Shown here: piece by piece, positions 1-64,000 of the stretch
How positions within the stretch are numbered: position 1 is the stretch's first letter
How the letters are laid out: the number at the start of each line of letters is the position of its first letter
DNA from: Erysipelotrichaceae bacterium
Lineage (GTDB): Bacteria > Bacillota_I > Bacilli_A > Erysipelotrichales > Erysipelotrichaceae
Length of the DNA stretch: 64,000 nucleotides
Assembly: GCA_017454765.1 (NCBI GenBank)
Contig: JAFTCJ010000017.1
Location: forward strand, 569 to 64,568
Reading direction: 5' to 3'
Translations under genes and position numbers: made by a program
Notes under the pieces: generated by a model
Told to the model about the DNA's origin: nothing
Database searches by the model: none
The model's input: only the letters and a program-made list of their open reading frames with translations

Positions 1-936
1 TTCTGCCACATGAGCCAGCTGGATGTTTCCCTGCTTTGCGTCGCCGATGACGAAGATGTTTTCGACATTCGTCTTTCCCTCTTCATCCGCAACGATGCCT
101 CTTCCTGTTTCCAAGGCAAAGTCCTCATCCACAAGACCGGATATATTTGCTCTTCGTCCGGTCGCGATCAGGACTTCATCCGCTTTGGCGATCTGTTCCT
201 CGCCCTTCTTGTCGGTATACTCGACGCTGTGATCCTCATTGATCTTTTTCACGGCAGCCGAACAGATGACTTCGATGCCTTTCTTCTTGAAAAACATGTT
301 CAGTCTGGTGCCCAGTTCCTTATCCAGTGTAGGTAAGAGACGGTCAGCCATCTCGATGACGGTGACCTTGACGCCGAAACCGCTGAGCGCATCAGCGATC
401 TCACAGCCGATGACACCGCCGCCGATGATGATCATCGAATCCTTCAGCTGATGATCTTTCTCCAGCACATCATCTGAAGTGATCGCGTATTCCTTTCCTT
501 CGATCGGCGGGATCGCCGGAATCGATCCGGCAGCGATGATGATGTGATCGCCTTCATAGATCTCGCCGTTACAGGAGACCTTGTCTTTATCAACGATCTT
601 CGCAAAACCGTTTACCACTTCTACCTTATTGGCTTTTAACGATTTCTCGATGCCGCCTCTTAAAGTTGAGACAACGTAGTCTCTTCTTTCCCTGACTTTG
701 TCATAATCAAGGTTTGCGTCCGGCGCAACGACACCGAAAAGTTCTCCGTCCTTTGCGTCTTTGTAGACATGGGCTGACTGGATCAGTGCCTTCATCGGGA
801 TACAGCCCCTGTTGAGGCAGGTACCGCCGATCTTGTCCTTTTCAAACAGGATCGTCTGTAAGCCGCTTCTTGCAGCCTTGTTGGCAGCAGTGTAACCGCC
901 CGGTCCGCCGCCGATGATCATCACATCATATCTCAT
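1..936 (-). CDS. lpdA: dihydrolipoyl dehydrogenase (E3 / L-protein), N-terminal part; C-terminus lies beyond the window start
   Basis: Not in the ORF track because it runs off the window. My reverse-complement translation from ATG at 934-936 gives MRYDVMIIGGGPGGYTAANKAARSGLQTILFEKDKIGGTCLNRGCIPMKALI. This shows the FAD-binding GGGPGG loop and a redox-active CxxxxC. The start overlaps the lplA stop by about 11 nt. Confidence 0.85.
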   Translation of the reverse strand, partial: MRYDVMIIGGGPGGYTAANKAARSGLQTILFEKDKIGGTCLNRGCIPMKALIQSAHVYKDAKDGELFGVVAPDANLDYDKVRERRDYVVSTLRGGIEKSLKANKVEVVNGFAKIVDKDKVSCNGEIYEGDHIIIAAGSIPAIPPIEGKEYAITSDDVLEKDHQLKDSMIIIGGGVIGCEIADALSGFGVKVTVIEMADRLLPTLDKELGTRLNMFFKKKGIEVICSAAVKKINEDHSVEYTDKKGEEQIAKADEVLIATGRRANISGLVDEDFALETGRGIVADEEGKTNVENIFVIGDAKQGNIQLAHVAE

Positions 937-1879
937 ATTCTTCCTCTTTCAAGATCCTGATCACATCTCCTGTCTCATCATCGGAGAGCATCAGTTCACT
1001 CAGTTTGGTTCCGATCAGTTTTTCTTCCAGATCTTTTGCAAGATCGTGATCCATCGCATCCGTGTAGATCTTCAGATCACTGATCCTGTCATCTTCAAGA
1101 TCATAGAGGATCCTGACCGTTCCCCAGTCAAAACGGGCTTCTTTCCGGAATTTCAGATTCACTGAAGGACCATAGATCCATTCTTCCGATGAAAAGAAAT
1201 CCCTTTCTTTCATTACCGCTGCTTCATCGACAGGACAAGCCTCCGCTTTATTCTGATACATCTCTTCAAAGGAAGCAATCAGCGCTTTTTGAAGCATATC
1301 CAGATTGAGATCTTCCTTCACCTGCTTCAGATTGATTACTCTGGAACGCACTGACTTCACTGCCTTGGAATGCAGCTTCGCCAGGGAAACGTACAGATAT
1401 CTCTCCAGTGCTTCTTCATCGACTTCCAGCATGATCGTTCCGTGATGGAAGCAATTCTCTTTTCCCCGGTAATAAGCATGTCCGGAGAACTTCCTGCCTT
1501 CGATCACCAGATCGTTCCTGCCGTTTTTCTCGGCATGGATGCCCAGATGATCCAGGGCATTCAGGATGATCTGATCCTGCCTGGAGATGTCAAAAAGATC
1601 TCTCTTACAGATAAAGGTGAAGTTCAGATTCCCTTTATCATGATAGACGGCGCCTCCGCCCGAAATCCTCCGGGCAAGGAAACCGCCGTCTGCAGATAAT
1701 GTTTCCGTTTTACATTCGCTGTAAGCGTCCTGGTTCTTTCCGATCACGACGGTCCTGTCGTTGCGCCACAGGTAGAGGATGACTTCGTCATCTTTTACCT
1801 GATCCAGCAGATATTTCTCCAGGGCCTGATTGTAATAGACATCGAAACGATCGGACGCTGCAGTGTAAAGTTTAATCAT
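926..1879 (-). CDS. lplA: lipoate-protein ligase A family
   Basis: ORF 926..1993. Preferred start is MIKLYT (ATG 1877-1879), overlapping the gcvPB stop (ATGATTAA). RRISGGGAVYHDKGNLNFTFI is typical of the LplA/LipB ligase fold. The gene sits inside the gcv operon. Confidence 0.85.
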   Translation of the reverse strand: MIKLYTAASDRFDVYYNQALEKYLLDQVKDDEVILYLWRNDRTVVIGKNQDAYSECKTETLSADGGFLARRISGGGAVYHDKGNLNFTFICKRDLFDISRQDQIILNALDHLGIHAEKNGRNDLVIEGRKFSGHAYYRGKENCFHHGTIMLEVDEEALERYLYVSLAKLHSKAVKSVRSRVINLKQVKEDLNLDMLQKALIASFEEMYQNKAEACPVDEAAVMKERDFFSSEEWIYGPSVNLKFRKEARFDWGTVRILYDLEDDRISDLKIYTDAMDHDLAKDLEEKLIGTKLSELMLSDDETGDVIRILKEEEYEI

Positions 1880-3308
1880 TAAATTCGTATTTGAGGACCG
1901 GTTCTCTGGCAGCCTTGACGTCATCGGGTCTGCCGATCGGGCAGTGATGCGGAGCGTTGTGCAGATATTCCGGATCACTGTGTGCTTTTTCATAGAGATC
2001 CAGATAGATCTTCACGGCTTCATCGATCGTCTCTCTGCTTTCGGTCTCGGCCGGTTCAAACATCAGAGCCTCATGTACGATCAGCGGGAAGTACATTGTA
2101 GGAGGATGGATGCCGTAATCCAGGGATCCCTTGGCGATATCCATGGCGGAAACACCGGTCTTCTTCTTGAGATCATCCAGTCCCAGTACGAATTCATGCA
2201 TGCAGATCTGATCATAAGCCACATGGTAATGATCCTTGAGCTGATGCATCATGTAGTTGGCGTTGAGTACCGCCTTGCCGGAAGCCTCAGGGATACCCTT
2301 CTTTCCTAACGTCAGGATGTAAGTCAGGGCCTTGACGACAACAAGGAAGTTGCCGTAGAAGCTTCTGACCTGACCCATCGATTTCTCCGGATCGGCAAAG
2401 TAATAGAACTCATCTCTTTCCTCGACCATATGGCAGGGCAGGAATTTCTTCAAGAAGTCCTTGCATCCGACAGGTCCGGAACCCGGACCGCCGCCGCCGT
2501 GAGGAGTCGCAAAGGTCTTGTGCAGATTCAGGTGGACACAGTCAAAGCCCATGTCACCCGGTCTGACTCTGCCCATGATCGCATTCAGGTTGGCTCCGTC
2601 GTAGTAACATAAGCCGCCTGCCTCATGGACGATCTTCGTGATCTCCAGGATGTTCGGGTCGAAAAGACCTAAGGTATTCGGATTCGTCAGCATCAGTCCG
2701 GCCGTGTCTTTGCCGACTGCAGCTCTCAAAGCATCGAGATCGACACCGCCCCTGTCATTGGAAGGAATGTTGACGACCTTGAAGCCGGCCATCGCTGCCG
2801 AAGCAGGGTTGGTGCCGTGTGCGGAATCCGGAACGATGATGTTGACACGTTCGCTGTCGTTTCTGTCCTGATGGTACTTTCTGATCAGCAGCAGGCCCGT
2901 GTACTCGCCATGGGCACCGGCTGCCGGTTCGAAGGTCATCGCATCCATGCCGGTGATCTCACATAAGAGCTTCTCGGCCTTGTATAAAACTTCCATGCAG
3001 CCCTGCACTGTGCTGAGCGGCTGCAGAGGATGGATCTGCGTGAAGGAAGGAAGGGATGCCGTCTCTTCATCGACACGCGGATTGTATTTCATCGTGCAGG
3101 AACCCAGCGGATAGAATCCGTCATTGACGCCGTGGGTCTGCTTCATCAGCTGTGTGTAGTGTCTGCCCAGATCGACTTCAGAGATCTCCGGCAGATGCAT
3201 CCTGCTCTGACGCAGATACTTTCCTTCAGGCTTGTAAGTTCCGGTCGTGATATCGGGAAGGATATCGCTTCCTCTTCCCTTGACACTTCTTTCAAATAAA
3301 AGCTTCAT
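1872..3308 (-). CDS. gcvPB: glycine dehydrogenase (aminomethyl-transferring) subunit 2
   Basis: 478 aa. Contains the PLP-region string HLNLHKTFATPHGGGGPG typical of P-protein subunit 2. Its start overlaps the gcvPA stop (TAATG). Confidence 0.93.
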   Translation of the reverse strand: MKLLFERSVKGRGSDILPDITTGTYKPEGKYLRQSRMHLPEISEVDLGRHYTQLMKQTHGVNDGFYPLGSCTMKYNPRVDEETASLPSFTQIHPLQPLSTVQGCMEVLYKAEKLLCEITGMDAMTFEPAAGAHGEYTGLLLIRKYHQDRNDSERVNIIVPDSAHGTNPASAAMAGFKVVNIPSNDRGGVDLDALRAAVGKDTAGLMLTNPNTLGLFDPNILEITKIVHEAGGLCYYDGANLNAIMGRVRPGDMGFDCVHLNLHKTFATPHGGGGPGSGPVGCKDFLKKFLPCHMVEERDEFYYFADPEKSMGQVRSFYGNFLVVVKALTYILTLGKKGIPEASGKAVLNANYMMHQLKDHYHVAYDQICMHEFVLGLDDLKKKTGVSAMDIAKGSLDYGIHPPTMYFPLIVHEALMFEPAETESRETIDEAVKIYLDLYEKAHSDPEYLHNAPHHCPIGRPDDVKAAREPVLKYEFND

Positions 3309-4615
3309 TACATCACCTCCCTGATCGCAGCGATCAGTTCATCGATCTTTTCTCTGGTATTGAGTTCGGTCGCACACCACAGGATCCCTTCTTTGACAGG
3401 CAGACCGGAAAGGATCTTCTTTTCAGCCAGTTTCTCTTCCAGAACAAACGGATCGACAGGAGAAGAGGTCAGGAACTCATCAAAGAATTCGCCTTCATCG
3501 GTTCTCCTGAATCCGAGCTCATTCAGTTTCTCTGCCAGATAGTGGGAATTGCTGTAGCAGCTTAAAGCCAGCTTTTCCATGCCTTTTGGACCCATGGCTG
3601 CCAGATAGACGGAAGCTGTCATGGCACATAAAGCCTCGTTAGAACAGATATTGCTGGAAGCTTTCTCACGACGGATGTGCTGCTCTCTGGCCTGCAGTGT
3701 CAGAACGAAAGCCCTCCTGCCCTCGTGGTCAGTCGTCTCACCGACGATCCTGCCCGGCAGTTTTCTCATCAGTTCTTTCTTGCAGCTCATGAAGCCCAGA
3801 TACGGACCGCCGAATCCCATCGGCAGACCCAGCTGCTGGCCTTCACCGACAGCGATATCGACATCCATCTCGCCCGGTGCTTTGTATAAAGCCAGGGATA
3901 CAGGATCGCATCCTTCGATGATCCTGGCTTTGTTTTCATGCATCAGTGCCGCAAAGGCTTCGATATCCTCGATAAGACCGTAAAAGTTAGGACTCTCGAT
4001 GTAAAGACCGGCGGTCCTTTCATTCAGATTCTTCTTCACTTCTTCGATGTCTGTGAGATGATCCTTGTTCTGTAATAAGGTGACCTTGACGCTTCTGCTT
4101 TCGCAGTACGTCCTGATGACAGCCAGCGTTTCCGGATCGATCGTATCGGAGACCAGGATCTCATCCTTGTTTCTCTCCAGCGTCATGAAGATCGCTTCCG
4201 CTGCTGCGACAGCACCGTCATAGACGCTCGCATTCGAGACATCCAGACCCGTCAGTTCACAGATCTGTGTCTGATATTCAAAAATGGACTGCAGGACACC
4301 CTGAGAGATCTCGGCCTGATACGGCGTATAAGCCGTCACGAACTCTTCCTTGGAAGTGATCGTCTTCACGATCGCCGGGATATGATGGGCATAGACACCG
4401 GCACCGCGGAAGATCGATCTGAATACCGTGTTATGATCGGCGATCTCCTTCATATCTTCCAGGACTTCCATTTCCGATTTGCCTTCGGGAATGTTCAGCC
4501 CTTTCAGTCTGACTTTCTCAGGGACCATGGAATAAAGGTCATCGATCGATGAATAACCGATGTCCTTTAACATGGCTTCCTGTTCACTGAGTGTTTCAGG
4601 AATATATCTGCCCAT
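3308..4615 (-). CDS. gcvPA: glycine dehydrogenase (aminomethyl-transferring) subunit 1
   Basis: ORF 3308..4705. Preferred start is MGRYIPETLSEQ (ATG 4613-4615), 2 nt after the gcvH stop. AYTPYQAEISQG is the conserved P-protein subunit 1 motif. Confidence 0.9.
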   Translation of the reverse strand: MGRYIPETLSEQEAMLKDIGYSSIDDLYSMVPEKVRLKGLNIPEGKSEMEVLEDMKEIADHNTVFRSIFRGAGVYAHHIPAIVKTITSKEEFVTAYTPYQAEISQGVLQSIFEYQTQICELTGLDVSNASVYDGAVAAAEAIFMTLERNKDEILVSDTIDPETLAVIRTYCESRSVKVTLLQNKDHLTDIEEVKKNLNERTAGLYIESPNFYGLIEDIEAFAALMHENKARIIEGCDPVSLALYKAPGEMDVDIAVGEGQQLGLPMGFGGPYLGFMSCKKELMRKLPGRIVGETTDHEGRRAFVLTLQAREQHIRREKASSNICSNEALCAMTASVYLAAMGPKGMEKLALSCYSNSHYLAEKLNELGFRRTDEGEFFDEFLTSSPVDPFVLEEKLAEKKILSGLPVKEGILWCATELNTREKIDELIAAIREVM

Positions 4616-4617
4616 GA

Positions 4618-4998
4618 CTAGGCCTCGTTTGCGCAGACTTCTTCGTATGCCTTTGCGTCCAGCAGCTCTTCGGTACCGGTAACATCGGCTACCTTGATCA
4701 GCCATGAACCGTAACAGTCGCTGTTGACTGAAGCCGGATCATCAACGATTGCTTCATTGACTTCGGCTACGACACCTGTGACCGGTGAGAAAACATCGCT
4801 GACTGCCTTGACAGACTCGACATCGGAGAAAGCCTCTCCGGCTGTGACAGGATCGCCGACACTCGGCAGATTGACGAATACGATATCGCCCAGTGCATCC
4901 TGTGCAAAGTCAGTCAGACCGACGACATAAAGACCGTCTTCCTCTTTGACCCATTCGTGTGTTTTTGTGTACTTCAGTTCTTCCGGATTTTTAAACAT
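4618..4998 (-). CDS. gcvH: glycine cleavage system H protein
   Basis: 126 aa. Contains the lipoyl-lysine motif ESVKAVSD and is the typical H-protein size. Confidence 0.93.
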
Positions 4999-5018
4999 CT
5001 TTCATTTCCTCCTTGTGT

Positions 5019-6104
5019 TTATCTTTTCCTGCTGTAGAAAGGCATTTCAACGACTTCTGCCTTCAGTCTTCTTCCTCTGACATCGACCTCAACGACAGTG
5101 CCGATATCCGCATACTTTTTATCGATCAGCGCCATGGCGATCGAAGTCTTCAGTAACGGTGAGAAGGTCCCGCTGCTGGTATGGCCGATCTTCTCATCGC
5201 CGACATAGACATCCTGGTGTTCTCTCAGGACGCCCTTGTCTATGATCCTCAATCCGACACGGCAGATCTTCGGTTCGCCTTTTTCTTCCATGGCCTTCTT
5301 GCCGATGAACTCTTCCTTGTTCATCTTGACACCGAAATCAAGACCGGTCTCCAGCGGTGTGATGGTCTCATCCATCTCATGTCCGTACAAGGGCATGGAT
5401 GCTTCCAGTCTGAGCGTATCTCTGGCACCAAGTCCGCAGGGGATCAGACCGAATTCTTCGCCTGCTTCCAGGATCGTATTCCACAGCTTTTCAGCATTTT
5501 CGTTGGCCGTGTAGATCTCATAGCCTGCTTCACCGGTATAGCCCGTGTAAGAGATCAGGCAATTCATGCCGGCGATGTCGACATCTCTCTTGGCTGTGTA
5601 GTACTTCTCGGGAATATCCTCTTCCTTCATCAGCTTCAGCATGATGTCTCTTGCCTTGGGACCCTGTAAGGCAACCTGGGCAACGGAATCGGAGATATCC
5701 TCGATTTCCGTATCCGGAAGGATATTCTTCTTCATGTGCTCAAAGTCCTTGTGCCTGTTGGATGCATTGACGACGATATAGTAGTCTTCCTCACCGAACT
5801 TGTAGACCAGCAGATCATCAACGGTGCCGCCGTCTTCATAGCACATTACCGCATAACGGACCTTGCCTAAAGGCATGTTGGTGAAATCATTGGTCAGCAG
5901 GTGATTGAGGGAAGCGAGCGCTCCCTTGCCTTTGAATGTGATCTCGCCCATGTGCGACACATCAAACAGTCCGGCTTTCTCTCTGACCGCCATGTGTTCG
6001 GCGATCACGCCCTCATACTGCACAGGCAGCAGATAACCCGCAAACGGCACGATCCTGCCTCCCAGCTTTACGTGGGCATCATACAAAGGTGTCTTCAGTT
6101 CCAT
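5019..6104 (-). CDS. gcvT: aminomethyltransferase (glycine cleavage T protein)
   Basis: ORF 5019..6122. Preferred start is MELKTPLYD (ATG 6102-6104), preceded by [17 protein letters not shown] and HMGEITFKG are GcvT hallmarks. Confidence 0.92.
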
Positions 6105-6122
6105 TTTTCTCCTCCTTAACAA

Positions 6123-6295
6123 AAAGAAACGGCAAAAACTCCGTCTCTGTTTCTTAACCTGAAAGATTCTCCCTTATGAGGATTGCTTCTTCGGTGCATG
6201 TATATTGCTCTCCAGAGTCTGTCCAAGACCGGTCCTTTTACCTGAGAGTTTGCTCCCCTTCGGTGTTTCATCGATGAAATCTCTCCCGGCCTCTT
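6123..6295 (-). promoter_or_regulatory. tandem glycine riboswitch (two aptamers) plus short expression platform in the gcvT leader
   Basis: Minus-strand aptamer 1 reads GGGAGAG...ACACCGAAGGGGAGCAA..CTCAGGTAAAAGGAC. Aptamer 2 reads CTCTGGAGAGC...GCACCGAAGAAGCAA...TTTCAGG. A weak hairpin plus U-run (AGAAAC..CGG AGTTTTTG CCGTTTCTTTTTG) lies just before the gcvT RBS. An extended -10 (TGGTAAAAT) lies about 6316-6324. Confidence 0.8.
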
Positions 6296-6373
6296 CATCC
6301 AGTTCATCTGTCTTTATTTTACCATACGCATCCTGATCCCTATCACCCGAAATTCGCTTTTTCCGCTTCTTTT

Positions 6374-7027
6374 TCAGGAATCTTCCTGAATCAGTTCAAT
6401 GCCTTTGGCCAGATCGGGGATGACCCGGTAAGCTTTCTTCAGCGTTTCCTCTTCAATGATGCAGATATCGGGCACGACCACGCATCTGATGCCGGCATTG
6501 TATGCGGAAAGCAGTCCGTTCCTGCTGTCTTCAAAGACCAGCGCATCCTTTGCATCGACACCGAAATGTTCCAGCACCTTCAGATAGATCTGCGGGGAAG
6601 GCTTACTCTCGGATAGATCATTGCCGCAGATCATGTAATCGAAATAATCAGTTATCTTCACATCATCCAGCCTCTGCTGCGCCCGGTCCCGGTCGGTCGA
6701 AGTCGCAACAGCCATCAGGATCTTCTCTTTTTTCAGATAGTTCAGCAGTTTTCTTAATCCTTTTTTCACTTTGAACGGATGCTTTTCCAGATAAGCCTGA
6801 ACTTCTGCCCTCAGGTCTTTCTGATACGCCGGATAATCCAGATCGGGACAGCATTCGTGATAGATCTCTTCTGTCCTGATCCAGTTGACACCGATCGTTT
6901 CCATGACAAAATCACAGGATCTGATCCCGTATTTCTTCAGCACTCTTTCTGCACACTTCACATAGACTCTTTCCGAATCGATCATCAGACCGTCCATGTC
7001 GAAGATCACCAGTCTGATCCTGCTCAT
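6374..7027 (-). CDS. HAD-superfamily hydrolase (beta-phosphoglucomutase-like subfamily IA)
   Basis: LVIFDMDGLMIDSE (DxDG motif I) and FEDSRNG (motif IV region); 217 aa. Confidence 0.8.
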   Translation of the reverse strand: MSRIRLVIFDMDGLMIDSERVYVKCAERVLKKYGIRSCDFVMETIGVNWIRTEEIYHECCPDLDYPAYQKDLRAEVQAYLEKHPFKVKKGLRKLLNYLKKEKILMAVATSTDRDRAQQRLDDVKITDYFDYMICGNDLSESKPSPQIYLKVLEHFGVDAKDALVFEDSRNGLLSAYNAGIRCVVVPDICIIEEETLKKAYRVIPDLAKGIELIQEDS

Positions 7028-7507
7028 TCAGTCGATATGCCCCTTCAGCTGATAGGAATCTTCCGTATACTGCATGATCTCAAACCTGTTTCCGTCCGGA
7101 TCATGTAACCACATCTGCCAGGTCTCAGACGGTCCTTTGGAAGGCTGTGTATCCGGGATGAAACCTTTTTCTTCCAATTCTTTTTTCGTCTCAAAGATGT
7201 CATCGACCGTCAGGGAAAAATGAGAATATCCCAGTCTCCGATTCCATCCGACATCCTCTGTCTGATCCTCCTGTGCCGGGAAGAGCTCGATGAACTGTCC
7301 GTCTGCTATCTCAATGTAGACATTGAAGATCCCTTCCGGATCGCTTTCCGCTAGAGCCGCCATTTTCGGTCTGTCTGCCCTTCCTTTATATGACTTGTTT
7401 CTGACAACGATCTTTTTCCTGCAGCCGAGTCTGTTGCAGTAGAAATCGATCATCTCATCCATCTGTTTTGTGAAAAATGCGATATGCATCAGCTGATTGA
7501 ATTTCAT
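7028..7507 (-). CDS. VOC (glyoxalase/bleomycin-resistance/dioxygenase) family protein
   Basis: 159 aa with the beta-alpha-beta-beta-beta style signatures HIAFFT...FY and HFSLTVDD. Abuts the HAD gene with no gap. Confidence 0.65.
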   Translation of the reverse strand: MKFNQLMHIAFFTKQMDEMIDFYCNRLGCRKKIVVRNKSYKGRADRPKMAALAESDPEGIFNVYIEIADGQFIELFPAQEDQTEDVGWNRRLGYSHFSLTVDDIFETKKELEEKGFIPDTQPSKGPSETWQMWLHDPDGNRFEIMQYTEDSYQLKGHID

Positions 7508-7536
7508 GACTGTCCTCCGGATACCTTGATTATCCC

Positions 7537-7574
7537 AAAAAGAAAACTCTCTGACAAACGGATCTGTCAGAGAG
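7537..7574 (-). terminator. rho-independent terminator after the 7592..8218 gene
   Basis: Minus strand: CTCTCTGACA-GATCCGTT-TGTCAGAGAG (10-bp stem) followed by TTTTCTTTTT. Confidence 0.75.
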
Positions 7575-7591
7575 CTCTTTTACTTTTGTTT

Positions 7592-8218
7592 CTATTCTGT
7601 TTTTTCCTTGATCTCTTCGCCGATATCAGCGATCAGATTCTCATATTCCCTGGCCTTGTCTTCATCGCCCCTGTTGTGATACATGTCCGACAGCAGGGCA
7701 TAGAAAGCCATCTTGCCGTCTCCTTCAGCCTCATCGCACTGCTTCTGGATCTGATCCAGGTACTTGTACCCCTTCAGGATGTAGGTGTCATACATGACAT
7801 CGAGCGTTTCCTGATCGCGGATATTCAAATCCTTCAGTAGGTCATAGTAGACTCTTGTGTTTTCCTTGTCCTCTTCGGAAAGGAAATAATAGAAACCTCT
7901 CTTGTACAGAGCTTCCTTCTGCAGCTTGTTCATGCGCAGACCGTTGAAACTTTCAAAAGCCTTCCGGATCTGTTTTTTGTCTTCTTTCAGGAAGGCCTCG
8001 TTCAGCTTCAGGAAATTCAGATTGTAGATCGGGAACTGCTTCCTTGTCTCCGGTGCATCCACGAGTTCATCGAAAGCTGCGAAGTCTTTCTGTGCCAGCA
8101 GATCGGTGAGTTTTTCCAGCGTCTTGTTTCTCTTTTTCCGCTGATAAAACTGCAGACCGAAGTCGGCGACAAATACCACAGCGATCATAGCGATCATCAG
8201 TTTAGGATCCATATTCAT
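7592..8218 (-). CDS. hypothetical membrane-anchored protein (one N-terminal TM, helical repeat-like body)
   Basis: 208 aa. Has the N-terminal hydrophobic segment LMIAMIAVVFVADFGL followed by a charged helical sequence. I recognise no family. Confidence 0.55.
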   Translation of the reverse strand: MNMDPKLMIAMIAVVFVADFGLQFYQRKKRNKTLEKLTDLLAQKDFAAFDELVDAPETRKQFPIYNLNFLKLNEAFLKEDKKQIRKAFESFNGLRMNKLQKEALYKRGFYYFLSEEDKENTRVYYDLLKDLNIRDQETLDVMYDTYILKGYKYLDQIQKQCDEAEGDGKMAFYALLSDMYHNRGDEDKAREYENLIADIGEEIKEKTE

Positions 8219-8223
8219 TCCTT

Positions 8224-9414
8224 TCAGCCGATCCTGTATGATTCGGCATCGGGATTGAGAAGATCGCCGTCCGTTTCATGATCGAAGATCTTCCTTCCCT
8301 CTCTGTAAGTATACAGACAGTTGAAGTCTTTATCAATGACCGCAAAGTCCGCATCCTTTCCGACACGCAGAGAACCTTTACGATCCGCAAAGCCGTAGAC
8401 TTCGGCCGGGTTCAGTGATGCCATGACACAGGCCTTCTCCAGAGGAATGCCCATATTCTGAACCAGATTCTTCATACCGAATAAGACCGGTTTGGCACTG
8501 CCCGCCAGTCTGCCGGTATCGGTCAGGGAGAAACCTTCCTCGGTGATGTTGCAGACACCGAAGACACCGTTGTATCTTCCGGGTTTGAGACCGCCTAAAT
8601 GGACGTTATCGGAAATCATCATGATCTTATGGAAGGCGTCTTTTTTGACTCTCATGATGATCTCGATCATCTCGTTACGGACATGCAAGCCGTCACAGAT
8701 CAGTTCGTTGTAGACATCGTCGTTGAGCAATGCCGCACCCAGACCGCCCATATTGCGGTGATGCAGACCGGACATGACGTTGGCTGTGTGGGTGATGACT
8801 GTGATGCCGTCCCTGAAGGATTCCATCGCCTCTTCATAAGTCTGATTGGAATGAGCGAAGGCAACGCGCACACCGTTCTTGTTCAAGAGCCTGATCGCTT
8901 CCTTGCTTAAGGGAAGTTCCGGTGCCAGGGCCAGCAGTCTGAGCTGTCCTTCTCCGTCATCGATCATCTTCTGAATCGCGTCCAGGTCGATGTCGGGGTG
9001 ACCGGTATCGATACCTTTCTCACCAACTCTGTTGAGATAGGGTCCTTCGGAATGGATGCCCATGATCCTTGCGCCGTTGGGATCTTCTTTCATGACAGCC
9101 AGAACATTGGCGAAAGCACCGTCCTCGTCCGTCACCGTCGGGAAGATGGATGTCACGGCTGCTGAAGCAAGTGCCTTGACATAGCCTCTCACATGTCTGA
9201 CACCGTTTTCTTTTTCTCCGGGATCCCACCCTTTATATCCGTGGTTGTGCGTATCGAAAACACCCGGAATGATGACATTGTCTCCGTAATTCAGATCCGG
9301 TCTCATTTCCAGTCTTTCTTTTCTGATCACATCGCTGATCTTTCCGTCTTCAATATTCAGATAGCCGTCAATGATACCCTGTTCGGTAACGATATTCTTG
9401 CAATAGATGATCAT
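8224..9414 (-). CDS. amidohydrolase, N-acetylglucosamine-6-phosphate deacetylase-like
   Basis: ORF 8224..9465. Preferred start is MIIYCKN (ATG 9412-9414), overlapping the upstream stop (ATGA). It has the metal-binding PGVFDTHNHG motif and a C-terminal GSLRVGKDADFAVID string typical of NagA-type amidohydrolases. Confidence 0.7.
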   Translation of the reverse strand: MIIYCKNIVTEQGIIDGYLNIEDGKISDVIRKERLEMRPDLNYGDNVIIPGVFDTHNHGYKGWDPGEKENGVRHVRGYVKALASAAVTSIFPTVTDEDGAFANVLAVMKEDPNGARIMGIHSEGPYLNRVGEKGIDTGHPDIDLDAIQKMIDDGEGQLRLLALAPELPLSKEAIRLLNKNGVRVAFAHSNQTYEEAMESFRDGITVITHTANVMSGLHHRNMGGLGAALLNDDVYNELICDGLHVRNEMIEIIMRVKKDAFHKIMMISDNVHLGGLKPGRYNGVFGVCNITEEGFSLTDTGRLAGSAKPVLFGMKNLVQNMGIPLEKACVMASLNPAEVYGFADRKGSLRVGKDADFAVIDKDFNCLYTYREGRKIFDHETDGDLLNPDAESYRIG

Positions 9415-10220
9415 CTCGGCAGCTCCCTGTAGGTGATCAGCTCTACATTGTTTTCTTTGATCCATTTCATGACTTTTTCCGACATCATCATCTGCGCATC
9501 TTTCGCTCTTTCCAGCGACAGTGTTGTCAGTGTCAGCAATTCCGCATCCACATAGCCCGGGTGGCAGCAGAAGACGCTTCTCTCATTGCTCAAGAGTTCA
9601 TTGGCCACGGAGAAAAACTGTTCGACTGTGTCTTTGTTCAGCTGATCGGCCGGATCGAAGACCTTCTTCTGGGAAGCCATCGAGAACGAGAACAGCTTAT
9701 TGAGCGGGCCGTCCATGTTCAGCTTTCTCCAGATCTCGGAAGAATAAGGGATATCTTCTTCCACAGAGAGTTCGTGAATGACCTTTCTGTAGTTCTCGGA
9801 TGAAATGGAATGCTCATGGAGGTAGCCGGGTTTCGTGCCGGTGAGTTCGATAAATCTGTTGTACTGTGCCAGTATTTCAATCCTTACTTCTTCATAGGGG
9901 AAGAGTTCCGCTCTTCCTTCCTCTGTCTGCCATCTCTCATCTCTGGTTCTGACGCCGGAGCGGATGAACTGTCCTTCTTCATCGACCAGATGAGGGATGT
10001 CTTTGGGATCCGCACAGCTTGGTCCGGAGACCAGGTTGAAGTCGATGCCGAAGCACGCCTGAGGTCTGTCCTTCATGAAGGAAACCGCAAATTCCGCTGA
10101 AGGCATATTCGCAAACAGACCGGTGTTTCTTAAAACTCCTCTGTCGATCGCATCAACGATGCCTAAAGTGACGCCTCTGGTGAAACCGAAGTCGTCACCC
10201 TGAAACAAGATTTTTGTCAT
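9411..10220 (-). CDS. YdjC/ChbG-family carbohydrate deacetylase
   Basis: Preferred start is MTKILFQGDDFGFTRGV (ATG 10218-10220) with a GGAGAA RBS. The N-terminal DDFG motif and CHPGY are characteristic of the YdjC/ChbG family. Confidence 0.75.
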   Translation of the reverse strand: MTKILFQGDDFGFTRGVTLGIVDAIDRGVLRNTGLFANMPSAEFAVSFMKDRPQACFGIDFNLVSGPSCADPKDIPHLVDEEGQFIRSGVRTRDERWQTEEGRAELFPYEEVRIEILAQYNRFIELTGTKPGYLHEHSISSENYRKVIHELSVEEDIPYSSEIWRKLNMDGPLNKLFSFSMASQKKVFDPADQLNKDTVEQFFSVANELLSNERSVFCCHPGYVDAELLTLTTLSLERAKDAQMMMSEKVMKWIKENNVELITYRELPR

Positions 10221-10275
10221 ATTGTATTTCTCCTTCCACCCATACATTCAGGAAATTTTCCTGAACATATGGCTG

Positions 10276-10302
10276 AAAAAGGGGAAAGTTTCCTTTCCCC
10301 TT
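10276..10302 (-). terminator. rho-independent terminator after PTS IID
   Basis: Minus strand: GGGGAAAG-GAAA-CTTTCCCC (8-bp stem) followed by TTTTT. A second 8-bp hairpin (TTCAGGAA..TTCCTGAA) lies just downstream at about 10249-10267. Confidence 0.7.
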
Positions 10303-10309
10303 ATTGCTT

Positions 10310-11134
10310 TTAGAATAAGCCGATTGCAGCACCGATAAGGGCAAATGCGAAGATCAGAAGAATCAGCTTTGTCGGCGTCCAGCCCTTCTTGATCAGGTAG
10401 ACCATCAGGAACAGTGCACATACACCCAGGAAGCCCGGGAAGACGCTGTTGAGGATGTCAGCGATGACAACCTCGCCGCCTTCAGCACCTGTCGTATTGA
10501 TGACCAGGTTCAGAGGTACGTTGACCATCTGAGCAGTCATGGCACCGACCATCATCAGACCTAATACAGAAGCACACTTCGTTAAGACCTGGATCAGACC
10601 GGAGTTGAATACCTGATCGATGAAGGATGTACCTAAGGTATATCCGGCGTTGATCAGCAGATATTTTGCAACAGACTGTAAGCATCCGTAGAGGAGCACG
10701 AAGATGATCGTGCCTAAGAAGTTGCCCTGTCTGCACAGACCGATAGAGATACCGGCTGCGATGACACGGATACAGTTGAAGAACAGGGAGTCGAACATGC
10801 CGGCAGTCGGACCCATGAGGGCGGCCTTGATGTTTTCGATTGTCGTTCCGTCAACTTTGCCTTCCTTGTGCTGTCTTTCCATAGCGTAGGCAAGACCGGC
10901 AACGAATGAGAACGGTACGGCATGCGTATTGAAGAATGACTGATGTCTTAAGACAGCTTCCTTCATTTCTTCAGGATCATCACCGTATAATTCCTCCAGA
11001 GCCGGCTCCATCGTCATGGTGAAACCGTTGGCTTCCATCTTGACCATCGAGAAGCTGATGAATACAAGGTGAGAAAGCCAGAACATCTTCTTCAGAGTAG
11101 CTTTTTCCTGAGCTGATAAATTGTTGTTAGCCAT
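10310..11134 (-). CDS. PTS mannose/fructose/sorbose-family IID component
   Basis: 274 aa. FNTHAVPFSFVAGLAYAME is typical of EIID-Man. Its start overlaps the IIC stop. Confidence 0.88.
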   Translation of the reverse strand: MANNNLSAQEKATLKKMFWLSHLVFISFSMVKMEANGFTMTMEPALEELYGDDPEEMKEAVLRHQSFFNTHAVPFSFVAGLAYAMERQHKEGKVDGTTIENIKAALMGPTAGMFDSLFFNCIRVIAAGISIGLCRQGNFLGTIIFVLLYGCLQSVAKYLLINAGYTLGTSFIDQVFNSGLIQVLTKCASVLGLMMVGAMTAQMVNVPLNLVINTTGAEGGEVVIADILNSVFPGFLGVCALFLMVYLIKKGWTPTKLILLIFAFALIGAAIGLF

Positions 11135-11940
11135 TAGAAGAAATCCTCCTCATCATTCTTTGCATCTGCGACCTTGACACCTGCGTTCAGGATCTCGTTC
11201 TTGGTATCGATCAGACGCTTGTTCGTGAAGAACATCGTGATTGCGATGGCAGCGCCGAGGATGGCGATCGCCAGCGTATCAACATGGAGATAAGCGACCA
11301 GGACATAACCGACAAAGAAGAAGATACCGACTTCGTTGTCCCAGATCATGGAAGTCAGGATCGCGAAACCGACAGCGATCATCATGCCTGATGCAGCACT
11401 TAAGCCTGTCATGACAAATGAAGGCAGTACACCCAGCAGTCTGTTCAGACCGTCGACACCGTAGGCGACAGCAACGAACAGGACAGCCGTCGGGAGCAGC
11501 TTCATAGCTGCAGCGAAGAGATAGTTCTGGATCTTGAACTGCTTGAGATCTTTGACAGCCAGTTTCTCCCAGTAGGCAGCCATCGGGTTGGCAAACAGAG
11601 ACATCGATAAGTTGTTGACAGTCGTCAGAACTGTACCGATCGGGAATGCCAGAGCAACACCATCGGAGATGCTTGCACCGGTCAGTACCGAGTAAGCGAC
11701 AGCGATGACGCTGGACAAGGTCGCATCAGCAGCGATGACACCGCCGATTGCAGAGATACCCATAAAGATAGCTTCCAGTTCCGCTCCCATAATGATGCCT
11801 GTACGGAAATCACCCAGTACAAGTCCTGCCAACGGAGCGATTACGATCGGACGAGTCAGTGCCTGCCACGAGAGGCAGATCTCATCGATGTAAGTCAGCA
11901 GGAAATAAACGATGCATATTTTCAATGCAGCACCAGCCAT
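11134..11940 (-). CDS. PTS mannose/fructose/sorbose-family IIC component
   Basis: 268 aa polytopic membrane protein, positioned between IIB and IID. Confidence 0.85.
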   Translation of the reverse strand: MAGAALKICIVYFLLTYIDEICLSWQALTRPIVIAPLAGLVLGDFRTGIIMGAELEAIFMGISAIGGVIAADATLSSVIAVAYSVLTGASISDGVALAFPIGTVLTTVNNLSMSLFANPMAAYWEKLAVKDLKQFKIQNYLFAAAMKLLPTAVLFVAVAYGVDGLNRLLGVLPSFVMTGLSAASGMMIAVGFAILTSMIWDNEVGIFFFVGYVLVAYLHVDTLAIAILGAAIAITMFFTNKRLIDTKNEILNAGVKVADAKNDEEDFF

Positions 11941-11987
11941 AAATTAGTTTTCCCCCTTTCCTTTGTAGTTCATTGAATTCTAATTTA

Positions 11988-12482
11988 TTAACCTAAAGCC
12001 TTTGCAAGAGGCTCGGCTGTCTCTTCCGGAGTCGTCTGATAGATGGTGTTGTAACCTAAATCAAGGACCTTCTTCAGCGTCTCTTTTTCATCATCGTAGA
12101 GATAGAGGTTCAGTCTGTACGTCGGACGGTTCTCACCGTTTCTCTTCGGTGCGATACGGCCGTAGTTGCCGATATTGACTGTTTCCGGTTTCTCCTCGAT
12201 GTTCGTCAGGATCTTGAGCAGATCGTCCGGGTTGTTTACCAGCATGAGGATCTTGTGATCCGCGGCCTTCGGATTCTTCATCATCTCGATCGCCTTGTCC
12301 ACGGAAATGATCGCTGTCTTGCAGGTAGCAGGAGCAGCCATCATCAGTGATTTCTGGATCACTGAATTCTCGGCGGCAGCATCGTTGGCGACGATGATCC
12401 TGTCAACACCCGTGTGTCTGGACCATTTGATCGCGATCTGACCATGGATCAGTCTTTCATCTAATCTGATTAGTTTTAACAT
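11988..12482 (-). CDS. PTS mannose-family IIB component
   Basis: N-terminal IRLDERLIHGQ carries the phospho-His motif of EIIB-Man; 164 aa. Confidence 0.9.
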   Translation of the reverse strand: MLKLIRLDERLIHGQIAIKWSRHTGVDRIIVANDAAAENSVIQKSLMMAAPATCKTAIISVDKAIEMMKNPKAADHKILMLVNNPDDLLKILTNIEEKPETVNIGNYGRIAPKRNGENRPTYRLNLYLYDDEKETLKKVLDLGYNTIYQTTPEETAEPLAKALG

Positions 12483-12497
12483 CTTCTTCCTCCCTTT

Positions 12498-12911
12498 TCA
12501 GAAAAAATCTTCGTCTTCTTCTTTCGCTTCGCTCTTGTCGAGTTCCACGACTCTCAGCATCATTCTGCTCTGTTCGACCAGTTCAGCCAGTTCCTCGTCC
12601 GAGATCTCTTCCTTGACGGCCAGTTCCAGGACCAGAGCCAGGTTGACGCCGGCGATCAGCCTCGTATTCGGTCTGTCCAGATAAGTGTACATGACCTGAT
12701 TGACGCTTCCGCCGTACAGATCCGAAAGCAGGATGACCTGATCTTCAGGCTCTACATTCTCATAGAAGCGATCCAGGTTTTCCTGTACGCTTTCCTGTGT
12801 CACGTAGGCATCAAACACTGTGATCCTGGGGTTGGGGCCCATCAGGATCTCAACGGAACTCTTGATTCCGCTGGCAAAATGTCCATGTGATGAAATAAAG
12901 AATTTAAGCAT
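12498..12911 (-). CDS. PTS mannose-family IIA component
   Basis: 137 aa. The N-terminal ISSHGHFASG is typical of EIIA-Man (active-site His in the SHG context). Confidence 0.85.
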   Translation of the reverse strand: MLKFFISSHGHFASGIKSSVEILMGPNPRITVFDAYVTQESVQENLDRFYENVEPEDQVILLSDLYGGSVNQVMYTYLDRPNTRLIAGVNLALVLELAVKEEISDEELAELVEQSRMMLRVVELDKSEAKEEDEDFF

Positions 12912-13004
12912 TTTGTTACCCTCTTATACATAAAAAATAACATTAACCTCTATGTTCTGTTAATGCTTATTTTTAAACTAAATTAAGTGTATTATATTGA
13001 ATTG

Positions 13005-13018
13005 CACCTTATAAGGTG
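13005..13018. promoter_or_regulatory. 14-bp perfect palindrome CACCTTATAAGGTG next to a TATAAT (-10, about 12991-12996 on the minus strand) upstream of the PTS operon
   Basis: Read directly. It sits 3 nt past the regulator stop codon and spans about -34 to -21 relative to the candidate -10. It could be an operator or a weak hairpin. Confidence 0.35.
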
Positions 13019-13021
13019 TAT

Positions 13022-15046
13022 CTAAGTGCTTGTAAACTTTCTTCTGATGATCGCATCAAAGATCTGTTCCAGGGTGCTGTCTCTGTCTTCCGTCAGTCTT
13101 TCCAGCGTATCCGGCACCTGAACGATATATCTCAGCATGTGATCCAGAATCTTAAGATCGGCCAGCTTCATTCGCGGATCGGCACAGACAGCGATGACCG
13201 CATTGACATCCAGCGTTTCCTGATAATAAATGCTTTCCTGCGGGATATAGATATCGATGATCTCCTTCCTCGTAAAGCGGTACGGGAAGAAAATGATCAT
13301 GACGCCGTTGCGGGGATAGTAATGGTTGATGATCCTCTCGTTCTCGACATACTGATCATAAAGGATCTTCTGGGTGTAGGGATCCCTGGCATAGCGGTAA
13401 GACAAAGCCTCCACAAAAGAAGTGATATCCTTGATCTGCTGCCTCTCATAAATGTTCATCTGCGACTTGATCCGTTCCAGCTCGCTGCGGTCAAAACCGT
13501 GGATGAAAAGTCTGTCAAAAAGCTCTCCCGGATTCCGGTCATAATCCAGTTCCTGATAAGCCACGATCGGAAGAGGATAGTTATAGTAAAGGATGACGCC
13601 GGAATGGACGACGGCATCATAGTCATCGAAGTTCACTTTCCGCATCTCATACAGGTTGTAGATATCGGCCTTTTCAACATAATTGCCGAACAGATCCATG
13701 AGGCTCTCGGCAATGTGCTGGGAATAGACCAGGCCTTCTGTCGTCGTGACCAGAAGTCTGAGTTTCCGGTAGGGATAGACGACCTTCTTCAGAATCCTCT
13801 CATAGACACCGGTGTAAGCCTGGACGACGGCATCGGAGATCGGCGAACCGAAACGCAGCTGCAGTCTGGCGATCATGACTCTGGTCAGTTCCAGGGGGAT
13901 CGGAGAAAACAGATCCTCATTGCCCTCCAGATAAGTGATCAGGCGGATCTTCCCGGTGTAATCAAAATGATGTTTCAGATACAGCTGCATCTGCAGGGAT
14001 TCCAGATCCTTGCTGTAGAGCCTGAACAGGTCGGTCTTGTAAAGCGCAGAAGCGATCGAAGAGATCGGGTCATCAGTCGCTCTGACGATATCTTCAAACA
14101 GTTCATGGTTCTCTCTCACCAGTTTCTGCGGCAGATCCTTTGTGCCGGTGATCCTGAGATTGAGGTCTCTGTTGATCAGCAGCAGTCTGGCAAAGTTGAG
14201 GATCTCGATCTCGGCCACTTCCACATAATCGCGGATCACGGGATCCGCAAAGATCTCTCTGGCGACCTCACAGTCATATGTCGCCTTCAGTTCCTGAGCG
14301 ATCTCTTCGCTCAGATCCGGATGTCTCCCTTCCCTGATGCGGTTATACATCAGACAGATATGGGAAGCGATCTTCTTCGTCTCGATATCGGAGATGACGA
14401 TGCGGCTGTTTCTAAGGACATCAAGAAAAGCTTTTCTTAATTCTGTATAATGATTAACACCGTCTTTGCGAAACAGGTCATCGAATTTATCATAAGGATA
14501 GAGCGGCTGAAATTCGTGGTATTGCGAACAGCGCAGTTCTACCAGAGCACTGCGCAGATCCTGTTCCTTTCCGGAAACATGATAGCCCTTACCTACGATC
14601 GCCTCCAGATCGATGCCGTAGGACTTCAGGAAACGGGAAGCCCAGCTGATGTCCTTGCGGATAGAGGAACGCGACATGTACAGTTCATCACAGAGATCTT
14701 CGATCTTGACATAATCATCCACCAGAAAACGCTGCACGATGTATATCCTGCGGTTGACAGCCTCCACGCTTCTTCCGTAATACATCGAAGAAAGGACATC
14801 GATACTGTCAGAAAATTCCTTATATTTTGTCTCGTCCTTTACATCGATCCTGTAGCCCTTTGCCTTGTAGGAACGGATACGGGCGATCCCTTCCTCGTCA
14901 CAGAGGGCGTTGAGATGAGCGATATCACTTTTGATCGTTCTCAGAGAAGAATTCGTCAGCTTTGCCAGAGTATTGGCGGTGACCGGTTCCTTTGCCTTGA
15001 TCAGGGTCCTGAGGATGATGATATGTCTGTATTTTTCGATTTTCAT
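13022..15046 (-). CDS. PRD-domain transcriptional regulator (HTH + PRDs + EIIB/EIIA-like C-terminal modules; LicR/MtlR-type)
   Basis: ORF 13022..15091. Preferred start is MKIEKYRHIIILRTLIKAKEPVTANTLAKLTNSSLRTIKSDI (winged-helix HTH). The central helical region is PRD-like. It lies directly upstream of the PTS operon. Confidence 0.7.
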   Translation of the reverse strand: MKIEKYRHIIILRTLIKAKEPVTANTLAKLTNSSLRTIKSDIAHLNALCDEEGIARIRSYKAKGYRIDVKDETKYKEFSDSIDVLSSMYYGRSVEAVNRRIYIVQRFLVDDYVKIEDLCDELYMSRSSIRKDISWASRFLKSYGIDLEAIVGKGYHVSGKEQDLRSALVELRCSQYHEFQPLYPYDKFDDLFRKDGVNHYTELRKAFLDVLRNSRIVISDIETKKIASHICLMYNRIREGRHPDLSEEIAQELKATYDCEVAREIFADPVIRDYVEVAEIEILNFARLLLINRDLNLRITGTKDLPQKLVRENHELFEDIVRATDDPISSIASALYKTDLFRLYSKDLESLQMQLYLKHHFDYTGKIRLITYLEGNEDLFSPIPLELTRVMIARLQLRFGSPISDAVVQAYTGVYERILKKVVYPYRKLRLLVTTTEGLVYSQHIAESLMDLFGNYVEKADIYNLYEMRKVNFDDYDAVVHSGVILYYNYPLPIVAYQELDYDRNPGELFDRLFIHGFDRSELERIKSQMNIYERQQIKDITSFVEALSYRYARDPYTQKILYDQYVENERIINHYYPRNGVMIIFFPYRFTRKEIIDIYIPQESIYYQETLDVNAVIAVCADPRMKLADLKILDHMLRYIVQVPDTLERLTEDRDSTLEQIFDAIIRRKFTST

Positions 15047-15101
15047 CTTTAAATATATTTTACCAAAAAGAAAAGCACGTCCCCGTGCCATTCTTCAATA
15101 T

Positions 15102-15419
15102 TTATTTCTTCTTTTTCTTTCCTGCAGGAAGTTCGTCATACATCGCCTCCAGCAGCTTCATCAGAAATTCCCTGTCATCCACGTTGTCTACCGCCAGCAT
15201 CTCTTTGGCCCCTTCATAAGGCAGCTGTCTTTCGGCTTCCGGCATCATCTTTATTGCGGACTTTACCGGCTTTACCAGAAAGCGGTCGTCATAGATACCG
15301 CCGATGATCTTTCCTTTATAGTAGATGATGAATTCGCCCATCATCGGGCGATATGTCACATCATCCAGGAAAGACAGCTGTTCCAGAATGAAATTCAGAT
15401 ATTCAATGCTCGATGCCAT
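15102..15419 (-). CDS. TfoX N-terminal-domain-like small protein
   Basis: 105 aa. The pattern YRPMMGEFIIYYKGKIIGGIYDDRFLVK resembles the TfoX_N domain. Confidence 0.55.
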   Translation of the reverse strand: MASSIEYLNFILEQLSFLDDVTYRPMMGEFIIYYKGKIIGGIYDDRFLVKPVKSAIKMMPEAERQLPYEGAKEMLAVDNVDDREFLMKLLEAMYDELPAGKKKKK

Positions 15420-15447
15420 ATCTCTCTCCTTTTGATGTACTTATGAT

Positions 15448-16851
<1,404 letters not shown>

Positions 16852-17271
16852 TCACTGGATCGTCATCAGTACACCGATCGAAGCAATTATCAGTCCGATC
16901 GTGTTCATCATCGAAATCTTTTCTTTAAAAAACAAGACACCTACGATCGCCAGTATCACCATGACAGCCACCGACAGCAGCGGTGACAGGAGTCCGATCT
17001 TGAATCCGGAACGGTAGGCATAGATGAAACCGAGTTCATAGAAACAGACGATCAGTCCGATGATGGCGGAATAGATATTGAGCTTCTTCAGTTCTCCTGT
17101 GAAAGGCGTTCCTTTTGAAGTCAGAAAAAACAGGACGAAAGAAGTGACCATCGCCACCGCATAAGTGATCGTCATGGAAGCAAACGCATTGACATCTCCG
17201 TTGACCCTGTCTGAGAAGATCTTATAAAGACAATCCGCTGCTACCAGCATGAAAAACGAGATCCATTTCAT
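16852..17271 (-). CDS. small 4-5 TM membrane protein, single EamA-like (DMT) half-transporter
   Basis: 139 aa and very hydrophobic. Lies between EIIC and GH1, 9 nt upstream of GH1. Confidence 0.5.
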   Translation of the reverse strand: MKWISFFMLVAADCLYKIFSDRVNGDVNAFASMTITYAVAMVTSFVLFFLTSKGTPFTGELKKLNIYSAIIGLIVCFYELGFIYAYRSGFKIGLLSPLLSVAVMVILAIVGVLFFKEKISMMNTIGLIIASIGVLMTIQ

Positions 17272-17291
17272 AGATATTCCCCTTTTTTGAA

Positions 17292-17322
17292 GAAGACCGG
17301 CAGAACCAAACTGCCGGTCTTC
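17292..17322 (-). other. intercistronic 12-bp perfect stem-loop between EIIC and the DMT-like gene
   Basis: GAAGACCGGCAG-7 nt-CTGCCGGTCTTC. No U-run follows on the coding (minus) strand, so it is more likely an mRNA-processing or stability element than a terminator. Confidence 0.45.
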
Positions 17323-17351
17323 TGATTTCTGAGTATCAGATGAACTGCTGA

Positions 17352-18650
17352 CTATTCAGCTTCTTCTAAAACCTTCTGCTTATCGATGACCTTGATGAAC
17401 GGCAGATAGAACAGCGCGTCGACAACGATCAGGATCAGCACCAGGATCAGTGCCTTGAAGTCGACAGTGGCGATCAGGGCAGCGATCGGGCAGAACATGT
17501 TCCAGCCCGGATAAGAGACGGTCTTGCCGACGATGCCGGCTGCCATTGCCAGATAAGTCAGGATGCAGTTGAGCAGCGGAACACCGACAAACGGAACGAA
17601 CATGACCGGGTTCATCATCAGCGGAACACCGAAGATGATCGGTTCATTGATGTTGAAGAACGCAGGGATCAGACCCAGCTTGCCGACAGTCTTGAGCTGT
17701 TTTGACTTGCATAAGAACAGCAGGACAAATACAAGACCGAACGTTGCTCCGGAGCCGCCGATCATGATGAAGAACCACCAGAAGGGTTCTGTGATGATGT
17801 AAGGCAGCTGTGTGGTTGCTGTACCGGCTGTGTAAGCAGCGATGTTGGCAGCCAGAGCCGTTGCCCAGAAGGCACCCATCGGACCGGTAATGGCACTGTC
17901 GTGGATACCGAACCACCAGAATGCCATGACCAGGAATACCAGCAGAGCGCCGCCCCAGATGGAGTTTGTCGCTCTTAACAGCGGTTCCATGACAACGGAC
18001 ATCAGTGCCGGGAAGGTATTGCCTGTCAGCTTGACGACCAGTGTGTGCAGCAAAGCCATGACCAATAGAACGATGCCTGTCGGTACCAGCATGGCGAATG
18101 ATTCAGTCAGAGCCTCAGGAACGCCGTGGCCTTCCAGAGAGATATAGCCGACTTTCTTTTCCAGCAGCACTTTCAGCAGTTCGATCGCCAGGATAGCAGC
18201 GAAGATGGCAGCAAAGATACCGGTTCCGCCCATGTAGTCGAACGTCTTTCTCGTCTCGATACCGGATACGGCCAGGATCATGTAGGAAATAACTGCCAGG
18301 ATCGTCGGAGTGAAACCTTTCAGCTTATAGTGCTGAGACAGGAAATAACCGACACCCGCCGCAACGAACAGAGCGACGAATTCAAGACAGAAACGATAGA
18401 TCGCACCGACAGGCATACCTACGGCACCCGCCAGAGCGGACCAGCCCTTCATCAGCGAGCACAGGAATCCGGGTTCCATCGTCGTGTAATCCATAGGCGG
18501 TTCGATGATGACCAGAGCGAGAGAACCCAGCGTCATGAACGGAATGATGGACATGAACGTTCTGGAGATGGCTCTCAGGTGCCTCTGCTTCTCAACCTTG
18601 TCCGCCAAAGGGAACAGTTTCTGTTCCAGCCAAGCCGAAAACTTTTCCAT
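17352..18650 (-). CDS. PTS lactose/cellobiose-family EIIC permease
   Basis: ORF 17352..18713. Preferred start is MEKFSAWLEQKLFPLADKVEKQRHLRAI (ATG 18648-18650, RBS GGAGGC). This is a typical CelB/LicC-type N-terminus followed by about 10 TM segments. Confidence 0.85.
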   Translation of the reverse strand: MEKFSAWLEQKLFPLADKVEKQRHLRAISRTFMSIIPFMTLGSLALVIIEPPMDYTTMEPGFLCSLMKGWSALAGAVGMPVGAIYRFCLEFVALFVAAGVGYFLSQHYKLKGFTPTILAVISYMILAVSGIETRKTFDYMGGTGIFAAIFAAILAIELLKVLLEKKVGYISLEGHGVPEALTESFAMLVPTGIVLLVMALLHTLVVKLTGNTFPALMSVVMEPLLRATNSIWGGALLVFLVMAFWWFGIHDSAITGPMGAFWATALAANIAAYTAGTATTQLPYIITEPFWWFFIMIGGSGATFGLVFVLLFLCKSKQLKTVGKLGLIPAFFNINEPIIFGVPLMMNPVMFVPFVGVPLLNCILTYLAMAAGIVGKTVSYPGWNMFCPIAALIATVDFKALILVLILIVVDALFYLPFIKVIDKQKVLEEAE

Positions 18651-18686
18651 ATTAGCCTCCTTTTTCTTCTTGGAATCTGTAAAAGG

Positions 18687-18731
18687 AAAAAAGCCGTACA
18701 GACAAGATCCCATGATCTGTTACTGACAGGC
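18687..18731 (-). promoter_or_regulatory. imperfect long hairpin plus U6 in the EIIC 5' leader (possible attenuator/terminator)
   Basis: Minus strand: GCCTGTCAGTAACAGATC-ATGG-GATCTTGTCTGTACGGC followed by TTTTTT, about 35 nt upstream of the EIIC start. Confidence 0.35.
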
Positions 18732-18830
18732 GTTTCCTTATACTTACAGTTTAACTGACCACCTATCTTCCCGCAAGATGAAAGCAGGCCAACAGTGACA
18801 AAGAAAGCGAAACAGTAACAGAAAATTCAT

Positions 18831-18854
18831 ACAAAAACCGCAGTTTCGCTGCGG
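18831..18854 (-). terminator. rho-independent terminator after the lipoprotein gene
   Basis: Minus strand: CCGCAG-CGAAA-CTGCGG followed by TTTTT. Confidence 0.65.
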
Positions 18855-18879
18855 TATTTGTTCAATATGTTTTCTGATA

Positions 18880-19971
18880 TCAGTCTATGAGTTCAAAAGT
18901 ATCACCAGCCCTGCTCATGCAGATGTCGGTCTTCAGAACAAGCGTACTGTTGTCCTTCTTTTCAAATTCGATCAGCTTGACATCCGCTCCCGTGTAACCT
19001 TCCATCTGGGAGTTGTCATCCACGTGGCAGATATAGCCGTCGCTCTTTTTCTCATACCAGCCCTTGATCTGAGCCATACCGGAATAGACGTTCTCGGTGA
19101 ACGTGAAGGCACCGGCTGTATCAAAGACGACCTTCGGCAGATACTGTTCTGCCACATCGGTATCGGTTATGTAACGCCATGAGGAGCCCTTGTTGCCCAG
19201 ATTGTCACCCATCGGTACCTGCAGAGCTTCCGGGATCGATCCGTTGGCAGAGAAGACATCGCCCGTCATTGAAACACCCAGATCCGTCATCAGGATCAGC
19301 GTGTTCTCATCATAGATCTGGAACTCGATCGCCTTGACGTTCTCACCAAACGGCGTGCCTTCGAAATTCTTCATGACGATCATGTAGCCGTTTTCGATCT
19401 CATAGGTTCCGTTGGCTTCCATGACACCGAAATCCTCCATGTCGATCATCGTGCAGGAATTATCCGAACGCACTTCGAAGCTGGACTTGTTGGTGGAAGT
19501 CTGGGACAGATTGTAATACGTCGTATAAGTGAAATCGGAATTGGCGATCTGGCCGTGTCCGGTGGAACCCTTGACTTCCGTCGTCGAGAAAGTCGCTCCG
19601 TCCTTGGAACCTTCCAGGGAAGTTTTCAGGGTCATCGTATCCTCGTCCTGCAGTTCAAACAGGATCTTGGAATATTGGCCGACAGAGGATTCCTTCACGT
19701 TCAGCGTCACGACATTCTCGCTCAGTGACCACTCACCGGTGATGTCATAGCTGCCGTTGAAGAAATTGTCCGTAAAAACGAATGTTCCGTCCTTGCCGAA
19801 CCACACCTTGGAATGATTCTCGTTGCCGTAATCATCGATGGTGTTGTAGTAAGTCCTGCCGGCAATGTCGAACTTGTTTTCAGGTGTTTCTTCTTCCTTC
19901 TTGCCGCCGCTGCAGGCACAAAGCATCATCGCCATCACAAACAGCAGGAATATCTTCTTCATCATTTTCAT
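18880..19971 (-). CDS. lipoprotein with three internal ~110-aa repeats, unknown function
   Basis: ORF 18880..19977. The ATG at 19969-19971 has better spacing from AAAGGAGG. It has a signal peptide plus lipobox (LCAC). Three modules each end in a T(L/M).L(K/M)T(S/D).....(G/D)..F-like string. Confidence 0.7.
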   Translation of the reverse strand: MKMMKKIFLLFVMAMMLCACSGGKKEEETPENKFDIAGRTYYNTIDDYGNENHSKVWFGKDGTFVFTDNFFNGSYDITGEWSLSENVVTLNVKESSVGQYSKILFELQDEDTMTLKTSLEGSKDGATFSTTEVKGSTGHGQIANSDFTYTTYYNLSQTSTNKSSFEVRSDNSCTMIDMEDFGVMEANGTYEIENGYMIVMKNFEGTPFGENVKAIEFQIYDENTLILMTDLGVSMTGDVFSANGSIPEALQVPMGDNLGNKGSSWRYITDTDVAEQYLPKVVFDTAGAFTFTENVYSGMAQIKGWYEKKSDGYICHVDDNSQMEGYTGADVKLIEFEKKDNSTLVLKTDICMSRAGDTFELID

Positions 19972-19983
19972 AGCCATCCTCCT

Positions 19984-21819
19984 TTATCCGTTCTTTTTGT
20001 CGCTCAGAATATAATTGATCTTTTCCACGATCGCCTTGTCGGCGTCGCAGTAATAGACTTTCTTATCCGATCCGTATTCCTTAAACAGATCATTGACCAT
20101 TCTCTCGCAGTCATACAGTTCCTCATTGCTGACGATCGCCGGATGCAGTTTCAGCTCGGGATCGTTTGCCCGCCTGCCGTCATATTTCTTAATGATGGCA
20201 GCGGTCTGTTCCCTGTTGGCCTGACGCCAGCCATGCACTCTTTCATAAGCCGACCAGCGGTCATGTTCGGCATCCGCCATCTTCTGCAGATTCTTTTCAT
20301 CGGAAAGCCACTTTGTGATAAACTCTTCATCACTTAAGGAATCATCATCCTTGAAAGAGAGGATATATCTCTGCTTGAAGCATAAAGCCAGTGCTTCTGC
20401 AAAAGAAGCTTCCTGATTCTGATAACGGTAGAAACCTGTTTCTTCCAGTATCTTTTCCTGATCTTCCTCATCCTGTTTGGAGAGATAAGACAGGTGAACG
20501 CGCTTGGCTGCTTCCTCCAGTTTCGGAGTGATCAGCTTGCTGTAGGTGAAGAAAGACTTCGTCTCACCGAAGAGGATGATGTCTTCCTCTTTGATGATCC
20601 TGTGCAGGTCGCTGTTTTCGATGCGGCAGAAGATCTTCGGAGATTTGAGTTCCCTGTTTCTGGCCACCAGGTCGCGGCGGATCCGTGCAGCCGTCTCATA
20701 GGCTGCCTCATCATCCTCATAAAGGACGAAGACGATGTCCGGGTCGGGAAGACTGTCGAATGCATCACTCTCTTTTCCATACGGACAGTTGAAGACTTTC
20801 AGATCATAGCGGTCTCCTTCCGGTGCCTGTCTGCGGAATTCGTCATACAGAGCAGAAGCTTTGGGACCGATCATTGAGACGATCGGACTGCTCTCGGGTC
20901 TGATCAGCAGACACAGCAGGTCTTTGACGAAACCGATCGCCGCATCGCTGTCGCAGATCACTGCTGCATGGCAATCAGCCTTGGAAGCAGCCTCGTCCAT
21001 GCATAAGAACATGCCTTCGACTGCCAGGGAATGCTTCTCGTCGATGTGACGCAGGAAGACTTCATCGGCATACTGCTTGTCCAGATTCAGGATCAGCTCT
21101 CTCTGATCATCGCCCGCAAAGACTCTGACGATGACTTTCTTGGGATCGTAGTTCTTATGCTTCCTGACCCGATTGCAGAAACAGGCGGCCGTGACCACGC
21201 TTTCGTGATCATCCTCTTCCAGCATGTAGAACTCGTAGTACTTGTTCTTTTTCAGATGGATCTGATCGATCGTCGTATTCAGACACAGGGCATTCATCTC
21301 CCTGGCTTCATTCTTGAGATATTCGTCGCATTCTTCGCAGTTGCAGAATATCAGCATACCGCCGATCTTTTCATCGACGATGCTTCTGGCGATCATCATC
21401 GATCTTTCGTTTAAAGAAGAGAAGACGTGGAAACGTTTCTTGCCGAAGAAAGAGATCGCACTTCTTAATGTTGAGGAGAAAGAGAAAAGAAACATGGAGC
21501 CGGCCAGAGGACCGATGATGTAGAGGAAATAAAGAAAAGTCCTGTAAGCCAGAAATTCATTCCGTTCCATTTCCAGCTCATAGGGAATGCTGCCGTTGAC
21601 GCCCATGGCGATACCGGAAATACCGGCACGGATGGATTCAATGACGGCGATCGGCAGATCGTCATCCAGATGATAATACGGAAAGACCAGGACCGTGATC
21701 GCCAAAGACAGCGCAGCCGATAAAGCCAGTGTCCTTGAACGGAAATCCTCATCCTTGCCGAAGACACGCCATATTCCATACAGCGTGATCACAAATGCAG
21801 CAGCCATATATTTCCACAT
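19984..21819 (-). CDS. multi-TM protein with large cytoplasmic region ending in a RyR-like domain
   Basis: 611 aa with about 4 N-terminal TM segments. The C-terminal string AEHDRWSAYERVHGWRQ...KLHPAIVSNEELYDCER matches the ExxRW...GW...HPxlVpyeeL pattern of RyR (PF02026-type) domains. Its stop is 6 nt from the lipoprotein start. Confidence 0.6.
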   Translation of the reverse strand: MWKYMAAAFVITLYGIWRVFGKDEDFRSRTLALSAALSLAITVLVFPYYHLDDDLPIAVIESIRAGISGIAMGVNGSIPYELEMERNEFLAYRTFLYFLYIIGPLAGSMFLFSFSSTLRSAISFFGKKRFHVFSSLNERSMMIARSIVDEKIGGMLIFCNCEECDEYLKNEAREMNALCLNTTIDQIHLKKNKYYEFYMLEEDDHESVVTAACFCNRVRKHKNYDPKKVIVRVFAGDDQRELILNLDKQYADEVFLRHIDEKHSLAVEGMFLCMDEAASKADCHAAVICDSDAAIGFVKDLLCLLIRPESSPIVSMIGPKASALYDEFRRQAPEGDRYDLKVFNCPYGKESDAFDSLPDPDIVFVLYEDDEAAYETAARIRRDLVARNRELKSPKIFCRIENSDLHRIIKEEDIILFGETKSFFTYSKLITPKLEEAAKRVHLSYLSKQDEEDQEKILEETGFYRYQNQEASFAEALALCFKQRYILSFKDDDSLSDEEFITKWLSDEKNLQKMADAEHDRWSAYERVHGWRQANREQTAAIIKKYDGRRANDPELKLHPAIVSNEELYDCERMVNDLFKEYGSDKKVYYCDADKAIVEKINYILSDKKNG

Positions 21820-21886
21820 GATTTTTTCTTCTCCTTCTTATCCTTTTCTATATTATACACCGTGGCTGACAACAGACAGGGTCCCG

Positions 21887-21914
21887 TTCAAAATACTCCA
21901 AAATCCGATATAAT
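21887..21914 (+). promoter_or_regulatory. candidate sigma-70-type promoter of the TIR gene
   Basis: TTCAAA, 16 nt, TATAAT, about 40 nt upstream of the AAAGGAG RBS. A divergent TATAAT for the minus-strand operon lies at about 21851-21856. Confidence 0.4.
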
Positions 21915-21954
21915 GATTTTAGAAAGAAAACGAAGATTGTCAAAGGAGTCGCTT

Positions 21955-23991
21955 ATGGCAGAAAAAGTATTCATCAGTTATTCCCATCAGGACAGTTCCT
22001 GTGCCCAGGGCATCGCCCGCTATCTGGAAAGACACGGCTGTGAAGTCTGGATCGATTCACAGGATCTTTCTGTCGGCGAAAAATGGGCCAGCAGCATCGA
22101 AACAGCCTTAAGTGAAGCGGAAGTCGTCGTCGGTCTTCTTTCCTCATCTTCCCTGCGCCGGGATGAAGTGCTTAAAGAGATCTCTTATTCTCTGAAACGC
22201 ATGGAAGAGGAAGGAACGGAAAACTTCCGTGTCTTCTTTGTCGTCATCGGCCAGATCCATCCGTCCTGGTTCAAGGATGATGAAAGAGTCGATATGATCA
22301 GAAGATATCTGGGCCAATACCAGTATGTCGAACTCAGCGCCTATGGTGAAGTGACGATCGACGCGATGAAGAAACTGCTGTCAGCCATCCGTCACAAAGG
22401 CATCGAAGAAGGAAGTCTGAATCTTTCCTTAAGCAATCAGAACGGCTTCATCAACCAGAATTCCCTGCCGGAGAAGACCTTTGACAACCTGGGCAACAAC
22501 ATCTTCTATAAAGTATTCCCGGCCGACCTGGCTCCTTCAGCCGTCTATCCCTTTGCGATGGACAACCAGTGGCTGCCTGAGGTCTTCTATGACAGAAAGA
22601 GCGATCTTTCCAAGGCTTTTGAAAAAGAAGGTTTCACCTCAGCTCAGGTCCTGGAATACCTGACCGAATTCAAATGCCGCAATTTCATCCTGTCCTTCTT
22701 CCAGTTCAAACAGGTCGTCATCAAACTGAATACGATCCTGTATGAACCCTATTTCCAGAAACTCATTCAGACGGAAGATGCAGACAGGGACGCTTTTGTC
22801 AAACTGCTGGAAAACGGCAGCATTACCCTTCTGCTCAACAACAAGCAGATGACGCCTTTCCTGCATCACAAGAGCAGCAAACCTGATCAAGGCAGGATCG
22901 ATGAAGCCTGGAACGACATCTGCGATGATACATCCGTCTACTGCATCAGGGAAAACTGGGCATCGACATCCGATCAGCACAGCATGGACTTCTTAAGGTT
23001 CTGTTCCAACCTGGCGATGGACCACAACAATAATATCCTCCTGGCCCAGGCCATGCATCTGGACGAAAGCCAGATCAATGCTTTCCTGGTCACGTTGAAG
23101 ACCATCTCCATGCAGGCCTTCTGTCAGACACACATGAACGGCACCCAGGCCCAGGACAAAGTCGATGACTACAGCCGCACCCTCTTCTATGAGAATTACA
23201 TCGTCAGAAACGGCGATGAGAATATCGAGGATGCGGTCTACAAGTGCCGCTTTGATCAAAACAAACCGTTCCATCACGAACTCAAGCGCCTGATCGATAT
23301 CTACTATAACTCCATCTTCTGCAACACCCTGCAGTGTGATGCCCTGTTACCGGATGATCTTCGTCCCGAGAACTATTACCTGCATTCCCTGTACATCTCC
23401 AACGGCGAGAAAGAGGTCAGTATCGAGGAACTGCAGTATGCCTTCTCCGAATTCTTCGCGAACTGCGAAGTCCTGGATGAGATCGAAGCGATCGGTTCCA
23501 ATCTCTATCTGGAAAACTGGGATCTGACCAGAGTCGTTGAACTCAGGGACAAGGAAGCCTGGTATGAATATGTGGAACTCCTGGAAATGATCAACCGCCG
23601 TTCCAATCTCTGGAAAGTCGATTTCAATGAAATAGAACTCTTATTGCAGAGACTTCTGAGATGTTTCGACGAGAGACCGGACAAGGCAGCCGACAGGGAT
23701 ATCGCCTGCAGTTTCCGTGTCATGGTCGGATCGAAAGTACTGGATATCGTCAAGACAAACAAAGTCTCCAAGATCAAGGAATACGGCGGATCCTATGCCG
23801 ATCCGGGCAAGATCCCTCTCAAAGTCCTCTTCTGTGTCGGAGACCTGACCAGAGAAAACAGGAAAGACATCATCTTCCTGCCGGTCACTCTTTTTGACGG
23901 AAGGATCGATACTTCCGACGGAGACGGTTTCTTCAACAAACTCAAGGAATTCATACTGAAACAGTGTGACTTCGTTCTGATCAATCAGTAA
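21955..23991 (+). CDS. TIR-domain protein (N-terminal ~140 aa) with an unassigned ~530-aa C-terminal region
   Basis: ORF 21862..23991. Preferred start is MAEKVFISYSHQDS (ATG 21955, RBS AAAGGAG). The TIR_2-like pattern is FISYSHQD...GCEVWIDSQDLSVGEKW...AEVVVGLLSSSSLRRDEVLKEI. I recognise nothing in the rest. Confidence 0.8.
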   Translation: MAEKVFISYSHQDSSCAQGIARYLERHGCEVWIDSQDLSVGEKWASSIETALSEAEVVVGLLSSSSLRRDEVLKEISYSLKRMEEEGTENFRVFFVVIGQIHPSWFKDDERVDMIRRYLGQYQYVELSAYGEVTIDAMKKLLSAIRHKGIEEGSLNLSLSNQNGFINQNSLPEKTFDNLGNNIFYKVFPADLAPSAVYPFAMDNQWLPEVFYDRKSDLSKAFEKEGFTSAQVLEYLTEFKCRNFILSFFQFKQVVIKLNTILYEPYFQKLIQTEDADRDAFVKLLENGSITLLLNNKQMTPFLHHKSSKPDQGRIDEAWNDICDDTSVYCIRENWASTSDQHSMDFLRFCSNLAMDHNNNILLAQAMHLDESQINAFLVTLKTISMQAFCQTHMNGTQAQDKVDDYSRTLFYENYIVRNGDENIEDAVYKCRFDQNKPFHHELKRLIDIYYNSIFCNTLQCDALLPDDLRPENYYLHSLYISNGEKEVSIEELQYAFSEFFANCEVLDEIEAIGSNLYLENWDLTRVVELRDKEAWYEYVELLEMINRRSNLWKVDFNEIELLLQRLLRCFDERPDKAADRDIACSFRVMVGSKVLDIVKTNKVSKIKEYGGSYADPGKIPLKVLFCVGDLTRENRKDIIFLPVTLFDGRIDTSDGDGFFNKLKEFILKQCDFVLINQ

Positions 23992-24017
23992 AGGCTGCCG
24001 AAGCAGCCTTTCTTTTA
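23991..24017 (+). terminator. rho-independent terminator after the TIR gene
   Basis: AAGGCTGC-CGAA-GCAGCCTT followed by TCTTTTAT, starting right after the stop codon. Confidence 0.75.
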
Positions 24018-24037
24018 TATTCATTGAGATAACAGAT

Positions 24038-25768
24038 TTAATCTTTATCGACCAGATCCGAAACTACTTCAACGATATCCTTTGCTCCGCTGATACCGGC
24101 GCTGTGTTCATGGGCACCTGCCTCCTTGTCGACAGCTCCCTTGATGGAATCGATGTCATCCACCAGACCGGCAACGGATGCGACTGTATCCAGACCGAGA
24201 ATCGAAGCAATATCGGAAATGATGGTGGCCGTCTCACTGACACCGATCTCTTCGCTTTCCAGCGTGGACTTGATGTCCTTTCCGGAAGTGTAGACATCGA
24301 TGACCTTGGAAACACCTGGGATGCCTAAAAAGTCAGCGACAGCTCCGATGTTGCTTAAAGATTCATCGGACTTGATATCCGGTTTCAAAATCGGCAGGAT
24401 GAACTTCATCAGGATCTCGTTTTTCTCTGACCCGTAAGGAAGATAGTTGACGATCATCTTGTCCTTAATGCGATTGTCGAGCTTTCTCTTGTGATCCTTG
24501 ATGAACTCATCAGTCGTCACGACAGCGACATCTGTTTCTGCCAGAGCTTCTTTCTTCTGTTTCAGGAGCTCTTCATATCTTTCTTCACTTAAAACATCAA
24601 TAATAACCAGATCAGGTGAATCCTCTTCCACCTTTTCTTCGATCTCACCGTTGTCACAGGTACTGATGACAAGGTGTTTCTTACTCTTCAGTACATTCAC
24701 AAGATCTTCATCCTTGCTGGCGACAAGGATCGACTTGTCTTCAATGGAAGGTTTCTCAAACTCTTTCACTTTCTTGGCCGCCTCTTTCAGCAGCTGTGCC
24801 GCCTTGCGTTTTCTCAGATACATCCACAGACCGCCTAATACAGCAGCGATACCTGCACCTCCCACCGCAATGATAGGTGTCGGATCTTTTCTTGCCAGAA
24901 CATGAGAAAGCACATGGCCGCAGTAATAGCAGGTCTTTGTTTCAAGACCCTCTTCCAGATAACTGGGTTCTTTCTCCAAAGTCCACTCCTTGGGATACTT
25001 ATGTCCGGCTGGCAGGATCTTTTCTTTCCATGATTCTCCGCAGCGCTTACATAACGCTTCTCTTTCGCCTTCTTCTTCACAGGTCGGAGCTTTGAGAATG
25101 GTGTATTCCAGATCATGACCTAAAGCAGGATAGATGTCATCGACTACCATTCCGCAGCGTTTACAGGTTCCCTTCTTGTATCCGTCCTCCGTACAGGTAG
25201 CTTCTTTTTCATCATATTCGATATCATGACCGAGAGCTTCTATGGTTTTGGTATAGCTCTTATCACATCTGGTACAGGTATATGTCCTGACACCGTCTTC
25301 CTCGCAGGTCGCTTCCTTAGTGACTTTGGATTTATAGTTATGGCCTAAGGCTGCGATGGTTTCCGTATAACTGTCTCCGCAGCGCGAACACTCAAACAGT
25401 TCTGTTCCGGTCTCGGTGCAGGTCGCTTTTTTTGTGACTTTTGATGTATAGCTGTGACCGAGTGGAGGAGCATAAACGGTGCCTCCGTTATAAGGAGAGT
25501 TGTCCTGCATCGTGTGCGCGGCAGTATTATAACAGTATACTTCCGCATAGCTTCCTTCCGTACAGGTCGGAACGTTACTGGAAATAAAACTATACTGTAA
25601 CGGCTGGCCGCACCATGGACAGTTTCCGAAATCATAAGCATTTGCTCTGTGCACATGAACATGAAGAGGTTTTTCATAGTCTTCGTGCTCTTCATCATGA
25701 AATACCGCAAACGATATGCTGCTGAACACCAAAAGGAATATAACAATCTTAATTAATTTCTTTTTCAT
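24038..25768 (-). CDS. single-pass membrane receptor-like protein, paralog A
   Basis: 576 aa. In order it has: a signal/anchor, the His-rich stretch FHDEEHEDYEKPLHVHVH, about five C-x9-C-x2-C-x12-H repeats, a TM (IIAVGGAGIAAVLGGLWMYL then RKRK), a receiver-like cytoplasmic domain and an acidic conserved tail. Confidence 0.75.
   Translation of the reverse strand: MKKKLIKIVIFLLVFSSISFAVFHDEEHEDYEKPLHVHVHRANAYDFGNCPWCGQPLQYSFISSNVPTCTEGSYAEVYCYNTAAHTMQDNSPYNGGTVYAPPLGHSYTSKVTKKATCTETGTELFECSRCGDSYTETIAALGHNYKSKVTKEATCEEDGVRTYTCTRCDKSYTKTIEALGHDIEYDEKEATCTEDGYKKGTCKRCGMVVDDIYPALGHDLEYTILKAPTCEEEGEREALCKRCGESWKEKILPAGHKYPKEWTLEKEPSYLEEGLETKTCYYCGHVLSHVLARKDPTPIIAVGGAGIAAVLGGLWMYLRKRKAAQLLKEAAKKVKEFEKPSIEDKSILVASKDEDLVNVLKSKKHLVISTCDNGEIEEKVEEDSPDLVIIDVLSEERYEELLKQKKEALAETDVAVVTTDEFIKDHKRKLDNRIKDKMIVNYLPYGSEKNEILMKFILPILKPDIKSDESLSNIGAVADFLGIPGVSKVIDVYTSGKDIKSTLESEEIGVSETATIISDIASILGLDTVASVAGLVDDIDSIKGAVDKEAGAHEHSAGISGAKDIVEVVSDLVDKD
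24900..25470 (-). repeat. in-frame ~37-codon repeat array (ATCxExG-x5-CxRC-x9-ALGH) in paralog A, about 5 copies
   Basis: For example ATCEEDGVRTYTCTRCDKSYTKTIEALGHDIEYDEKE followed by ATCTEDGYKKGTCKRCGMVVDDIYPALGHDLEY. Confidence 0.8.
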
Positions 25769-25831
25769 ATGACATCGCTCCAGATAATATTATTTTCTCA
25801 CAAACAAGAAACCAATTGGGATGTTTTGAGT

Positions 25832-25862
25832 CAATAAAGGAAAGGCTGCTTCTGCAGCCTTT
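25832..25862 (-). terminator. hairpin/weak terminator between the two paralogs
   Basis: Minus strand: AAAGGCTGC-AGAA-GCAGCCTTT followed by CCTTTATT. Confidence 0.5.
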
Positions 25863-25891
25863 GGTATTTGTGTAATGCTGATTTGTTTTTA

Positions 25892-27685
25892 TCAGTCTTT
25901 GTCGATCAGATCCGACACTACATCAACGATATCCTTTGCGCCGCTGATGCCGCCTTTATGCTCATAGGCACCGGCTTCTTTATCTGTTGCAGCTTTGATG
26001 GAATCGATATCATCCACAAGACCAGCCACAGATGCAACGGTATCTAATCCAAGAATTGATGCAATATCTCCGATAATTGTAGCTGCTTCACTTGTACCGA
26101 TTTCTTCACTCTCCAGAGTAGCCTTGATATCTCTGGCGGATACATAGACATTGATGACTTCGGAGATGCCCGGAATGCCTAAGAAGTCTGCCGCTGCTCC
26201 GATATTGCTTAAAGATTCATCGGACTTGAGATCCGGTTTCAGGATCGGCAGGAAAAACTTCAACATGACCGAGATCTCATCCGGTTTATAAGGAAGATAA
26301 TTGATGATCGTCTTATCCTTGACACGGTTGTTGAGTTTTCTCTTATGATCCTTGATGAACTCGTCTGTCGTCATGACGGCGATGTTCTGCTCTGCCAAAG
26401 CTTCCTTCTTCTGTTGCAGAAGCTCGTCATATCTTTCTTCACTTAAGACATCCATGATGATCAGATCAGGTGAATTTTCTTCTGCCGTTTCCTCAATCTC
26501 ATCATCTTCACAGGTACTTACTTCAAGGAAGGACTTGTTCTTGAGTATAGCCAGCAGATCTTCATCCTTGCTGGATACAAGAACGGATTTATCTTCAAAA
26601 GAAGGTTTCTCAAATCCTCTGAGTTTCTTTGCCGCTTCCTTGACCAGCTGTGCCGCTTTACGTTTCTTCAGATACATCCAAAGACCACCGCCTACGACCG
26701 CAGCGGTTCCGCCTGTTGTTACAACGATGGGAGCCGGGCTCTTCTTTGCAAGAATATGGGAAAGAACATTTCCGCAATAGTAACACGTCTTCGTTTCCAG
26801 ACCCTCCTCTGTATAAGAAGGCTCTTTCACAAGCGTCCACTCTTTCGGATACTTATGGCCTGCGGGAAGGATCTTTTCGTTCCATGTCTCGCCGCAACGC
26901 TTACAGGCAGCCTGACGTTCCCCTTCTTCTTCACAGGTCGCGGCTTTCAGTATGACATATTCAAGATCATGACCTAAAGCAGGATAGATGTCGTTCACTT
27001 CTTTGTTACATCTCTTGCAGGTTCCTTTCTTGTAACCATCTTCCGTACAGGTAGCTTCTTTCTCTTCGTATTCGATATCATGACCCAGGGCTTCGATTAT
27101 CTTGGTATACTCTTTTTTACATCTGGAGCAGGTATAAGTTCTTTCGCCTTCTTCTTCACATGTCGCTTCTTTGGTGACCTTGCTTTTATAGTTATGGCCT
27201 AAAGCTTCTACGGTTTCCGTATATGAATTACCGCAGCGGGTACATTCATAGTAATCCTCTCCGGATTGAGTACAAGTGGCTTCTTTAATGACCGTCTTGT
27301 TATAACTGTGACCTAAAGCAGGGATAGTCGTCTCACGCGGTTCTTCACAGCGGCTGCATCTTTCATGCCTTATTCCGTTTTTTGTACAGGTTGCAGGCTC
27401 TTCAGTTAACGTAAAATAGTCATGACCTAACGGGGGAGTTGTACCTGAGAACGAGTAGCCGCAACTGTCGCATACAGCAGTGAATGCCCCTGATTCGATA
27501 CAGCCGGAGTTATATCCTGTTGTAACTACCATTGTTCCTGTAGTACAACTTGGACACGTACCATATACATCTCCTGCCTCGTATGCATGCACATGGTGAT
27601 GAAGCTCTTCATCATGAAATGCAGCATAAGAAAAACTTCCGAACAGCACGATGAATATCAATAATTTGATAAAAACCTTTTTCAT
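25892..27685 (-). CDS. single-pass membrane receptor-like protein, paralog B (one extra repeat)
   Basis: 597 aa with the same architecture as paralog A. The N-terminus reads FHDEELHHHVH, there are about six Cys/His repeats, and the C-terminal 300 aa are nearly collinear with A. Confidence 0.75.
   Translation of the reverse strand: MKKVFIKLLIFIVLFGSFSYAAFHDEELHHHVHAYEAGDVYGTCPSCTTGTMVVTTGYNSGCIESGAFTAVCDSCGYSFSGTTPPLGHDYFTLTEEPATCTKNGIRHERCSRCEEPRETTIPALGHSYNKTVIKEATCTQSGEDYYECTRCGNSYTETVEALGHNYKSKVTKEATCEEEGERTYTCSRCKKEYTKIIEALGHDIEYEEKEATCTEDGYKKGTCKRCNKEVNDIYPALGHDLEYVILKAATCEEEGERQAACKRCGETWNEKILPAGHKYPKEWTLVKEPSYTEEGLETKTCYYCGNVLSHILAKKSPAPIVVTTGGTAAVVGGGLWMYLKKRKAAQLVKEAAKKLRGFEKPSFEDKSVLVSSKDEDLLAILKNKSFLEVSTCEDDEIEETAEENSPDLIIMDVLSEERYDELLQQKKEALAEQNIAVMTTDEFIKDHKRKLNNRVKDKTIINYLPYKPDEISVMLKFFLPILKPDLKSDESLSNIGAAADFLGIPGISEVINVYVSARDIKATLESEEIGTSEAATIIGDIASILGLDTVASVAGLVDDIDSIKAATDKEAGAYEHKGGISGAKDIVDVVSDLIDKD
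26758..27433 (-). repeat. in-frame ~37-codon Cys/His repeat array in paralog B, about 6 copies
   Basis: For example ATCTQSGEDYYECTRCGNSYTETVEALGHNYKSKVTKE followed by ATCEEEGERTYTCSRCKKEYTKIIEALGHDIEYEEKE. Confidence 0.8.
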
Positions 27686-27800
27686 GTGAAGTACCTCTCT
27701 ATTTTATTTTCTCATAAATAAGATGATTTCATCTGCCTTTTGCAGCTTATCTTACAAAAACAGCGATTCTGTAAAGTATGTCTTTCGTCAATTATGTTTT

Positions 27801-27829
27801 TTGCTTATTAACACGATGGCCTATATAAT
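27801..27829 (+). promoter_or_regulatory. candidate promoter TTGCTT-17 nt-TATAAT placing the transcription start at the ATG of the PnuC-like gene (leaderless)
   Basis: The -10 ends 6 nt before ATG 27836. There is no Shine-Dalgarno sequence upstream of that ATG. Confidence 0.45.
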
Positions 27830-27835
27830 ATTGAT

Positions 27836-29062
27836 ATGCCTGAAAAGACAACGAAATACATTGAGAAAAACAGAACTGTAAAAATGATTGAGATCATTTC
27901 TCTGATCCTTTTAATCTTTGTTTCTGCTTTCTCTGTGTTTTCAGGCTACCGTAAGATCCATTCCGATCCGGGTGAACCGGATTATATCGGAACCGCCGAA
28001 ATGACCAGGGATGATTCACTGGAAGACTATGATGAGGATTCCACTGTCTGCGATGTCGTCTATGTGAACGGAGATGACAGACTGATCGTCTCTTATCCGT
28101 ATGAAGAATACATCGATCTGGATCAGGAAAAGATCACGGCTTATCAGTATCAGAGCGAAGACGGAACAGCTCTTTTCTTTGACCGGAAGGATCCGGATAT
28201 CAGTCAGATCAGAAAGACTTATCAGACGATCAAAGCCGAAGAGACGATGCCTTTATTCAATCTGGGCAACGGCTTGCTGATCGTGGCATTATCTCTGTTC
28301 ATCGTTCTGTTCTGGTCAGGCTTCTTCACAACATATGAAAAGGTCTGGTTTTTGTCCATCATGGCGCTGGCGACTGTTGTCTCTGTCCTCTTTCCAGAAG
28401 AAAGCGCCAACGGCGTCAACGGCATCGTCATTATGCTGCTGTATCTGCTGGATACCTTCCTCAATATCCTGTGTGAACTGCTGATCTCCAAACAGTCCCG
28501 TTACAATTTCCTGGTATCAGTTGCGGTCGAGATCTGCGAGATCGCAATCTGTCTGGTTCTGATGTACCGCTTTGCGACGATGGCCACGACTCTCTTCTTC
28601 TGGCTGCCGATCGATATCCTCAGTTTCATCAACTGGAGCAGGCATAAAGATGATGTGGAGGAAGAACTGACGGCTGTCAGAAGACTCAAAGGCTATCAGG
28701 AAGTACTGATCATCCTGGCGATCATCGTCTGGACGCTTGTTGTGGGTTATTTCTTAAGCGGGCTCAATATCAGGACCGACTTCTTCGCCGGAAACAAAGA
28801 CCTGGAGACCATCGTCAGCTACATGGATGCCTGTGCTTCGGCAGTCGGCGTGGCCAACGGTCTATTCATCTTCTTCCGCTTAAGAGAACAGTGGATCGCC
28901 TGGTACATCTGCGCCCTGCTGGAAGCCATCATCAACATCATCACCGGGCAGTATGTACTGCTGGTATTGAAACTGGGTTATTTCACCAATACCACCTACG
29001 GTTACATCAGGTGGAGCCGCTATATCAGGACACACAAGGAAGCGGAAAAATCATTATTGTAG
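27836..29062 (+). CDS. PnuC-like nicotinamide riboside transporter family protein with ~140-aa N-terminal extension
   Basis: The C-terminal 260 aa show a PnuC-like pattern (WLPIDILSFINWSRH ... LREQWIAWYICALLEAIINI ... YGYIRW). The N-terminus adds one TM plus an acidic extracytoplasmic segment. Confidence 0.65.
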   Translation: MPEKTTKYIEKNRTVKMIEIISLILLIFVSAFSVFSGYRKIHSDPGEPDYIGTAEMTRDDSLEDYDEDSTVCDVVYVNGDDRLIVSYPYEEYIDLDQEKITAYQYQSEDGTALFFDRKDPDISQIRKTYQTIKAEETMPLFNLGNGLLIVALSLFIVLFWSGFFTTYEKVWFLSIMALATVVSVLFPEESANGVNGIVIMLLYLLDTFLNILCELLISKQSRYNFLVSVAVEICEIAICLVLMYRFATMATTLFFWLPIDILSFINWSRHKDDVEEELTAVRRLKGYQEVLIILAIIVWTLVVGYFLSGLNIRTDFFAGNKDLETIVSYMDACASAVGVANGLFIFFRLREQWIAWYICALLEAIINIITGQYVLLVLKLGYFTNTTYGYIRWSRYIRTHKEAEKSLL

Positions 29063-29126
29063 GTCATTGATTCACAGATATAAAATTTGATAAAATATTC
29101 AAGTACAAAAAAAGGAAGAAATTATT

Positions 29127-29684
29127 ATGACAATCAGAGCAGGAGATTTTAAAACAGGTTTGACATTATTAGTTGACGGCGATCCCTGGCAGGTCCTGGA
29201 TTTCCAGCACGTAAAACCGGGCAAAGGCGCAGCCATTCTGAGGACCAAGATGAAGAACCTCAAGACCGGTGCGACTCAGGAAAGAAACTTCAACGCATCT
29301 GTTGAATTCGAATCAGCCAATATCGAAAAGAAGGCCGTCAACTTCTCTTATGAAGCAGACAACACCTACTATTTCATGGATATGGAAACATTTGAGACCT
29401 ATGAGCTCAGTGAGGAACAGATTGGTTTCAACAAGTACTTCATCACCGACGGACTCGGCGTTCAGCTGATGATGTTTGAGGGTGCAGTCCTTACCGTATC
29501 CCTTCCGGCAAACGTCAATCTGGTCATCACGGATACCACTCCGGCAATCAAGGGTGCTCCGGGATCCCAGACCAAGGATGCGATGACCGAAACAGGCCTG
29601 TCCATCAGAGTCCCGCAGTTCATTGAACAGGGCGAAACAGTCGCTGTTTCAACGGAAGACGGCAAATACGCAGGAAGAGCTTAA
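29127..29684 (+). CDS. efp: elongation factor P
   Basis: 185 aa. Contains FQHVKPGKGAAILRTKMKNLKTG, the conserved EF-P loop with the modified Lys. Confidence 0.95.
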   Translation: MTIRAGDFKTGLTLLVDGDPWQVLDFQHVKPGKGAAILRTKMKNLKTGATQERNFNASVEFESANIEKKAVNFSYEADNTYYFMDMETFETYELSEEQIGFNKYFITDGLGVQLMMFEGAVLTVSLPANVNLVITDTTPAIKGAPGSQTKDAMTETGLSIRVPQFIEQGETVAVSTEDGKYAGRA

Positions 29685-29701
29685 AAAGCTCTTTTTACTA
29701 T

Positions 29702-30448
29702 ATGAATAAAACCGTACTTATCACCGGTGCTGCCGGCGGGATCGGAAGCGCAATCGCCAGAGAACTGGCGGAAAACGGATACGACATCGCGCTCAATTAC
29801 TGTCATTCCAGAGACAAAGCCCTGCAGCTGCAGGACGAGATCATTGAGAAATATCATGTCAGATGCATGGCGATACAGGCTGACGTCTCAAAGGAAGATG
29901 AAGTCGATACTATGGTCTCTGAAATCGAAAAAGAGATGGGTCCTGTTGATATCCTGATCAACAACGCAGGCATCGATCTGCCCAATCTCTTTGATGAGAA
30001 GAATGCCGAAGAATTCAGAAGAGTACTTGATGTCAATGTCGTCGGTGCCTACAATTGCGCAAAAAGGGTATCGAAACACATGATCGATTCCCGTTACGGA
30101 AAGATCATCAACATCACCTCCACCAACGGCATCAACACCTACTATCCGATGTGCTTCGACTACGATGCATCCAAGGCAGCTCTCATCTCCCTGACCCACA
30201 ACCTGGCGATCCAGTTTGCGCCTTATGTCAATGTCAACGCGATCGCTCCGGGTTTCATCGGGACAGAAAAAGAACTGGAAGGATATGACGAGCAGTTCCT
30301 GAAATCGGAAACAGAAAAAATACTGTTACGCCGATACGGAGAGCCTCAGGAAGTCGCTCACCTGGTCAGGTTCTTAATCAGTGAGGAGGCATCCTATATC
30401 AATAACAGTATTATCAGAATCGACGGAGGTCAGACAGGAAGCATCTAA
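29702..30448 (+). CDS. SDR-family oxidoreductase (FabG-like)
   Basis: TGAAGGIGSAIA (cofactor loop), NNAG and the YDASK catalytic YxxxK. Confidence 0.85.
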   Translation: MNKTVLITGAAGGIGSAIARELAENGYDIALNYCHSRDKALQLQDEIIEKYHVRCMAIQADVSKEDEVDTMVSEIEKEMGPVDILINNAGIDLPNLFDEKNAEEFRRVLDVNVVGAYNCAKRVSKHMIDSRYGKIINITSTNGINTYYPMCFDYDASKAALISLTHNLAIQFAPYVNVNAIAPGFIGTEKELEGYDEQFLKSETEKILLRRYGEPQEVAHLVRFLISEEASYINNSIIRIDGGQTGSI

Positions 30449-31701
30449 GCTTCCTGTTTTATTTTGCTTAATGCCAACATGATCCCGAGCTTGCCGTACT
30501 CTAACGACAGTCCTCCCTGCATGTAAAGTGTATAGGGAGGGATGACCGGGGCATCGCCGCTGAGTTCGATCGTTGAGCCCTGGGTGAAAGCACCGCAGGC
30601 CATGACTTCATCAAACGGATAACCGGGCATCGGTGCCGGTACGACTCTCACAAAGGAATCGACAGGAGATGATTCCTGCAGACCCTGGGTGAATCTGACC
30701 AGCGCCTCTTCGCTTCCCAGTTCGACCGTCTGGATCAGATCGGTGCGGAATTCATCGTATCTCGGAGATACGTTCCGATATCCCAGCTTCTCCAGCATAT
30801 ACGAGGCAAAGACTGCCGTCTTGAGTGCCTGATTGACCGCATGCGGAGCCATGAAGATCCCCTTAAAGAAGGAGTTGTTCAGATTGAAGTTGGCACCCTG
30901 ATCCTTGCCGATGCCCGGAGCCGTCAGACGGTCCGCCGCCATTTCGATCAGATCTTTCCTTCCGGCGATATATCCGCCGGTCGGAGCGATCCCGCCGCCA
31001 AGGTTCTTCATCAGGGAACCTACGACGACATCCGCGCCGACATGGCCAGGTTCTCTTTCTTCCACGAGCTCCCCATAGCAGTTGTCCACCATGATGATGA
31101 CCTCTTCATTGACCTTCCTGATCTCCGCGATCAGCTTTCCGATCTGAGCGATCGTCAGCGATCTCCTAGAGGAATATCCCCTGGATCTCTGGATCTCGAC
31201 GAGCTTCACGTCTTTTTTCTTCAGCCGCTGAATGATCTTCTCTGTATCAAAATCATCATCGATCAGATCGATCTGTTCATAAAGGACACCGTTGGCCTTG
31301 AGGGACTGAGAGGAATCTCCGCACAGTCCGATCATCTCCTGCAGTGAATCATAGGGCGTTCCCGTCAGCGAGATCATCGTATCTCCGTACTTGAGGAAAG
31401 CGGAAAAAGCCAGGTAGAGCGCATTGGTCCCGCTCATGATCTGTGGCCTGACCAGCGCATCTTCACATCCCAGAACTTCCGCAAAGATCTTTTCCAGCTT
31501 GTCTCTTCCGGCGTCGAAGTTGCCGTAGCCGTTGATATCCGCAAAATCGGTGTATGACACCCGGTTTCTGATAAATGCCGAAAGGATCCTGTCCGAATTG
31601 ACCAGACAGGTCTCATCCAGTTTTCTGTAAATCTCCTTCAGCGCCTCATCCGATCCGGCTGAAAGTTCCCATATCTTTTTATCGATCTGATCTGTGATCA
31701 T
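30445..31701 (-). CDS. methionine gamma-lyase-family PLP protein (YnbB / aluminium-resistance-protein type)
   Basis: 418 aa. Contains GSLMKNLGGGIAPTGGYIAG (PLP-Lys region) and an N-terminus typical of PF06838-type proteins. Confidence 0.75.
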   Translation of the reverse strand: MITDQIDKKIWELSAGSDEALKEIYRKLDETCLVNSDRILSAFIRNRVSYTDFADINGYGNFDAGRDKLEKIFAEVLGCEDALVRPQIMSGTNALYLAFSAFLKYGDTMISLTGTPYDSLQEMIGLCGDSSQSLKANGVLYEQIDLIDDDFDTEKIIQRLKKKDVKLVEIQRSRGYSSRRSLTIAQIGKLIAEIRKVNEEVIIMVDNCYGELVEEREPGHVGADVVVGSLMKNLGGGIAPTGGYIAGRKDLIEMAADRLTAPGIGKDQGANFNLNNSFFKGIFMAPHAVNQALKTAVFASYMLEKLGYRNVSPRYDEFRTDLIQTVELGSEEALVRFTQGLQESSPVDSFVRVVPAPMPGYPFDEVMACGAFTQGSTIELSGDAPVIPPYTLYMQGGLSLEYGKLGIMLALSKIKQEA

Positions 31702-31742
31702 AACTGTGCTCCTTGCTACAATGATGATTATATCTTAATCAC

Positions 31743-31770
31743 ACGAAAACGGTCACTTTTTCAGTGACCG
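31743..31770 (-). terminator. terminator after the patatin-acylphosphatase gene
   Basis: Minus strand: ACGGTCACT-GAAAA-AGTGACCGT (9-bp stem) followed by TTTTCG. Confidence 0.6.
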
Positions 31771-31777
31771 TATCTTT

Positions 31778-32935
31778 TTACCAGTAATCTGCCGAGAACC
31801 CGCTCTCATATTCATCCAGAGGGATCTGTTTCCTCAGGGTCTTTTCGATTTCTATGAAGCGGCTGCTGCCGATCATATCCAGTGCCGCATCGATCTCTTC
31901 TTTGCCGCCCTGGATCTCCATCGTCACCGAACCGTCTCCTTCGTTTTTCACATAGCCGGTCAGTCCCAGCTGCTCCGCCGCCATCATTGCCTGGAATCGG
32001 AAACCGACTCCCTGTACGGTGCCGAAGAATTGAATGTGCTCCCTGATCTTCTCCCTGCTCATGTTCACGTCCTCTTTGACTTCATATTCTTCCGAAAGGA
32101 AATGCTTCAGTGCATCGATCCGCTTCTCCGCTTCCCTCCTGCCGATCTGATAGACCCTTTCCATCTCGTTTGGATCTTTCTCCACCCTGCCGATCTTCAG
32201 ATCTTCCGGCGGACGGATCACGAAGGAAATGCCTTTCTTTTCCCGTTTTGCGATCTCCCGTAACTGATGATTGTAGATGATATGGCGGTTGGCCATCGTC
32301 TCGATCAGCAAGGGATAATCCCTGAGGACGATCTTCATCAGCGGAAGAAGTTTATTCTTTCCTTTCTGATAGGTCTTTGGCTGGGTCAGCACGATGACGT
32401 TGCGGTCATAGCCCTGACTCTCCATGAATTCAAACGGAATCGAATCGGCGATGCCGCCGTCCAGCAGTTCATATCCGTCGATCTTCACGACCCTTGAGAC
32501 CAGAGGCATCGAAGCTGAAGCCCTCATCCACTGGGTGTCATTTTCCAGGCCGTCGGTACATAAATGGTAGATGCACTTCCCCGTCCGAACGTCGGTCGCG
32601 CCGACATAGAACTCCATCGGATTCTTTTCAAACGCTTCCGCATCGAAGGGATCCAGATACAGAGGCACTTCCCGGTAACAGAAATCGGCCCCGTAAAGAT
32701 CGCCGGTCGTGATCAGGGAATGAAGGGAGCAGTAGCGTTTGTCCCTGCAGAAAGTCTCGTTGTAGCGCCTGGGCCTGCCGTGCTGCCTTGATTTGTAGTT
32801 ACATCCGAAAACAGCACCGGCTGAAATGCCGATCCCGCCGTCAAATTCGATATCATTCTCCATCAGGACATCCATGACGCCGCAGGTGAACAGACCCCGC
32901 ATCGCTCCGCCTTCCAGAATAAGACCTTTTTTCAT
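31778..32935 (-). CDS. patatin-like phospholipase fused to a C-terminal acylphosphatase domain
   Basis: Patatin part: EGGAMRG (oxyanion loop), GISAGA (GxSxG) and LLDGGIADSIP (catalytic Asp). C-terminal 90 aa: GTVQGVGFRF and GYVKNEGDGSV, both acylphosphatase signatures. Confidence 0.8.
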   Translation of the reverse strand: MKKGLILEGGAMRGLFTCGVMDVLMENDIEFDGGIGISAGAVFGCNYKSRQHGRPRRYNETFCRDKRYCSLHSLITTGDLYGADFCYREVPLYLDPFDAEAFEKNPMEFYVGATDVRTGKCIYHLCTDGLENDTQWMRASASMPLVSRVVKIDGYELLDGGIADSIPFEFMESQGYDRNVIVLTQPKTYQKGKNKLLPLMKIVLRDYPLLIETMANRHIIYNHQLREIAKREKKGISFVIRPPEDLKIGRVEKDPNEMERVYQIGRREAEKRIDALKHFLSEEYEVKEDVNMSREKIREHIQFFGTVQGVGFRFQAMMAAEQLGLTGYVKNEGDGSVTMEIQGGKEEIDAALDMIGSSRFIEIEKTLRKQIPLDEYESGFSADYW

Positions 32936-32955
32936 ACTGTCTTCATTCTATCATT

Positions 32956-32992
32956 GAAAAATAAAAAAGGCTTGTATCAGATGATACAAGCC
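32956..32992 (-). terminator. strong rho-independent terminator after the OYE-type reductase
   Basis: Minus strand: GGCTTGTATC-ATCT-GATACAAGCC followed by TTTTTTATTTTT. Confidence 0.85.
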
Positions 32993-33006
32993 GTATTCAC
33001 ATCTGC

Positions 33007-34947
33007 CTATTTCGCGTCGTAGACGAACGCCCTGTCATGGCCTGAATGCAGAGCGTCGTAGATCTGACCCGGTCTGTCGCTGTCGCCGACCAGGATCAGC
33101 TTCTCACCGTATTCCTTCTTCAGCTCCTCGTATTCCGGACGGACGGATCTGACGCCCATCGCCAGGACCACGGTGTCTGCCGGGATCGCAGATTCTTCAT
33201 TGCTGTGAGCATCTTTCACGGTCACTGAATCTTTGCCAACCGACATCAGGGCTTTGCCTTTGGCGATCGTACCGCCGGTTTTCATGATCTCCTGTGCCAG
33301 ATGCATGGTCACGGACGGATAGAGATTTCCGCCTACCTTGTCCAGCATCTCAACGACGGTGACCTTGTGATCCTTGCCGAGATATTCCGCTGTCTCAAGA
33401 CCTGTCACACCGCCGCCGACGATCACGACATTCTCTCCCTTGACCCCAGCTTTGCCTGCCAGGACATCTTCTGCTGTGACTGCTCTGTCGATGCCTTCGA
33501 TCAGAGGACGGACTGCTTTTCCGCCTGCCGCCATGAAGACTGCTTCGGCTTTGATCGCTTTCACTTCATCCGGAGTCGCAGGGGTGTTCAGTTTTACTTC
33601 AACGCCTGCCGCTTTGATCTGTTCGCTCATCGTCTCCACGAATTCATTGATCATCTCCTTGTTTGGAGGGATCGCAGCCAGGTTGGCCGTACCGCCAAGC
33701 CTGTCCTCAGCTTCAAACAGGACTGTCCTGAATCCTCTCTTCGCCATAGTCAGTGCCGCTTCCATGCCTGCAGGACCGCCGCCGATGACAGCGACCGTTC
33801 TGCCTGCGCCGTTCTTCACGAGCTTCTCATCGCCCCATTCAAACTCTCTGCCAAGGATCGGGTTCAGCGTGCAGCCCAGTGGCAGACCGTCATTGAGGAT
33901 TCGGAAACATTCCATGCAGCCCAGACACTTGCGGATGCATTTCTCTTTTCCGGCCAGTGCCTTATTCACGAAATCGGGATCTGCAAGATGGCCTCTGGCG
34001 ATACCGACGAAATCGACATCCTCCAGGAATTCCTCGGCAAACTGCGGATGCTTGATGTTTGCGACCGCAATGACCGGGATGTTTACTGCTTTCTTTATGT
34101 TGGCGCCAAGATGTCTCTTCCAGCCTTCCGCAAAATAGGAAGGCTCGATGATCGTCGCACCGGAGTCATAGGTACCGCAGCTGACGTTGAGACAGCTGAT
34201 CCCCAGAGCTTCCAGATATTTTGCCTGGGCGATCGCATCTTCCTCGCTGATGCCGTCTTCCAGATAATCGTTGCCGTTCATCCTGACGGAGATCGGGAAC
34301 TTCGGACCGCAGTAGGCCTTGATGCCCATGATGATCTCGGTGATGAAACGCATCCTTCCTTCGAAACTGCCGCCGTACTTGTCCGTCCTCTTGTTGGTGT
34401 GCGGGGACAGGAACTGTGATACCAGATAGCCGTGAGCCGCGTGGATCTCGACACCGTCGATGCCCGACTTCTGGGCGATGACAGCACCGGTCACGAACTT
34501 CTTGACCATCGCTTCGACTTCTTCCGTGCTCAGAGCCCTTGGCTGTTCGCCGATGACGTTGCAGGTGACATCCGAAGCCGAAACCGGCTGTTTTCCTCCG
34601 ATCAGTCTGCTGGGAGTCTGGTTGCCCGGATGATGCAGCTGAACGAAGATCTTCGTTCCGTAGGCATGAACCGCTTCCGCCAGTCTGGAAAGCTGGCCGA
34701 CGACATGCGTATTGGTGACACTTAACTGATTGGGTGTTCCGACACCTGTCTCATCATCGACCCTGGTGATCTCGGTGATGATCAGCCCGACGCCGCCTCT
34801 GGCTCTGTCGGCATAATACTTGATCATTCTCTGTCCGGCTTCACCTGTCGATTCTGCAAGGGAACAGCCCATCGCCGGCATGACGACGCGGTTCTTGATC
34901 TCAAGATTACCGATCTTCCCCGGCTGTGACAATCTTACGTATGACAT
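33007..34947 (-). CDS. NADH:flavin oxidoreductase (OYE domain + 4Fe-4S + FAD/NAD(P) domain; 2,4-dienoyl-CoA/enoate reductase family)
   Basis: Preferred start is MSYVRLSQPGKIG (RBS GGAGGAATC). OYE-like strings VMPAMG and HAAHGYL, a Cys cluster CIRKCLGCMECF...GC, and a dinucleotide loop VAVIGGGPAGMEAA. Confidence 0.85.
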   Translation of the reverse strand: MSYVRLSQPGKIGNLEIKNRVVMPAMGCSLAESTGEAGQRMIKYYADRARGGVGLIITEITRVDDETGVGTPNQLSVTNTHVVGQLSRLAEAVHAYGTKIFVQLHHPGNQTPSRLIGGKQPVSASDVTCNVIGEQPRALSTEEVEAMVKKFVTGAVIAQKSGIDGVEIHAAHGYLVSQFLSPHTNKRTDKYGGSFEGRMRFITEIIMGIKAYCGPKFPISVRMNGNDYLEDGISEEDAIAQAKYLEALGISCLNVSCGTYDSGATIIEPSYFAEGWKRHLGANIKKAVNIPVIAVANIKHPQFAEEFLEDVDFVGIARGHLADPDFVNKALAGKEKCIRKCLGCMECFRILNDGLPLGCTLNPILGREFEWGDEKLVKNGAGRTVAVIGGGPAGMEAALTMAKRGFRTVLFEAEDRLGGTANLAAIPPNKEMINEFVETMSEQIKAAGVEVKLNTPATPDEVKAIKAEAVFMAAGGKAVRPLIEGIDRAVTAEDVLAGKAGVKGENVVIVGGGVTGLETAEYLGKDHKVTVVEMLDKVGGNLYPSVTMHLAQEIMKTGGTIAKGKALMSVGKDSVTVKDAHSNEESAIPADTVVLAMGVRSVRPEYEELKKEYGEKLILVGDSDRPGQIYDALHSGHDRAFVYDAK

Positions 34948-35071
34948 TATGATTCCTCCGTTTTCTGTCTTCATTATATCGGATATCTGAAATCCGTTTC
35001 TTTTTTGACTGTTGTTTTGGACCGTTATTAAAACAACAGGAGATTAAAAAACCCTCCGCAAGGGAAGGTCA

Positions 35072-36541
35072 TTATCTGAGATATTCTCTCTTCCTCAGGT
35101 CTTTTTCAACTCTGAAGATCGCCTTGAAGACGACCAGGATCTCCATCCTTCCTAAGAACATGCCGACGATGGCTGTCCACAGAATGCCGGGACAAGCGTT
35201 GTAGTTCGTGATCCCGACAGAGAGTCCGACGGTCGAAATCGCCGAAGAGAATTCAAACATCGAATCCTGCAGCGGATAGCCGTGAAGCGTGAAGATCAGT
35301 GAACCGAAGAGGAACACGATCATGTAGAAGAGGATATAGCTTGACGTCAGACGGATCTCCTCGTTGGGTAGATTATACTTCTCACCGACACGGTAGATGT
35401 GGTGCGAAGTGATGACCCGCGGATTCAGGATCGATTCCCTGATGGAATAGTAAATGCCCTTCAGTGCGACGATCACACGGTACTGTTTGATACCGCCGCC
35501 GGTCGATTCCTGATCTCCGCCCACCAGCATCATCAGCACCATGATGGTGATGAAGCCCGGAGGCAGCAGTCTCATGTCACCGACCGAGATGAAGCCGGTC
35601 GTCGTGATGCAGGTGACGAACTGGAACAGCGAGATCCTCAGGCTTTCGCCGAGATCGGCAGTATAGCCGCTGTCGATCAGATTGTACGTCATCAGCGAGA
35701 AGAAGATCACAAACAGGATGCCGAAGAACTTCGTTTCACAGTGATTGAAGAACTTGCGGAACTGTCCGGAGAAGAAACACAGGTGCAGCATGAAGTTGGT
35801 CTGTCCGAGTATCATCAGGATGATCGTGATGATCTCGATCGGAAGCGAATGATAGCCGTAGATGCTTTCGCCGATCACCGAGAAACCGCCGGTGGAAAGC
35901 GCGGCGATCGCAGTGTTGATCGCATCGAATACCGGCATGCCGCAGATGATATAAGCCAGCGTTCCAAACAGGATGTATGCCGAATAAAAAGACAGGATGA
36001 GTCTTGCGGATTTGGCCAGGTTAGGCATCAGACGGTCATTATGACCTTCCGCATTATATAGATTGAGACCGTATTTGTCCGCAAAAGCTGAAGTGATGAT
36101 CAGCACGAAACCGACACCGCCGACAAACAGGGTGATGGAGCGGAACATCAGAAAGATCTTCGGTGTATGGTCGACATCAACAACGGAAAGACCGGTCGTG
36201 GAAAAACCGCTCGTCATCTCAAAGAAAGCCTGTGTGAAATTATAGTCTCCCTTTAAGATCCAGGGGAAAGTTGAGACCGTGATCGCCGTCAGCCAGATCA
36301 GTACCAGCAGCAGCGAGTCATAATGCTTCTCCAGTCTCAGGATCTTTGTATTCCTGAGTATGTACCTAAGCAGAACGCCTGAGGCGATCGTGATTGCTCC
36401 GGGGATCAGGAAACAGCGTGCATAGGATATCTCTTCCGGATAGAAAGGCAGCACTGCCAGCGGCAGCAGCTGTATCACACCGATCATGACCAGAAACAGG
36501 CTCAGATAGAAAAAGACGAGACGGTAATAATCTTTTCTCAT
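35072..36541 (-). CDS. trkH: TrkH/KtrB-family potassium uptake membrane subunit
   Basis: 489 aa and polytopic, with repeated M1-P-M2-like segments containing TTGFS / STGGFS / TTTGF / STVGLS. Confidence 0.85.
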   Translation of the reverse strand: MRKDYYRLVFFYLSLFLVMIGVIQLLPLAVLPFYPEEISYARCFLIPGAITIASGVLLRYILRNTKILRLEKHYDSLLLVLIWLTAITVSTFPWILKGDYNFTQAFFEMTSGFSTTGLSVVDVDHTPKIFLMFRSITLFVGGVGFVLIITSAFADKYGLNLYNAEGHNDRLMPNLAKSARLILSFYSAYILFGTLAYIICGMPVFDAINTAIAALSTGGFSVIGESIYGYHSLPIEIITIILMILGQTNFMLHLCFFSGQFRKFFNHCETKFFGILFVIFFSLMTYNLIDSGYTADLGESLRISLFQFVTCITTTGFISVGDMRLLPPGFITIMVLMMLVGGDQESTGGGIKQYRVIVALKGIYYSIRESILNPRVITSHHIYRVGEKYNLPNEEIRLTSSYILFYMIVFLFGSLIFTLHGYPLQDSMFEFSSAISTVGLSVGITNYNACPGILWTAIVGMFLGRMEILVVFKAIFRVEKDLRKREYLR

Positions 36542-37203
36542 TTCTTTTTCCTCTGGAAGATACTGATGGCCTTATTGCGGTTCTCGGCTGTCGTGACGAT
36601 CAGGACCTTGTCTCCGCTTTCGATCCTCATCTGGCCGTTGGGGATCAGGGCTTTTTCATTCCTGACGATCGAAGCCACGGAACCCAGATCGGAGATGTTG
36701 ATCTCAGCCAGTGTCTTTCCTGCAACTTCCAGATCGCTGCTGATCCTGATCTCATCGATGAAGATATGTTCGTTCTCCATGGAAAGGGAGTTGACCATAT
36801 TTTCGACCGAGGTGAGACTCTTGATCCTCTCTCCCAGCAGGTAAGCCGAAGAAACTGCCGTATCGATGCCCAGTTCCCTGAAGATCTCGACGTTTTTCGG
36901 GTTGATGACAGTCGCGATGCAGCGCTTGGCATTCATCAGCAGTTTTGCCGTCTTGCAGGCGACATAATTCTTGTAGTCATCCTCTGACAGGGCAATGAAC
37001 AGGTCGCAGTTTTCGGCACCGGCCTCTTTCAGGTCGGTCTTTCTGGTCGCCTTGCCTCTCATGACCGGGATGTCGTTTTTCAGCGACAGGTACTGGCATA
37101 CATATTCATCATCATTCAGGACGATGAGGTCGTTGTGTCTTGTATTGAAAAGTGAAATGATATAGTCGGCTTCATGGAAACCGTTTGCGATCACGACCTT
37201 CAT
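36538..37203 (-). CDS. trkA: TrkA/KtrA-type regulatory subunit (N and C RCK lobes)
   Basis: 221 aa. It overlaps the trkH start and has a C-terminal TrkA_C-like segment (LAEINISDLGSVASIVRNEKALIPNGQMRIESGDKVLIV). Confidence 0.75.
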   Translation of the reverse strand: MKVVIANGFHEADYIISLFNTRHNDLIVLNDDEYVCQYLSLKNDIPVMRGKATRKTDLKEAGAENCDLFIALSEDDYKNYVACKTAKLLMNAKRCIATVINPKNVEIFRELGIDTAVSSAYLLGERIKSLTSVENMVNSLSMENEHIFIDEIRISSDLEVAGKTLAEINISDLGSVASIVRNEKALIPNGQMRIESGDKVLIVTTAENRNKAISIFQRKKK

Positions 37204-37607
37204 TCTTTCACCTCTTCCTCTCTTTTCTCAAAATAATCCAGAGACAGATCAAACGGACAGATGCAGTTGATCCTTTCATCGACAAGGACTTTCTTGCGTG
37301 AATCTTTCAGACGGATCGTGATGTCCGGGACATGGTAGATGTGTGTACAAAGGTCTGCCAGAAAAACATTGATGTTGTCGTCATCAGTCACGGCGATCAC
37401 GCGGTCTGCTGTTTTGATACCGCATTTTTCCAGCAGCGAACAGTCTGTCGCGTCTCCCACCTCAACAAAACCGGAATACTCTCCCAGCCTGTCTATCTTC
37501 TCCTTGCTGCAGTCAATGACGATGACATTTGATGATTTATTCAGCGATCTGGCAATCGTACTGCCCAATCTTCCTGCTCCTATAATAATCGTTCTGGGAC
37601 TGGCCAT
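37200..37607 (-). CDS. TrkA-N (RCK N-lobe only) protein
   Basis: 135 aa with an IIIGAGRLGSTIA dinucleotide loop. It overlaps the next gene by 4 nt. Confidence 0.75.
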   Translation of the reverse strand: MASPRTIIIGAGRLGSTIARSLNKSSNVIVIDCSKEKIDRLGEYSGFVEVGDATDCSLLEKCGIKTADRVIAVTDDDNINVFLADLCTHIYHVPDITIRLKDSRKKVLVDERINCICPFDLSLDYFEKREEEVKE

Positions 37608-37684
37608 AAAAACCCTCCTTTATCGCATCTTCAGCGGTTTTCACAAATCAATATTATAAATATTATTCCGAAATAGTCCATATA

Positions 37685-37712
37685 TATAAAAGGTGCTATC
37701 CTGATAGCACCT
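37685..37712 (-). terminator. terminator after the DUF349 gene
   Basis: Minus strand: AGGTGCTAT-CAGG-ATAGCACCT followed by TTTATATATA. Confidence 0.65.
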
Positions 37713-37738
37713 TGTTGTTTCTTTCTGTAAGAGGTCTC

Positions 37739-38629
37739 TTACTTGTAGTACCTCATATTTTCGAAATACTTGTTGACGATACCGTTGAATTCTTCCCAGA
37801 GCTCATTTTCATGTTCTCTGCCGGCATTGCCGACTTCTTTCCACTGTGCTCTCAGATTCTTGATCGCTTCGACTTCCTCATCAGTGAATTCGCTTCTGGC
37901 CAGATACAGTTTTGCCTGGCTGATGATCTCTTTCTTTGCCTCTACTCTCTTGGCATAGGTCTCTTTCATCTCATCATAGTAGGCGTCTCTTCTCTCAAAG
38001 AAAGCTTTTCTTTCAGCTAAAAACTGCTGCCACAATTCATCGTCGTCTCTGCGGCCGGCTGTACCGACTTTCTTCCATTCTTCCATCAGTTCGTTGGATC
38101 TGTTGCCGGCTTCCTTGATGTTGGTGATATCCGCAACTTCCTTTGCCTTGGCGATCAGTTCTTCCTTGAGCGCCTTGTTGGCAGCGAACGTCTCTTTCAG
38201 ATTGGCGAAATACTCATTCTTCTTCTCGAAGAATTCGCTTCTGATGGCACTGAACTCAGCCCAGAGCTCATCATCCTTTTCTTTATTGATGCGGCCGGAA
38301 TGTTTCCAGTCTTCCAGCAGCTGTTTCATCTGCTCGGTACCTTTTTTGAAGTTGTTTTTTGACAGGATCTCTTTTGCCTGAGCGATGATCTGGTTCTTTC
38401 TTTCTTCCGTGTTGATGTAAACATCACCGGCTTTTTCAGAAAGCTCGTCCATCATCTTGTTGAACTTCACGCTCAGTTCCTGATCTGCCAGAGACTCTTC
38501 CTCTTCTCTGACACGCGGCCACTTTCTCTTGAGGTCTTTTGCCCTCAAAAATGCTTCTGCCGCATTTTCTTCTGCCAGGAGTTCTTCCATCTTGGCAATC
38601 AGCTGTTCTCTAATGTCGTTAATTTCCAT
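37739..38629 (-). CDS. DUF349-repeat protein
   Basis: 296 aa of repeated ~70-aa helical units, each with W(K/P)..G......DDELW..F...R..FF. Confidence 0.75.
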   Translation of the reverse strand: MEINDIREQLIAKMEELLAEENAAEAFLRAKDLKRKWPRVREEEESLADQELSVKFNKMMDELSEKAGDVYINTEERKNQIIAQAKEILSKNNFKKGTEQMKQLLEDWKHSGRINKEKDDELWAEFSAIRSEFFEKKNEYFANLKETFAANKALKEELIAKAKEVADITNIKEAGNRSNELMEEWKKVGTAGRRDDDELWQQFLAERKAFFERRDAYYDEMKETYAKRVEAKKEIISQAKLYLARSEFTDEEVEAIKNLRAQWKEVGNAGREHENELWEEFNGIVNKYFENMRYYK

Positions 38630-38720
38630 GTACTATGCCCACCTACCTAACGTTTCTTATTGTAACATTTTTCATATGTAAAATACAAAAAACAAGAAAT
38701 ATTCCCGGACTGTCTGTCGT

Positions 38721-39737
38721 TCAGATTTCCTTCCTGCTCAAAGATCTCATCTTCTCTTCCAGAAATATCTCAAAATCCTTTGCTTTCAGCGGTTTTGAAA
38801 AACAGTAACCCTGAACGATGTCGCAGCCCATCTCCTTCAGAGACTGAAGCTGCTTCCTGTCTTCAACACCTTCCGCAACGACCAGCACGCCCAGGTATCC
38901 GGCGATATCGATGATGATCTCTATCATACGGGTATCGCCCTTTTCACTGAAGGCATCTTCTATGAATCTTCTGTCGATCTTCAGCGCATCGATCGGCAGA
39001 TGAGTGATGATGTTCAGGTTGGAATATGCGACACCGAAGTCATCCATCCCGATCATGAAACCGAGGCTTCTGAGCTCGCACACCCTGGCAATGATCTCTT
39101 CTTCATTGTCCATATAAGCCGATTCGGTGATCTCCAGCAGCAGATCCTGCGGCGCGATATCTGTTTCTTCGATCAGTTCTTTGAGATGATCCGCCAGTAA
39201 AGGATCGTTCAGATCGACCCTGGAAACGTTGACCGATACGGGAACTGAAATCTTCAGTCTGTTTTTCCATTCCCTGATCTGAAGGGCCGCTTTCTTCCAG
39301 ACATAAAGATCCAGCTTCCTGATCAGACCGTTCTCCTCAAACAGCGGGATGAAACTGTCCGGTGCAATACAGCCCAGCTCAGGGTGATTCCATCTGACAA
39401 GCGCTTCCGCCGAAGTCAGTACCGGTATATCCGTCTTGATATTGAACTTGGGCTGATAGAAAACTTCAAACTGTTCTTCCCTGACCGCTGTTTCAAAATC
39501 ATCGATCAGCCTCTGTGAGCGCTCATCATGACGATTCTTTCCGTCCTGTTTTTCATGAAGCAGGATCACGGAAAGATGATCCCGGTTTTCCCTGATCAGA
39601 TCCGCTGCTTCATGAATGTCTGATGTCTGAAGCAGATGAAAATCATTCTGAAAGATATCCTTCAGTATCTCAAGACTGACCGTTTCTTCATCCACGATTA
39701 AAACAGACTTTTTGTCATTTTCCGAACCGACTCCCAT
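38721..39737 (-). CDS. EAL-domain c-di-GMP phosphodiesterase with short N-terminal pseudo-receiver
   Basis: The EAL set is intact: SAEALVRW, N at LEITES, DDFGVAYSNL, LKIDRRFI, AEGVED and QGYCFSKP. The N-terminal 70 aa are REC-like, but the phospho-acceptor position reads ILLHEK. Confidence 0.85.
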   Translation of the reverse strand: MGVGSENDKKSVLIVDEETVSLEILKDIFQNDFHLLQTSDIHEAADLIRENRDHLSVILLHEKQDGKNRHDERSQRLIDDFETAVREEQFEVFYQPKFNIKTDIPVLTSAEALVRWNHPELGCIAPDSFIPLFEENGLIRKLDLYVWKKAALQIREWKNRLKISVPVSVNVSRVDLNDPLLADHLKELIEETDIAPQDLLLEITESAYMDNEEEIIARVCELRSLGFMIGMDDFGVAYSNLNIITHLPIDALKIDRRFIEDAFSEKGDTRMIEIIIDIAGYLGVLVVAEGVEDRKQLQSLKEMGCDIVQGYCFSKPLKAKDFEIFLEEKMRSLSRKEI

Positions 39738-39759
39738 TTCCGTAATCCTATTATACTTC

Positions 39760-40299
39760 TTATGACCCGAATCTGCTCAGGTATCGCAGCGGAACTTCCT
39801 TTGTCAGCCAGACGCCGTTGACGGAAAGATAAAAGACGCATCCGTCTTTCTTCATCTTCTGAGCATCGATCGCATATACGACGGGCCTTCCGTGTCTCAT
39901 GCCGACCCTGATCGCCTTGTCATAGGTATCGGAAAGATGGACATAAAGACGCTTCATCGCTCTGAGACCTTCCCGTTCAATACTGTCAGTGGATTTCTCA
40001 CCTGTACCGTGATAGAGGATCCCTGGAGGATCCGCTTCTTTTAATTCCACATCCACAGGGATCGAATGACCCTGATTGGCTCTGATCTTCGTCCTGTCTT
40101 CATTGAAGCAGTAGCGTTGCTTCCCGTCTTCCTTCACGATCCTTTCCAGATCTTCCATATCAAAAGGGCGTGATTTTCTCACGCCTTCAATCAGATCGTT
40201 CACATCGGCCCAGCCGTGTTCATCCAGAGTGATGCCGATCACTTCCGGCTTATGTCTGAGGATCAGTGAAAGAAACTTGCTGGTTGATCTGTCATTCAT
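39760..40299 (-). CDS. kptA: RNA 2'-phosphotransferase (Tpt1/KptA family)
   Basis: SKFLSLILRHKPE, HGWADVNDL, YHGT and VHLS; 179 aa. Confidence 0.88.
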   Translation of the reverse strand: MNDRSTSKFLSLILRHKPEVIGITLDEHGWADVNDLIEGVRKSRPFDMEDLERIVKEDGKQRYCFNEDRTKIRANQGHSIPVDVELKEADPPGILYHGTGEKSTDSIEREGLRAMKRLYVHLSDTYDKAIRVGMRHGRPVVYAIDAQKMKKDGCVFYLSVNGVWLTKEVPLRYLSRFGS

Positions 40300-40301
40300 A
40301 T

Positions 40302-41165
40302 TTAATCCAACGGTTTCTGATAGTAGTTGCCGTAAACGTTCAAAGTGTTCCTTGTTTCGATGAATGCCTTGGGATCGCCCTCCAGGGCATACTTGACGAC
40401 TTCCGCCGTCTGGAAGGCGTTCACCACTGTATACAGCATCGTCTGGTCATCGCCCTGATAGGCACCCTTCGCATCGATCTTGGTGATGCCGTGACGGACA
40501 TTGTGCAGGATGGAATCGATGACCTCCTGCGGTTTCTTGGTGACGATGATGATCGCCTGGTGGGTATAGCGTTTATGACGCTTGGAGATGATCTGGTTGG
40601 AGACATACTGGAAGATGATCGAATAAGCTGCGATCTCCCAGTGATATAAGAGTCCGGCCACAAAGATCATCACGCAGTTGAAGCCGAAGACATAATCCCA
40701 CATCGAACGGTGGAACTTGTTGGAATAGTAAATGGAAAGAAAATCCGTACCGCCGCTGGAAGCGCCTTCCGTCAGGGCGATCGAGATCGCAAAACCGTTG
40801 AGCAGTCCGCCGAAGATCGCGATCAGCAAAGGATCATCAAAAAAATGAAAGGCCGGGATGAAAGAAGAGAAGACCGAGACCAGTGTTGTCTGTAAGACTG
40901 AGAAGATCGTGAACAGTTTCCCGATGTCCCGGAAGACGATGACTGCCAGGATCACGTTGATCAGCAGATACAGATAAAAGAAAGGCAGATCGATACTGAA
41001 ATAGTCTCTCAAGACATCCGAGAAGAGTCTTGAAAAACCGGTGATACCCGCAGGATAGATGCCTGCCGGTACCGAAAACGAAGTCAGAGAGACCGTCTGC
41101 AGAACAGCTGAACACAGCACAGCCAGACTCATCATCACCAATTGTTTCTTACTTATCTTGTTCAT
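40302..41165 (-). CDS. YitT-family membrane protein (DUF2179 C-terminal domain)
   Basis: 287 aa with five TM segments and SSGGTDFLS, then a C-terminal soluble domain. It is a paralog of 48638..49504. Confidence 0.8.
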   Translation of the reverse strand: MNKISKKQLVMMSLAVLCSAVLQTVSLTSFSVPAGIYPAGITGFSRLFSDVLRDYFSIDLPFFYLYLLINVILAVIVFRDIGKLFTIFSVLQTTLVSVFSSFIPAFHFFDDPLLIAIFGGLLNGFAISIALTEGASSGGTDFLSIYYSNKFHRSMWDYVFGFNCVMIFVAGLLYHWEIAAYSIIFQYVSNQIISKRHKRYTHQAIIIVTKKPQEVIDSILHNVRHGITKIDAKGAYQGDDQTMLYTVVNAFQTAEVVKYALEGDPKAFIETRNTLNVYGNYYQKPLD

Positions 41166-42474
41166 GTTTCTTCTTCCATTCCTTGATCTGTTTCAGACGT
41201 TCCGCGATCTGCCGTTCCAGGCCCTGATCTGCAGGCTTGTAATATGTTCTGTCTTTGAGTGAATCAGGCAGACACTGCATGTTCGTGAGTCTGTCCTCAC
41301 TGTTGTGGGCATACTGATAACCCTCACCATATCCCAGATCCTTCATCAGTTTTGTCGGGGCGTTTCGTATGACCAACGGCACCGGTTCATCCAGCATCTT
41401 AACCGCATCCTCCTTCGCCGACTCATAGGCGACATAGGCTGCATTGGATTTGGGTGCGACTGAAAGATAAATGACCGCTTCCGCCAGGATGACCGTACAT
41501 TCCGGCATGCCGATATAGTGGCAGGCATCATAGGCACTCACTGCCAGCTGTAAAGCTCTGGGATCAGCCAGACCGACATCTTCGGAAGCAAAGCGGATGA
41601 CTCTTCTGGCGACATAGAGCGGATCTTCTCCCGCCTCCAGCATCCGCGACAGCCAGTAGACGGCCGCATCGGGATCGGAATTGCGCATCGATTTATGCAG
41701 GGCGGAGATGATGTTGTAGTGCTCCTCGCCCTTCTTGTCGTAAAGGAAAGACTTCTTGGAAGTGATGTCCTCGATGATCTGCTGATCTACTGTGATCTGT
41801 CCGTCTTTCTCATCGGAATTGATGACTGCCATCTCCAGAGTCGACAGGGCCGTTCTCGCATCGCCGTTGGAGAAGTTGGCGATGAAATAAAGATCTTCAT
41901 CAGAGATATGGATCTTCTTGTTTTCAAAAGCCCTTTCATCGTTCAGTGCCTTTTTTAATAAAGTGACGATATCATCGGCGCTGAGCTGTTTCAGCACAAA
42001 GACCCTGCATCTTGAAAGCAGGGCGCCGTTGACCTCAAAAGAAGGATTCTCGGTCGTCGCCCCAATCAGGATGATGGCGCCCTTTTCCACAAAAGGCAGG
42101 AAGGCATCCTGCTGGGCCTTGTTGAAGCGGTGGATCTCATCGATGAAGACGATCGTCCTTTCGCCGGACAGGGTATCCTCCTCCGCCTTCTTCATGACCT
42201 CCTTGATCTCCTTGATCCCGCTGGTCACGGCCGAAAAGGTGATGAAGTTGGCCTTCGTCATCCCGGCGATCACGCTGGCCAGAGTGGTCTTGCCTACGCC
42301 GGGCGGACCCCAGAAGATCATCGAAGAGATACGGTCGGATTCCACCATCTTCCTGAGGACCTTTCCCGGTCCGATGAGGTGCTGCTGGCCGATGATCTCA
42401 TCCAGTGTCTGCGGGCGCAGTCTGGCAGCAAGCGGTTCATTCATTTCGTTGTAAAACAGGCTCTGCATTTTCAT
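41149..42474 (-). CDS. rarA: replication-associated recombination protein A (AAA+ ATPase)
   Basis: Walker A GPPGVGKTT, Walker B VFIDEIHRFNK and a MgsA C-terminal region (HYNIISALHKSMRNSDPDAAVYW). Confidence 0.92.
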   Translation of the reverse strand: MKMQSLFYNEMNEPLAARLRPQTLDEIIGQQHLIGPGKVLRKMVESDRISSMIFWGPPGVGKTTLASVIAGMTKANFITFSAVTSGIKEIKEVMKKAEEDTLSGERTIVFIDEIHRFNKAQQDAFLPFVEKGAIILIGATTENPSFEVNGALLSRCRVFVLKQLSADDIVTLLKKALNDERAFENKKIHISDEDLYFIANFSNGDARTALSTLEMAVINSDEKDGQITVDQQIIEDITSKKSFLYDKKGEEHYNIISALHKSMRNSDPDAAVYWLSRMLEAGEDPLYVARRVIRFASEDVGLADPRALQLAVSAYDACHYIGMPECTVILAEAVIYLSVAPKSNAAYVAYESAKEDAVKMLDEPVPLVIRNAPTKLMKDLGYGEGYQYAHNSEDRLTNMQCLPDSLKDRTYYKPADQGLERQIAERLKQIKEWKKKHEQDK

Positions 42475-42557
42475 GTTACGTTCTAAAACAATTGTATAAT
42501 GAATACGTGAAAATAAGTCAGAGAATCGTTCAGGCCATCAGGCCCTACCGCCAGTCC

Positions 42558-44285
42558 ATGAATGACATCTTCCGTTACCGCGTTGTCACCTATCTGATTT
42601 CAGGTATCGCTCTCTCGCTGCTGAAGCAGCTGGCGATGATACTGATCCGATCCACCGGCAGAATGGCGGTCAGCAGCGGCGACTTTGATTTCCTCTTCAA
42701 GACCTGGCAGGGTATCCTGCTCATCGTGCTGGGACTTTTAGTGCTGTTTCTGGGCGTTGTCATCGACCTCAATATCCAGATCATCTATGCATCGAAGATC
42801 CTCCACGGCAGAAACGAACTGCTAAAGAGCGTCAAAGAGGGATTGCTATCCCTTACAAAATTCTTCACGCCCGACGGCATCGGCATCGTTTTATACATCG
42901 CCCTGATCGCACCGATCACCGGACTGACACTTTCCATTTCCCTGACGGAGAATCTCTATATACCGACATTCATCAGCTCGGTGATCCACTCGACACCGTT
43001 ATACAACACGATCTACCGGATCGCCATCATTCTTTTCTTCTTCATCGGTATCATCCACATCTTTATTCTGCACGGTGTCCTTCTGTCAGGACTGCCTTCC
43101 AACAAAGCCGATGATGAATCCAGAGCGCTGATGAAGGCCAACTGGAAAGACTTCTTCAAACAGAATTTTATCTTCTTCCTCTGTTTCGCCCTGATCAACA
43201 TCCTGATCTTTGTCTTTGTCCTGGCGATACCGGGCATCCTCGTCTTCGTTTTTTTCAAAGATCCGGAAAAAGCGAAGATCGCCGGCATCTTCCTGCTGCT
43301 TTGTTTTGCGGTCAGTTTTGCCGTGATCAACAGCTATTTCCAGTCCTTCTATCTGATCCGGATGACACAGCTCTACTACCAATACAAAGGCGAAGCTCTG
43401 CTTTTTGTCAGGAAAACGGAAAAGAAGTTCTCCCTTTCTTTCCTGAAAGTACCGCTGTTCGCCGGACTGCTGCTGGCTCTGTCCGTCTTTATCTGCAGCA
43501 ACTTTGACGAGTTCCTTCCTGCTGCGGTCAGCACCGAGATCATCGCCCACAGAGCAGGAGGAGTCGAAGCTCCGGAAAACACAATCGCCGGTATTGAGAA
43601 AGCAATCGCTTTAGGCGCAAAAGGCGCTGAGATCGACATCCAGCGGACCAGAGACGGCTATTATATCGTCAATCATGACGCCAATTTCTCTAGACTCTGT
43701 TCCAATCCGGCCAAGCCTTCCCAGCTCACACTGGATGAGGTAAAGGACCTCATCATCAGGGATCCCAACTTCCCCGATGAGGAAGAAGATGTCGCGACCT
43801 TTGATGAAATGCTGGAAGCGGCAAAAGACAGGATCATCCTCTTTATCGAACTCAAGGGCGACAGCGCCGACAATCAGATGGTCGATGATGCCGTGAAGAT
43901 GATCCGGGAAAAAGATATGGCCGATCAGTGTGTGCTGATCTCCCTGAAATATTCCCTGATCGATTATGCCGAACAGACCTATCCTGAGATGCAGACGGCT
44001 TATCTGACCTTTGTCTCCTTCGGCAATACGGCGCAGCTCAACTGCGACTATCTGGGACTGGAGGAAGAATCTGCGACCGCATCCATCATCAACACGATCC
44101 ACAACAGCGGCAGAAAAGTCATGGTCTGGACACCCAATGAAGAAGGCAGCCAGAAACACTTCCTTGTCTCCGATGCCGACTACATCATCACCGACAACGT
44201 CTCACAGGCATTTAACCTGACAGAAGAACTTGGTCAGCGTGACAACATACAGGTCTTCATCGACTGGCTGATATCGCTCTTATAA
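42558..44285 (+). CDS. membrane-anchored glycerophosphodiester phosphodiesterase
   Basis: ORF 42405..44285. The first 150 nt overlap rarA on the opposite strand, so ATG 42558 (MNDIFRYRV) is preferred; GTG 42507 is an alternative. The N-terminal half is polytopic. The C-terminal GDPD domain has IIAHRAGG..APENT and EIDIQRTRDG. Confidence 0.8.
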   Translation: MNDIFRYRVVTYLISGIALSLLKQLAMILIRSTGRMAVSSGDFDFLFKTWQGILLIVLGLLVLFLGVVIDLNIQIIYASKILHGRNELLKSVKEGLLSLTKFFTPDGIGIVLYIALIAPITGLTLSISLTENLYIPTFISSVIHSTPLYNTIYRIAIILFFFIGIIHIFILHGVLLSGLPSNKADDESRALMKANWKDFFKQNFIFFLCFALINILIFVFVLAIPGILVFVFFKDPEKAKIAGIFLLLCFAVSFAVINSYFQSFYLIRMTQLYYQYKGEALLFVRKTEKKFSLSFLKVPLFAGLLLALSVFICSNFDEFLPAAVSTEIIAHRAGGVEAPENTIAGIEKAIALGAKGAEIDIQRTRDGYYIVNHDANFSRLCSNPAKPSQLTLDEVKDLIIRDPNFPDEEEDVATFDEMLEAAKDRIILFIELKGDSADNQMVDDAVKMIREKDMADQCVLISLKYSLIDYAEQTYPEMQTAYLTFVSFGNTAQLNCDYLGLEEESATASIINTIHNSGRKVMVWTPNEEGSQKHFLVSDADYIITDNVSQAFNLTEELGQRDNIQVFIDWLISLL

Positions 44286-44290
44286 AACAG

Positions 44291-44319
44291 AACCAGCTGA
44301 TCATTCAGCCGGTTTTTTT
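44291..44319 (+). terminator. terminator after the GDPD gene (overlaps the last codons of the convergent SpoIIE gene)
   Basis: AACCAGCTGA-TCAT-TCAGCCGGTT (one mismatch) followed by TTTTTTT. Confidence 0.6.
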
Positions 44320-46724
44320 GTATATTTCAGGAATTTCAGACTGAGCTCGGTGATATCATCAAACTGCTCAGCTCCGTCATAGAATTCATCCACGTCTTTC
44401 CGTACACTTTCGCACAGCGCTTTCACATCCTCTCCGGCATGGGCGTTGAGACAATCCTGCAGACGCTCGTTGCCGTAGAGCTCTTTATTCCTGTTTGTCG
44501 CTTCCACGACACCGTCGGTATATAAGAAGAGCTCGTCACCCGGTTTCAGTCTGATGTCCTGCTGCTTGTAGTTGATGCCTTCCATGCCGCCCAGGATGAA
44601 GCCTGCCGGTGCGTCCAGGAATTCAAACGTTCCTTTTTTTCTCTTCAGCAGAGGTTTGTTGTGACCGGCATTCGCAAACTTCAGTTCTCCTGTCTTCAGA
44701 TCCAGGAAACCGATCCAGGCCGTCACAAACATACCTGCCTTGTTGCCTTCGCACAGATGGTAGTTCGCATTGGTGAAGATATCATTGACGGAAACACCGT
44801 TTTCCGCCATGGACTTGATCGTCGTCTTGGCTCTCATCATGAACAGAGAAGCAGGAATACCCTTGCCGGAAACATCGGCGACCAGGAAGACCAGCGTATC
44901 ATCATTGATCAGATAGAAGTCGTAGAAGTCACCGCCGACTTCCCTGGCCGGATCCATCAGCGCATAGATGTCGAATTCGTTGCGCTCGGGATAAGGCGGG
45001 AAAACGGAAGGAAGTGCCGAAGACTGTATCGCCCTGGCATACTGCAGTTCCGAATCGATCCTCTCGCTTGCTTCTTTGATCAGACTCTTCAGTTTATCGA
45101 CAGTCGCGTTGATACCGTCACTCAGCGATACGAATTCCCTGTTGGAACGGACATTCACCACAGTATCGAGATTGCCCCCGGTGATCTCCTCCAGAGACCG
45201 ATTGACACCGACGATGTTTTTCACAACGCCTGTCTTGATGATCTCATAGATCGCCGCATACAGCAGACCGAAAACGATCGTTTCCATGAAGACCGAAAGA
45301 TAAAGCGAGATCCGCTTGGAGAAATCTGCCTCATCGACCGGATAGATGCCTAAGATCGCATATCCCTCTGTCGTGGTATACATGAAATAAACATCTTCCC
45401 CGTTGAAATGGCCCCTGTATACGATGTGCTCGTGATGGTCTTCACTGCTGGAAGCAGGGATCCCGTATGCCGTAGCAATGCCGTAATAGCCGTCTGTTTC
45501 GGAAACGATCCACCCGTGTTCGTCGATGACGGCCAGTTTTCCTGTCTCGCCGATGTGCCTGTTGAAGGCCAGCTCCGAGAGCGAACTCTCCATAAGCTCA
45601 TGATACTCATTGACATCATAGGCGATCTCTATGAAACCGTCATCGTAACGGATGCCCGCATATTTCTTGTTTTCATTGATATCCAGAACATTTGTGCGCA
45701 AAGCCTGCACGTGGTAGGCCGTTCCCTGCAAGAGACGCAGGAACTCCCTGGTGTAGGCGTTCTCTTTCATATCGAAACCGATATAATCCGGATCGGTCGA
45801 ATCGGTGATGATGCCGTTCTCGCTGACGATATTGATCTCGGAAACACTGTGAGACTTCATGATCTTTTTGAGGTCGTAATCCTCGTGTCCCGTGATCTCA
45901 TTGCGGATGCTTCTGAGATTCACTACGATATAGCGTTCCGTTTCCAGTTTCAGGTCATTGACCGCATCATCGATATTGATCGTCAGCATCGTTCTGATGT
46001 CCTCATCGGAGACCGAATTATGTAAAAGGATATTGAAAGACAGAGTGATCGCAAAGCCTGTCAGCATCATCAGCAGCAGCCATTTCTGCACCTGGGAAGA
46101 AATACCCGGAACGCTGTATCCTCTTTTTTCTTTCTCTTTGTTGCTCAGGGCCCCTATCATGAAAACGGCGACCGCCACGGAAAGGGCGTTGACAGAGATC
46201 ATCGGCAGCGTACAGGCCTCGACATAGGTGAAAGCCCTTCTGATGTCGTTGATATTGGTCAGGAAGATCATCGTCATGTGCAGCGTCTCGACGATGACGC
46301 CGGTGATGAAAGCCTGTGAAAAATCAGGGATGTCGTCATCCAGCAGATGCATGCGGATGAAGCTTCCCAGGAAACCCGCCAGGGCCGTAGAGATGCTGCA
46401 GGCCAGCCTCGTATACTCACCTGCCGTAGAGAACCATCTGTGAAGACCGCCGATCAGACCGGCGATGACACCTGCCGGACCGCCGAAGATCAGCGCTCCG
46501 CATAAGACCGATGCATCTCTCGCATTGATGATCGCACCGTTGAAAGGAACGCCGAACTGCGTCCCGCAGATCGCCAGCACACCGAAAACAAGACCGGCGA
46601 TCAGCTGTCTGTGCAGCTGTTTCATCTGTGAAAACCGTTTTGATTCAAACAGAAAATACAGGATGACACTTACGATCATCGGTATGATCCCTATGATAAA
46701 TAAACGGAACCCGACATTTTCCAT
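44301..46724 (-). CDS. sensor PP2C phosphatase: 5TM-LytS-type membrane module + extracytoplasmic domain + HAMP + SpoIIE domain
   Basis: 807 aa. The N-terminus has the 5TMR-LYT-like strings ARDASVLCGALIFGGPAG..GGLHRW. A second TM is followed by HAMP (NRSLEEITGGNLDT). The C-terminal PP2C/SpoIIE part has GGDFYDF, VADVSGKG and LYTDGVVEA. Confidence 0.85.
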   Translation of the reverse strand: MENVGFRLFIIGIIPMIVSVILYFLFESKRFSQMKQLHRQLIAGLVFGVLAICGTQFGVPFNGAIINARDASVLCGALIFGGPAGVIAGLIGGLHRWFSTAGEYTRLACSISTALAGFLGSFIRMHLLDDDIPDFSQAFITGVIVETLHMTMIFLTNINDIRRAFTYVEACTLPMISVNALSVAVAVFMIGALSNKEKEKRGYSVPGISSQVQKWLLLMMLTGFAITLSFNILLHNSVSDEDIRTMLTINIDDAVNDLKLETERYIVVNLRSIRNEITGHEDYDLKKIMKSHSVSEINIVSENGIITDSTDPDYIGFDMKENAYTREFLRLLQGTAYHVQALRTNVLDINENKKYAGIRYDDGFIEIAYDVNEYHELMESSLSELAFNRHIGETGKLAVIDEHGWIVSETDGYYGIATAYGIPASSSEDHHEHIVYRGHFNGEDVYFMYTTTEGYAILGIYPVDEADFSKRISLYLSVFMETIVFGLLYAAIYEIIKTGVVKNIVGVNRSLEEITGGNLDTVVNVRSNREFVSLSDGINATVDKLKSLIKEASERIDSELQYARAIQSSALPSVFPPYPERNEFDIYALMDPAREVGGDFYDFYLINDDTLVFLVADVSGKGIPASLFMMRAKTTIKSMAENGVSVNDIFTNANYHLCEGNKAGMFVTAWIGFLDLKTGELKFANAGHNKPLLKRKKGTFEFLDAPAGFILGGMEGINYKQQDIRLKPGDELFLYTDGVVEATNRNKELYGNERLQDCLNAHAGEDVKALCESVRKDVDEFYDGAEQFDDITELSLKFLKYTKKPAE

Positions 46725-46783
46725 ACAATACTATTTTACAGAAAAACTGTGGTACAGTTAAAGAAAGAAAGCGAGAAAATCAT

Positions 46784-47605
46784 ATGAGCGAAATATACGA
46801 AAGATGCAAAGAAGCTGCCGATTATATATCTTCACGTCTGGATGCGAAAGATGCGATCGGACTGGTCCTTGGATCAGGACTGGGAGAGCTGGGCAATGAG
46901 ATCGAAGATGCGGTCATCGTCGACTATACCGATATCCCCAATTTTCCAAAGACCACCGTTCCCGGACACAAGGGCAGACTGATCTGCGGAAAACTCAACG
47001 GTACCAAGGTCCTGTGCATGCAGGGCAGGTTCCACTTCTATGAGGGGCACGACATGAAGACGGTCGCCATGCCTACCAGGGTCATGAAACTGCTGGGCGT
47101 CAGAGCCCTCATCCTGACCAATGCAGCCGGCGGATGCAACAAGACCTTCAAACCGGGTACCCTGATGTTCATCGACGACTTCATCAACTACATGGGAGAC
47201 AACCCTCTTTACGGACCCAATGCCGATGAATTCGGACCCCGTTTCCCGGATATGACCAAAGCCATCGATCCCGACAACAACGCCTTAGGCAAGCAATGCG
47301 CAAAAGACCTGGGCATTGAAGTGAGAAGCGGCGTCTACATGGCCTTCAGAGGACCCAACTTCGAGACCCCGGCTGAAATCAGATTCGCCCAGACCATCGG
47401 TGCCGATGCCGTAGGCATGTCCACCGTTCCGGAAATCCTGGCTGCCAGGCATTGTTTCCTGCCTGTCATCGGCATCTCCTGCATCACCAACATGGCTGCC
47501 GGCATGACCGGAGAGGAGCTCACGCATGAAGAGGTCCAGGAAACAGCCGACCGGGTCAAGGATCAGTTCAAATCGCTGATCAGAGAGATCGTATCGAGAA
47601 TGTAA
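46784..47605 (+). CDS. punA: purine nucleoside phosphorylase (trimeric PunA type)
   Basis: GSGLG, GHKGRLICGKLNGTKVLCMQGRFHFYEG and VGMSTVPE. Confidence 0.9.
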   Translation: MSEIYERCKEAADYISSRLDAKDAIGLVLGSGLGELGNEIEDAVIVDYTDIPNFPKTTVPGHKGRLICGKLNGTKVLCMQGRFHFYEGHDMKTVAMPTRVMKLLGVRALILTNAAGGCNKTFKPGTLMFIDDFINYMGDNPLYGPNADEFGPRFPDMTKAIDPDNNALGKQCAKDLGIEVRSGVYMAFRGPNFETPAEIRFAQTIGADAVGMSTVPEILAARHCFLPVIGISCITNMAAGMTGEELTHEEVQETADRVKDQFKSLIREIVSRM

Positions 47606-47647
47606 GGTTCTGACAGAAACAAAACGATCCGATCAGGGAGACAAACT

Positions 47648-48586
47648 ATGGCAAAAATGAAAATGATCATCGACTGCGATACCGGTGTCGATGACGCTCT
47701 GGCGATTTCCTATATCCTTTCCAATCCCGACATCGATTTTCTGGGTGTCACAACGACCTTCGGCAACGTTGCTGTCGATGTTTCCGTCAGAAACTCATTG
47801 CTGATAACAGAGAATTATAAGAAAGATATCAGAGTGTTCCGCGGTGCACAGCACGGCTGGAATACAGACGAATTCATCAGATGTCACGACGAAGACAACG
47901 TCCACGGAAAGAACGGGATCGGCGATGTCGATCTGGGAGAGCCCAAGGGCAAGGTGCAGGAACAGTCCGCTGTCGACTTCATCCTGGAATCAGCTGAAAA
48001 ATACGGAAAGGATCTGCATCTGGTCTTTGTCGGACCGCTGGTCAACTTCGCGGAATGCATCAAAAAGAACGAAGAACTCATGTGCAATGTCGGCGACATC
48101 ACTATCATGGGCGGAGCACTGACGGTACAGGGCAACAGAAACATTTACGGCGAAGCCAATATCGCCGAAGATCCTGTCTCGGCAAAATACGTCTTTGACA
48201 GCAAGGTCCACTTCAACATCGTTCCTCTGGATGCGACACTCAAGACCTTATTCAAGGTATCCGATATCAGACACTGGAAAGATATGAATGAAGCCGGAAA
48301 AAACATCTACGAGATCGCCCGCTTCTACTATGTCCATGAGCTGCAGGATGAAAACATCGGCGGTGCCATGCACGACCCGCTGGCAGCTTTTGCCAGTTAT
48401 GATCCTTCGATCATCACCAACTGGTTTGCATGCAACCTCACCGTAGAAGACACAGGCAGGATGATCGGTACCTTCGAACAGCTCAACCTCAAAGAAAAGA
48501 GACACAGAGTGGCTCTCGATGTCGATACGAAACGCTTCACTGAGACATACATTTCGCTGATGGATGAGCTCATCAGAAACAGCTGA
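47648..48586 (+). CDS. nucleoside hydrolase (IU-NH family)
   Basis: N-terminal IIDCDTGVDDALAI (DxDxxxDD Ca-binding motif); 312 aa. Confidence 0.88.
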   Translation: MAKMKMIIDCDTGVDDALAISYILSNPDIDFLGVTTTFGNVAVDVSVRNSLLITENYKKDIRVFRGAQHGWNTDEFIRCHDEDNVHGKNGIGDVDLGEPKGKVQEQSAVDFILESAEKYGKDLHLVFVGPLVNFAECIKKNEELMCNVGDITIMGGALTVQGNRNIYGEANIAEDPVSAKYVFDSKVHFNIVPLDATLKTLFKVSDIRHWKDMNEAGKNIYEIARFYYVHELQDENIGGAMHDPLAAFASYDPSIITNWFACNLTVEDTGRMIGTFEQLNLKEKRHRVALDVDTKRFTETYISLMDELIRNS

Positions 48587-48592
48587 ACACAA

Positions 48593-48639
48593 AAAAACGA
48601 TTTCCGATGCAGAACAGTTCTGTAAAAGAAATCGTTTTT
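48593..48639. terminator. bidirectional terminator between convergent genes
   Basis: AAAAACGATTTC ... GAAATCGTTTTT with an inner CAGAA-CAG-TTCTG hairpin. An A-run and a T-run flank it. Confidence 0.6.
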
Positions 48640-49504
48640 AAATCCTCGGTTCGAAGGTGAAACCTTCACCGTTGACGTCCTTGGCCTCCGATATGATGAC
48701 AAAGGCCGTTGGATCATATTTATCGATGATCTGTTTGACATCGTTGTACTGATCTTCGGATACGATGACCAGCAGCATCTTCTTTTCGTTGCCGGTATAG
48801 CCGCCGGTCACATCCAGGACGGTCGAACCTCTCTTCAGGATCTCATGGATGTCTTTGGCGATCAGGTCATACTTGTCAGAAATGATCTCAAACTTCTTGG
48901 CCTCCACACCGCCGTAGATGTTCATCGTATAGTTGATGGCGATCGTCGTCAGGAACACGGATACCAGACCGATCAGCACGCTGTTCAATCCGTAGATATA
49001 AAGACCGGCCAGTACCGTCAGGGCATCCATCATCATGATGACATCGGATACCTTGATATGAAAATACTTCTCAAGGATCAGGGCGATCGCATCCGTTCCT
49101 CCCGATGATCCGCCGTTTCTGAACATGATGCCCATTGATACACCGCCGATCAGACCGCCGTACAGACTCGCCAGGAAGGGATCGACCGGTTCGATATCGG
49201 GCATGACCCTTGTCACAAACAGAAGCCAGAAGGGATAGGAAACAGAATAGACCAGTGTATTGGTGAAGAACTCCTTTCCCAGAAAGACACTGCCCAGTAC
49301 AAACAGAGACGTATTCAGGATGATGGTCATATAGTCTTCGGAAACAGAGATGAAAGGTGCCAGCAAAGAAGTGATGCCGGCTACGCCTCCGGTCAGGATC
49401 TTGTCCGGCAGAATAAAAAGACCTACCGACAGAGCCATCAGCAGCGTCCCCACTTCTATCAGCAGTATGCTTGTGATCTTCTTGAATACTTTTTTATAAT
49501 CCAT
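48638..49504 (-). CDS. YitT-family membrane protein (DUF2179)
   Basis: ORF 48638..49513 starts at a TTG. ATG 49502-49504 (MDYKKVF) is preferred. It has SSGGTDAIA and a C-terminal DUF2179-like domain. Confidence 0.8.
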   Translation of the reverse strand: MDYKKVFKKITSILLIEVGTLLMALSVGLFILPDKILTGGVAGITSLLAPFISVSEDYMTIILNTSLFVLGSVFLGKEFFTNTLVYSVSYPFWLLFVTRVMPDIEPVDPFLASLYGGLIGGVSMGIMFRNGGSSGGTDAIALILEKYFHIKVSDVIMMMDALTVLAGLYIYGLNSVLIGLVSVFLTTIAINYTMNIYGGVEAKKFEIISDKYDLIAKDIHEILKRGSTVLDVTGGYTGNEKKMLLVIVSEDQYNDVKQIIDKYDPTAFVIISEAKDVNGEGFTFEPRI

Positions 49505-49568
49505 GATAAACAACAGAATTATACCATAGCCTTTGTACTATAATAAGAATAAATAAGGGGGATCAATC

Positions 49569-49976
49569 ATGAAAAAATTCCTGGAAGAATTCAAAGATTT
49601 CGCATTGAAAGGCAATGTGATGGACATGGCTGTCGGTGTCATCATCGGCGGTGCCTTCTCATCCATCGTATCAGCACTGACTGACAACATCCTCAACCCG
49701 ATCATCTCCTGCTTCGGCGGTACCGAAGTCGGTCTGGTCACACCTTTGGGAAATACGGGACAGGTCATTGACTGGGGTGCCTTCATCTCCGCTGTCATCA
49801 ACTTCCTCATCCTGGCACTGGTGCTCTTCCTCATCCTCAAGGCCATCAACAAGATGACGAGCCTGGTCAAGAAAGAAGAAGAGGCTGAGCCGGAAGCTGA
49901 ACCCGAACCCAGCGAGGAAGTCAAACTGCTTACTTCGATCGCGGAAGAACTGAAGAAACTCAACAAGAAGAAATAA
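49569..49976 (+). CDS. mscL: large-conductance mechanosensitive channel
   Basis: MKKFLEEFKDFALKGNVMDMAVGVIIGGAF is the canonical MscL N-terminus. The RBS is AAGGGGG. Confidence 0.93.
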   Translation: MKKFLEEFKDFALKGNVMDMAVGVIIGGAFSSIVSALTDNILNPIISCFGGTEVGLVTPLGNTGQVIDWGAFISAVINFLILALVLFLILKAINKMTSLVKKEEEAEPEAEPEPSEEVKLLTSIAEELKKLNKKK

Positions 49977-49981
49977 GACAT

Positions 49982-50005
49982 AAGCACGGCATCCCGTGCT
50001 TTTTT
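49982..50005 (+). terminator. terminator after mscL
   Basis: AAGCACGG-CATC-CCGTGCTT followed by TTTT. Confidence 0.75.
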
Positions 50006-50011
50006 AAAAAC

Positions 50012-50767
50012 ATGAACATCGATTTCAAAGGAAAAACAGTGCTCATCACCGGAGCTGCCTCCGGAGCCGGAACAAAGATCCTGGATCAGTTCGCGAAGTG
50101 CGGTGCGGACATCGCTTTCACATACCTTCACAGTGATCCAAACACAATCATTGAACAATATCCCGATCTGAAGATCAGAGGCTATCGTTTCGACCAGAAA
50201 GACATTTCATCGATCCCTGCTTTGCTCAGAGAGATCATTGAAGATTTTTCACGCATCGATGTCCTGGTCAACAACGCCGGCATCTATCCGGCCAAAGCGC
50301 TCGATGATATCTCTGAAGAAGATTTTGATGAGATGATGGATACCAACAACAAAGGCGTCTTCTTCTTAAGCAGGGAAGTATCAAAGCATATGGCAGAAGG
50401 GGCCATCATCAACATCTCCTCCATCAATGCGTACAATCCTGCATCCAAACTCATCCACTACGGTATCTCCAAGGCAGCCGTCGAGATGCAGACGAGATGC
50501 CTGGCTTATGAACTGGGACCGAAGATCCGTGTCAACTGCATCGCTCCCGGTCTGATCTGCAAGAAAGGACAGGAGCAGTTCATCCCCGGATGGGTGGAAA
50601 GCTACAGCGAGAGGGCGGCCTTGCACAGGATTGTCAAAGCGGAAGAGATCGGAACGACTGCGCTGTTTCTGGCAAGCGATCTCTCCTCTGCCATCACCGG
50701 CCAGATCATCACCGTCGACTGCGGTGTTTCCCTGGCTCCTTACTTCGACAATTCCCTGGAGGACTGA
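50012..50767 (+). CDS. SDR-family oxidoreductase
   Basis: TGAASGAG loop, NNAG and the YGISK catalytic motif; 251 aa. Confidence 0.8.
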   Translation: MNIDFKGKTVLITGAASGAGTKILDQFAKCGADIAFTYLHSDPNTIIEQYPDLKIRGYRFDQKDISSIPALLREIIEDFSRIDVLVNNAGIYPAKALDDISEEDFDEMMDTNNKGVFFLSREVSKHMAEGAIINISSINAYNPASKLIHYGISKAAVEMQTRCLAYELGPKIRVNCIAPGLICKKGQEQFIPGWVESYSERAALHRIVKAEEIGTTALFLASDLSSAITGQIITVDCGVSLAPYFDNSLED

Positions 50768-50768
50768 G

Positions 50769-51218
50769 ATGACAAAGCAAGAGATCATCAGAAAACTGGA
50801 TCTTGTCCCCCTCAGGGAAGAAGGCGGATATGTGAAGGAATTATACAGAGGAAAAGATGACTGCTACGGCACGATCTATTATCTTCTGACACCCGATACC
50901 TTCTCGCGCATGCACGCTCTGAAACATGACGAGATCTGGTACTACCATGACGGACCGGCACTGGAGATGCTGCTGGTATATGAGGATCATGACGAGATCA
51001 GATATCTGGGAAAAGATATCTCAAACAGTGAAGAACCTCAGATCAGGGTTCCTGCAGGTACCTTCATGGGAGCTGTGCAGAAAGAAAAAGGAGACTATAC
51101 ACTTGTCTCCACTTCCATGACACCGGCCTATGATCCCGATGAATTTCAGAGCGCAACCTATGAAGATCTGAAAGAAAGATGCACACACAGGGATCTCCTG
51201 AAAAAACTGACAGAATGA
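50769..51218 (+). CDS. cupin-fold protein (DUF985 type)
   Basis: Preferred start is MTKQEIIRKLDLVPLREEGGYVKELYR (ATG 50769, RBS GGAGGA inside the SDR gene end). It has the pattern typical of DUF985 cupins. Confidence 0.7.
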   Translation: MTKQEIIRKLDLVPLREEGGYVKELYRGKDDCYGTIYYLLTPDTFSRMHALKHDEIWYYHDGPALEMLLVYEDHDEIRYLGKDISNSEEPQIRVPAGTFMGAVQKEKGDYTLVSTSMTPAYDPDEFQSATYEDLKERCTHRDLLKKLTE

Positions 51219-51242
51219 AAACAACCGCTCAGGTTGTTTTTC
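51217..51242. terminator. bidirectional terminator between the cupin gene and the Hsp70 gene
   Basis: AAAACAACC-GCTCA-GGTTGTTTT. Confidence 0.65.
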
Positions 51243-52949
51243 TTATGCGATAAAGTGATCATCCTTTCCGGTCTCAATCTCATCAAGAAGCTCTGTGAGC
51301 TTCTTTTTGGCGATCTCGATCTTCAGGATATTCTTTTCATCAAGTGCTTCCTGTAAGGCTACGACATGTCTCTCGATGTCTTCCCTGTCATCAGAAAGAG
51401 ATTCCTCATAGACCCTGTCCGCCCTTAACATCACCAGCATGTTTTCCTCATCCTCACGCGGATTGAACTTGAGATATTCCAGTCTTTTGAGACGGCTTGC
51501 CTTCTCACTTTCGCTCTCCTCGTGTTCCTCGTCGTGAATGACGACTTTTTTATTGACTCCGGTGGATAATACTTTTACCTCTGCTTCCAGCAGCGCATCG
51601 ATGTCATAGGTGTAAGTCACCTCGATCGCTTCCTTTCCTTTGGGACCGATCGGTACTTCGACAGTCAGTTCACCCAAAAAGAGATTGTTGGCGGCAATGC
51701 GGCTTTCTCCCTGCAGGATCTTGATGGTGACATACTGCTGATTGTCTCTCGCCGTATAGACGGTCTGTTTCCGGCTGACCGGGATGACGGTGTTGCGTTC
51801 GATGATCGGCAGATAGACACCGGGTATTTCAAAGGAACCGTTGTCCCTGACGACTTCCGTTCCCAGGGTGAAGGGACACACATCGGTGAGGATGACTTCC
51901 TCGATCTGCGCATCCCGCTCCTTCATTGCGCACTGAAGTGCTGCACCCAGAACGACCGACTGTTCCGGTTCTCTGATCGAAACAGGATCGATGCCGCAGA
52001 TCCTTTTGACATAGTCTTTGACGATCGGCAGTCTGGTCGCTCCTCCTGTCAGCAGGATCTCATCGAGATCATCGAGCGTGATCCTGGCATCACTGAGGGC
52101 TTTCTCGATCGGTTTCCTCAGTTTTTCCAGAAGCGGTGCACAGCGTTTTTCATATTCGCTCAGCTGGAAGTTTTCCGTGTATTTCTTTCCGCCGACAGTC
52201 ACATTCATGATGGCTGCATCGCTTTCGGCAAAACTGCACTTGCACAGTTCAGCTGCCTTGAGGATATATTTGAGATCGCGGAAACTGATCAGTTCCCTGT
52301 CCAATCCCGTTCTTTCCATGAACATCTCAAACAGGACTTCCGTGAAATCCTCGCCGCCCAGAAAATTATCTCCGGCGATCGCATAGACTTCCATGATGTT
52401 CTTATAATATTCCAGCACTGTCACATCAAAAGTTCCGCCGCCCAGGTCAAAGACCAGACAGCGTTCGCTCTTTCCCTTTTCGCCGATGCCGTAAGCGATC
52501 GCGGAAGCGGTCGGTTCGTTGATGATACGGCTGACTTTCAGTCCGGCAAGTTCACCGGCCCTGACAGTCGCTTTCCTCTGTTTGTCGTTGAAATAGGCAG
52601 GAACGGAAATGATGGCTTCATCCACTTTCTCTTTGAGAAATTCTTCGGCATCTTCTTTCAGGGAACGCAGCACAAAAGAAGACAGCTCTTCCGCGCTGAA
52701 GCTGTGCTGTGCCAGGTCGAAGATCTTTGAAGTACCCATCGCCCGCTTGAAAACGGATGCCGTCCTCTCCGGATGCAGGATACCGTATTCCTTCGCTGTC
52801 TCGCCGACCAGGACATGATCGTTCTCATCGATACTGACGATCGAAGGTGTGATCTTCTTTCCCAGACGGTTGACGATGATCTGAACCTCTCCGTCTCTGT
52901 AACAGGCGGCCAGCGAATTTGTCGTTCCCAGATCGATGCCTATCAGCAT
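51243..52949 (-). CDS. non-canonical Hsp70 (HscC-like, short lid)
   Basis: 568 aa. Contains IGIDLGTTNS, DLGGGTFDV, LTGGATRLP and a beta-sandwich SBD, but only about 90 aa of C-terminal helices. Its start overlaps the upstream J-protein stop by 7 nt. Confidence 0.88.
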   Translation of the reverse strand: MLIGIDLGTTNSLAACYRDGEVQIIVNRLGKKITPSIVSIDENDHVLVGETAKEYGILHPERTASVFKRAMGTSKIFDLAQHSFSAEELSSFVLRSLKEDAEEFLKEKVDEAIISVPAYFNDKQRKATVRAGELAGLKVSRIINEPTASAIAYGIGEKGKSERCLVFDLGGGTFDVTVLEYYKNIMEVYAIAGDNFLGGEDFTEVLFEMFMERTGLDRELISFRDLKYILKAAELCKCSFAESDAAIMNVTVGGKKYTENFQLSEYEKRCAPLLEKLRKPIEKALSDARITLDDLDEILLTGGATRLPIVKDYVKRICGIDPVSIREPEQSVVLGAALQCAMKERDAQIEEVILTDVCPFTLGTEVVRDNGSFEIPGVYLPIIERNTVIPVSRKQTVYTARDNQQYVTIKILQGESRIAANNLFLGELTVEVPIGPKGKEAIEVTYTYDIDALLEAEVKVLSTGVNKKVVIHDEEHEESESEKASRLKRLEYLKFNPREDEENMLVMLRADRVYEESLSDDREDIERHVVALQEALDEKNILKIEIAKKKLTELLDEIETGKDDHFIA

Positions 52950-55900
52950 TTCCCTTTTCCTTTCTTTTCCAGTCTGCTTGAAGTGACGACGAAGTCTTCC
53001 TCATCAGGCCACTTTTCATGTCCTTCTCTTGCCATGGAAAGTGCTTTTTCCTCATCACCGAAGATCTCGGCCACTTCCATTTCAAAGGCATCAAGATCCT
53101 TGCAGCTGCAGTACTGACAATGGTCGCACAGCGGCATCTTCCTGACCTTTTCAGCCAGTTCCTCGGCCTCTTTCTTTCTGCCCAACAGCGCCAGCAGGCG
53201 GACCTTTCTGGTCAGATACAGGGTCGTACTCAGAGAATACTCCTGCAGCTGTTTCTCCGCTTCATCCAGACCCATCTGTGCGTATTCCTTCTGTTTCTCT
53301 TCGTCTTTCTGATGGAAAGCGCAGTAGGAAAGATGTCCGGCGACCTGACTGATGTCGCTGTAGGTCTCTCCGTCCTTGGGATGCAGCCACTTGTTCAGAT
53401 GCTTCTCTTCTTTTTCAAAGTCCTCTTCTTCAAGCGCCAGCAGATGAGCCAGGACCAGGCAGCGGAAATCATCGATCAGTCCGCTGTGGCTGTTTAAGAT
53501 CTGTCTGGCTTTCCTGAAGTTTCCTTTCTGGATATTGAGCGTGGTCAGGGCATCATAATAATCGCCGTTCCATTCCCAGCCCCAGAGACATTTCTCTGCT
53601 TCCTTATACATGCCGAACTGCAGATAGATCTCGAAGATCTTCTTCTTGGCAGGATACTTGTATTTTTTCTCAATGGTCTTGAGTACTTCGATCGCTCCTT
53701 CAGGATCTTTCATCCTGCGTAAGATCTGCACCTTTTTCAGATAATAACGGGAGACGTCGTCCTTGCGGTCTTTGACCAGATCAAGAAGCTGATCGATCTT
53801 CTCGAGCGCTTTATTCAGATCGTTCTTCATCTGATAGACACCGCTTAAGCGCAGATAAGGATCGATCGAATCAGGTTCCTTTTCCTCCAGGATCAGGAAG
53901 TGATGTTCCGCTTCATCCAGATGCCCCATGAACATCTCGCACATGCCGATGTAGAAATGCGCACCGGCATCATAGCCTCTGTCCAGAGCCTTCAGGTAAT
54001 GATCCCTGCTTTCCTTTGCCTTGTGTTCCAGATCCTGATAATACAGATAGCCGATCTGGGAATCGATGTAGGCGGAATGATTCTCATCCTTTTCCAGATC
54101 CAGATAGATCTTCAGGGATTCATCATACTTTCTGTCTTTCATCAGAAGCCAGCCCTTGTATTCCAGCAGGTCCTTGTTTGTATCGCGGAAAGAGAGACCT
54201 TTTTCACACAGTTCCATCATCTGATCACGGTCTTTCTTCTCGTTGCCGTTGAGCGTTTCTCCTTCGATGCACAGGATATGGTAATAAAGATCATCGGAGA
54301 ATTCGTAGTTGTTTTCAAATCCTTCCATCTTTTCAGCGGACTTCTGATAGTACTCTTTCGCTTTTTCCTTATCGTTATCTTTGCGCTCACAAAGCAGACC
54401 CTTTACATAAAGAACGGATGCGTCGTCTTCCAGCCCGCAGGAATCAAGATAATCGATCAGCGATTTTGCCTCATCAAAAGCATCGTTGCGGATCAGGATC
54501 CTGATCTTCAGGATGAAGAAGCCCAGGTCACTGCTGTCCATCTCGATGGCTCTGGAGATCGCATTGTAGGCGTCCTGATCGTTATGACGGTAGAAACACG
54601 CATAACCCAGCAGGGCATATCCGTAAGCGGAATCCGGCTTTTCCCTGATCAGCCTCTCGGCATATTCCTGGGCCTTTTCATGATCCTCTTTCATCAGCGC
54701 CATCTGTGTCATCGAAGTCAGGATCTGTGCCTTGTTTTCCGAGACTTCCAGCGCCTTGTCGTAAGCCTTCATCATGGCGTCGTCATCTTTCAGCATGTGA
54801 TAGAAATAAGCCATGCGTCCGTACATCTCGCCTTTTCTCTTTTTGCGTCTGATATTCTTTTCGCAGTCTTCGGGCAGTTCATCGATCGCTTCGATCACCT
54901 TTTCCAAAGCTTCGATCCCTTTCTCATAATCCTGCGAAGAATAGGTCAGTGTCGAAAGCAGATTGTAATAGTCAAAATCAGTGGTCTTTTCCCTGTCGAT
55001 CGTATCAAAGACGGCGATCGCTTCTTCGCCTCTGTCGTTTTCGATGTATGCCCAGCACAGATCGAGCTTGGCCTGATTGTCATCGGGATCTTCTTCGATG
55101 ATCTTCTTCTTGCGTTCGATGATGTAAGGATTGATCTTCCTTCTTCTTTCGTTGAGATCGTTCAGCACTCTTGAATCGCCTTCCGCCATCGACATCATCT
55201 CATTGATCTCTTTCATGGCCTCATCGTATTTTTCCTGTGCCTCCAGAACGTCCGCATAAAGATAGCGCAGTCTCATGACATCCTTGTGCTTTTCCATCTG
55301 CCTGCTGCAGACTTCTTCCGCCTTTGCGTGATCGCCGGCATAGGCATATTCCCTCGCCAGCATCAGCGCCAGATTCAGATCATCTTCATACTGTTCGCAG
55401 ATCTTTTTAAGGTCTTCAATATACTTTGGATCCTCAAAGCGGATCTTCCAGCAGCAGATCAGAGCGTCCCCATAGGGATGGGATTCTTTACGCTCTTCCA
55501 GTTGTCTGACCTGATCGACAGAAGATTCCTCCATCTTCAGATCCAGATAGCTGTCCAGATACTTCTGACACTCTTCACCGTCTTCTCCGGGAATGAAGAG
55601 TTCCATCGGCAGGATATCCGGATACAGGATGCCGTTGATGATGACACGGTCGATGAATTCCCGCGGATATTTTTCATAAAGTTCTTCTTTTCTCTCCAGG
55701 AACGAGAAATGTTTTTCCATGCACAGCCAGACACTGTGACCGATGAAATAATGATCCATCAGATAATGCAGGAGTTCGTCTTCGATCCGCATGTGGCCGG
55801 AAACGCTCTCCATGATTTCCCCGGAGAACAGTTCTTCCCAGGATCCGACCTGTTTGCGTTTTGAAAAATCATCATAGACATCCTGCAGATCCTTCAGCCA

Positions 55901-56116
55901 TTCATCGACACCGCTGTCCTGTCCTTCGCTTTCTTCCGGTCTTTTCGCATAGGCCAATGCCTCTTCATAGGCGTTTCTGAGCTGTTTGAATTCTTCCGGT
56001 TTGTCTTCGGGATTGGTATCTGAAAGCTTCTCACGGTAAGCCTGCGTGATCGCTTTTTCGTCTTTTGTCTGTTCGATCCCCAGGATCTCCCATATCGTAT
56101 TTTCTTTCTTTTCCAT
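52943..56116 (-). CDS. J-domain (HPD replaced by NPE) + long TPR-repeat protein with Cys-rich C-terminus
   Basis: ORF 52943..56128; ATG 56114-56116 (MEKKEN) has the better GGAAGAG RBS. The J-like N-terminus is IWEILGIEQTKDEKAITQAYREKLSDTNPEDKPEEFKQLRNAYEEAL. It is followed by about 900 aa of TPR-like helical repeats and CDHCQYCSC near the end. Confidence 0.8.
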   Translation of the reverse strand: MEKKENTIWEILGIEQTKDEKAITQAYREKLSDTNPEDKPEEFKQLRNAYEEALAYAKRPEESEGQDSGVDEWLKDLQDVYDDFSKRKQVGSWEELFSGEIMESVSGHMRIEDELLHYLMDHYFIGHSVWLCMEKHFSFLERKEELYEKYPREFIDRVIINGILYPDILPMELFIPGEDGEECQKYLDSYLDLKMEESSVDQVRQLEERKESHPYGDALICCWKIRFEDPKYIEDLKKICEQYEDDLNLALMLAREYAYAGDHAKAEEVCSRQMEKHKDVMRLRYLYADVLEAQEKYDEAMKEINEMMSMAEGDSRVLNDLNERRRKINPYIIERKKKIIEEDPDDNQAKLDLCWAYIENDRGEEAIAVFDTIDREKTTDFDYYNLLSTLTYSSQDYEKGIEALEKVIEAIDELPEDCEKNIRRKKRKGEMYGRMAYFYHMLKDDDAMMKAYDKALEVSENKAQILTSMTQMALMKEDHEKAQEYAERLIREKPDSAYGYALLGYACFYRHNDQDAYNAISRAIEMDSSDLGFFILKIRILIRNDAFDEAKSLIDYLDSCGLEDDASVLYVKGLLCERKDNDKEKAKEYYQKSAEKMEGFENNYEFSDDLYYHILCIEGETLNGNEKKDRDQMMELCEKGLSFRDTNKDLLEYKGWLLMKDRKYDESLKIYLDLEKDENHSAYIDSQIGYLYYQDLEHKAKESRDHYLKALDRGYDAGAHFYIGMCEMFMGHLDEAEHHFLILEEKEPDSIDPYLRLSGVYQMKNDLNKALEKIDQLLDLVKDRKDDVSRYYLKKVQILRRMKDPEGAIEVLKTIEKKYKYPAKKKIFEIYLQFGMYKEAEKCLWGWEWNGDYYDALTTLNIQKGNFRKARQILNSHSGLIDDFRCLVLAHLLALEEEDFEKEEKHLNKWLHPKDGETYSDISQVAGHLSYCAFHQKDEEKQKEYAQMGLDEAEKQLQEYSLSTTLYLTRKVRLLALLGRKKEAEELAEKVRKMPLCDHCQYCSCKDLDAFEMEVAEIFGDEEKALSMAREGHEKWPDEEDFVVTSSRLEKKGKGKC

Positions 56117-56139
56117 AGTCTCTTCCATTATAAAACAGC

Positions 56140-56286
56140 TTACTGATTGTTTTGTCTGTTGATTTCCTGAAATCTGAAAAAGGCAAGATGTTCTTGCTCT
56201 TCTTCATATTCTTCTATTTTCTCAAGTGCTTCTTCTTCCGTATAACCCTGTTCCAGAAGATCGGTAAGCATCTCTTCTTTATTCAT
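56140..56286 (-). CDS. possible 48-aa acidic helical peptide (below the ORF-track threshold)
   Basis: My translation is MNKEEMLTDLLEQGYTEEEALEKIEEYEEEQEHLAFFRFQEINRQNNQ*. It lies between the xpt stop and the J-protein start on the same strand. The RBS is weak. Confidence 0.3.
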   Translation of the reverse strand: MNKEEMLTDLLEQGYTEEEALEKIEEYEEEQEHLAFFRFQEINRQNNQ

Positions 56287-56300
56287 CTTTTTTAAGGTTC

Positions 56301-56876
56301 TTATTCGAATTCGATCGTACCGTCATCGTGCATTGCCTTGACCCTGGCAAGCACTTCAACGTCATGCCCCAGATCCCTGATCCTCTTTTCTCCGGGCTGA
56401 TAGGTCTTGCCGACAACGGAACCGCAGCCGACGATCTTTGCACCTGCCTGATTGCAGATCTCGATCAGTGAGTTCATGGCTTCTCCGTTTGCCAGAAAGT
56501 CATCCAGGATCAGGACCCTGTCATTCTCATTGAGATACTCTTTTGCGACCTGTACGGTATATTCGATGTTTCTGGTATAGGAATGTTCCTTGGCTTCGTA
56601 GACGTCCTTGGCCATGTTTGCGGCAACGGTCTTCTTCGCAAAGACGACCGGAATATAGCCGAAACACCTGGAAGCCTCGGCAGCGATCGCGATCCCGCTG
56701 GATTCGATCGTCAGGATCTTGCTGGGGTCTCTGTCCTTGAAAAGAGAATAAAACTCTTTTCCGATCTCTTCCATCAGTTTCACATCGATCTGATGGTTGA
56801 GAAAACTGTCGATCTTCAGGATGTCTCCGGGCAATACTTTTCCGTCCCTGCGGATGCGTTCTTCCAATAATCTCAT
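56301..56876 (-). CDS. xpt: xanthine phosphoribosyltransferase
   Basis: 191 aa. Contains MRLLEERIRRDGKVLPGDILKIDSFLNHQID and the PRPP loop VLILDDFLANG. Confidence 0.92.
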   Translation of the reverse strand: MRLLEERIRRDGKVLPGDILKIDSFLNHQIDVKLMEEIGKEFYSLFKDRDPSKILTIESSGIAIAAEASRCFGYIPVVFAKKTVAANMAKDVYEAKEHSYTRNIEYTVQVAKEYLNENDRVLILDDFLANGEAMNSLIEICNQAGAKIVGCGSVVGKTYQPGEKRIRDLGHDVEVLARVKAMHDDGTIEFE

Positions 56877-56945
56877 ACTCTGCCTCCCGAATATACTCTT
56901 ACTCTATCACAAGAAGGCTTATAATGAGATAAGAAGGTGTTCATT

Positions 56946-57818
56946 ATGAAATATATCTATATCGTCAACCGCTTCAATCTGAAAGAAAAAACGGATAAGA
57001 TCATCAGGAAACTGAAGACCGTGTCCGAAGAATTCGGCAGGGATTATGAGATCGTGATCAACGAGACCGTTGAAGATGCGAAGAACTGTATGAAACAGTT
57101 TGAAGACAGTGAATATATCATTACCTGTGTGGGCGGAGACGGTTCGATCAACCTGCTGCTCAACGACATCATCCACACGAAAAACATCCTTTCTTTCATC
57201 CCGCACGGTACCGGCAACGATTTCAACAGAGCCTGTGCCAAGACGCTGGAAAACGGCATCCACGATGTCGATATCATCAGGATCAATGACCGCTATTTCA
57301 TCAATGTCGCCTGTTTCGGCATCGATGCCGACATCGCCAACGACGACAACTTCATCCACAACAGACTGATCCCGGAATCCATGAGATACAACGCCGGTGT
57401 CATCTACTACTTCCTGACCTACAAGCCGAGAAGGATCAGGATCGAAGTCAACGGCGAGACGATCGAAAAAGAATTCACGACTGTCGTTGCCGCCAATGAC
57501 CGCTACTACGGAGGCGGCTACTGGGTCTCTCCCAACAGCAATATCTGCGACGGCGTCATGGAACTGGCCCTGGCTGACAAGCTGGGCAAGATCGGCATGG
57601 CCAGGACCATCCTTTCCATGAAAGACGGTTCTCATTTAAAAAATCCTGCCGTCAGGATGATCAGCTGCACGAAGGCAGTCATCTCATCCGATCAGCCCCT
57701 GACCGCAAACATCGACGGTGAGCCGCTCAAAGCCAATCGCTTTGAACTTGAGCTGATCCCCAAAGGATGCAGGATCGAATATAATAAGGAATTTATTGAG
57801 AAGGCAACTAAAGCATGA
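56946..57818 (+). CDS. diacylglycerol/lipid kinase (YegS/BmrU family)
   Basis: The ORF starts at GTG 56937; ATG 56946 (MKYIYIVN) is preferred. Contains VGGDGSIN and PHGTGNDF. Confidence 0.85.
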   Translation: MKYIYIVNRFNLKEKTDKIIRKLKTVSEEFGRDYEIVINETVEDAKNCMKQFEDSEYIITCVGGDGSINLLLNDIIHTKNILSFIPHGTGNDFNRACAKTLENGIHDVDIIRINDRYFINVACFGIDADIANDDNFIHNRLIPESMRYNAGVIYYFLTYKPRRIRIEVNGETIEKEFTTVVAANDRYYGGGYWVSPNSNICDGVMELALADKLGKIGMARTILSMKDGSHLKNPAVRMISCTKAVISSDQPLTANIDGEPLKANRFELELIPKGCRIEYNKEFIEKATKA

Positions 57819-59562
57819 TGCTTAAGACATTCATGCCGAATGTCGTCTGATAGTTCATCTCTCTGGCAATCCTGGAGACCATACGGATCCCGATATTCTT
57901 CGCGGGATCTTTTTTATCATACATTTCCAGACGGGAATGCGGATCGAAAGGGATGCAGTTGTCTCTTAAACGAAGCAGCACTTCGTTTTTTTCCACACAG
58001 GCAAAGACATCGATCAGATGATTCTTATTATCCTTGGTGAAACCGTGTTCGACGATGTTGCCGGCCATCTCTTCCATGCACAGACCTGAAAGCATCGCCC
58101 GCTTCTTGTCAATGCCGTTTTCCTTACAGAAATCCTGGATCTTTCTGGAGACGTCGACGACTTCTTCGATCTGATCGATCGAGAAGGTCAGTTTGTTTTC
58201 GGTATCAAAGTTATGATCCAGGAAAAGCATGTCGTCAACATTTTTCACGATGCCTTTCTTTTTATTTGAAGCATAGATGAACATGCAAATGAGAGTGACG
58301 ATCTCTGCCAGCATGTAGCACATCCAGACCCCTCTGATGCCGATGGCTTTTGCCAGGAACATGCAGCAGATGAAAGGGGTGATGATGCAGTTGACAGGAT
58401 ACAAGAGGTTGCAATAGGCTGCTCTGCCAAGACTCTGATAAGTGCCCATGAATATCAGCGTCAGGATGTTGAACGGTGCACACAGGCAATAGTAGAAGAG
58501 CAGCTGTTTTCCTAAATCAACGGCTTCACCCTGAGCACCGAATAACATGGCGATATCGGCACCGAACAGTTTAGCCACGATCAGCTTCATGGCACAGAAA
58601 GCCATGCCGATCACAAAGGCGATCTTCATCAGTTCCTTCAGGGAACGTGAATCTCTCTCACCGATGAAGACACTTGCCAGCATCGTCAGCGAATTGCCGA
58701 CACCGACATTGAAGCAGTCAAAGAAGACATCGCAGGATCCAAGGATGCCCAGCGCATTGACCGCCGGATTGCCGCCGATCGCAGAAGCGCTGCTGTTGAT
58801 GAAGACGTTCCTGATCGAATAAAGGATGCCGGCCAGGGAAGAAGGAGAGCCGATGATCAGGATCTCTTTAGCTGTATTGAAATCAAATGTCTTCGGATTG
58901 AAGCGGATCATGTCCCTGTGACTCAGGAAATAGAAAACGATGAAGGCCACGCTCAGGATCTTGGAGAGAGAACCGACGAGCGCAAAACCGAAGAGTCCGC
59001 CGTGAAAGACATTCGCATTGAGAAGGCCGAACAGCGTGTTGAAGACGGCCAGAAGTATCGTTGCCAAGAGCGAGATCATCGAACGGTTGCACATCTGCAG
59101 GAAACTCATCAGACACGGTATCATCAGTAAAGGCAGGATACCGAAGCTGGTGCCTCTGATATAGGTCGCTGTTTCTGCGATCAGTTCGCCCTTTGCTCCG
59201 AGCAGCTGTGCAATCGGCGTGGCAAACAGAAAACAGAGGACCGTCAGGATACTGCCGGATACAAACGACATGATCACGGAGACCGAAAAGACCTTCTCGA
59301 CCTTGTCTGTTTCTCCTCTGCCCATGTACTGTCCGCACAGGATCCCGGCACCCGACGAGATGATCGAAGCGACAGAACCCAGGAAGGCACTTAACGGTGC
59401 ACTCATACACAGAGCCACCATTGAAGAAGACTTCAGGCAATTACCGATCAACAGACCGTTGACTGTGTCGCTGATCCCCGATGTGATCACCAGAAAAATC
59501 TGCACCGGCAGCAGCTTGATGAATAATTGCAGGATATTGAGATTCAGTCCTTTTCTTGACAT
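57808..59562 (-). CDS. MATE-family transporter fused to a C-terminal RsbW/SpoIIAB-like HATPase domain
   Basis: Preferred start is MSRKGLNLN (ATG 59560-59562), 1 nt after the upstream stop. A ~12 TM MATE body is followed by about 140 aa with an N-box-like EEMAGNIVEHGF, LRDNCIPFDP and NIGIRMV. Confidence 0.7.
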   Translation of the reverse strand: MSRKGLNLNILQLFIKLLPVQIFLVITSGISDTVNGLLIGNCLKSSSMVALCMSAPLSAFLGSVASIISSGAGILCGQYMGRGETDKVEKVFSVSVIMSFVSGSILTVLCFLFATPIAQLLGAKGELIAETATYIRGTSFGILPLLMIPCLMSFLQMCNRSMISLLATILLAVFNTLFGLLNANVFHGGLFGFALVGSLSKILSVAFIVFYFLSHRDMIRFNPKTFDFNTAKEILIIGSPSSLAGILYSIRNVFINSSASAIGGNPAVNALGILGSCDVFFDCFNVGVGNSLTMLASVFIGERDSRSLKELMKIAFVIGMAFCAMKLIVAKLFGADIAMLFGAQGEAVDLGKQLLFYYCLCAPFNILTLIFMGTYQSLGRAAYCNLLYPVNCIITPFICCMFLAKAIGIRGVWMCYMLAEIVTLICMFIYASNKKKGIVKNVDDMLFLDHNFDTENKLTFSIDQIEEVVDVSRKIQDFCKENGIDKKRAMLSGLCMEEMAGNIVEHGFTKDNKNHLIDVFACVEKNEVLLRLRDNCIPFDPHSRLEMYDKKDPAKNIGIRMVSRIAREMNYQTTFGMNVLSIML

Positions 59563-59563
59563 T

Positions 59564-60073
59564 TTATTTGATGATATAGGCATCGACGATCTTTCCGATA
59601 TACATCGTATGATAATCGTCCTTGTCGCTTTCCCTGCTGTAGTAACGATCCAGAATATCCTTTCGCAGATGGTCGGGGATATCATCCTGATAAAGTACTT
59701 CGCATTCTATGGTCAGCGGGAACTCCCTGATCCCCGGTGTATGATTGATGTCTGGTTCTTCCAGAGTCACATAATCAGCCTTGTCGATATCACAGCCTGA
59801 CATCTGTCCGCAGACTTCAAAGATCTTCGGATCCCTTTCTTCATTCATAGGAAGAGAGAGTGTAAATTCTCCTGTGAGATCCAGCTGTTTCTTGGTATAG
59901 CGGCTGCCTCTGACATAGACCGTAAAAGTCTCCATTCCCCAGATGATGCCAAGATGTCCCCATCCGATCACCATGCTGTTGAACTTTTCGCCGTTGCTGT
60001 TGAGCAGTATGCCTTTTCTGAGTGCTTTTTCGATCATTTCCGCATGATCGAACACATTGATCTTTTCTTTCAT
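59564..60073 (-). CDS. flavin reductase-like domain protein
   Basis: 169 aa. Contains NSMVIGWGHLGIIWG...FTVYVRGSRYT, typical of the FMN-binding split-barrel flavin reductase family. Confidence 0.65.
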   Translation of the reverse strand: MKEKINVFDHAEMIEKALRKGILLNSNGEKFNSMVIGWGHLGIIWGMETFTVYVRGSRYTKKQLDLTGEFTLSLPMNEERDPKIFEVCGQMSGCDIDKADYVTLEEPDINHTPGIREFPLTIECEVLYQDDIPDHLRKDILDRYYSRESDKDDYHTMYIGKIVDAYIIK

Positions 60074-60076
60074 AAG

Positions 60077-60733
60077 TCAGTCCTTTATCCTGTCCAGAAA
60101 ATTGCTGTAGAAATCTTCTGCCATGCCTTCCAGATCGTCCAGTGAACTGTCATGTGTCAGTTTCCGGTAAACAAAAGCCATCGGATCGCAATAGAGATCG
60201 CCTGTTTCGTTGCTGACGCAGGGGTTGCAGCCCTTTCTGACAAACTGCCATTCAAAACCTTTTTCCAGCAGGGAATCCTGCAGCATCAGCTCGCCGAGTC
60301 TGGCACCCAGATAAGCTGCGATCTTCTGCAGATCCTTCTGCGATCTGATCCCGCTTTTGACCGGCCGGATATAGTTGATCATCTGATCGATGCGGTAGAT
60401 ACCGTCGATCTTCGATCCAAGAGCCATTTCACAGAGACGGTCGGCTTTCGCACATAAGGGTTCCGGGTCGAAACCGTCTGCACAGTTCCTGCCGTTGTGG
60501 TTTTTGAAGTATTCCGCCTTGACGATGATCTGATTTGCCAGAGCAATCTGTTCCTCATTTCCGGCAAAGCCTTCATGATCCAGATCGTAATGCAGCGCAG
60601 ACAAAAGAAGATCCAGATAAGTCAGAGATGTCATTCCTTCCGCCAGGCACAGCAGCTGGTCCATACGGACGTTTGGATATCTGCCGTTAACCAAAGCCTG
60701 TTCTTTTTCTGTCAGATTTAACCTGCTATTCAT
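60077..60733 (-). CDS. hypothetical protein
   Basis: 218 aa and soluble; I recognise no family. It is the first gene of the 60733->57808 operon (3-nt and 1-nt gaps). Confidence 0.55.
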   Translation of the reverse strand: MNSRLNLTEKEQALVNGRYPNVRMDQLLCLAEGMTSLTYLDLLLSALHYDLDHEGFAGNEEQIALANQIIVKAEYFKNHNGRNCADGFDPEPLCAKADRLCEMALGSKIDGIYRIDQMINYIRPVKSGIRSQKDLQKIAAYLGARLGELMLQDSLLEKGFEWQFVRKGCNPCVSNETGDLYCDPMAFVYRKLTHDSSLDDLEGMAEDFYSNFLDRIKD

Positions 60734-60767
60734 ATACTCTTTTCCTCAGGTACATTCATTATATCAT

Positions 60768-60790
60768 TTAAAAAACAGCCGAAGCTGTTT
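60768..60790 (-). terminator. terminator after the 60807..61358 gene
   Basis: Minus strand: AAACAGC-TTCG-GCTGTTT followed by TTTAAAT. Confidence 0.6.
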
Positions 60791-60806
60791 CTGAAAGATG
60801 ATCTGC

Positions 60807-61358
60807 CTATTCGATCTCAAACGAGAGTCTGAACAGAATGATGCAGGTGACGATCGCTGTGATCAGTGCTGCTCCGCCCGCAACTGCCACGATGACTGAC
60901 AGCACTTCCAACGGCAGTGTGTCGATGAACAGCGACAGCGCCTGGAACAGAAGATAGACGACCAGATAAACGATCTTGAGCACGCCGAGATTCCCGGTAT
61001 GCGCCGAACCGTAGTCTCTGCTGATCTTCTGCAGCAGTCCCAGCAGGAGGACGATGTAGAGCGTTGTGATCAGTGTGAGAGCGATCTCCAGATAATGTAC
61101 ATCGAAGCCCAGATCCGGATTGATCAGGTCGATGACCCATAGACCGGCACTTAAGACAGCCAGCAGGAAGGCACCCCATTTGTAGACGGGATTGCCTTTG
61201 ACATAGTCTCCCAGCATTCCGCAGCCGAAGAAGATCAGGATCCAGCCGATAAAGTCCGGCGTCACATTGATCTTATAGCTGTTTGCGGTCAGATTCAGAT
61301 TTACCAGTGTGAACAGAAAGCCGATGGCGATCAGTCTGATACCTTTTTTGATTTTCAT
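60807..61358 (-). CDS. hypothetical polytopic membrane protein (about 6 TM)
   Basis: 183 aa and hydrophobic throughout, with its own terminator. Confidence 0.55.
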   Translation of the reverse strand: MKIKKGIRLIAIGFLFTLVNLNLTANSYKINVTPDFIGWILIFFGCGMLGDYVKGNPVYKWGAFLLAVLSAGLWVIDLINPDLGFDVHYLEIALTLITTLYIVLLLGLLQKISRDYGSAHTGNLGVLKIVYLVVYLLFQALSLFIDTLPLEVLSVIVAVAGGAALITAIVTCIILFRLSFEIE

Positions 61359-61473
61359 AAAAAATACTTCCTTATTTGTGCGTACTTATCCATTATAGGG
61401 AAAGAGGAATGATTTTGCCACAAAAAACGATCAGGACCGGATGATTTCCAGCCCTTTTTCAGTGAAATATATG

Positions 61474-61498
61474 AAAAAAGAGGTGATTTCTCACCTCT
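61474..61498 (-). terminator. terminator after the surface-protein gene
   Basis: Minus strand: AGAGGTGA-GAAA-TCACCTCT followed by TTTTT. Confidence 0.75.
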
Positions 61499-61510
61499 TT
61501 CACTGATTGA

Positions 61511-64000
61511 TTATGCTTCTGCCAATATCGGATTCTGTTTCTCTTCCTCCTCTTCTTCTCTTTCTTTCTTGTTTTCGCTTAAGATGGCCAGGATCAGATT
61601 CACGATCACGATCACGATCATCAGTATTGTATAGCGGTCTGTCAGTACCATCGGATTCCTCATATCCTCTGTCAGGATGAAGATGATGACTGATGCGACT
61701 GCCGGTATGATACCCAGGACCTTAGCCTTGTTTCTTCTGTATTCCTGCTTCTCTTCCTCGTTTTCTGCCTTTTCCTCTTCGTTTTCGTTCTCTTCGTTCT
61801 TCTTGAAGATGAAGGAGATGAGCATTGCAAGAGCTGTCAGGATTGTCATGATCACACAGATCAGATTGACCAGAGCCCAGCTGAGCAGGTTCGTTTCTGC
61901 TTCGGCTGTAGGAACAGATGCTTCTTCGATTGTGATCTCTTCGATCTTTTCCTCGACGACAGCGATCTCTTCAGGCATCTGTTCCGGTTCTTCCGGAGTC
62001 GGAGCTGGTTTGGTAGGAGTCGGTGCTTCCGGCTCCGGATCGTTCGGAATATTCTTCTCATCAGCAGCTGCCGGGATCGGTGTTGCCGTGAATTCAGCTG
62101 TATAAGTGACATCTTCTGTTACCGGAGAGATTTCAGGTGTCCAGCCATTGAAGGTATAGGTGAAGGAAGCATCTGCTTTCTTGACCGGAGTTTCACCGTC
62201 ATAGGAAGGTTCTGCGTTGAATTCAACTTCCTCATCCAGTTCCAGAACGGTTCCGTCTTCATTTGCCCAGGTAACTGTGTAGTGATTGATGCTCCAGCTA
62301 CCGGAGATGATCACATCCTCATCCGGCATATTGAAGTTTTCCTTGTTCCATCCGGAGAAGGTATAGCCTTCCATCTTCGGAGCGTTTTCGATGTTTACGA
62401 TCTCATCAAAGTTGTAATCCTTTTCCTGCGGAAGTTCCGGAGCATTCTCGGGGGCTTCGTCGTAGATGTAAGTAACTTTGTGGCTGTTGATCTTCCAGCT
62501 GCCTGTGATGATGATGTCTTCATCGCCCATCACGAAGTCTTCTTTATCCCATCCTGAGAAGGTATAGCCTTCCATCTTGGGAGCTTTTTCGATCGTTACT
62601 TTTGCATTGAAATCATATTTCTTTTCCTGAGGTACAGCCGGTGCATTTTCCGGAGCGTTCTCATCGTAAGTGTAAGTGACCTTGTGGGAATTGATGTTCC
62701 ATGAACCGCGGATCGTTACGTTCTGAGCCGGCATGTTGAAGTCTGAGCTGTCCCAGCCTGAGAAAGTGTAGCCCTTTGCGGAAGCGGGAGCTGCAACTTT
62801 TACAGATGCTCCGAACTTGTATTCCTTTTCAGCCGGAAGTGCGCTTGCGCCTTCAGGAGCTGTTCCGTAGTCGTAAGAGACTTTGAAACTCTTGCGGCTG
62901 TAGTAGACCTTCAGGACCAGACCCTTTTTGACTGCTGCTTCCAGTAATGATTTTTCAGAATTGACTGCGAAGCCTTCCATTTCCATGACCTTGGCCTTTG
63001 CATTGCTGCCGATCCTGGCATTGCTGATGGTCTCGCTGTTTTTCAGTTCATACGTGCCGTCGAGATTTTCAACATAGTGTTCGACACTGTATGATGTGCT
63101 GTAGACTGCGTAGACGTTGTAGATCGTCTGAGCAACCTTTTCATTTACGTAATTCAGTTTGCTGTAGACTGTGCTGCTGTCGATGACTTCTCCGCCGATC
63201 TCGTAGCTCCAGCCTTCGAAGTTCAGACCGTTCTGATTTGTGAGCTTGTAGCTGTAGAGCGCGTAGTCTTCATAGACTTCCTTGCTGGTAATGGTCGTTC
63301 CGTTGTCTTTGTGGTAGACGATCGTTACAGAAGGCTGCCAGTATGCATAAGAGATAACTCCTTGTCGGTATCCGGGTAGCTGTAAGAAACCTTACCTTTG
63401 TTCTGATATGTCTGGTTGTTTTCTGTGTTCAGCCAGTAGACAAACTTATAGTGAGCTGCGTTTGCCGGCTGCTTATAAGTGTGCGTATAGGTTGTGAAGC
63501 TTCCCTGATTTCTCCAGGAACCGGAACCTGTTGAGATGTTGTCGATGTAACGGAAACTCAGGTGATTGATCTTTGTTTCGCTGTATACCGGATAGTAGTA
63601 CAGATCGATGTCATCTGTCAGTTCCTTACCGGAGATGCTGATAGGCGTTGAGACCGGGTTGCCTTCAGCGTCTTTCCATTCGCCTGTATATTCATAGATA
63701 TACTCGTCGGTGCTGACTTTTTTGTTTGTGATCTTGTTGTCAAGTTTCTTCTGAGTGAAGTTCCAGCCCATTCCGGAAGTCAAGGTATTGGATTCAGTCA
63801 TTTCTTTCGTGCTTCCGTCAGCATTCAGGATGTTGGCGAAGTGCAGGGTGACCTTGAATGAAGTCTTCTCAACTGCGGCTGCTGCCTTGGCGGCGCTCTT
63901 GACTCCTACCGTTTCCTCAACTTTGACTGATTCAACGATTTCTTCCTTTTTGACTTCTTCGGCTTTGATTTCCTCAGCCGGGATCTCTTCCGTTTTTTCT
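61511..64000 (-). pseudogene. large repeat-rich surface protein (Listeria-Bacteroides-type repeats, C-terminal 3-TM anchor), interrupted by a frameshift near 63325-63394; 5' end beyond the window
   Basis: The downstream frame is open from 63391 to the stop at 61511; the track shows only the part from M at 62986. The upstream frame is open from the window end to the stop at 63325-63327. The two frames overlap by about 65 nt. Both parts carry (F/Y)xGW-type repeat modules. Confidence 0.6.
62280..62890 (-). repeat. about three in-frame ~70-codon repeats (..APKMEGYTFSGWDKEDFxMxDEDxIIxGSWxINSHKVTYxYDE..PENAP..PQEK.Y.F)
   Basis: Read directly from the 61511..62986 translation. Confidence 0.8.

Follow-up and report, generated by a model that had tools for sequence, protein, structure and literature searches.

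A conserved gene pair encoding a TIR protein and a channel-like membrane protein with a RyR-like domain in Erysipelotrichaceae: a candidate Thoeris-like module

The DNA analysed here, a stretch of 64,000 nt from an Erysipelotrichaceae bacterium to which we refer as the window, contains a block of five open reading frames (ORFs), all of which an ORF check recovered at the positions given in the initial annotation. The block is flanked by a phosphotransferase system (PTS) gene on one side and by a PnuC-like gene and efp on the other; its neighbours in the window are housekeeping genes and do not form a defence island. The genes, their parts and the control elements are the following:

17352-18713, EIIC (PTS) gene, flank on the side of the lipoprotein gene
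18880..19977, minus strand, lipoprotein of 365 aa, signal peptide with Cys
19984..21819, minus strand, first core gene, 611-aa membrane protein with predicted four transmembrane (TM) helices, tandem RCK-like region and C-terminal RyR/R12-like domain
20005..20298, minus strand, predicted RyR/R12-like nucleotide-binding domain, residues ~508-605 (hhalign, BLASTP, seed HMM)
20530..21441, minus strand, predicted tandem Rossmann/RCK-like region, residues ~127-430 (AF2 secondary structure, Foldseek, TrkA_N in relatives)
21454..21819, minus strand, predicted N-terminal membrane region, residues 1-122 (DSSP on the AF2 model)
21820..21954, divergent control region of 135 nt between the 611-aa gene and the TIRX gene
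21943..21916, minus strand, promoter-like site TTGACA/TAAAAT, sigma-70-like, 11/12 consensus match
21887..21914, plus strand, promoter-like site TTCAAA/TATAAT, sigma-70-like, 10/12 consensus match
21955..23991, plus strand, second core gene, TIRX, 678 aa, N-terminal TIR domain and conserved ~510-aa C-terminal region
21955-22404, plus strand, TIR domain of TIRX (TIR_2)
22177-22179, plus strand, putative catalytic Glu75 of TIRX
22447-23988, plus strand, conserved C-terminal region of TIRX, ~510 aa, fold without known match
23990..24011, predicted bidirectional hairpin terminator common to the convergent TIRX and first receptor genes
24038..25768, minus strand, first receptor, 576 aa, single-pass, with extracellular CxxC...GH repeats, TM helix and conserved cytoplasmic domain
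25892..27685, minus strand, second receptor, 597 aa, tandem paralogue, single-pass with Cys/His repeats
27836-29062, PnuC-like gene, flank on the side of the second receptor
29127-29684, efp, flank beyond the PnuC-like gene

The previously described orientations, with the TIR gene divergent from the membrane-protein gene across the 135-nt region and convergent with the receptor, hold, and the hairpin terminator lies between TIRX and the first receptor gene. Within the control region the two promoter-like sites, which are consensus matches only, overlap back to back, and a near-identical copy of the hairpin is found at 25841-25862 (inverted repeat I1). The TIR ORF opens at a GTG at position 21862; its homologues begin at the ATG at 21955 (MAEKVFISYSH), which gives the length of 678 aa. 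Only 6 nt separate the lipoprotein gene from the 611-aa gene upstream of it, so that the two are probably co-transcribed. Neither the family scans of the five genes nor the Pfam-annotated gene calls of the same contig contain an integrase or a transposase, no repeats were seen in a search for them around the block, and its base composition does not deviate, in agreement with the earlier statement that there is no sign of recent mobility.

Residues 1-~115 of TIRX match the family TIR_2 (PF13676) at E 9.8e-21, and the score of 74.9 bits lies above the gathering cut-off of 28; the ~530 aa that follow returned no family match in the Pfam scan. Using the AF2 model (pLDDT 84.7), residues 1-~150 match TIR structures of TLRs, plant NLRs, SPARTA and AbTir with target-normalised TM-scores of 0.6-0.7, and TIR domains were the only matches that Foldseek returned for this protein. 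Moreover, E75 is invariant in 26 TIRX homologues and aligns with a Glu in the bacterial TIR protein 7uxr and in Cat1, which we take to be the position of the catalytic residue. Pfam score, predicted fold and conserved Glu together suggest that TIRX belongs to the TIR enzymes that process NAD+. Full-length homologues are found down to 32% identity, and because identity tracks taxonomy (58-77% in Erysipelotrichaceae, 32-44% in Clostridia), TIRX looks vertically inherited.

The 611-aa protein itself has no match in Pfam, NCBIfam or PADLOC and belongs to a large unnamed family with 1,717 cluster representatives, mostly from gut and rumen Firmicutes. In its AF2 model (pLDDT 87.7), DSSP assigns helices to residues 2-21, 26-52, 55-71 and 86-122, the fourth of which continues into the first RCK lobe; P47 and P104 in this membrane region are conserved across the family. 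Residues ~127-430 show an alternating beta-alpha predicted secondary structure, TrkA_N is matched by 14 of the 60 relatives scanned, and the top Foldseek matches of the protein are Slo1, Slo2.2, the DMI1 gating ring and MthK. The match to Slo1 has an E of 3.7e-4 and a probability of 1.0 but a low TM-score (0.34), and over the matched RCK-gated channels sequence identity is only 8-13% with low global TM-scores. The model thereby points to tandem RCK-type domains following a membrane domain, which is the arrangement of RCK-gated channels. Ion_trans_2 is matched by none of the 60 scanned relatives, and the loop between helices 3 and 4 (residues 72-85) has no TVGYG-like K+-filter motif and is not conserved across the family, for which reasons the protein is called channel-like on its architecture alone.

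For the C-terminal domain, the label RyR-like given in the initial annotation finds no backing in Pfam, as PF02026 does not match residues 453-611 even at E<=10 and is matched by only 2 of the 60 scanned relatives (best E 8e-4), but it is upheld by profile-profile comparison and by relatives. With hhalign, the comparison against nine bona fide RyR domains of phage and bacterial origin reaches a probability of 96.5% (E 7.7e-10), BLASTP against the RyR protein of locus L011 gives E 5e-6, and a RyR seed HMM, which scores E 0.013 on the window protein, reaches E<1e-3 at the C-terminus in 44 of 185 members of the family; full-length Foldseek searches are dominated by the RCK region. These profiles argue for homology of the domain to bona fide RyR domains. 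H519, W522 and H559 align in hhalign with the ligand-contacting H75, W78 and H100 of RyDEP; W522 is invariant across the 611-aa family and both His residues are at least 90% conserved. Of the catalytic dyad of RyDEP, formed by His75 and Asp117, the His is kept (H519) and the Asp is replaced by N576, a near-invariant Asn in the clade of the window. Because His, Trp and His are kept and an Asn replaces the catalytic Asp, the domain probably binds, rather than cleaves, its signal.

RyR domains bind TIR-made 2'/3'cADPR with nanomolar affinity, and the characterised RyR-domain proteins degrade or sequester this molecule (2026 preprint, PMC13232231). Following this precedent, the domain could serve to remove or buffer the signal like the RyDEP glycosidases and sponges, so that it would restrain the products of TIRX and the real effector would be located elsewhere. 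The standalone RyR genes of ~95 aa that accompany many family members, and an Asp at the catalytic-acid position in the sister clade P0137-P0152, fit such a role. Nevertheless, we regard it as very unlikely, given the near-invariant N576 in the clade of the window, the conserved TM and RCK parts of ~500 aa to which the domain is fused, a fusion that is hard to explain for a mere sponge, and the finding that no other effector-like gene is conserved beside TIRX in this clade.

The proposal of the initial annotation that the five genes form one functional island was followed by comparing the locus with related genomes, and it stands for a part of the block. In 10 of 10 related Erysipelotrichaceae/Solobacterium loci with upstream DNA (L005/28, L016, L017, L018, L019, L021, L022, L029 and L031), the 611-aa gene is adjacent and divergent to TIRX; together with the window, these loci span at least five different flanking contexts, and the triple of 611-aa gene, TIR gene and receptor gene is found in three settings, no two of which share a flank on either side. 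The other members are not constant. The lipoprotein and the second receptor accompany the pair only in the species of the window and in L031, its nearest relative, and the first receptor has no counterpart in L017 and L021, while in L018 and L019 its position is shifted by 2-5 kb. The conserved unit is the two-gene pair of 611-aa protein and TIRX, not a five-gene unit. For this pair, the view that the five genes are unrelated neighbours without a functional link is effectively refuted by the adjacency in at least five contexts and by its recurrence with different TIR partners at 20-35% identity, even though the block is divided into transcription units or operons that each have a terminator and some clades possess TIRX but not the other genes. 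In the sister TIRX clade L023-L027 (61-65% identity), neither a gene of the 611-aa family nor a receptor gene lies within 10 kb, and in the majority of Clostridia loci the partner of TIRX is an Inositol_P-family gene. TIR signalling systems are found in only about 8% of genomes (10.64898/2025.12.03.692087).

Among TIRX homologues of 35-42% identity, a gene of the 611-aa family is located immediately upstream in L032 (A4 HMM, E 4e-94) and in L011 (E 1e-11). Relatives of the 611-aa protein at 25-40% identity adjoin TIR genes, standalone RyR genes or both. Among family members sampled at about 20-35% identity, the family gene is followed by the gene of an unrelated TIR protein in L103, L104 and L109, and it is flanked by standalone PF02026 RyR genes in L103, L107, L108 and L109. 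Among 80 metagenome loci of the family, 25 have flanks of 3 kb or more on either side, and in 17 of these a TIR gene lies within 4 kb; of the 64 loci with at least 500 bp of downstream DNA, 24 have a TIR gene 18-180 bp downstream on the same strand; the pair is divergent in the window and co-directional in distant relatives. Furthermore, the family pairs with AAA+/M41 protease and kinase proteins, and this range of partners is the pattern of a shared effector combined with variable sensors and signal generators.

A wiring from TIRX to the 611-aa protein might also serve a housekeeping role, in which an NAD-derived second messenger made by TIRX would regulate an RCK-type ion transporter in ion, osmotic or NAD homeostasis instead of acting in immunity. 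RCK domains usually make K+ transport responsive to nucleotides, the apparent vertical inheritance of TIRX and the lack of mobility genes and of a compositional anomaly agree with such a role, the neighbours in the window and in L008/L013/L030 are genes such as efp, ATP synthase and uvrAB, and a gene for a PnuC-type nicotinamide-riboside transporter adjoins in three species. However, PnuC and efp form a syntenic block by themselves that most loci lack, the pair has moved between at least five genomic contexts, and some distant family members lie in conflict-type neighbourhoods, with DO-GTPase2/GAP1-N2 in L103 and several TIR, TPR and WD40 genes in L011. The pairing with AAA+/M41 proteases and kinases and the high variability of the TIR partners in their non-TIR parts, which is typical of immune sensors, likewise speak against it, and we consider a housekeeping role unlikely.

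The two receptors are 66% identical, and the first of them has no match in Pfam or PDB. Receptor orthologues lie directly downstream of TIRX in L005/28, L016, L020, L022, L029 and L031, and receptor paralogues are also found in unrelated places far from any TIR gene. These Cys-repeat single-pass proteins are clade-specific, dispensable accessory components that may act as modulators or provide an extra input. The only Pfam match of the lipoprotein is a weak one to DUF4488 (28 bits against a cut-off of 27), and its homologues occur near TIRX only in L031 and, differently arranged, in L027; it is a recent, species-level add-on. Many bacterial TIR proteins are NAD+-depleting effectors, e.g., in SPARTA and TIR-SAVED, and the envelope proteins might accordingly sense an envelope event and activate TIRX, which would kill or arrest the cell by depleting NAD+. 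The products of four of the five genes are envelope proteins, most loci of the clade have a receptor beside the pair or close to it, the best TIR-domain matches in PADLOC are of the NAD+-depleting effector type, and SPARTA is among the Foldseek matches. This alternative appears quite unlikely, as it leaves aside that the 611-aa protein bears a domain type that binds TIR products and that its family combines with many unrelated TIR proteins and non-TIR partners; in addition, the receptor is dispensable and has paralogues apart from any TIR, and the lipoprotein is missing from most loci. The wiring from envelope sensors to a TIR effector suggested in the initial annotation is thus supported in part, with its direction probably reversed, since the fold of the RyR/R12-type domain is one that binds TIR products (PMC13232231).

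Because its domain type binds TIR products, we place the 611-aa protein downstream of the TIR protein. From what was observed, namely the domains present, the conserved key residues and the linkage of the genes in many genomes, we infer a Thoeris-like two-gene module, a reading to which we give an even chance, and in which TIRX product, ligand binding, ion conduction and immune role are all conjectural. TIRX would be an NAD+-consuming TIR enzyme with its large conserved C-terminal region as the likely trigger-sensing part, and upon activation it would produce a signal derived from ADP-ribose, most plausibly an isomer of cADPR. Receiver and effector would be the 611-aa protein, whose gene is divergent to that of TIRX: its C-terminal RyR/R12-type domain would bind the signal, and binding may be transmitted by the tandem RCK "gating ring" to the four-helix membrane part, which would open or be disrupted, with a change in ion flux or in the integrity of the membrane as the result. 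Biologically, the module would most likely serve in Thoeris-like defence against phages or in other conflicts. More tentatively, and with less than an even chance, the whole 611-aa family may represent widespread bacterial ligand-gated channels whose RyR/R12-type domain senses a TIR-made nucleotide of the cADPR type and gates an RCK-controlled pore.

Thoeris types V, VII and X pair TIR proteins with membrane or "ion channel" effectors (10.64898/2025.12.03.692087). As in Thoeris, the locus holds a conserved pair in which the gene of a TIR protein with the catalytic Glu adjoins that of a protein joining a nucleotide-binding domain to a membrane-acting part, and members of the effector family occur in combination with a wide range of TIR proteins. 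Differences concern the 678-aa TIRX with its large C-terminal region, in contrast to the short ThsB, the RyR/R12-type sensor, as opposed to SLOG, Macro, SLATT, DUF2270 or DUF6650, and the divergent genes, whereas Thoeris genes form a single operon. Moreover, the window locus lies outside defence islands, and PADLOC recognises only the TIR domain of TIRX, with no match for its partner and no system. In a comparison with type X that is based on ThsB, two published ThsB sequences were searched with tblastn against the window and loci L001-L189 and had no significant match. The RyR-like domain belongs to the same PF02026-type R12 family as the phage RyDEP and sponges, with which it shares the ligand-contacting His, Trp and His (PMC13232231). 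Unlike these phage proteins it is host-encoded, located at the C-terminus of a membrane/RCK protein and carries an insertion of ~16 residues, it lacks the catalytic Asp of RyDEP (N576), and its presumed role is signal reception rather than immune evasion.

With MthK, Slo1/BK, Slo2 and CASTOR/POLLUX/DMI1, which include its best structural matches in Foldseek, the 611-aa protein shares the predicted order of a membrane domain followed by two Rossmann-type RCK lobes, and its relatives match TrkA_N; in contrast to these channels it has neither a TVGYG-type filter nor Ion_trans_2 and carries an extra RyR-type domain, and conduction is putative. The locus also resembles the eukaryotic cADPR-ryanodine receptor axis, as a putative maker of an NAD-derived cyclic nucleotide, a TIR protein like SARM1, is coupled genetically to an R12-type membrane protein. 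Ryanodine receptors are Ca2+ release channels of ~5,000 aa with six TM helices and tandem R12 repeats, and the 611-aa protein has no homology to them outside the R12-type domain; to our knowledge, direct binding of cADPR to the R12 domain of ryanodine receptors itself is unproven.

If the proposed module is correct, TIR signalling would gain a new effector class that is abundant (more than 1,700 sequence clusters, for the most part from Firmicutes of gut and rumen), and it would give a host-side meaning to the RyR domain, whose use by phages against cADPR signals was shown only in 2026 (PMC13232231). It would further provide a tractable bacterial model of the coupling between a cADPR-like ligand, an R12-type domain and ion flux, still an open question for animal ryanodine receptors. 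If the whole family were ligand-gated channels, it would be a prokaryotic counterpart, possibly the evolutionary source, of the animal cADPR-ryanodine-receptor axis, and the RyR-domain decoys and glycosidases of phages would find an explanation. Even if the reading were wrong, the pair would stand as strongly conserved, in a bacterial family that has received little study. Further combinations that deserve attention are TIRX with the inositol-monophosphatase-family gene and the channel-like family with AAA+/M41 proteases or kinases.

The five open reading frames proposed by the initial annotation were all found at the coordinates it had assigned to them, in the genome of an uncultured member of the Erysipelotrichaceae known from metagenomes of animal gut or rumen:

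18880-19977, minus strand: lipoprotein, its single match being a borderline one to DUF4488
19984-21819, minus strand: multi-transmembrane protein of 611 aa, no match in Pfam, NCBIfam or PADLOC
21955-23991, plus strand: TIR protein of 678 aa (TIRX), TIR_2 at E 1e-20, about 530 aa without annotation
24038-25768, minus strand: first single-pass Cys/His-repeat receptor
25892-27685, minus strand: second single-pass Cys/His-repeat receptor, 66% identical to the first

Apart from the TIR domain and weak noise, Pfam, NCBIfam and PADLOC yielded no match for the 611-aa protein, for the receptors or for the C-terminal part of TIRX, and Rfam gave no match over 18000-30000. The true start of TIRX is the ATG at 21955, since every homologue opens with MAEKVFISYSH. 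The regulatory layout described earlier was likewise recovered, with a divergent spacer of 135 nt that contains overlapping back-to-back promoter-like sites and with TIRX and the first receptor gene converging at a bidirectional hairpin terminator. Signs of mobility are missing, as had been reported: the searches turned up no integrase, no transposase and no flanking repeat, and base composition is unshifted, for which reason a recently transferred island was rejected.

The proposal that the five genes form one functional island was not borne out by comparison of 35 fetched loci, which were searched with the window proteins and HMMs. Full-length TIRX homologues range in identity from 100% down to 32%, with 58-77% in Erysipelotrichaceae and 32-44% in Lachnospiraceae, Oscillospiraceae and other Clostridia. 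In the clade with TIRX identity of at least 70%, the 611-aa gene is the direct upstream neighbour of TIRX, in divergent orientation, in every one of the 10 related loci that have upstream DNA; the outer flanks vary on both sides and define several contexts: PTS/regulator to PnuC-efp in the window and L031, methyltransferase-HAD-redoxin to DUF349-PTE in L005, L018 and L029, a third set in L019 and L022, and the context of L017 and L021. In the TIRX clade at 61-65% (L023-L027) the 611-aa gene and the receptor are both missing within 10 kb, and in the Clostridia loci L032 and L011 a distant member of the 611-aa family precedes TIRX. The five-gene island thus dissolves into three layers, namely a robust 611-aa/TIRX pair, a frequent, dispensable third gene, and species-level additions.

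The receptor is located directly downstream of TIRX in L005/28, L016, L020, L022, L029 and L031; in L018 two inserted biosynthetic genes push it 2 kb off, in L019 a GH1/EIIC cassette displaces it by 5.4 kb, and it is missing in L017 and, as far as the downstream sequence of L021 reaches (2.2 kb), there too. The polarity suggested by the initial annotation, in which sensors feed a TIR effector, is unlikely in our estimate. A second receptor copy beside the pair occurs only in the window and in L031, the closest species, and other species carry one copy. The terminator hairpin is copied after the second receptor gene, and the second copy therefore arose by a tandem duplication that took in the receptor gene, its terminator hairpin (repeat I1, 23990-24018 and 25834-25862) and the upstream region (repeat D12, 25787-25809 and 27701-27723). 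The extracellular residues 1-289 of the first receptor (24902-25768) comprise a His-rich stretch followed by approximately 6-8 repeats of roughly 32-38 aa with the consensus ATCTxxGxxxYTCSRCxxSYTxxIxALGHxY, which look like small zinc-ribbon modules arranged in a string. No Pfam family covers these repeats, and the receptor family profile compared with PDB sequences yielded no more than weak noise of zinc-finger and receiver-like type. Paralogues of the receptor, 43-50% identical, are found in unrelated neighbourhoods devoid of TIR genes; such paralogues (L190/L191 7001-8593; L192/L193 7001-8680) lie near GAF-ABC_tran and FtsX/MacB-type transporter genes, which hints at a separate association of the receptor family with these transporters. 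The lipoprotein accompanies the pair only in the window and L031. In L027, a lipoprotein of the same family with a Big_2 insert (6301-7404, minus strand) faces, in convergent orientation, a TIRX of 61% identity with no 611-aa partner, a weak second hint of a link between lipoprotein family and TIRX.

The 611-aa protein belongs to a family with 1,717 cluster representatives at E<=1e-3 in an exhaustive profile search, whose members are mostly 600-700 aa long and align end to end. Its AF2 model (pLDDT 87.7) shows four helices within residues 2-122, two alpha/beta Rossmann-type lobes at about residues 127-430 and a helical C-terminal domain. The best Foldseek matches in the PDB are Slo1/BK, Slo2.2, the DMI1 gating ring and MthK, all with low global TM-scores, and 14 of 60 relatives give a TrkA_N match. 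Neither a selectivity-filter motif nor an Ion_trans_2 match was found in the family, and since both are missing the protein may be said to conduct ions on architectural grounds only; a K+-selective channel was rejected because of the missing filter motif. Comparison of the protein and its family profile with PDB sequences gave no meaningful match, and in a Foldseek search of the model against BFVD viral structures, aimed at phage RyR proteins, Rossmann-fold matches swamped the result.

Profile comparison identifies the C-terminal domain as a divergent RyR/R12-type domain. While the Pfam RyR model misses the window protein and matches 2 of 60 relatives, the family C-terminal profile matches a seed alignment made from nine bona fide RyR domains, eight of phage proteins and one of the L011 protein, with a probability of 96.5% and E 7.7e-10. 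At E<1e-3 the HMM built from this seed matches the C-terminus in 44/185 family proteins; its match to the window protein has E 0.013, and it also picks up 20 of 80 metagenome members. Furthermore, H519, W522 and H559 align with H75, W78 and H100 of RyDEP, a phage RyR-domain glycosidase acting on cADPR signals, and these residues touch the ligand in the RyDEP-3'cADPR structure (PMC13232231). Throughout the family W522 is invariant, and conservation of H519 and H559 is at least 90%. Where RyDEP has its catalytic acid D117, the window's clade has N576 and a sister clade has Asp, and in the rest of the family the position varies. Standalone PF02026 RyR genes of about 93-98 aa, which are host-encoded counterparts of phage RyR sponges and glycosidases, lie immediately beside genes of this channel family, often with a TIR gene as third member:

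L103 12208-12492: standalone RyR gene
L107 2470-2751: standalone RyR gene
L108 8052-8330: standalone RyR gene
L109 206-502: standalone RyR gene
L011 12783-13076: standalone RyR gene, PF02026 at E 3e-37

The association with TIR proteins extends beyond TIRX. Of five members of the 611-aa family chosen at identities of roughly 20-35%, three are followed by a TIR protein unrelated to TIRX outside the TIR domain, and four have an RyR gene of about 95 aa alongside. A metagenome scan with a 10-sequence alignment, a 39-sequence one being too diverse, delivered 80 loci; a TIR gene is found within 4 kb in 17 of the 25 that extend at least 3 kb to either side, usually 18-180 bp downstream of the family gene on the same strand, and the TIR ORFs span 145 to 1,285 aa. 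In TIR-free loci the partner of the family gene is a large FtsH-like protein of double-AAA+/Peptidase_M41 type, a DUF4062 protein or a protein-kinase protein. Such a pattern is that of one common effector joined to changing partners for sensing or signal generation.

Non-TIR partners of the channel family (locus, coordinates)
L127 7772-11311
L135 7470-10976
L133 7287-9808
L123 2869-4468
L116 2020-5832
L124 1928-5992

In TIRX, residues 1-150 adopt a TIR fold according to Foldseek, and the invariant E75 aligns with a Glu of the bacterial TIR protein 7uxr and of Cat1 that occupies the catalytic position. The C-terminal approximately 510 aa are conserved, with the motifs PFALDNQWLP, CIRENW and YYNS; they found no match in Pfam or the PDB, Foldseek returning the TIR domain only, and as a structural match is missing a role as sensor is a guess.

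Phage RyR-domain proteins were reported in a 2026 preprint to bind 2'/3'cADPR with nM affinity or to cleave it, thereby defeating Thoeris (PMC13232231), and a 2025 preprint validated Thoeris types whose effectors are membrane proteins or 'ion channels' and showed that canonical cADPR can be made by TIRs (10.64898/2025.12.03.692087). When both preprints are read alongside the linkage data, the model that assumes least, to which we give roughly even chances, is that TIRX would generate an ADPR-derived signal, that the RyR-type domain of the 611-aa protein would bind it, and that the RCK ring would pass binding on to the membrane part. That the RyR domain buffers the signal is very unlikely in our view. 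By analogy, the locus might work like a Thoeris system; it differs in that PADLOC has no model for it, that it lies outside any defence island in the window, and that the TIRX architecture departs from that of the Thoeris TIR protein. The wiring of the three-step model might serve normal physiology instead of immunity, which appears somewhat unlikely. Type X Thoeris, compared via ThsB sequences, had no match in the fetched loci. In the literature, as searched for TIR together with inositol monophosphatase, for RyR in conflict systems and for RCK in Thoeris, this system was not found described, and neither was any host membrane protein with an RyR domain or RCK region as partner of a TIR protein. 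The interest of the locus lies in its parallel to the animal cADPR-RyR axis.

The immediate neighbour of the TIR block encodes a PnuC-type nicotinamide-riboside transporter with an N-terminal extension of about 200 aa (27836-29062, plus strand). PnuC could be tied to NAD replenishment; its adjacency to an NAD+-consuming enzyme is probably historical, because the PnuC-efp-SDR-Met-gamma-lyase block is syntenic by itself in the window, L031 and L017. As most TIRX loci also lack it, PnuC was rejected as a system member, and no NAD+ riboswitch was found ahead of its gene (Rfam, 18000-30000).

In Clostridia, TIRX is directly followed by an Inositol_P-family gene (IMPase/CysQ-like phosphatase) in 7/7 loci (L008, L011, L013, L030, L032, L033, L035), a gene that is missing from Erysipelotrichaceae TIRX loci. 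It could be a signal-processing or signal-removing partner of TIRX; the literature search turned up no TIR-IMPase pair. L011, the most distant TIRX locus, lies in a conflict-type island (13082-22022 and 3894-6797) with TIR-FGE-sulfatase, TIR-WD40, two TPR proteins and a bpMoxR/VWA pair.

Follow-up and report, generated by a model that had tools for sequence, protein, structure and literature searches.

A monocistronic TIR protein with a widespread, unannotated C-terminal module and a candidate membrane-protein partner in an Erysipelotrichaceae bacterium

The window, by which we mean the whole 64,000-nucleotide stretch of Erysipelotrichaceae DNA analyzed here, encodes a two-part protein, TIR-X, that joins an N-terminal TIR domain to a large C-terminal module designated X (Table 1). 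The reading frame is open over 21862–23991 on the plus strand, and the biological start was set at the ATG at 21955 because the close homologues all begin MAEKVFISYSH; this start is common to ~97 full-length homologues. A TATAAT box located 35–50 nt 5′ of the TIR-X start also occurs in 12 related loci, and the terminator-like hairpin separates two convergent stop codons, at 23991 and 24038. With a divergent gene on one side and a convergent gene on the other, TIR-X constitutes a single transcription unit. The flanking gene orientations, the recurring −10 box, the AAAGGAG element and the hairpin with its T-run thus bear out the original prediction of a single-gene unit with its own candidate promoter, a good ribosome-binding site and a tight terminator.

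Table 1 Features of the TIR-X locus, in window coordinates.
Feature	Position	Strand	Description and basis
c1	19984..21819	-	divergent neighbor, 611-aa membrane protein, conserved partner candidate; adjacency across loci
c1 RyR-like (R12-type) domain, ~residues 508-580	20080..20298	-	H519, W522, H559-P560, Asn576; BLASTP, hhalign, PDB profile
c1 N-terminal membrane region, ~residues 1-125	21445..21819	-	hydrophobic segments 30-48, 94-112
TIR-X promoter-like site	21887..21914	+	sigma-70-like: TTCAAA, 16 nt, TATAAT; 10/12 matches
c1-facing promoter-like site	21916..21943	-	TTGACA, 16 nt, TAAAAT; 11/12, consensus match only; overlaps TIR-X 5′ region
TIR-X ribosome-binding site	21942..21948	+	AAAGGAG, 6 nt upstream of ATG; read from sequence
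TIR-X CDS	21955..23991	+	678 aa + stop codon; ORF call, homologue starts
TIR domain, residues 1-147	21955..22395	+	Pfam TIR_2; AF2 secondary structure; Foldseek
Glu75 codon	22177..22179	+	predicted catalytic glutamate; alignment to 7uxr, 3h16; homologue conservation
Linker, residues 148-170	22396..22464	+	low confidence; pLDDT <50 at residues 156-163
Module X, residues 171-678	22465..23988	+	alpha/beta core, helical region, C-terminal beta-sheet subdomain; no known relative
Terminator-like hairpin	23990..24011		AAAGGCTGC-CGAA-GCAGCCTTT, then T-run; between convergent genes
c2	24038..27685	-	two paralogous Cys-rich membrane proteins, 576 and 597 aa; usually downstream of TIR-X in Erysipelotrichaceae

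The N-terminal part of TIR-X adopts a flavodoxin-like TIR fold. Pfam TIR_2 (PF13676) matches residues 5–115 (E = 8.9e-21, 75.1 bits against a cut-off of 28), and the secondary-structure elements of the AF2 model extend to a helix at residues 135–146. Foldseek relates this part of the model (pLDDT 86) to SPARTA, plant and AbTir TIR structures with a probability of 1.00, its best matches being SPARTA, plant and bacterial TIRs, and the best PADLOC matches are NAD-depleting effector TIRs, namely TIR-SAVED (E = 7e-15) and pAgo-associated TIRs, not ThsB. Glu75, in the motif LKEI, aligns with the W-x-x-x-E glutamate of BtTir (7uxr) and PdTIR (3h16) and is invariant in 47 homologues; the Trp of that motif is replaced by Glu71 in TIR-X. 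A clear TIR_2-type pattern, with the motifs quoted for it, and a glutamate of LKEI at the catalytic position had both been anticipated, and the Pfam match, the structural alignment and the conservation of Glu75 agree with this. With Glu75 as its catalytic residue, the TIR domain is predicted to be an active enzyme that would cleave NAD+.

The model of module X is confident (AlphaFold; pLDDT 88.6, pTM 0.89). For this region of ~510 aa, Pfam, NCBIfam and PADLOC matches are absent, and the same collections give no identity for X when queried with stand-alone X proteins. PDB sequences yielded no match to either a single-sequence or a profile query, and Foldseek searches with the X model found nothing significant among PDB structures (best E = 0.2, TM ≤ 0.26) or in BFVD; the full-length TIR-X model returned TIR matches only. 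Rv3378c was considered as a structural relative of X and discarded as noise (Foldseek E = 0.2, TM 0.24). Neither a motif nor a family indicative of a P-loop or STAND core was detected within X, NTPase families sought in residues 150–678 (Pfam, PADLOC, NCBIfam) were absent, and X as SAVED, APAZ, SLOG, Macro or SIR2 gave no match. The description of the C-terminal ~530 aa as unassignable and devoid of a P-loop therefore stands, with no curated family or solved fold matching it and no NTPase motif or family in X.

About 15 polar and aromatic residues of X are invariant, lie at strand ends of the α/β core and are conserved across phyla; conserved positions comprise D203, Q205, W206, R332, W335, R408, Y412, D434, K437, K444, D448, Y451, R531, W536 and Y539. 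The window protein gives a full-length match to the X profile and contains the core residues D-N-Q-W, R..W, R...Y, D..K, K...D..Y and R....W..Y. Its subclade has changed the basic residue 258, otherwise conserved (Arg or Lys; NR, NK or KR elsewhere), which reads KL here (R258L), along with a few other exceptions. An apparent loss of Glu297 in the same subclade was traced to a column offset between alignments and dropped, leaving R258L as the only robust change. Since these invariant residues cluster at the strand ends of an α/β core, they suggest a small-molecule site rather than a sensor of a fast-evolving phage protein. So many invariant residues would suit an enzyme as well as a regulator.

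A profile search for X retrieved 415 protein clusters at E ≤ 1e-3, 123 of them at E ≤ 1e-30, where clusters are defined at 50% identity. X is found as a stand-alone protein and in the architectures TIR-X, HEAT-X, Metallophos-X, TIR-X-NUDIX, GT4-conflict+TIR+X, PNP-X, DUF4062-X and pYEATS-X. A dedicated NudE-like NUDIX gene usually comes next, directly beside X and on the same strand at 36 of 51 loci, and four proteins are fusions of X with this NUDIX; the closest models for these NUDIX proteins are NudE, AdpP and NAD diphosphatase, all matched below their cut-offs. Genes of the same NUDIX family overlap the gut TIR-X genes of loci L031 (E = 8e-69) and L032 (E = 4e-66); at L031/L032, L036–L038 and L040 the X gene shares 4–8 bp with its NUDIX gene. 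Up to three NUDIX paralogues and a HAD phosphatase surround X at some loci, and stand-alone X with NUDIX occurs without any other effector. An IMPase-family (inositol-monophosphatase) gene takes the place of NUDIX behind TIR-X at all 13 Clostridia loci. At the window, the NUDIX and IMPase partner HMMs match nothing in a six-frame translation of the whole 64 kb, and its Erysipelotrichaceae lineage has lost the hydrolase partner. Domain content, conservation, fusions and gene linkage are direct observations throughout this comparison.

Judged by these sequence comparisons, X is a large, widespread, unannotated family, not a lineage-specific sensor. It recurs with nucleotide- and NAD-handling enzymes (TIR, DUF4062, PNP, Metallophos) and with an ADP-sugar-type NUDIX or an IMPase-family phosphatase. 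We infer that the role of X is to bind or process a nucleotide of the ADPR type and to control the TIR domain fused to it. As HEAT-X and stand-alone X lack an obvious effector, X may also have an output of its own. A literature search for a described TIR/NUDIX/IMPase/X system found none, which is not proof of absence.

The tight coupling of X to hydrolases invites the explanation that X is itself an enzyme, making or modifying an ADPR-derived or other phosphorylated nucleotide as a toxin or signal, with the NUDIX, IMPase or HAD protein as the antidote or off-switch. Such a toxin–antitoxin-like arrangement, in which the TIR domain would merely supply a substrate such as ADPR and the X of the window lineage may be partly degenerate, fits the invariant Asp, Arg and Lys residues at the strand ends, the X/NUDIX gene overlaps and fusions, the multiple NUDIX paralogues with a HAD phosphatase, the X–NUDIX pairs that occur on their own, and the combination of a changed residue 258 with a lost hydrolase in the window subclade. 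We nevertheless consider it unlikely. X is unlike any known enzyme fold or motif, 500 aa is large for a toxin, and the window X keeps almost all core residues with no hydrolase in 64 kb, which would be hazardous if the product were toxic.

Bacterial TIR proteins can also be directed at animal hosts, as in the Tcp-like proteins TcpB, TcpC and TirS, and the organism studied here is gut- or rumen-associated. Delivery of TIR-X to host cells to interfere with TLR/MyD88 signaling is nonetheless extremely improbable, given that the protein has neither a signal peptide nor a hydrophobic segment, that its invariant catalytic Glu points to an enzymatic use of the TIR domain, and that the X family is also present in soil and aquatic bacteria, beside NUDIX and STAND partners.

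The divergent neighbor c1 is directly upstream of TIR-X at 13 Erysipelotrichaceae loci, including the window, across a gap of 80–150 bp into which no gene is ever inserted and with outer flanks that differ between loci. A full-length c1 homologue is found in Faecalibacterium (L027), co-directional with and upstream of TIR-X and its IMPase gene. The absence of c1 beside TIR-X in the Erysipelotrichaceae subclade L016–L021, and at most Clostridia loci, rules it out as part of the core of the X family. The c1/TIR-X adjacency lies in good part within one bacterial family and could partly be inherited synteny; the word-index search for c1 homologues reached Erysipelotrichaceae only.

The c1 protein has no Pfam, PADLOC or NCBIfam match, RyR PF02026 being absent even at E ≤ 0.1. 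Its C-terminus aligns with the RyR family alignment in hhalign (93.4%, E = 2.5e-7, 50 columns, with a 15-residue insertion), a bona fide RyR protein is matched at E = 2e-5 in BLASTP, and the best PDB profile match is a repeat of RyR1 (E = 0.05). The putative RyR assignment is weak by single-model tests and rests on the profile–profile match. Within the c1 family, H519, W522, H559 and P560 are invariant, and the first three correspond to H34, W37 and H59 in the alignment with the RyR protein at locus L005. Two genes flank TIR-X there, one analogous to c1 in its TM/RCK-like/RyR-like makeup and the other a bona fide RyR gene (97 aa). The possibility that c1 is a homologue of the gene that lies upstream of TIR-X in L005 (695 aa) was rejected, as there is no global homology and the RyR-like end alone matched. 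RyR-domain proteins bind or cleave 2′/3′cADPR through H75, W78, H100 and D117 (RyDEP preprint, PMC13232231). In c1, Asn576, 17 residues past H559, occupies the position of the RyDEP catalytic Asp, and this residue is Asn in most c1 sequences. With Asn in place of the catalytic Asp (D117 in RyDEP), c1 is predicted to be a binder, not a glycosidase.

Phage RyR proteins (the RyDEP glycosidase/sponge, PF02026) share the H-x-x-W ... H-P motif and its spacing with c1 and with the 97-aa gene of L005. Unlike these proteins, c1 is host-encoded, fuses its RyR-like part to a membrane and a central region, carries the insertion, has Asn for the catalytic Asp in most members, falls below Pfam detection, and is proposed to act as a receptor or effector rather than in anti-defense. 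Its persistence beside TIR-X while the flanks change, together with the RyR-like C-terminus, makes c1 a candidate partner.

We favor, at a probability of roughly 40%, an NAD+/ADPR-linked conflict module, plausibly a Thoeris-like TIR-X/c1 pair. In this reading, enzymatic activity and ligand are inferred, and so are the trigger, c1's role and an anti-phage outcome. TIR-X would be a cytoplasmic two-part protein in which a trigger acts through X to switch on the N-terminal TIR domain. The TIR domain would then cleave NAD+ to nicotinamide and ADP-ribose or a cyclic ADP-ribose isomer, and this product would be bound by the RyR-like domain of c1, which in turn may alter membrane integrity or ion flux and thereby arrest the infected cell. 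A Thoeris-like relay appears likeliest on account of the lost hydrolase, the head-to-head placement of c1 and an RyR-like domain bearing the His/Trp/His of 2′/3′cADPR binders. The fuller proposal, that c1 is the receptor/effector for a cADPR-type signal of TIR-X, that X is a new nucleotide-handling fold and that X with NUDIX or IMPase represents an unrecognized NAD+/ADPR conflict class, is offered tentatively and is, taken whole, rather doubtful.

In Thoeris, the TIR protein ThsB generates a signal for an effector; types I–XI have been described, including the membrane effectors ThsF and ThsH, canonical cADPR, 2′cADPR and 3′cADPR are all established signals, and the survey discarded stand-alone TIR genes (preprint 10.64898/2025.12.03.692087). 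As in Thoeris, a TIR domain with an intact catalytic Glu adjoins a membrane protein, c1, with a putative cADPR-binding domain, and the proposed logic leads from a TIR product to a ligand-gated effector. In contrast to ThsB, TIR-X carries a conserved module of 510 aa that ThsB does not have; PADLOC ThsB models match residues 3–52 alone and weakly (E = 9e-7 or worse), and the Thoeris type III model of NCBIfam falls far short of its cut-off. Whereas Thoeris effectors are encoded in an operon with the TIR gene, c1 is divergent in the window, and its sensor is RyR-like rather than a described Thoeris effector domain.

The original prediction was of a self-contained TIR system with a new sensor domain. 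In its abortive-infection form, X would sense infection, the TIR domain would oligomerize and NAD+ depletion would stop the phage, with c1 an unrelated syntenic neighbor. The monocistronic arrangement and the unassignable X stand as predicted, and the promoter and terminator of TIR-X, the loci with TIR-X and no c1, IMPase or NUDIX (L016–L021), the affinity of the TIR domain to effector-type TIRs of the TIR-SAVED, pAgo-associated and SPARTA kinds, and the swapping of N-terminal domains (TIR, DUF4062, PNP, Metallophos) on a constant X, as in sensor-plus-effector proteins, all speak for this alternative. The self-contained part of the claim fares less well, for elsewhere X comes with a tightly linked or fused NUDIX or IMPase of its own, and c1 is a candidate partner that stays adjacent as flanks change and recurs in Faecalibacterium. 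Invariance of ~15 residues across phyla would moreover be unusual in a sensor of fast-evolving phage proteins, and no effector domain accompanies X in its stand-alone and HEAT-X forms. We grant this alternative a real but minor share of the probability.

TIR-SAVED of CBASS and the TIR-APAZ protein of SPARTA resemble TIR-X in combining an N-terminal TIR NADase with a large C-terminal regulatory domain, and by analogy they offer a model in which ligand- or partner-induced oligomerization of TIR-X might lead to NAD+ hydrolysis. The likeness is confined to the TIR part: PADLOC SAVED_TIR aligns with residues 3–146 alone and Aga_TIR models with residues 3–93 alone, X is neither SAVED nor APAZ, and among the scanned neighbors there is no CD-NTase and no pAgo-like gene. 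TIR-X also differs from STAND/Avs TIR NTPases, which have a P-loop NTPase module between effector and sensor, whereas no NTPase family was detected in residues 150–678; STAND proteins occur only as neighbors of stand-alone X elsewhere.

Around the window copy the genes are housekeeping (PTS, GH1, EF-P, SDR, PnuC), there is no defense island, and the GC content is unremarkable, so the local context gives no defense signal. SIR2/SLOG, CD-NTase, cyclase and pAgo partners are absent within ~±10 kb of TIR-X, in line, at that scope, with the earlier remark that the window holds none of the usual partners. The link to c2 is looser than that to c1, because other genes lie between c2 and TIR-X in L009–L011 and L008 has no c2; c2 was accordingly downgraded as a core partner. 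Relatives sit in different company: a TIR-NB-ARC-TPR gene adjoins X, and their neighborhoods include nSTAND1, DUF4062-STAND, extra TIR genes, an integrase, MoxR-vWA, TIR-FGS, TIR-WD40, transposases and T4SS genes. As to the proposed check of whether homologues lie in defense islands, relatives occur among STAND, TIR, TPR and mobile-element genes, whereas the immediate surroundings of the window copy are housekeeping.

These surroundings bear on whether the module is anti-phage at all. TIR-X might instead serve housekeeping or physiological NAD+-derived signaling, reporting metabolic or NAD status to c1, perhaps in connection with nicotinamide-riboside uptake. Besides the housekeeping neighbors and ordinary GC content, a PnuC-like transporter lies 4 kb downstream of TIR-X, TIR-X is present on 18 Erysipelotrichaceae-type species-representative contigs among those returned, and no X was found when two X alignments were run against IMG/VR viral contigs, nor by tblastn in INPHARED phage or PLSDB plasmid records. 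On the other hand, TIR-X is distributed very patchily (28 matches among 185,579 species representatives in a pattern-limited search), relatives are found in mobile elements and alongside STAND and TIR conflict genes, and related genomes have different outer flanks around the c1/TIR-X cassette. This explanation appears quite unlikely.

A conflict-module reading also brings the X family close to the NTP-dependent, nucleotide-centric conflict systems of Aravind and colleagues (Kaur et al. 2020, PMC7159879). Both exchange effector domains (TIR, PNPase, calcineurin-like phosphoesterase, GT4-conflict, pYEATS, HEAT, pentapeptide) on a constant module and have neighbors such as nSTAND1, NB-ARC-TPR and MoxR-vWA. 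X differs in matching no Pfam family derived from that work and in having no NTPase motif, and the passages searched do not name the X–NUDIX/IMPase pairing. The placement of a dedicated hydrolase (NUDIX, IMPase, HAD or the RyR gene) beside a possible signal-handling protein is reminiscent of the enzymes that degrade signals in nucleotide immune pathways, such as type III CRISPR ring nucleases and the plant NUDT7-type Nudix enzymes, whose substrates are TIR products; it is an analogy only, and the window lineage differs in having no such hydrolases.

TIR-based NAD+ signaling is common to bacterial, plant and animal immunity, and new sensor or effector modules are mechanistically informative. 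Module X, with 415 clusters, a confident predicted fold and no solved or annotated relative, is a database blind spot that matters for the discovery of defense systems. The stepwise replacement of NUDIX by IMPase, and then by no hydrolase but an RyR-like membrane protein, provides a natural experiment on signal regulation. Under the favored reading of a Thoeris-like pair, c1, next to its TIR enzyme, is a candidate cADPR-gated membrane effector of bacteria that can be tested directly; if true, c1/TIR-X would correspond in bacteria to the axis that leads from cADPR to the ryanodine receptor in animals, and c1 could inform the long-standing debate on how cADPR and that receptor are linked. Together, TIR-X and c1 may be a new, defense-like TIR signaling pair.

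TIR-X, which joins an N-terminal TIR domain to a C-terminal module termed X, lies in a 709-aa open frame (21862–23991, forward strand), within which ATG 21955 opens a 678-aa product. This ATG, the start of the original prediction, is the real one: AAAGGAG precedes it and close homologues all begin with MAEKVFISYSH. The promoter candidate, ribosome-binding site and terminator of the original prediction were all located (see the table), and a TATAAT box with a GGAG site at matching distance recurs in 12 related loci. With a divergent gene on one side (c1) and a convergent gene on the other (the first of two c2 paralogues), TIR-X is monocistronic, as had been proposed. Its N-terminus, predicted to be of TIR_2 type, matches Pfam TIR_2 over residues 5–115 (E = 8.9e-21) and qualifies as such a domain. 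The Glu of LKEI, thought to occupy the catalytic position, is Glu75; HMMER alignments place it on the Glu of W-x-x-x-E in the bacterial TIR structures 7uxr and 3h16, and it is conserved without exception in 47 homologues.

Features of the window at and around TIR-X
Feature	Position	Strand	Description
Lipoprotein	18880–19977	−	signal peptide end LCAC; DUF4488 and lipocalin-like matches
c1	19984–21819	−	611-aa membrane protein; conserved divergent gene directly upstream of TIR-X
TIR-X promoter-like element	21887–21914	+	TTCAAA-16-TATAAT
TIR-X ribosome-binding site	21942–21948	+	AAAGGAG; read in sequence
X residues 257–258	22723–22728	+	K-L
Terminator-like element	23990–24011		G+C-rich hairpin then T-run, between TIR-X and the convergent gene
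c2 paralogues	24038–25768, 25892–27685	−	~580-aa membrane proteins without family match
PnuC-type transporter	27836–29062	+	nicotinamide riboside/NMN; TIGR01528, 53 bits (cut-off 42)
Patatin-like phospholipase + DUF6363 + acylphosphatase	31778–32935	−	single 385-aa protein; unusual fusion

The C-terminal ~530 aa had been called unassignable, and further searching leaves them without a relative: residues ~150–678 match nothing in Pfam, PADLOC, NCBIfam or PDB sequences, the last also with a 17-sequence profile. AlphaFold2 models full-length TIR-X with a pLDDT of 86.2 and a pTM of 0.80, with a disordered linker at 156–163, and residues 165–678 alone with a pLDDT of 88.6 and a pTM of 0.89. Foldseek returns TIR domains only for the full-length model; for the X-only model the best PDB match has E = 0.2 (TM ≤ 0.26) and BFVD gives none. 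In the predicted fold, β-strands 196–199, 253–257, 290–293 and 329–331 are interleaved with helices, and the most conserved motifs, D203-N-Q-W206, N/K257-R/L258 and R332-E-N-W335, come directly after strands. Residues R408, Y412, D434, K437, K444, D448, Y451, R531, W536 and Y539 are invariant in the helical part. As modelled, this pattern would be typical of a ligand-binding or catalytic α/β domain and atypical of a surface that follows fast-evolving phage proteins. At 257–258 the otherwise conserved N-R is K-L in 9 of 9 sequences of the window subclade. The c1-less sister subclade retains a basic residue 258, as does nearly the whole remaining family (N-R or N-K in Clostridia; two exceptions among the 47 sequences); K-L may mark a functional shift in X of the window subclade.

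X is a widespread, confidently modelled new module, whose proteins are named "hypothetical" or "TIR domain-containing" in public sources. A word-index search recovers ~97 TIR-X proteins of full length from Firmicutes of gut and rumen, at 58–77% identity in Erysipelotrichaceae and 32–44% in Lachnospiraceae and Oscillospiraceae. A pattern-limited GTDB scan yields 28 TIR-X loci in 185,579 species representatives, and an exhaustive X-only profile search 415 clusters at E ≤ 1e-3, 123 of these at E ≤ 1e-30. Besides TIR-X and stand-alone X (~500–540 aa), the architectures include HEAT-X, Metallophos-X, TIR-X-NUDIX, GT4-conflict+TIR+X, PNP-X, DUF4062-X, pYEATS-X, DUF1822-X and HTH-X. The IMG/VR contigs, phage records and plasmid records searched contain no member.

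By fusion or by linkage, X recurrently accompanies enzymes that act in NAD+/ADPR chemistry and a dedicated hydrolase. ORFs were called and clustered for 73 metagenomic loci retrieved with a stand-alone-X alignment; a same-strand, immediately adjacent gene of one cluster is present in 36 of the 51 loci with near-complete X (30 downstream, 12 upstream). It encodes a 226–262-aa NUDIX protein, whose nearest models, each scoring under its cut-off, are NudE (ADP-compounds hydrolase), AdpP and NAD diphosphatase. The same NUDIX family overlaps the TIR-X genes of a Ruminococcus and an Oscillospiraceae MAG by 4 bp (E = 8e-69 and 4e-66) and is fused C-terminally in four TIR-X proteins. In the Clostridia TIR-X clade (~35–44% identity to the window protein), its place is taken by an Inositol_P-family phosphatase (IMPase), immediately downstream in 13/13 loci with enough sequence. 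X might itself be an enzyme and the hydrolase its antidote, a reading that the predicted α/β domain and the adjacent hydrolase would suit; the hydrolase has been lost in the window lineage, and we regard this arrangement as unlikely. Searched with HMMs in six-frame translation, the whole 64-kb window encodes neither partner family, NUDIX or IMPase. The predicted self-contained system is supported in part; linkage or fusion to a hydrolase elsewhere in the family, and the tight linkage of c1 here, speak against it.

In 13 Erysipelotrichaceae loci, the window included, c1 lies directly upstream of TIR-X across a gap of 80–150 bp that never holds an inserted gene, and the outer flanks vary (AhpC-side, PTS/lipoprotein-side and two other contexts). 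A full-length homologue in a Faecalibacterium MAG (BLASTP E = 1e-8 to 1e-19, ~570 residues) is co-directional and upstream of TIR-X plus IMPase. The linkage is largely confined to one family, and c1 is missing from the Erysipelotrichaceae subclade L016–L021 and from most Clostridia loci. c1 has hydrophobic segments at residues 30–48 and 94–112 and no match in Pfam, PADLOC or NCBIfam. Its C-terminus is RyR-like, matching a bona fide 97-aa RyR-domain protein (PF02026, E = 3e-37) encoded two genes downstream of TIR-X in the metagenomic locus L005 (BLASTP E = 2e-5) and, profile to profile, the family of that protein (93.4% probability, E = 2.5e-7). The best PDB profile match is an RyR1 repeat (E = 0.05), and the assignment is remote. 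Phage RyR-domain proteins cleave 2′/3′cADPR to ADPR (the glycosidase RyDEP) or bind these isomers with nanomolar affinity, using H75, W78 and H100 for binding and the dyad H75 and D117 for catalysis (2026 preprint, PMC13232231). The equivalents of the ligand residues, H519, W522 and H559-P560, are invariant in the c1 family, and the Asp of RyDEP is Asn576 in c1 and Asn in most members. From these residues we infer that the c1 domain binds ADPR-type ligands without hydrolysing them.

We favour, at a probability of roughly 40%, a Thoeris-like relay in which TIR-X would cleave NAD+ under the control of X through its conserved ligand site, and the RyR-like domain of c1 would read the product, c1 then acting on the membrane; in other lineages NUDIX, IMPase, HAD or RyR genes would clear or process the nucleotide. 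That TIR-X is instead a self-contained NADase and c1 irrelevant would accord with the subclade that lacks c1, and less with the uninterrupted pairing in the 13 loci; we consider it somewhat unlikely.

L005 (7910–22022, a gut metagenome contig) is a dense conflict island. After a bpMoxR plus vWA pair come a 695-aa gene and TIR-X, which overlap at the TIR-X start, then an IMPase, the 97-aa RyR protein, TIR-FGE-sulfatase, TIR-WD40 and finally two TPR proteins. The overall layout of the 695-aa product is that of c1 (TM region, weakly matched Slo-like RCK, RyR-like end), which also speaks for the RyR-like end of c1. The small RyR protein has all four RyDEP residues (H34, W37, H59, D76) at identical spacing by manual count, and may be a host-encoded cADPR glycosidase. 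Such ~97-aa stand-alone proteins are very abundant (6,181 clusters at E ≤ 1e-3 in a protein search with L005:12783–13076); the best 120 of these clusters have 76–89% identity to the query, except its own cluster and one 65% outlier. A large soluble 1150–1225-aa protein in which an FtsH-like M41 peptidase joins two AAA+ modules is encoded close to TIR-X in two distantly related loci (L031, 13681–17133; L115, 3132–6809) and may be a further component or effector of these islands. In L035 (1–17533), stand-alone X is followed by TIR-NB-ARC-TPR, with two NUDIX-cluster genes (one Pfam-confirmed) and TGT/DpdG-type genes of a 7-deazaguanine DNA-modification island nearby.

Around the window gene, G+C content is unremarkable and the ~10 kb to either side carry housekeeping genes: Mga-like regulator, GH1, PTS EIIC, lipoprotein (apparently internally duplicated), EF-P, SDR, methionine gamma-lyase, patatin-acylphosphatase fusion, TrxR-like oxidoreductase and the PnuC-type transporter. 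The last, 4 kb from TIR-X and extended N-terminally by ~200 aa, is near TIR-X in L008 and L030 as well; its proximity to a predicted NAD+-cleaving TIR may be fortuitous or reflect a connection with NAD salvage. The c2 proteins combine an N-terminal half of repeated Cys-rich units (C..C...C..CG..YT..I.ALGH) with a conserved C-terminal domain; of the two paralogues, only the first gave a TM segment, around residue 300, in a hydrophobicity scan. In Erysipelotrichaceae their usual place is downstream of TIR-X, with other genes in between in three loci (L009–L011), and L008 has no c2. Such surroundings would suit a non-defence module for NAD-derived signalling, which we hold to be quite unlikely. 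Elsewhere X recurrently neighbours HAD phosphatase, pentapeptide-repeat proteins, TIR-NB-ARC-TPR, nSTAND1(-WD40), DUF4062-STAND-TPR, further TIR proteins, integrase, MoxR-vWA, TIR-FGE-sulfatase, TIR-WD40, transposases and T4SS coupling proteins, and these conflict-type neighbours place the X family as a whole in conflict or defence-type contexts.

By PADLOC and NCBIfam models TIR-X is not a ThsB; nor is it TIR-SAVED, TIR-APAZ or a STAND/Avs protein, for which matches end at the TIR and required partners are absent. A recent systematic Thoeris survey (preprint 10.64898/2025.12.03.692087) left out stand-alone TIR genes, and the text consulted names no component of RyR or X type. Around X, the domain vocabulary agrees with that of the nucleotide-centric conflict systems of the Aravind group (PMC7159879), but X hits no Pfam family that came out of that work. 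Given its TIR domain, its distinctness from known-system models and this shared vocabulary, TIR-X is classed as a putative TIR-based, NAD+-linked conflict system, which would comprise an undescribed core module and possibly a new type of effector.

What the first reader, a model, noticed from the sequence alone, without database searches (positions are those of the whole stretch)
24038..27685. Tandem pair of receptor-like membrane proteins built from extracellular C-x9-C-x2-C-x12-H repeats
Both proteins (576 and 597 aa) share one layout, in this order:
- a signal or anchor sequence;
- a His-rich stretch (FHDEEHEDYEKPLHVHVH in A, FHDEELHHHVH in B);
- 5-6 copies of a ~37-aa unit, for example ATCEEDGVRTYTCTRCDKSYTKTIEALGHDIEYDEKE;
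- one TM followed by RKRK, which by the positive-inside rule places the repeats outside;
- a ~270-aa cytoplasmic part.

Each repeat has exactly three Cys and one invariant His at fixed spacing. An odd Cys count plus a His looks more like a CCCH metal (Zn) knuckle than a disulfide module. That is unusual for an extracytoplasmic domain.

Together with the His-rich N-terminus, this suggests a metal-binding or metal-sensing ectodomain. I do not know a described family with this repeat.
Basis: partly seen in the sequence, partly recalled or inferred. Interest (0 to 1): 0.72.

Follow-up and report, generated by a model that had tools for sequence, protein, structure and literature searches.

The report
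Zinc-stapled rod surface proteins, tandem pair
Two neighbouring genes encode membrane proteins whose outer part is probably a stiff rod of small beta-sheets clipped end to end by zinc; this module is very common in gut Firmicutes surface proteins but unnamed, and here it is joined to a conserved intracellular domain of unknown function.

Summary
A (24038-25768, minus strand) has 4 exact C-x9-C-x2-C-x12-H units and B (25892-27685, minus strand) has 6. Both also have end caps, a cleavable signal peptide, a His/acid-rich mature N-terminus, one TM followed by RKRK/KKRK, and about 258 cytoplasmic residues.

The Cys3His ligand set is probably right, but the register is not. Structure prediction and statistics on 5,607 units indicate that each site joins two units: C1 and His of unit i with the CxxC of unit i+1. 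The result is a rigid rod.

The module has no Pfam or NCBIfam model and no solved structure. It is, however, homologous to the predicted zinc-binding domains ZBD1/2 (also called CTD2/4) of the Thomasclavelia ramosa IgA protease, described in 2025. It recurs in tens of thousands of secreted proteins, so it is a general stalk module rather than a metal sensor.

What is specific to A and B:
- The family is confined to ruminant-gut Erysipelotrichaceae.
- The distal tip is hypervariable and His-rich, while the membrane-proximal units are conserved.
- The cytoplasmic part has a receiver-like fold without a conserved phospho-acceptor pocket, followed by a highly conserved 120-residue tail that matches no family.

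Signalling is plausible but unproven, and metal sensing is not supported.

The parts
25892..27685 (-). Gene B, 597 aa: signal peptide, His-rich tail, zinc-stapled rod, TM, cytoplasmic module
   Evidence: ORF. An identical protein (P0001) is found on 13 metagenome contigs. AF2 full-length model.
24038..25768 (-). Gene A, 576 aa: paralogue of B with the same layout and one unit fewer
   Evidence: ORF. 66% identical to B. Near-identical to P0003.
27623..27685 (-). B signal peptide (aa 1-21, MKKVFIKLLIFIVLFGSFSYA, SYA|A cleavage-type end)
   Evidence: Hydropathy scan. Sequence and coordinates.
27569..27622 (-). B mature N-terminal His/acid-rich tail (AFHDEELHHHVHAYEAGD), at the membrane-distal tip
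   Evidence: Across the family this segment is 12.3% His against 2.2% overall, and 61 of 71 members have HxH. pLDDT is below 50 for aa 26-32.
27422..27568 (-). B N-cap: CPSC knuckle (C44/C47) plus unit 1 (C62, C72/C75, H88). The predicted zinc-ribbon-like C4 site is C44, C47, C72, C75.
   Evidence: The strand order E40-43, E51-58, E66-72 and E78-83 puts both knuckles at the same end of the hairpin. This is an inference from DSSP, not from coordinates.
26855..27421 (-). B canonical units 2-6 (aa 89-277). Each has three strands, and each staple is C1(i), H(i), CxxC(i+1).
   Evidence: Motif positions. Full-length model pLDDT about 90. Three-unit fragment: pLDDT 97.1, pTM 0.71.
26744..26854 (-). 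B C-cap (aa 278-314): a knuckle-only unit (C301/C304). C1 is replaced by Ser and there is no closing His.
   Evidence: W283, C301 and C304 invariant. Knuckle-only units are 148 of 780 array-last units against 2 of 3,701 internal units.
26669..26731 (-). B transmembrane helix (aa 319-339, PIVVTTGGTAAVVGGGLWMYL), followed by KKRK (26657-26668)
   Evidence: Topology follows the positive-inside rule, which is established knowledge.
26282..26593 (-). B cytoplasmic receiver-like (CheY-fold) domain, aa 365-468, without a conserved phospho-acceptor pocket
   Evidence: Alternating beta/alpha elements, pLDDT about 90. Foldseek prob 1.0 to the receiver-containing entries 8xat, 1s8n and 2wb4. Pfam Response_reg E = 0.11, seen for A only. 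PDB profile hits E = 0.013-0.3. The Asp position varies.
25895..26251 (-). B C-terminal conserved cytoplasmic domain (aa 479-597, LPILKPDLKSDESLSNIG...VVSDLIDKD), predicted helical, matching no family
   Evidence: Most conserved region of the family: mean commonest-residue frequency 0.77. No Pfam hit in 66 members. Homologues found only in Erysipelotrichaceae.
25706..25768 (-). A signal peptide (aa 1-21)
25634..25705 (-). A His/acid-rich tail (VFHDEEHEDYEKPLHVHVHRANAY)
25454..25633 (-). A N-cap: CPWC knuckle (C50/C53) plus degenerate unit 1 (C69, C79, H85, H105). The predicted cap site is C50, C53, C79, H85.
   Evidence: by analogy with the B model. Inference.
25001..25453 (-). A canonical units 2-5 (aa 106-256)
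24890..25000 (-). A C-cap, a knuckle-only unit (C280/C283)
24815..24877 (-). A transmembrane helix (aa 298-318), followed by RKRK (24803-24814)
24041..24802 (-). A cytoplasmic module: receiver-like domain (aa 344-447) plus conserved C-terminal domain (aa 458-576)
25841..25862 (-). Terminator-like hairpin after B (AAAGGCTGCAGAAGCAGCCTTT + T-run). It implies that A and B are separate transcription units.
23990..24011 (.). Near-identical hairpin (AAAGGCTGCCGAAGCAGCCTTT) between the 3' ends of A and the convergent TIR gene

Best explanation
A and B are paralogous type I (N-out, C-in) membrane proteins of a family found in ruminant-gut Erysipelotrichaceae.

Ectodomain. After signal-peptide cleavage, the ectodomain is a rigid rod built from small three-stranded beta-sheets stacked end to end. 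Neighbouring sheets are clipped together by a tetrahedral Cys3His site, most likely structural Zn2+. Each site uses C1 and the closing His of unit i together with the CxxC knuckle of unit i+1.
- At the N-terminal end, a zinc-ribbon-like cap supplies a CPxCG knuckle.
- At the C-terminal end, a knuckle-only unit closes the array.
- This predicts 7 sites in B and 6 in A, and it uses every ectodomain Cys.
- At roughly 35 A per sheet, the rod would be about 25-29 nm long, which is about the thickness of a Gram-positive wall.
- The membrane-proximal units are conserved. The distal units and the short His/Asp/Glu-rich tip are hypervariable.

Cytoplasmic part. Behind the single TM lie a receiver-like domain without a conserved phospho-acceptor pocket and a very conserved helical domain of about 120 residues. 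These most likely bind an intracellular partner.

Proposed role. The proteins would couple something at the cell surface to the cytoplasm, acting as a receptor or anchor with no enzymatic output.

Status of each step:
- Shown: the repeat, the topology signals, the predicted fold, homology to the IgA protease ZBDs, the inter-unit ligand pattern (statistically), and the conservation pattern.
- Inferred: zinc as the metal, the rod length, and any signalling role.
For: Structure prediction
- The full-length B model has pLDDT about 90 over aa 40-312, with three strands per unit.
- A three-unit fragment gives pLDDT 97.1 and pTM 0.71, which implies fixed orientations between units.
- C1 sits in the beta1-beta2 loop and C2 at the far end of beta2. 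Ligands of one unit therefore cannot all meet.

Ligand statistics on 5,607 units from 269 proteins
- C1 and His of the same unit are lost together: odds ratio 51, p = 2e-150.
- The CxxC of those units is kept.
- Knuckle-only units make up 148 of 780 array-last units, 2 of 3,701 internal units and 1 of 780 array-first units.
- A His lies 18-27 residues upstream of the knuckle in 84% of array-first units, against 29% of control windows, often as C-x-H or H-x-H.
- All 22 (B) and 18 (A) ectodomain Cys fit into 7 and 6 four-ligand sites with none left over.

Link to the IgA protease
- The unit profile hits IgA protease chain 9qa6_A at E = 8e-4, and the two-unit profile at E = 1e-5, inside ZBD1 and ZBD2.
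- Those domains were independently predicted to be three-stranded sheets linked by Cys/His zinc sites at subdomain interfaces.
- SAXS of one such domain fitted an extended rod, and no disulfides were seen (PMC12237041, PMC12415215).

Extracellular context
- 120 of 144 N-terminally complete top-scoring repeat proteins have a signal-like N-terminus.
- Partner domains include Big_2, CAP, dockerin and Flg_new_2.

Family features
- 39 loci were found in species-representative genomes. All are MAGs, nearly all named as from ruminant gut, and most are labelled Erysipelotrichaceae or Solobacterium.
- Conservation (mean commonest-residue frequency): C-terminal domain 0.77, proximal units 0.70-0.72, distal units 0.32-0.38.
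- A against its near-identical orthologue P0002: 28% identity over aa 41-120, 80-100% elsewhere.
- The cytoplasmic domain has a receiver fold.
- P0127 carries the same cytoplasmic module behind a different ectodomain.
Against: - No metal has been measured, and no coordinates were available to me. The inter-unit geometry rests on DSSP strand order, statistics and published predictions, not on measured distances.
- AlphaFold2 does not model metals.
- No output enzyme, DNA-binding domain or conserved signalling partner gene was found, so the receptor idea is architectural inference only.
- Gene neighbours differ among paralogues.
- The C-terminal domain is predicted with low confidence: pLDDT 34-73.
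- Strong conservation of the membrane-proximal units is more than a passive spacer needs, and it is unexplained.
- The count of 57,764 clusters may include eukaryotic C2H2 arrays, because the unit profile cross-hits them.
Confidence: 0.6

Rival explanations
1. Extracellular metal (zinc) sensor or scavenger. The His/Asp/Glu-rich tip captures metal, or the staples themselves load and unload with ambient Zn, so that the rod stiffens or collapses and signals through the TM to the cytoplasmic module.
For: - The mature N-terminus is 12.3% His and 19% acidic across the family. 61 of 71 members have HxH and 43 of 71 have at least 4 His.
- In A and B this tail is not needed for any structural site.
- The PNAS authors speculated that their homologous domains might be regulated by environmental zinc.
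- One paralogue locus (L007) lies near DtxR-like and HMA genes.
Against: - The repeats recur in thousands of unrelated surface proteins whose partner domains are enzymes or binding modules. That fits a generic structural role.
- Four-ligand Cys3His sites usually bind Zn too tightly to report physiological changes (general knowledge).
- No metal-homeostasis gene is consistently nearby.
- The His tail is among the less conserved segments (0.44), and its motifs vary.
Confidence: 0.15
2. A surface-exposed variable protein (adhesin, wall-associated scaffold, or target of phage or host antibody). The rod is only a stalk, the variable tip is the binding or antigenic end, and the cytoplasmic part merely anchors or localises the protein, with no signalling.
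For: - The distal tip is hypervariable between near-identical orthologues: 28% against 80-100% identity.
- The number of distal units varies (gap fraction 0.39).
- The same module serves as a stalk in giant surface proteins and in the IgA protease.
- The family is multi-copy within genomes.
Against: - A 258-residue cytoplasmic region, whose last 120 residues are the most conserved part of the protein, is far more than an anchor needs.
- There is no recognisable adhesive or catalytic head; the tip is only about 20-60 residues.
- The cytoplasmic module also occurs behind a different ectodomain (P0127), as expected for a modular receptor.
Confidence: 0.17
3. A disulfide-bonded Cys-rich module with no metal.
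For: It is an extracellular Cys-rich repeat. The IgA protease construct was polydisperse without reducing agent, which shows that its Cys residues can oxidise.
Against: - There are three Cys per unit plus an invariant His. In the array as a whole, every site has 3 Cys + 1 His or 4 Cys, which are classic zinc sets.
- The hosts are obligate anaerobes of the reducing rumen.
- The IgA protease papers saw no disulfides, and reducing agent restored monodispersity.
Confidence: 0.03
4. Ordinary cytoplasmic zinc ribbons or C2H2-like nucleic-acid-binding fingers, with the topology reversed.
For: The unit profile cross-hits C2H2 arrays (Aart E = 2.9e-13, PRDM9 E = 2.4e-8). C-x2-C-x12-H is the classical C2H2 spacing.
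Against: - The second His is absent and no helix is predicted; strand beta3 takes its place.
- The N-terminal signal peptide and the KKRK after the TM place the repeats outside.
- Family-wide partner domains are extracellular.
Confidence: 0.02

Closest known systems
ZBD1/ZBD2 (= CTD2/CTD4) of the Thomasclavelia ramosa IgA protease (IgAse; UniProt Q9AES2; PMC12237041, PMC12415215)
   Same: - Homologous in sequence. The profile matches inside both domains, with the pattern H-x-[LFW]-x8-ATCT-x-x-G-x5-C-x2-C.
- Three-stranded up-and-down sheets are placed end to end.
- Cys/His sites are predicted at the interfaces between sheets.
- Extracellular, in a Gram-positive bacterium of the same class (Erysipelotrichia).
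- Proposed to be a rigid 'periscope' stalk.
- No solved structure and no Pfam model.
   Different: - In the IgA protease the module is short (2-3 sheets) and irregular. Most sites are His2Cys2, and C1 is often replaced by Ala.
- There it is a spacer between a protease and a sortase anchor.
- In A and B it is a regular Cys3His array of 7-8 sheets that makes up the whole ectodomain of a type I membrane protein with a large conserved cytoplasmic module.
Zinc ribbon (for example the TFIIS C-terminal domain or the NrdR N-terminus)
   Same: - A three-stranded antiparallel sheet with a CxxC(G) knuckle.
- The N-cap of B (C44xxC47 ... C72xxC75) has the classical two-knuckle arrangement.
- One unit weakly matches the NrdR ribbon (prob 0.94 over 42 columns).
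- The IgA protease authors noted a TFIIS resemblance.
   Different: - Canonical units have only one knuckle. The other two ligands (C1, His) come from the preceding unit, so the metal joins domains rather than closing one.
- They form extracellular arrays, not single intracellular nucleic-acid or protein-binding modules.
Classical C2H2 zinc finger (PF00096)
   Same: The local sequence [YF]-x-C-x2-C-x3-[YF]-x5-L-x-H and a TGEKP-like lead-in produce significant profile cross-hits.
   Different: There is no second His, no helix, a 37-38-residue period instead of 28, an extra upstream Cys, and an extracellular location. The resemblance is most likely convergent, and it is a risk for mis-annotation.
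Periscope proteins and stalk repeats of Gram-positive surface proteins (SasG/Aap G5-E, Rib, SHIRT; PMC9704523)
   Same: Elongated, mostly single-layer beta-sheet repeats without a large hydrophobic core. They project a distal part away from the wall, and the repeat number varies among relatives.
   Different: Stability here depends on built-in Cys/His metal staples. In Aap, zinc instead mediates dimerisation through surface His/acidic sites. A and B are held by a TM helix with a cytoplasmic domain, not by LPXTG.
Response-regulator receiver domain (PF00072) and pseudo-receivers
   Same: The predicted (beta/alpha)5 CheY-like fold, and a beta3 motif PDLxIxD that resembles the receiver phospho-acceptor strand.
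   Different: The acidic pair after beta1 and the conserved Thr/Ser and Lys are absent. The Asp is present in only 16 of 26 representatives. The Pfam score is far below threshold. The domain is fused to a bitopic surface protein rather than to a two-component output.

Membership tests
IgAse-type zinc-linked beta-sheet rod (ZBD / CTD2-CTD4 'periscope' fold) | Tandem three-stranded antiparallel sheets with up-and-down connectivity, arranged end to end | tested here: met
   DSSP shows three strands per unit at pLDDT about 90. The three-unit fragment gives 97.1 with pTM 0.71.
IgAse-type zinc-linked beta-sheet rod (ZBD / CTD2-CTD4 'periscope' fold) | Cys/His four-ligand sites located at the interfaces between successive sheets | tested here: met
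   The evidence is indirect but strong:
- C1 and C2 lie at opposite ends of beta2.
- C1 and His are lost together while the CxxC is kept, and this is confined to array-last units.
- A His or C-x-H precedes array-first units.
- Ligand bookkeeping is complete for A and B.
Distances in the model could not be measured, because coordinates are not exposed.
IgAse-type zinc-linked beta-sheet rod (ZBD / CTD2-CTD4 'periscope' fold) | Sequence homology to the IgA protease ZBD segments | tested here: met
   Profile A2 hits 9qa6_A at E = 8e-4 and profile A3 at E = 1e-5. The aligned stretches are 845-882, 922-971 and 1094-1140.
IgAse-type zinc-linked beta-sheet rod (ZBD / CTD2-CTD4 'periscope' fold) | Zinc actually bound | not testable with these tools
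   This needs ICP-MS, a PAR assay, anomalous scattering or EXAFS. It has not been shown experimentally for the IgA protease domains either.
Classical C2H2 zinc finger | C-x2-4-C-x12-H-x3-5-H, with both His on an alpha-helix (beta-beta-alpha fold) | tested here: not met
   There is no second His 3-5 residues after the first. No helix is predicted anywhere in aa 40-312.
Zinc ribbon | Two CxxC knuckles on one three-stranded sheet, binding one Zn | tested here: inconclusive
   The motif is met only by the N-cap of B (C44xxC47 / C72xxC75). Canonical units have a single knuckle. Foldseek gives one weak ribbon match (NrdR). Pfam Zn_ribbon families match only below threshold.
Response-regulator receiver (PF00072) | (beta/alpha)5 CheY-like fold | tested here: met
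   Alternating beta/alpha elements over aa 366-465 at pLDDT about 90. Foldseek prob 1.0 to 8xat, 1s8n and 2wb4.
Response-regulator receiver (PF00072) | Conserved phospho-acceptor pocket (acidic pair after beta1, Asp at the end of beta3, Thr/Ser after beta4, Lys after beta5) and a Pfam score above threshold | tested here: not met
   - Pfam gives E = 0.11 and 13.1 bits against a cut-off of 30.2.
- Response_reg is not among the families listed for the 66 members scanned.
- The beta3 position is Asp in 16 of 26, Glu in 5, Ser in 3 and Gly in 1.
- Read by eye from the same alignment, the positions after beta1, beta4 and beta5 are not conserved.
Pneumococcal histidine-triad (Pht) zinc-binding surface proteins | Repeated HxxHxH triads | tested here: not met
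   The tails carry HxH, HxHxH or HHH runs of variable form and occur once per protein. No Pfam hit.
Known anti-phage defence components (PADLOC) | A match to a defence-system protein model | tested here: not met
   B has no hit, and A has only MkoA at E = 0.008 (12.4 bits). Only the neighbouring TIR protein matches, and only through TIR models.

The most novel reading that the evidence does not exclude
The proteins are mechanical zinc gauges. The 6-7 inter-sheet staples and the His-rich tip load with Zn only when extracellular Zn is sufficient. The wall-spanning rod would then switch between rigid and collapsed states, and the change would pass through the single TM to the receiver-like and helical module. 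This would be a new class of metal receptor built from a structural repeat. More broadly, anaerobic Firmicutes would be using zinc staples as a general substitute for disulfides in extracellular proteins, which would tie surface-protein integrity to zinc supply in the gut.
Probability: 0.1. Interest if true: 0.85.

Novelty: new variant of a known kind. Interest (0 to 1): 0.55.

Why it matters
- **Scale.** The repeat is one of the larger unannotated extracellular modules in gut and rumen Firmicutes. Up to 57,764 clusters at 50% identity match it, in proteins of up to 7,583 residues carrying up to 88 units. It has no Pfam or NCBIfam model and no solved structure.
- **Register.** The analysis gives a testable register for its metal sites, as staples between units. 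It also explains the array end caps and predicts metal stoichiometry.
- **Biology.** If confirmed, this would show how strict anaerobes stiffen surface proteins without disulfides. It would also make surface architecture dependent on zinc, which hosts actively withhold.
- **This family.** A and B add a new architecture, in which the rod is the whole ectodomain of a bitopic protein with a conserved, lineage-specific cytoplasmic module. The family is therefore a candidate new receptor or anchor family in Erysipelotrichaceae.
- **Annotation.** The profile cross-hits with C2H2 zinc fingers warn against automatic mis-annotation.

Tried and rejected
Searches that gave nothing useful:
- **Pfam and NCBIfam on A and B.** No hit to the repeat. 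The only hits were below threshold: SRP54_N, Response_reg and Gram_pos_anchor.
- **Pfam on 66 family members and on 8 giant repeat proteins.** These gave only scattered sub-threshold zinc-finger or ribbon hits.
- **Foldseek with the full-length model.** The rod produced meaningless matches to propeller and Ig folds (TM below 0.1). Only the receiver matches were usable.
- **Foldseek with the three-unit model against the PDB.** There were 0 hits at E <= 1e-3.
- **Homology searches with the cytoplasmic part and with a C-terminal profile.** These returned only fragments from the same clade, with no distant relatives or names.
- **PADLOC on A, B and the neighbours.** Nothing matched except TIR models for the TIR protein.
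- **The first literature search** (cysteine-rich repeat / Erysipelotrichaceae / zinc) returned only animal-nutrition papers.
- **Rfam over the whole window.** It found only a glycine riboswitch far from the locus.

Ideas considered and rejected:
- **An electron-transfer wire.** Metal centres about 35 A apart are too far for electron hopping.
- **A functional link to NAD or nucleotide metabolism.** The neighbours PnuC, the TIR protein and a 5'-nucleotidase-like enzyme suggested this. However, the TIR gene is convergent, PnuC is divergent, and different paralogues have different neighbours. Conserved synteny within one clade explains this equally well.
- **Sites within a single unit.** This would leave two orphan CxxC knuckles at opposite ends of the rod, and it does not explain the end-cap statistics.

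Full report
**1. What is in the sequence**

Two ORFs lie head to tail on the minus strand: A (24038..25768, 576 aa) and B (25892..27685, 597 aa). They are 66% identical over their full length.

- Each begins with a Sec-type signal (MKK..., a hydrophobic core, then SFA or SYA).
- A His/acid-rich stretch follows, then the Cys-rich region.
- Next comes a Gly-rich TM: A 298-318, B 319-339.
- RKRK (A) or KKRK (B) follows directly, and then about 258 cytoplasmic residues.

The exact motif C-x9-C-x2-C-x12-H occurs 4 times in A and 6 times in B. Composition predicts 6-8e-4 hits per protein. All 10 occurrences in a six-frame translation of the window lie in these two genes.

Extra Cys elements sit at both ends of each array:
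- A CPxCG knuckle near the N-terminus (A C50/C53; B C44/C47).
- A final unit that keeps only its CxxC (A C280/C283; B C301/C304), with Ser in place of C1 and no closing His.
- In A, unit 1 is degenerate (C69, C79, H85, H105).

A terminator-like hairpin with nearly the same sequence follows each gene, at 25841-25862 and 23990-24011. The two genes therefore look like separate transcription units that arose by duplication.

**2. The fold and the register of the metal sites**

AlphaFold2 on an 86-sequence family alignment models aa 40-312 of B at pLDDT about 90. The region is all-beta, with three strands per unit. A three-unit fragment (aa 86-205) gives pLDDT 97.1 and pTM 0.71, which for an elongated object implies fixed orientations between units.

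Within a unit, the order of elements is:
- strand beta1, which starts right after the previous Gly-His;
- a loop carrying C1 (the A-T-C-T-E-D-G motif);
- strand beta2, which ends at C2;
- the CxxCG knuckle;
- strand beta3;
- the P-A-L-G-H motif.

C1 and C2 therefore sit at opposite ends of a seven-residue strand and cannot bind the same ion. C1(i) and H(i) lie at the top of unit i, next to the knuckle at the bottom of unit i+1.

I could not read coordinates, so I tested this register statistically. I used 5,607 units from 269 proteins: the hits and the top hits.
- C1 and His of the same unit are lost together (odds ratio 51, p = 2e-150), while that unit's CxxC is retained.
- Such knuckle-only units make up 148 of 780 array-last units. 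Only 2 of 3,701 internal units and 1 of 780 array-first units are of this kind.
- Array-first units have a His 18-27 residues before their knuckle in 84% of cases, against 29% in control windows. It often appears as C-x-H or H-x-H, which would supply two ligands.

Under this register every ectodomain Cys of A (18) and B (22) falls into a four-ligand site:
- B has a C4 cap (C44, C47, C72, C75) plus six Cys3His staples, giving 7 sites.
- A has a Cys3His cap (C50, C53, C79, H85) plus five staples, giving 6 sites.

**3. Relation to what is known**

No Pfam or NCBIfam model matches the repeat, whether in A and B, in 66 family members, or in 8 giant repeat proteins. Foldseek of the three-unit model finds nothing in the PDB at E <= 1e-3. 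The only hint is one unit against the NrdR zinc ribbon.

A unit profile searched against PDB sequences hits eukaryotic C2H2 arrays and the IgA protease of Thomasclavelia ramosa (9qa6_A) at E = 8e-4. The two-unit profile improves the IgA protease hit to E = 1e-5. The aligned stretches include HNLTLVAAKAATCTTAGNSAYYTCDGCDK.

Two 2025 papers describe exactly these regions.
- PMC12237041 calls them ZBD1 and ZBD2. [quoted passage not shown] - PMC12415215 calls them CTD2 and CTD4, "an uncharacterized periscope domain fold". The zinc pockets "link the sheets", and SAXS is consistent with a fully extended rod.
- Neither paper reports an atomic structure of these domains. Their descriptions rest on AlphaFold models and SAXS.

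The repeat in A and B is thus a regular Cys3His version of a fold that has been noticed recently. That fold is still only predicted and has no database name.

The C2H2 resemblance covers the C-x2-C-x12-H spacing and a TGEKPY-like lead-in. It is not membership, because the second His and the helix are both absent.

**4. How widespread the repeat is**

The unit profile matches 57,764 clusters at 50% identity with E <= 1e-3. Of these, 32,430 have E <= 1e-10 and 9,921 have E <= 1e-30. The matching proteins reach 7,583 residues and carry up to 88 units. The low-scoring end may include C2H2 arrays, so these counts are upper bounds. The 148 newly returned top hits in this set were checked, and they are regular arrays of this unit.

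Of 144 top hits with a complete N-terminus, 120 have a signal-like N-terminus. Partner domains include Big_2, CAP, dockerin and Flg_new_2. Two virome-contig proteins annotated as SLH and LRR carry the same fold. This is a general extracellular stalk module, which argues against a dedicated sensing role for the repeats.

**5. What is specific to A and B**

Full-length relatives with the same layout number more than 100 clusters. Those that carry a source name are nearly all labelled Erysipelotrichaceae.

A scan of species-representative genomes found 39 loci. All are MAGs, and nearly all are named as coming from ruminant gut. Most are labelled Erysipelotrichaceae or Solobacterium, and a few carry other labels (Oscillospiraceae, Faecalibacterium, Bacillota).

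Genomes carry several paralogues in different settings:
- About 13 loci lie near a conserved convergent TIR-domain gene and a ~600-aa gene, as in this window. One of them (L009) also has the tandem pair.
- About 13 loci lie directly downstream of a 5'-nucleotidase-like gene (Metallophos + 5_nucleotid_C) that has no signal peptide. In L007 its stop codon overlaps the start codon (TAATG).
- The remaining loci have neither neighbour.

Conservation along the protein is uneven (values are the mean frequency of the commonest residue):

| Region | Conservation |
|---|---|
| Cytoplasmic C-terminal domain | 0.77 |
| Membrane-proximal units | 0.70-0.72 |
| C-cap | 0.65 |
| His tail | 0.44 |
| Distal units | 0.32-0.38 |

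The number of distal units also varies. A and its near-identical orthologue P0002 share only 28% identity over aa 41-120 but 80-100% elsewhere. The distal tip is therefore hypervariable.

The mature N-terminus is 12.3% His, against 2.2% overall, and 19% acidic. HxH occurs in 61 of 71 members. In A and B this tail is not needed for any structural site.

**6. The cytoplasmic part**

Residues 366-465 of B are modelled confidently as alternating beta/alpha elements. They match receiver domains by fold: 8xat, 1s8n and 2wb4, each at prob 1.0.

Sequence similarity to receiver domains is marginal:
- Pfam gives E = 0.11 (for A).
- The PDB profile search gives E = 0.013-0.3.
- The would-be phospho-acceptor is Asp in only 16 of 26 representatives.
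- By eye, the other pocket positions in that alignment are not conserved.

This is a receiver-like fold without a conserved phospho-acceptor pocket, which makes a pseudo-receiver the likely reading.

The last 120 residues are the most conserved part of the family. They are predicted helical with low confidence, match no Pfam family, and were found only in this clade. A partial protein, P0127, joins the same cytoplasmic module to a different ectodomain, as expected for a modular transmembrane protein.

**7. Interpretation**

The best-supported reading has two parts.
- The ectodomain is a rigid, metal-stapled rod. At roughly 35 A per sheet (110 A for three sheets in PMC12237041), it would be about 25-29 nm long, about the thickness of a Gram-positive wall. 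It would carry a variable His-rich tip to the surface.
- The conserved cytoplasmic module binds an unknown partner.

Zinc is the likely metal, with a structural role. Four-ligand Cys/His staples would do the job of disulfides in a strongly reducing habitat.

A receptor function is plausible from the architecture but unproven. Metal sensing is possible only for the tip, or as a speculative zinc-dependent rigidity switch.

**8. Verdict**

- Novelty: a new variant of a recently noticed kind, in a new architecture.
- The wider point is probably more valuable than the two genes themselves. A very abundant zinc-stapled stalk repeat still lacks a database model and a solved structure.

Noticed in passing
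window 21862-23991 (+) and 19984-21819 (-): A 709-aa protein has an N-terminal TIR domain (TIR_2, E = 1e-20) and about 560 further residues that match no Pfam family. It is paired divergently with a 611-aa protein that matches no Pfam family. The pair recurs next to receptor paralogues in about 13 loci. The TIR protein is 70-75% identical across species in which the receptor is only about 45-63% identical, which is unusually conserved for a defence-type TIR protein. PADLOC matches only its TIR part.
   Followed up: partly
L007 2734-4206; L008 6527-7990; also L021, L022, L026, L030, L031, L033, L034, L036, L037, L039, L044: A 5'-nucleotidase-like enzyme (Metallophos + 5_nucleotid_C) with no signal peptide lies immediately upstream of one paralogue subgroup. 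The stop codon overlaps the start codon (TAATG) in L007, and a 10-nt gap with a GAGGAAGAG ribosome-binding site separates them in L008. This suggests an operon. Its function is unknown.
   Followed up: partly
window 27836-29062 (+): A PnuC-like nicotinamide riboside transporter carries an extra N-terminal extension of about 200 residues. It is divergent from gene B and is followed by efp. Together with the TIR protein and the nucleotidase this hints at an NAD or nucleotide theme, but conserved synteny explains it equally well.
   Followed up: no
window 23990-24011 and 25841-25862: Nearly identical terminator-like hairpins (AAAGGCTGC-N4-GCAGCCTTT) follow gene A and gene B, so the duplication copied the terminator as well.
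   Followed up: no
window 24001-28000: GC content drops to 0.43-0.45 across A and B, against 0.47-0.53 in the rest of the window (about 0.49 next to the locus). This could reflect the Lys/Glu/Thr-rich composition or a foreign origin.
   Followed up: no
window 6220-6298 (-): Glycine riboswitch aptamer (RF00504, 58.9 bits). It is unrelated to the finding.
   Followed up: no
P0044, P0068, P0124 (homologues); 130 of 5,607 units overall: Some units have lost C3. In the three homologues read by eye the knuckle reads C-x-R-G-D, which creates an RGD tripeptide and perhaps makes Asp a substitute ligand. The significance is unknown.
   Followed up: no
unit profile A2/A3 against PDB sequences: The bacterial repeat profile hits designed and natural C2H2 zinc-finger arrays more strongly than its true homologue (Aart E = 2.9e-13, PRDM9 E = 2.4e-8). 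This comes from a shared T-x-x-G-x-x-x-Y-x-C-x-x-C-G-x-x-[FY] pattern. It creates a risk of mis-annotation and of inflated family counts.
   Followed up: partly
P0127 (partial protein, Erysipelotrichaceae MAG): The same cytoplasmic module (receiver-like domain plus conserved C-terminal domain) follows a different, Cys-free ectodomain with a Gly/Asn/Ser/Gln-rich linker. The cytoplasmic module is therefore a portable unit.
   Followed up: no
BFVD entries A0A8S5QLF9 and A0A8S5SUG5: Two gut-virome contig proteins, annotated as an SLH-domain fragment and an LRR protein, contain the same repeat fold (prob 1.0; 39% and 20% identity). They could be prophage-borne surface proteins or bacterial contamination of viral bins.
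   Followed up: no
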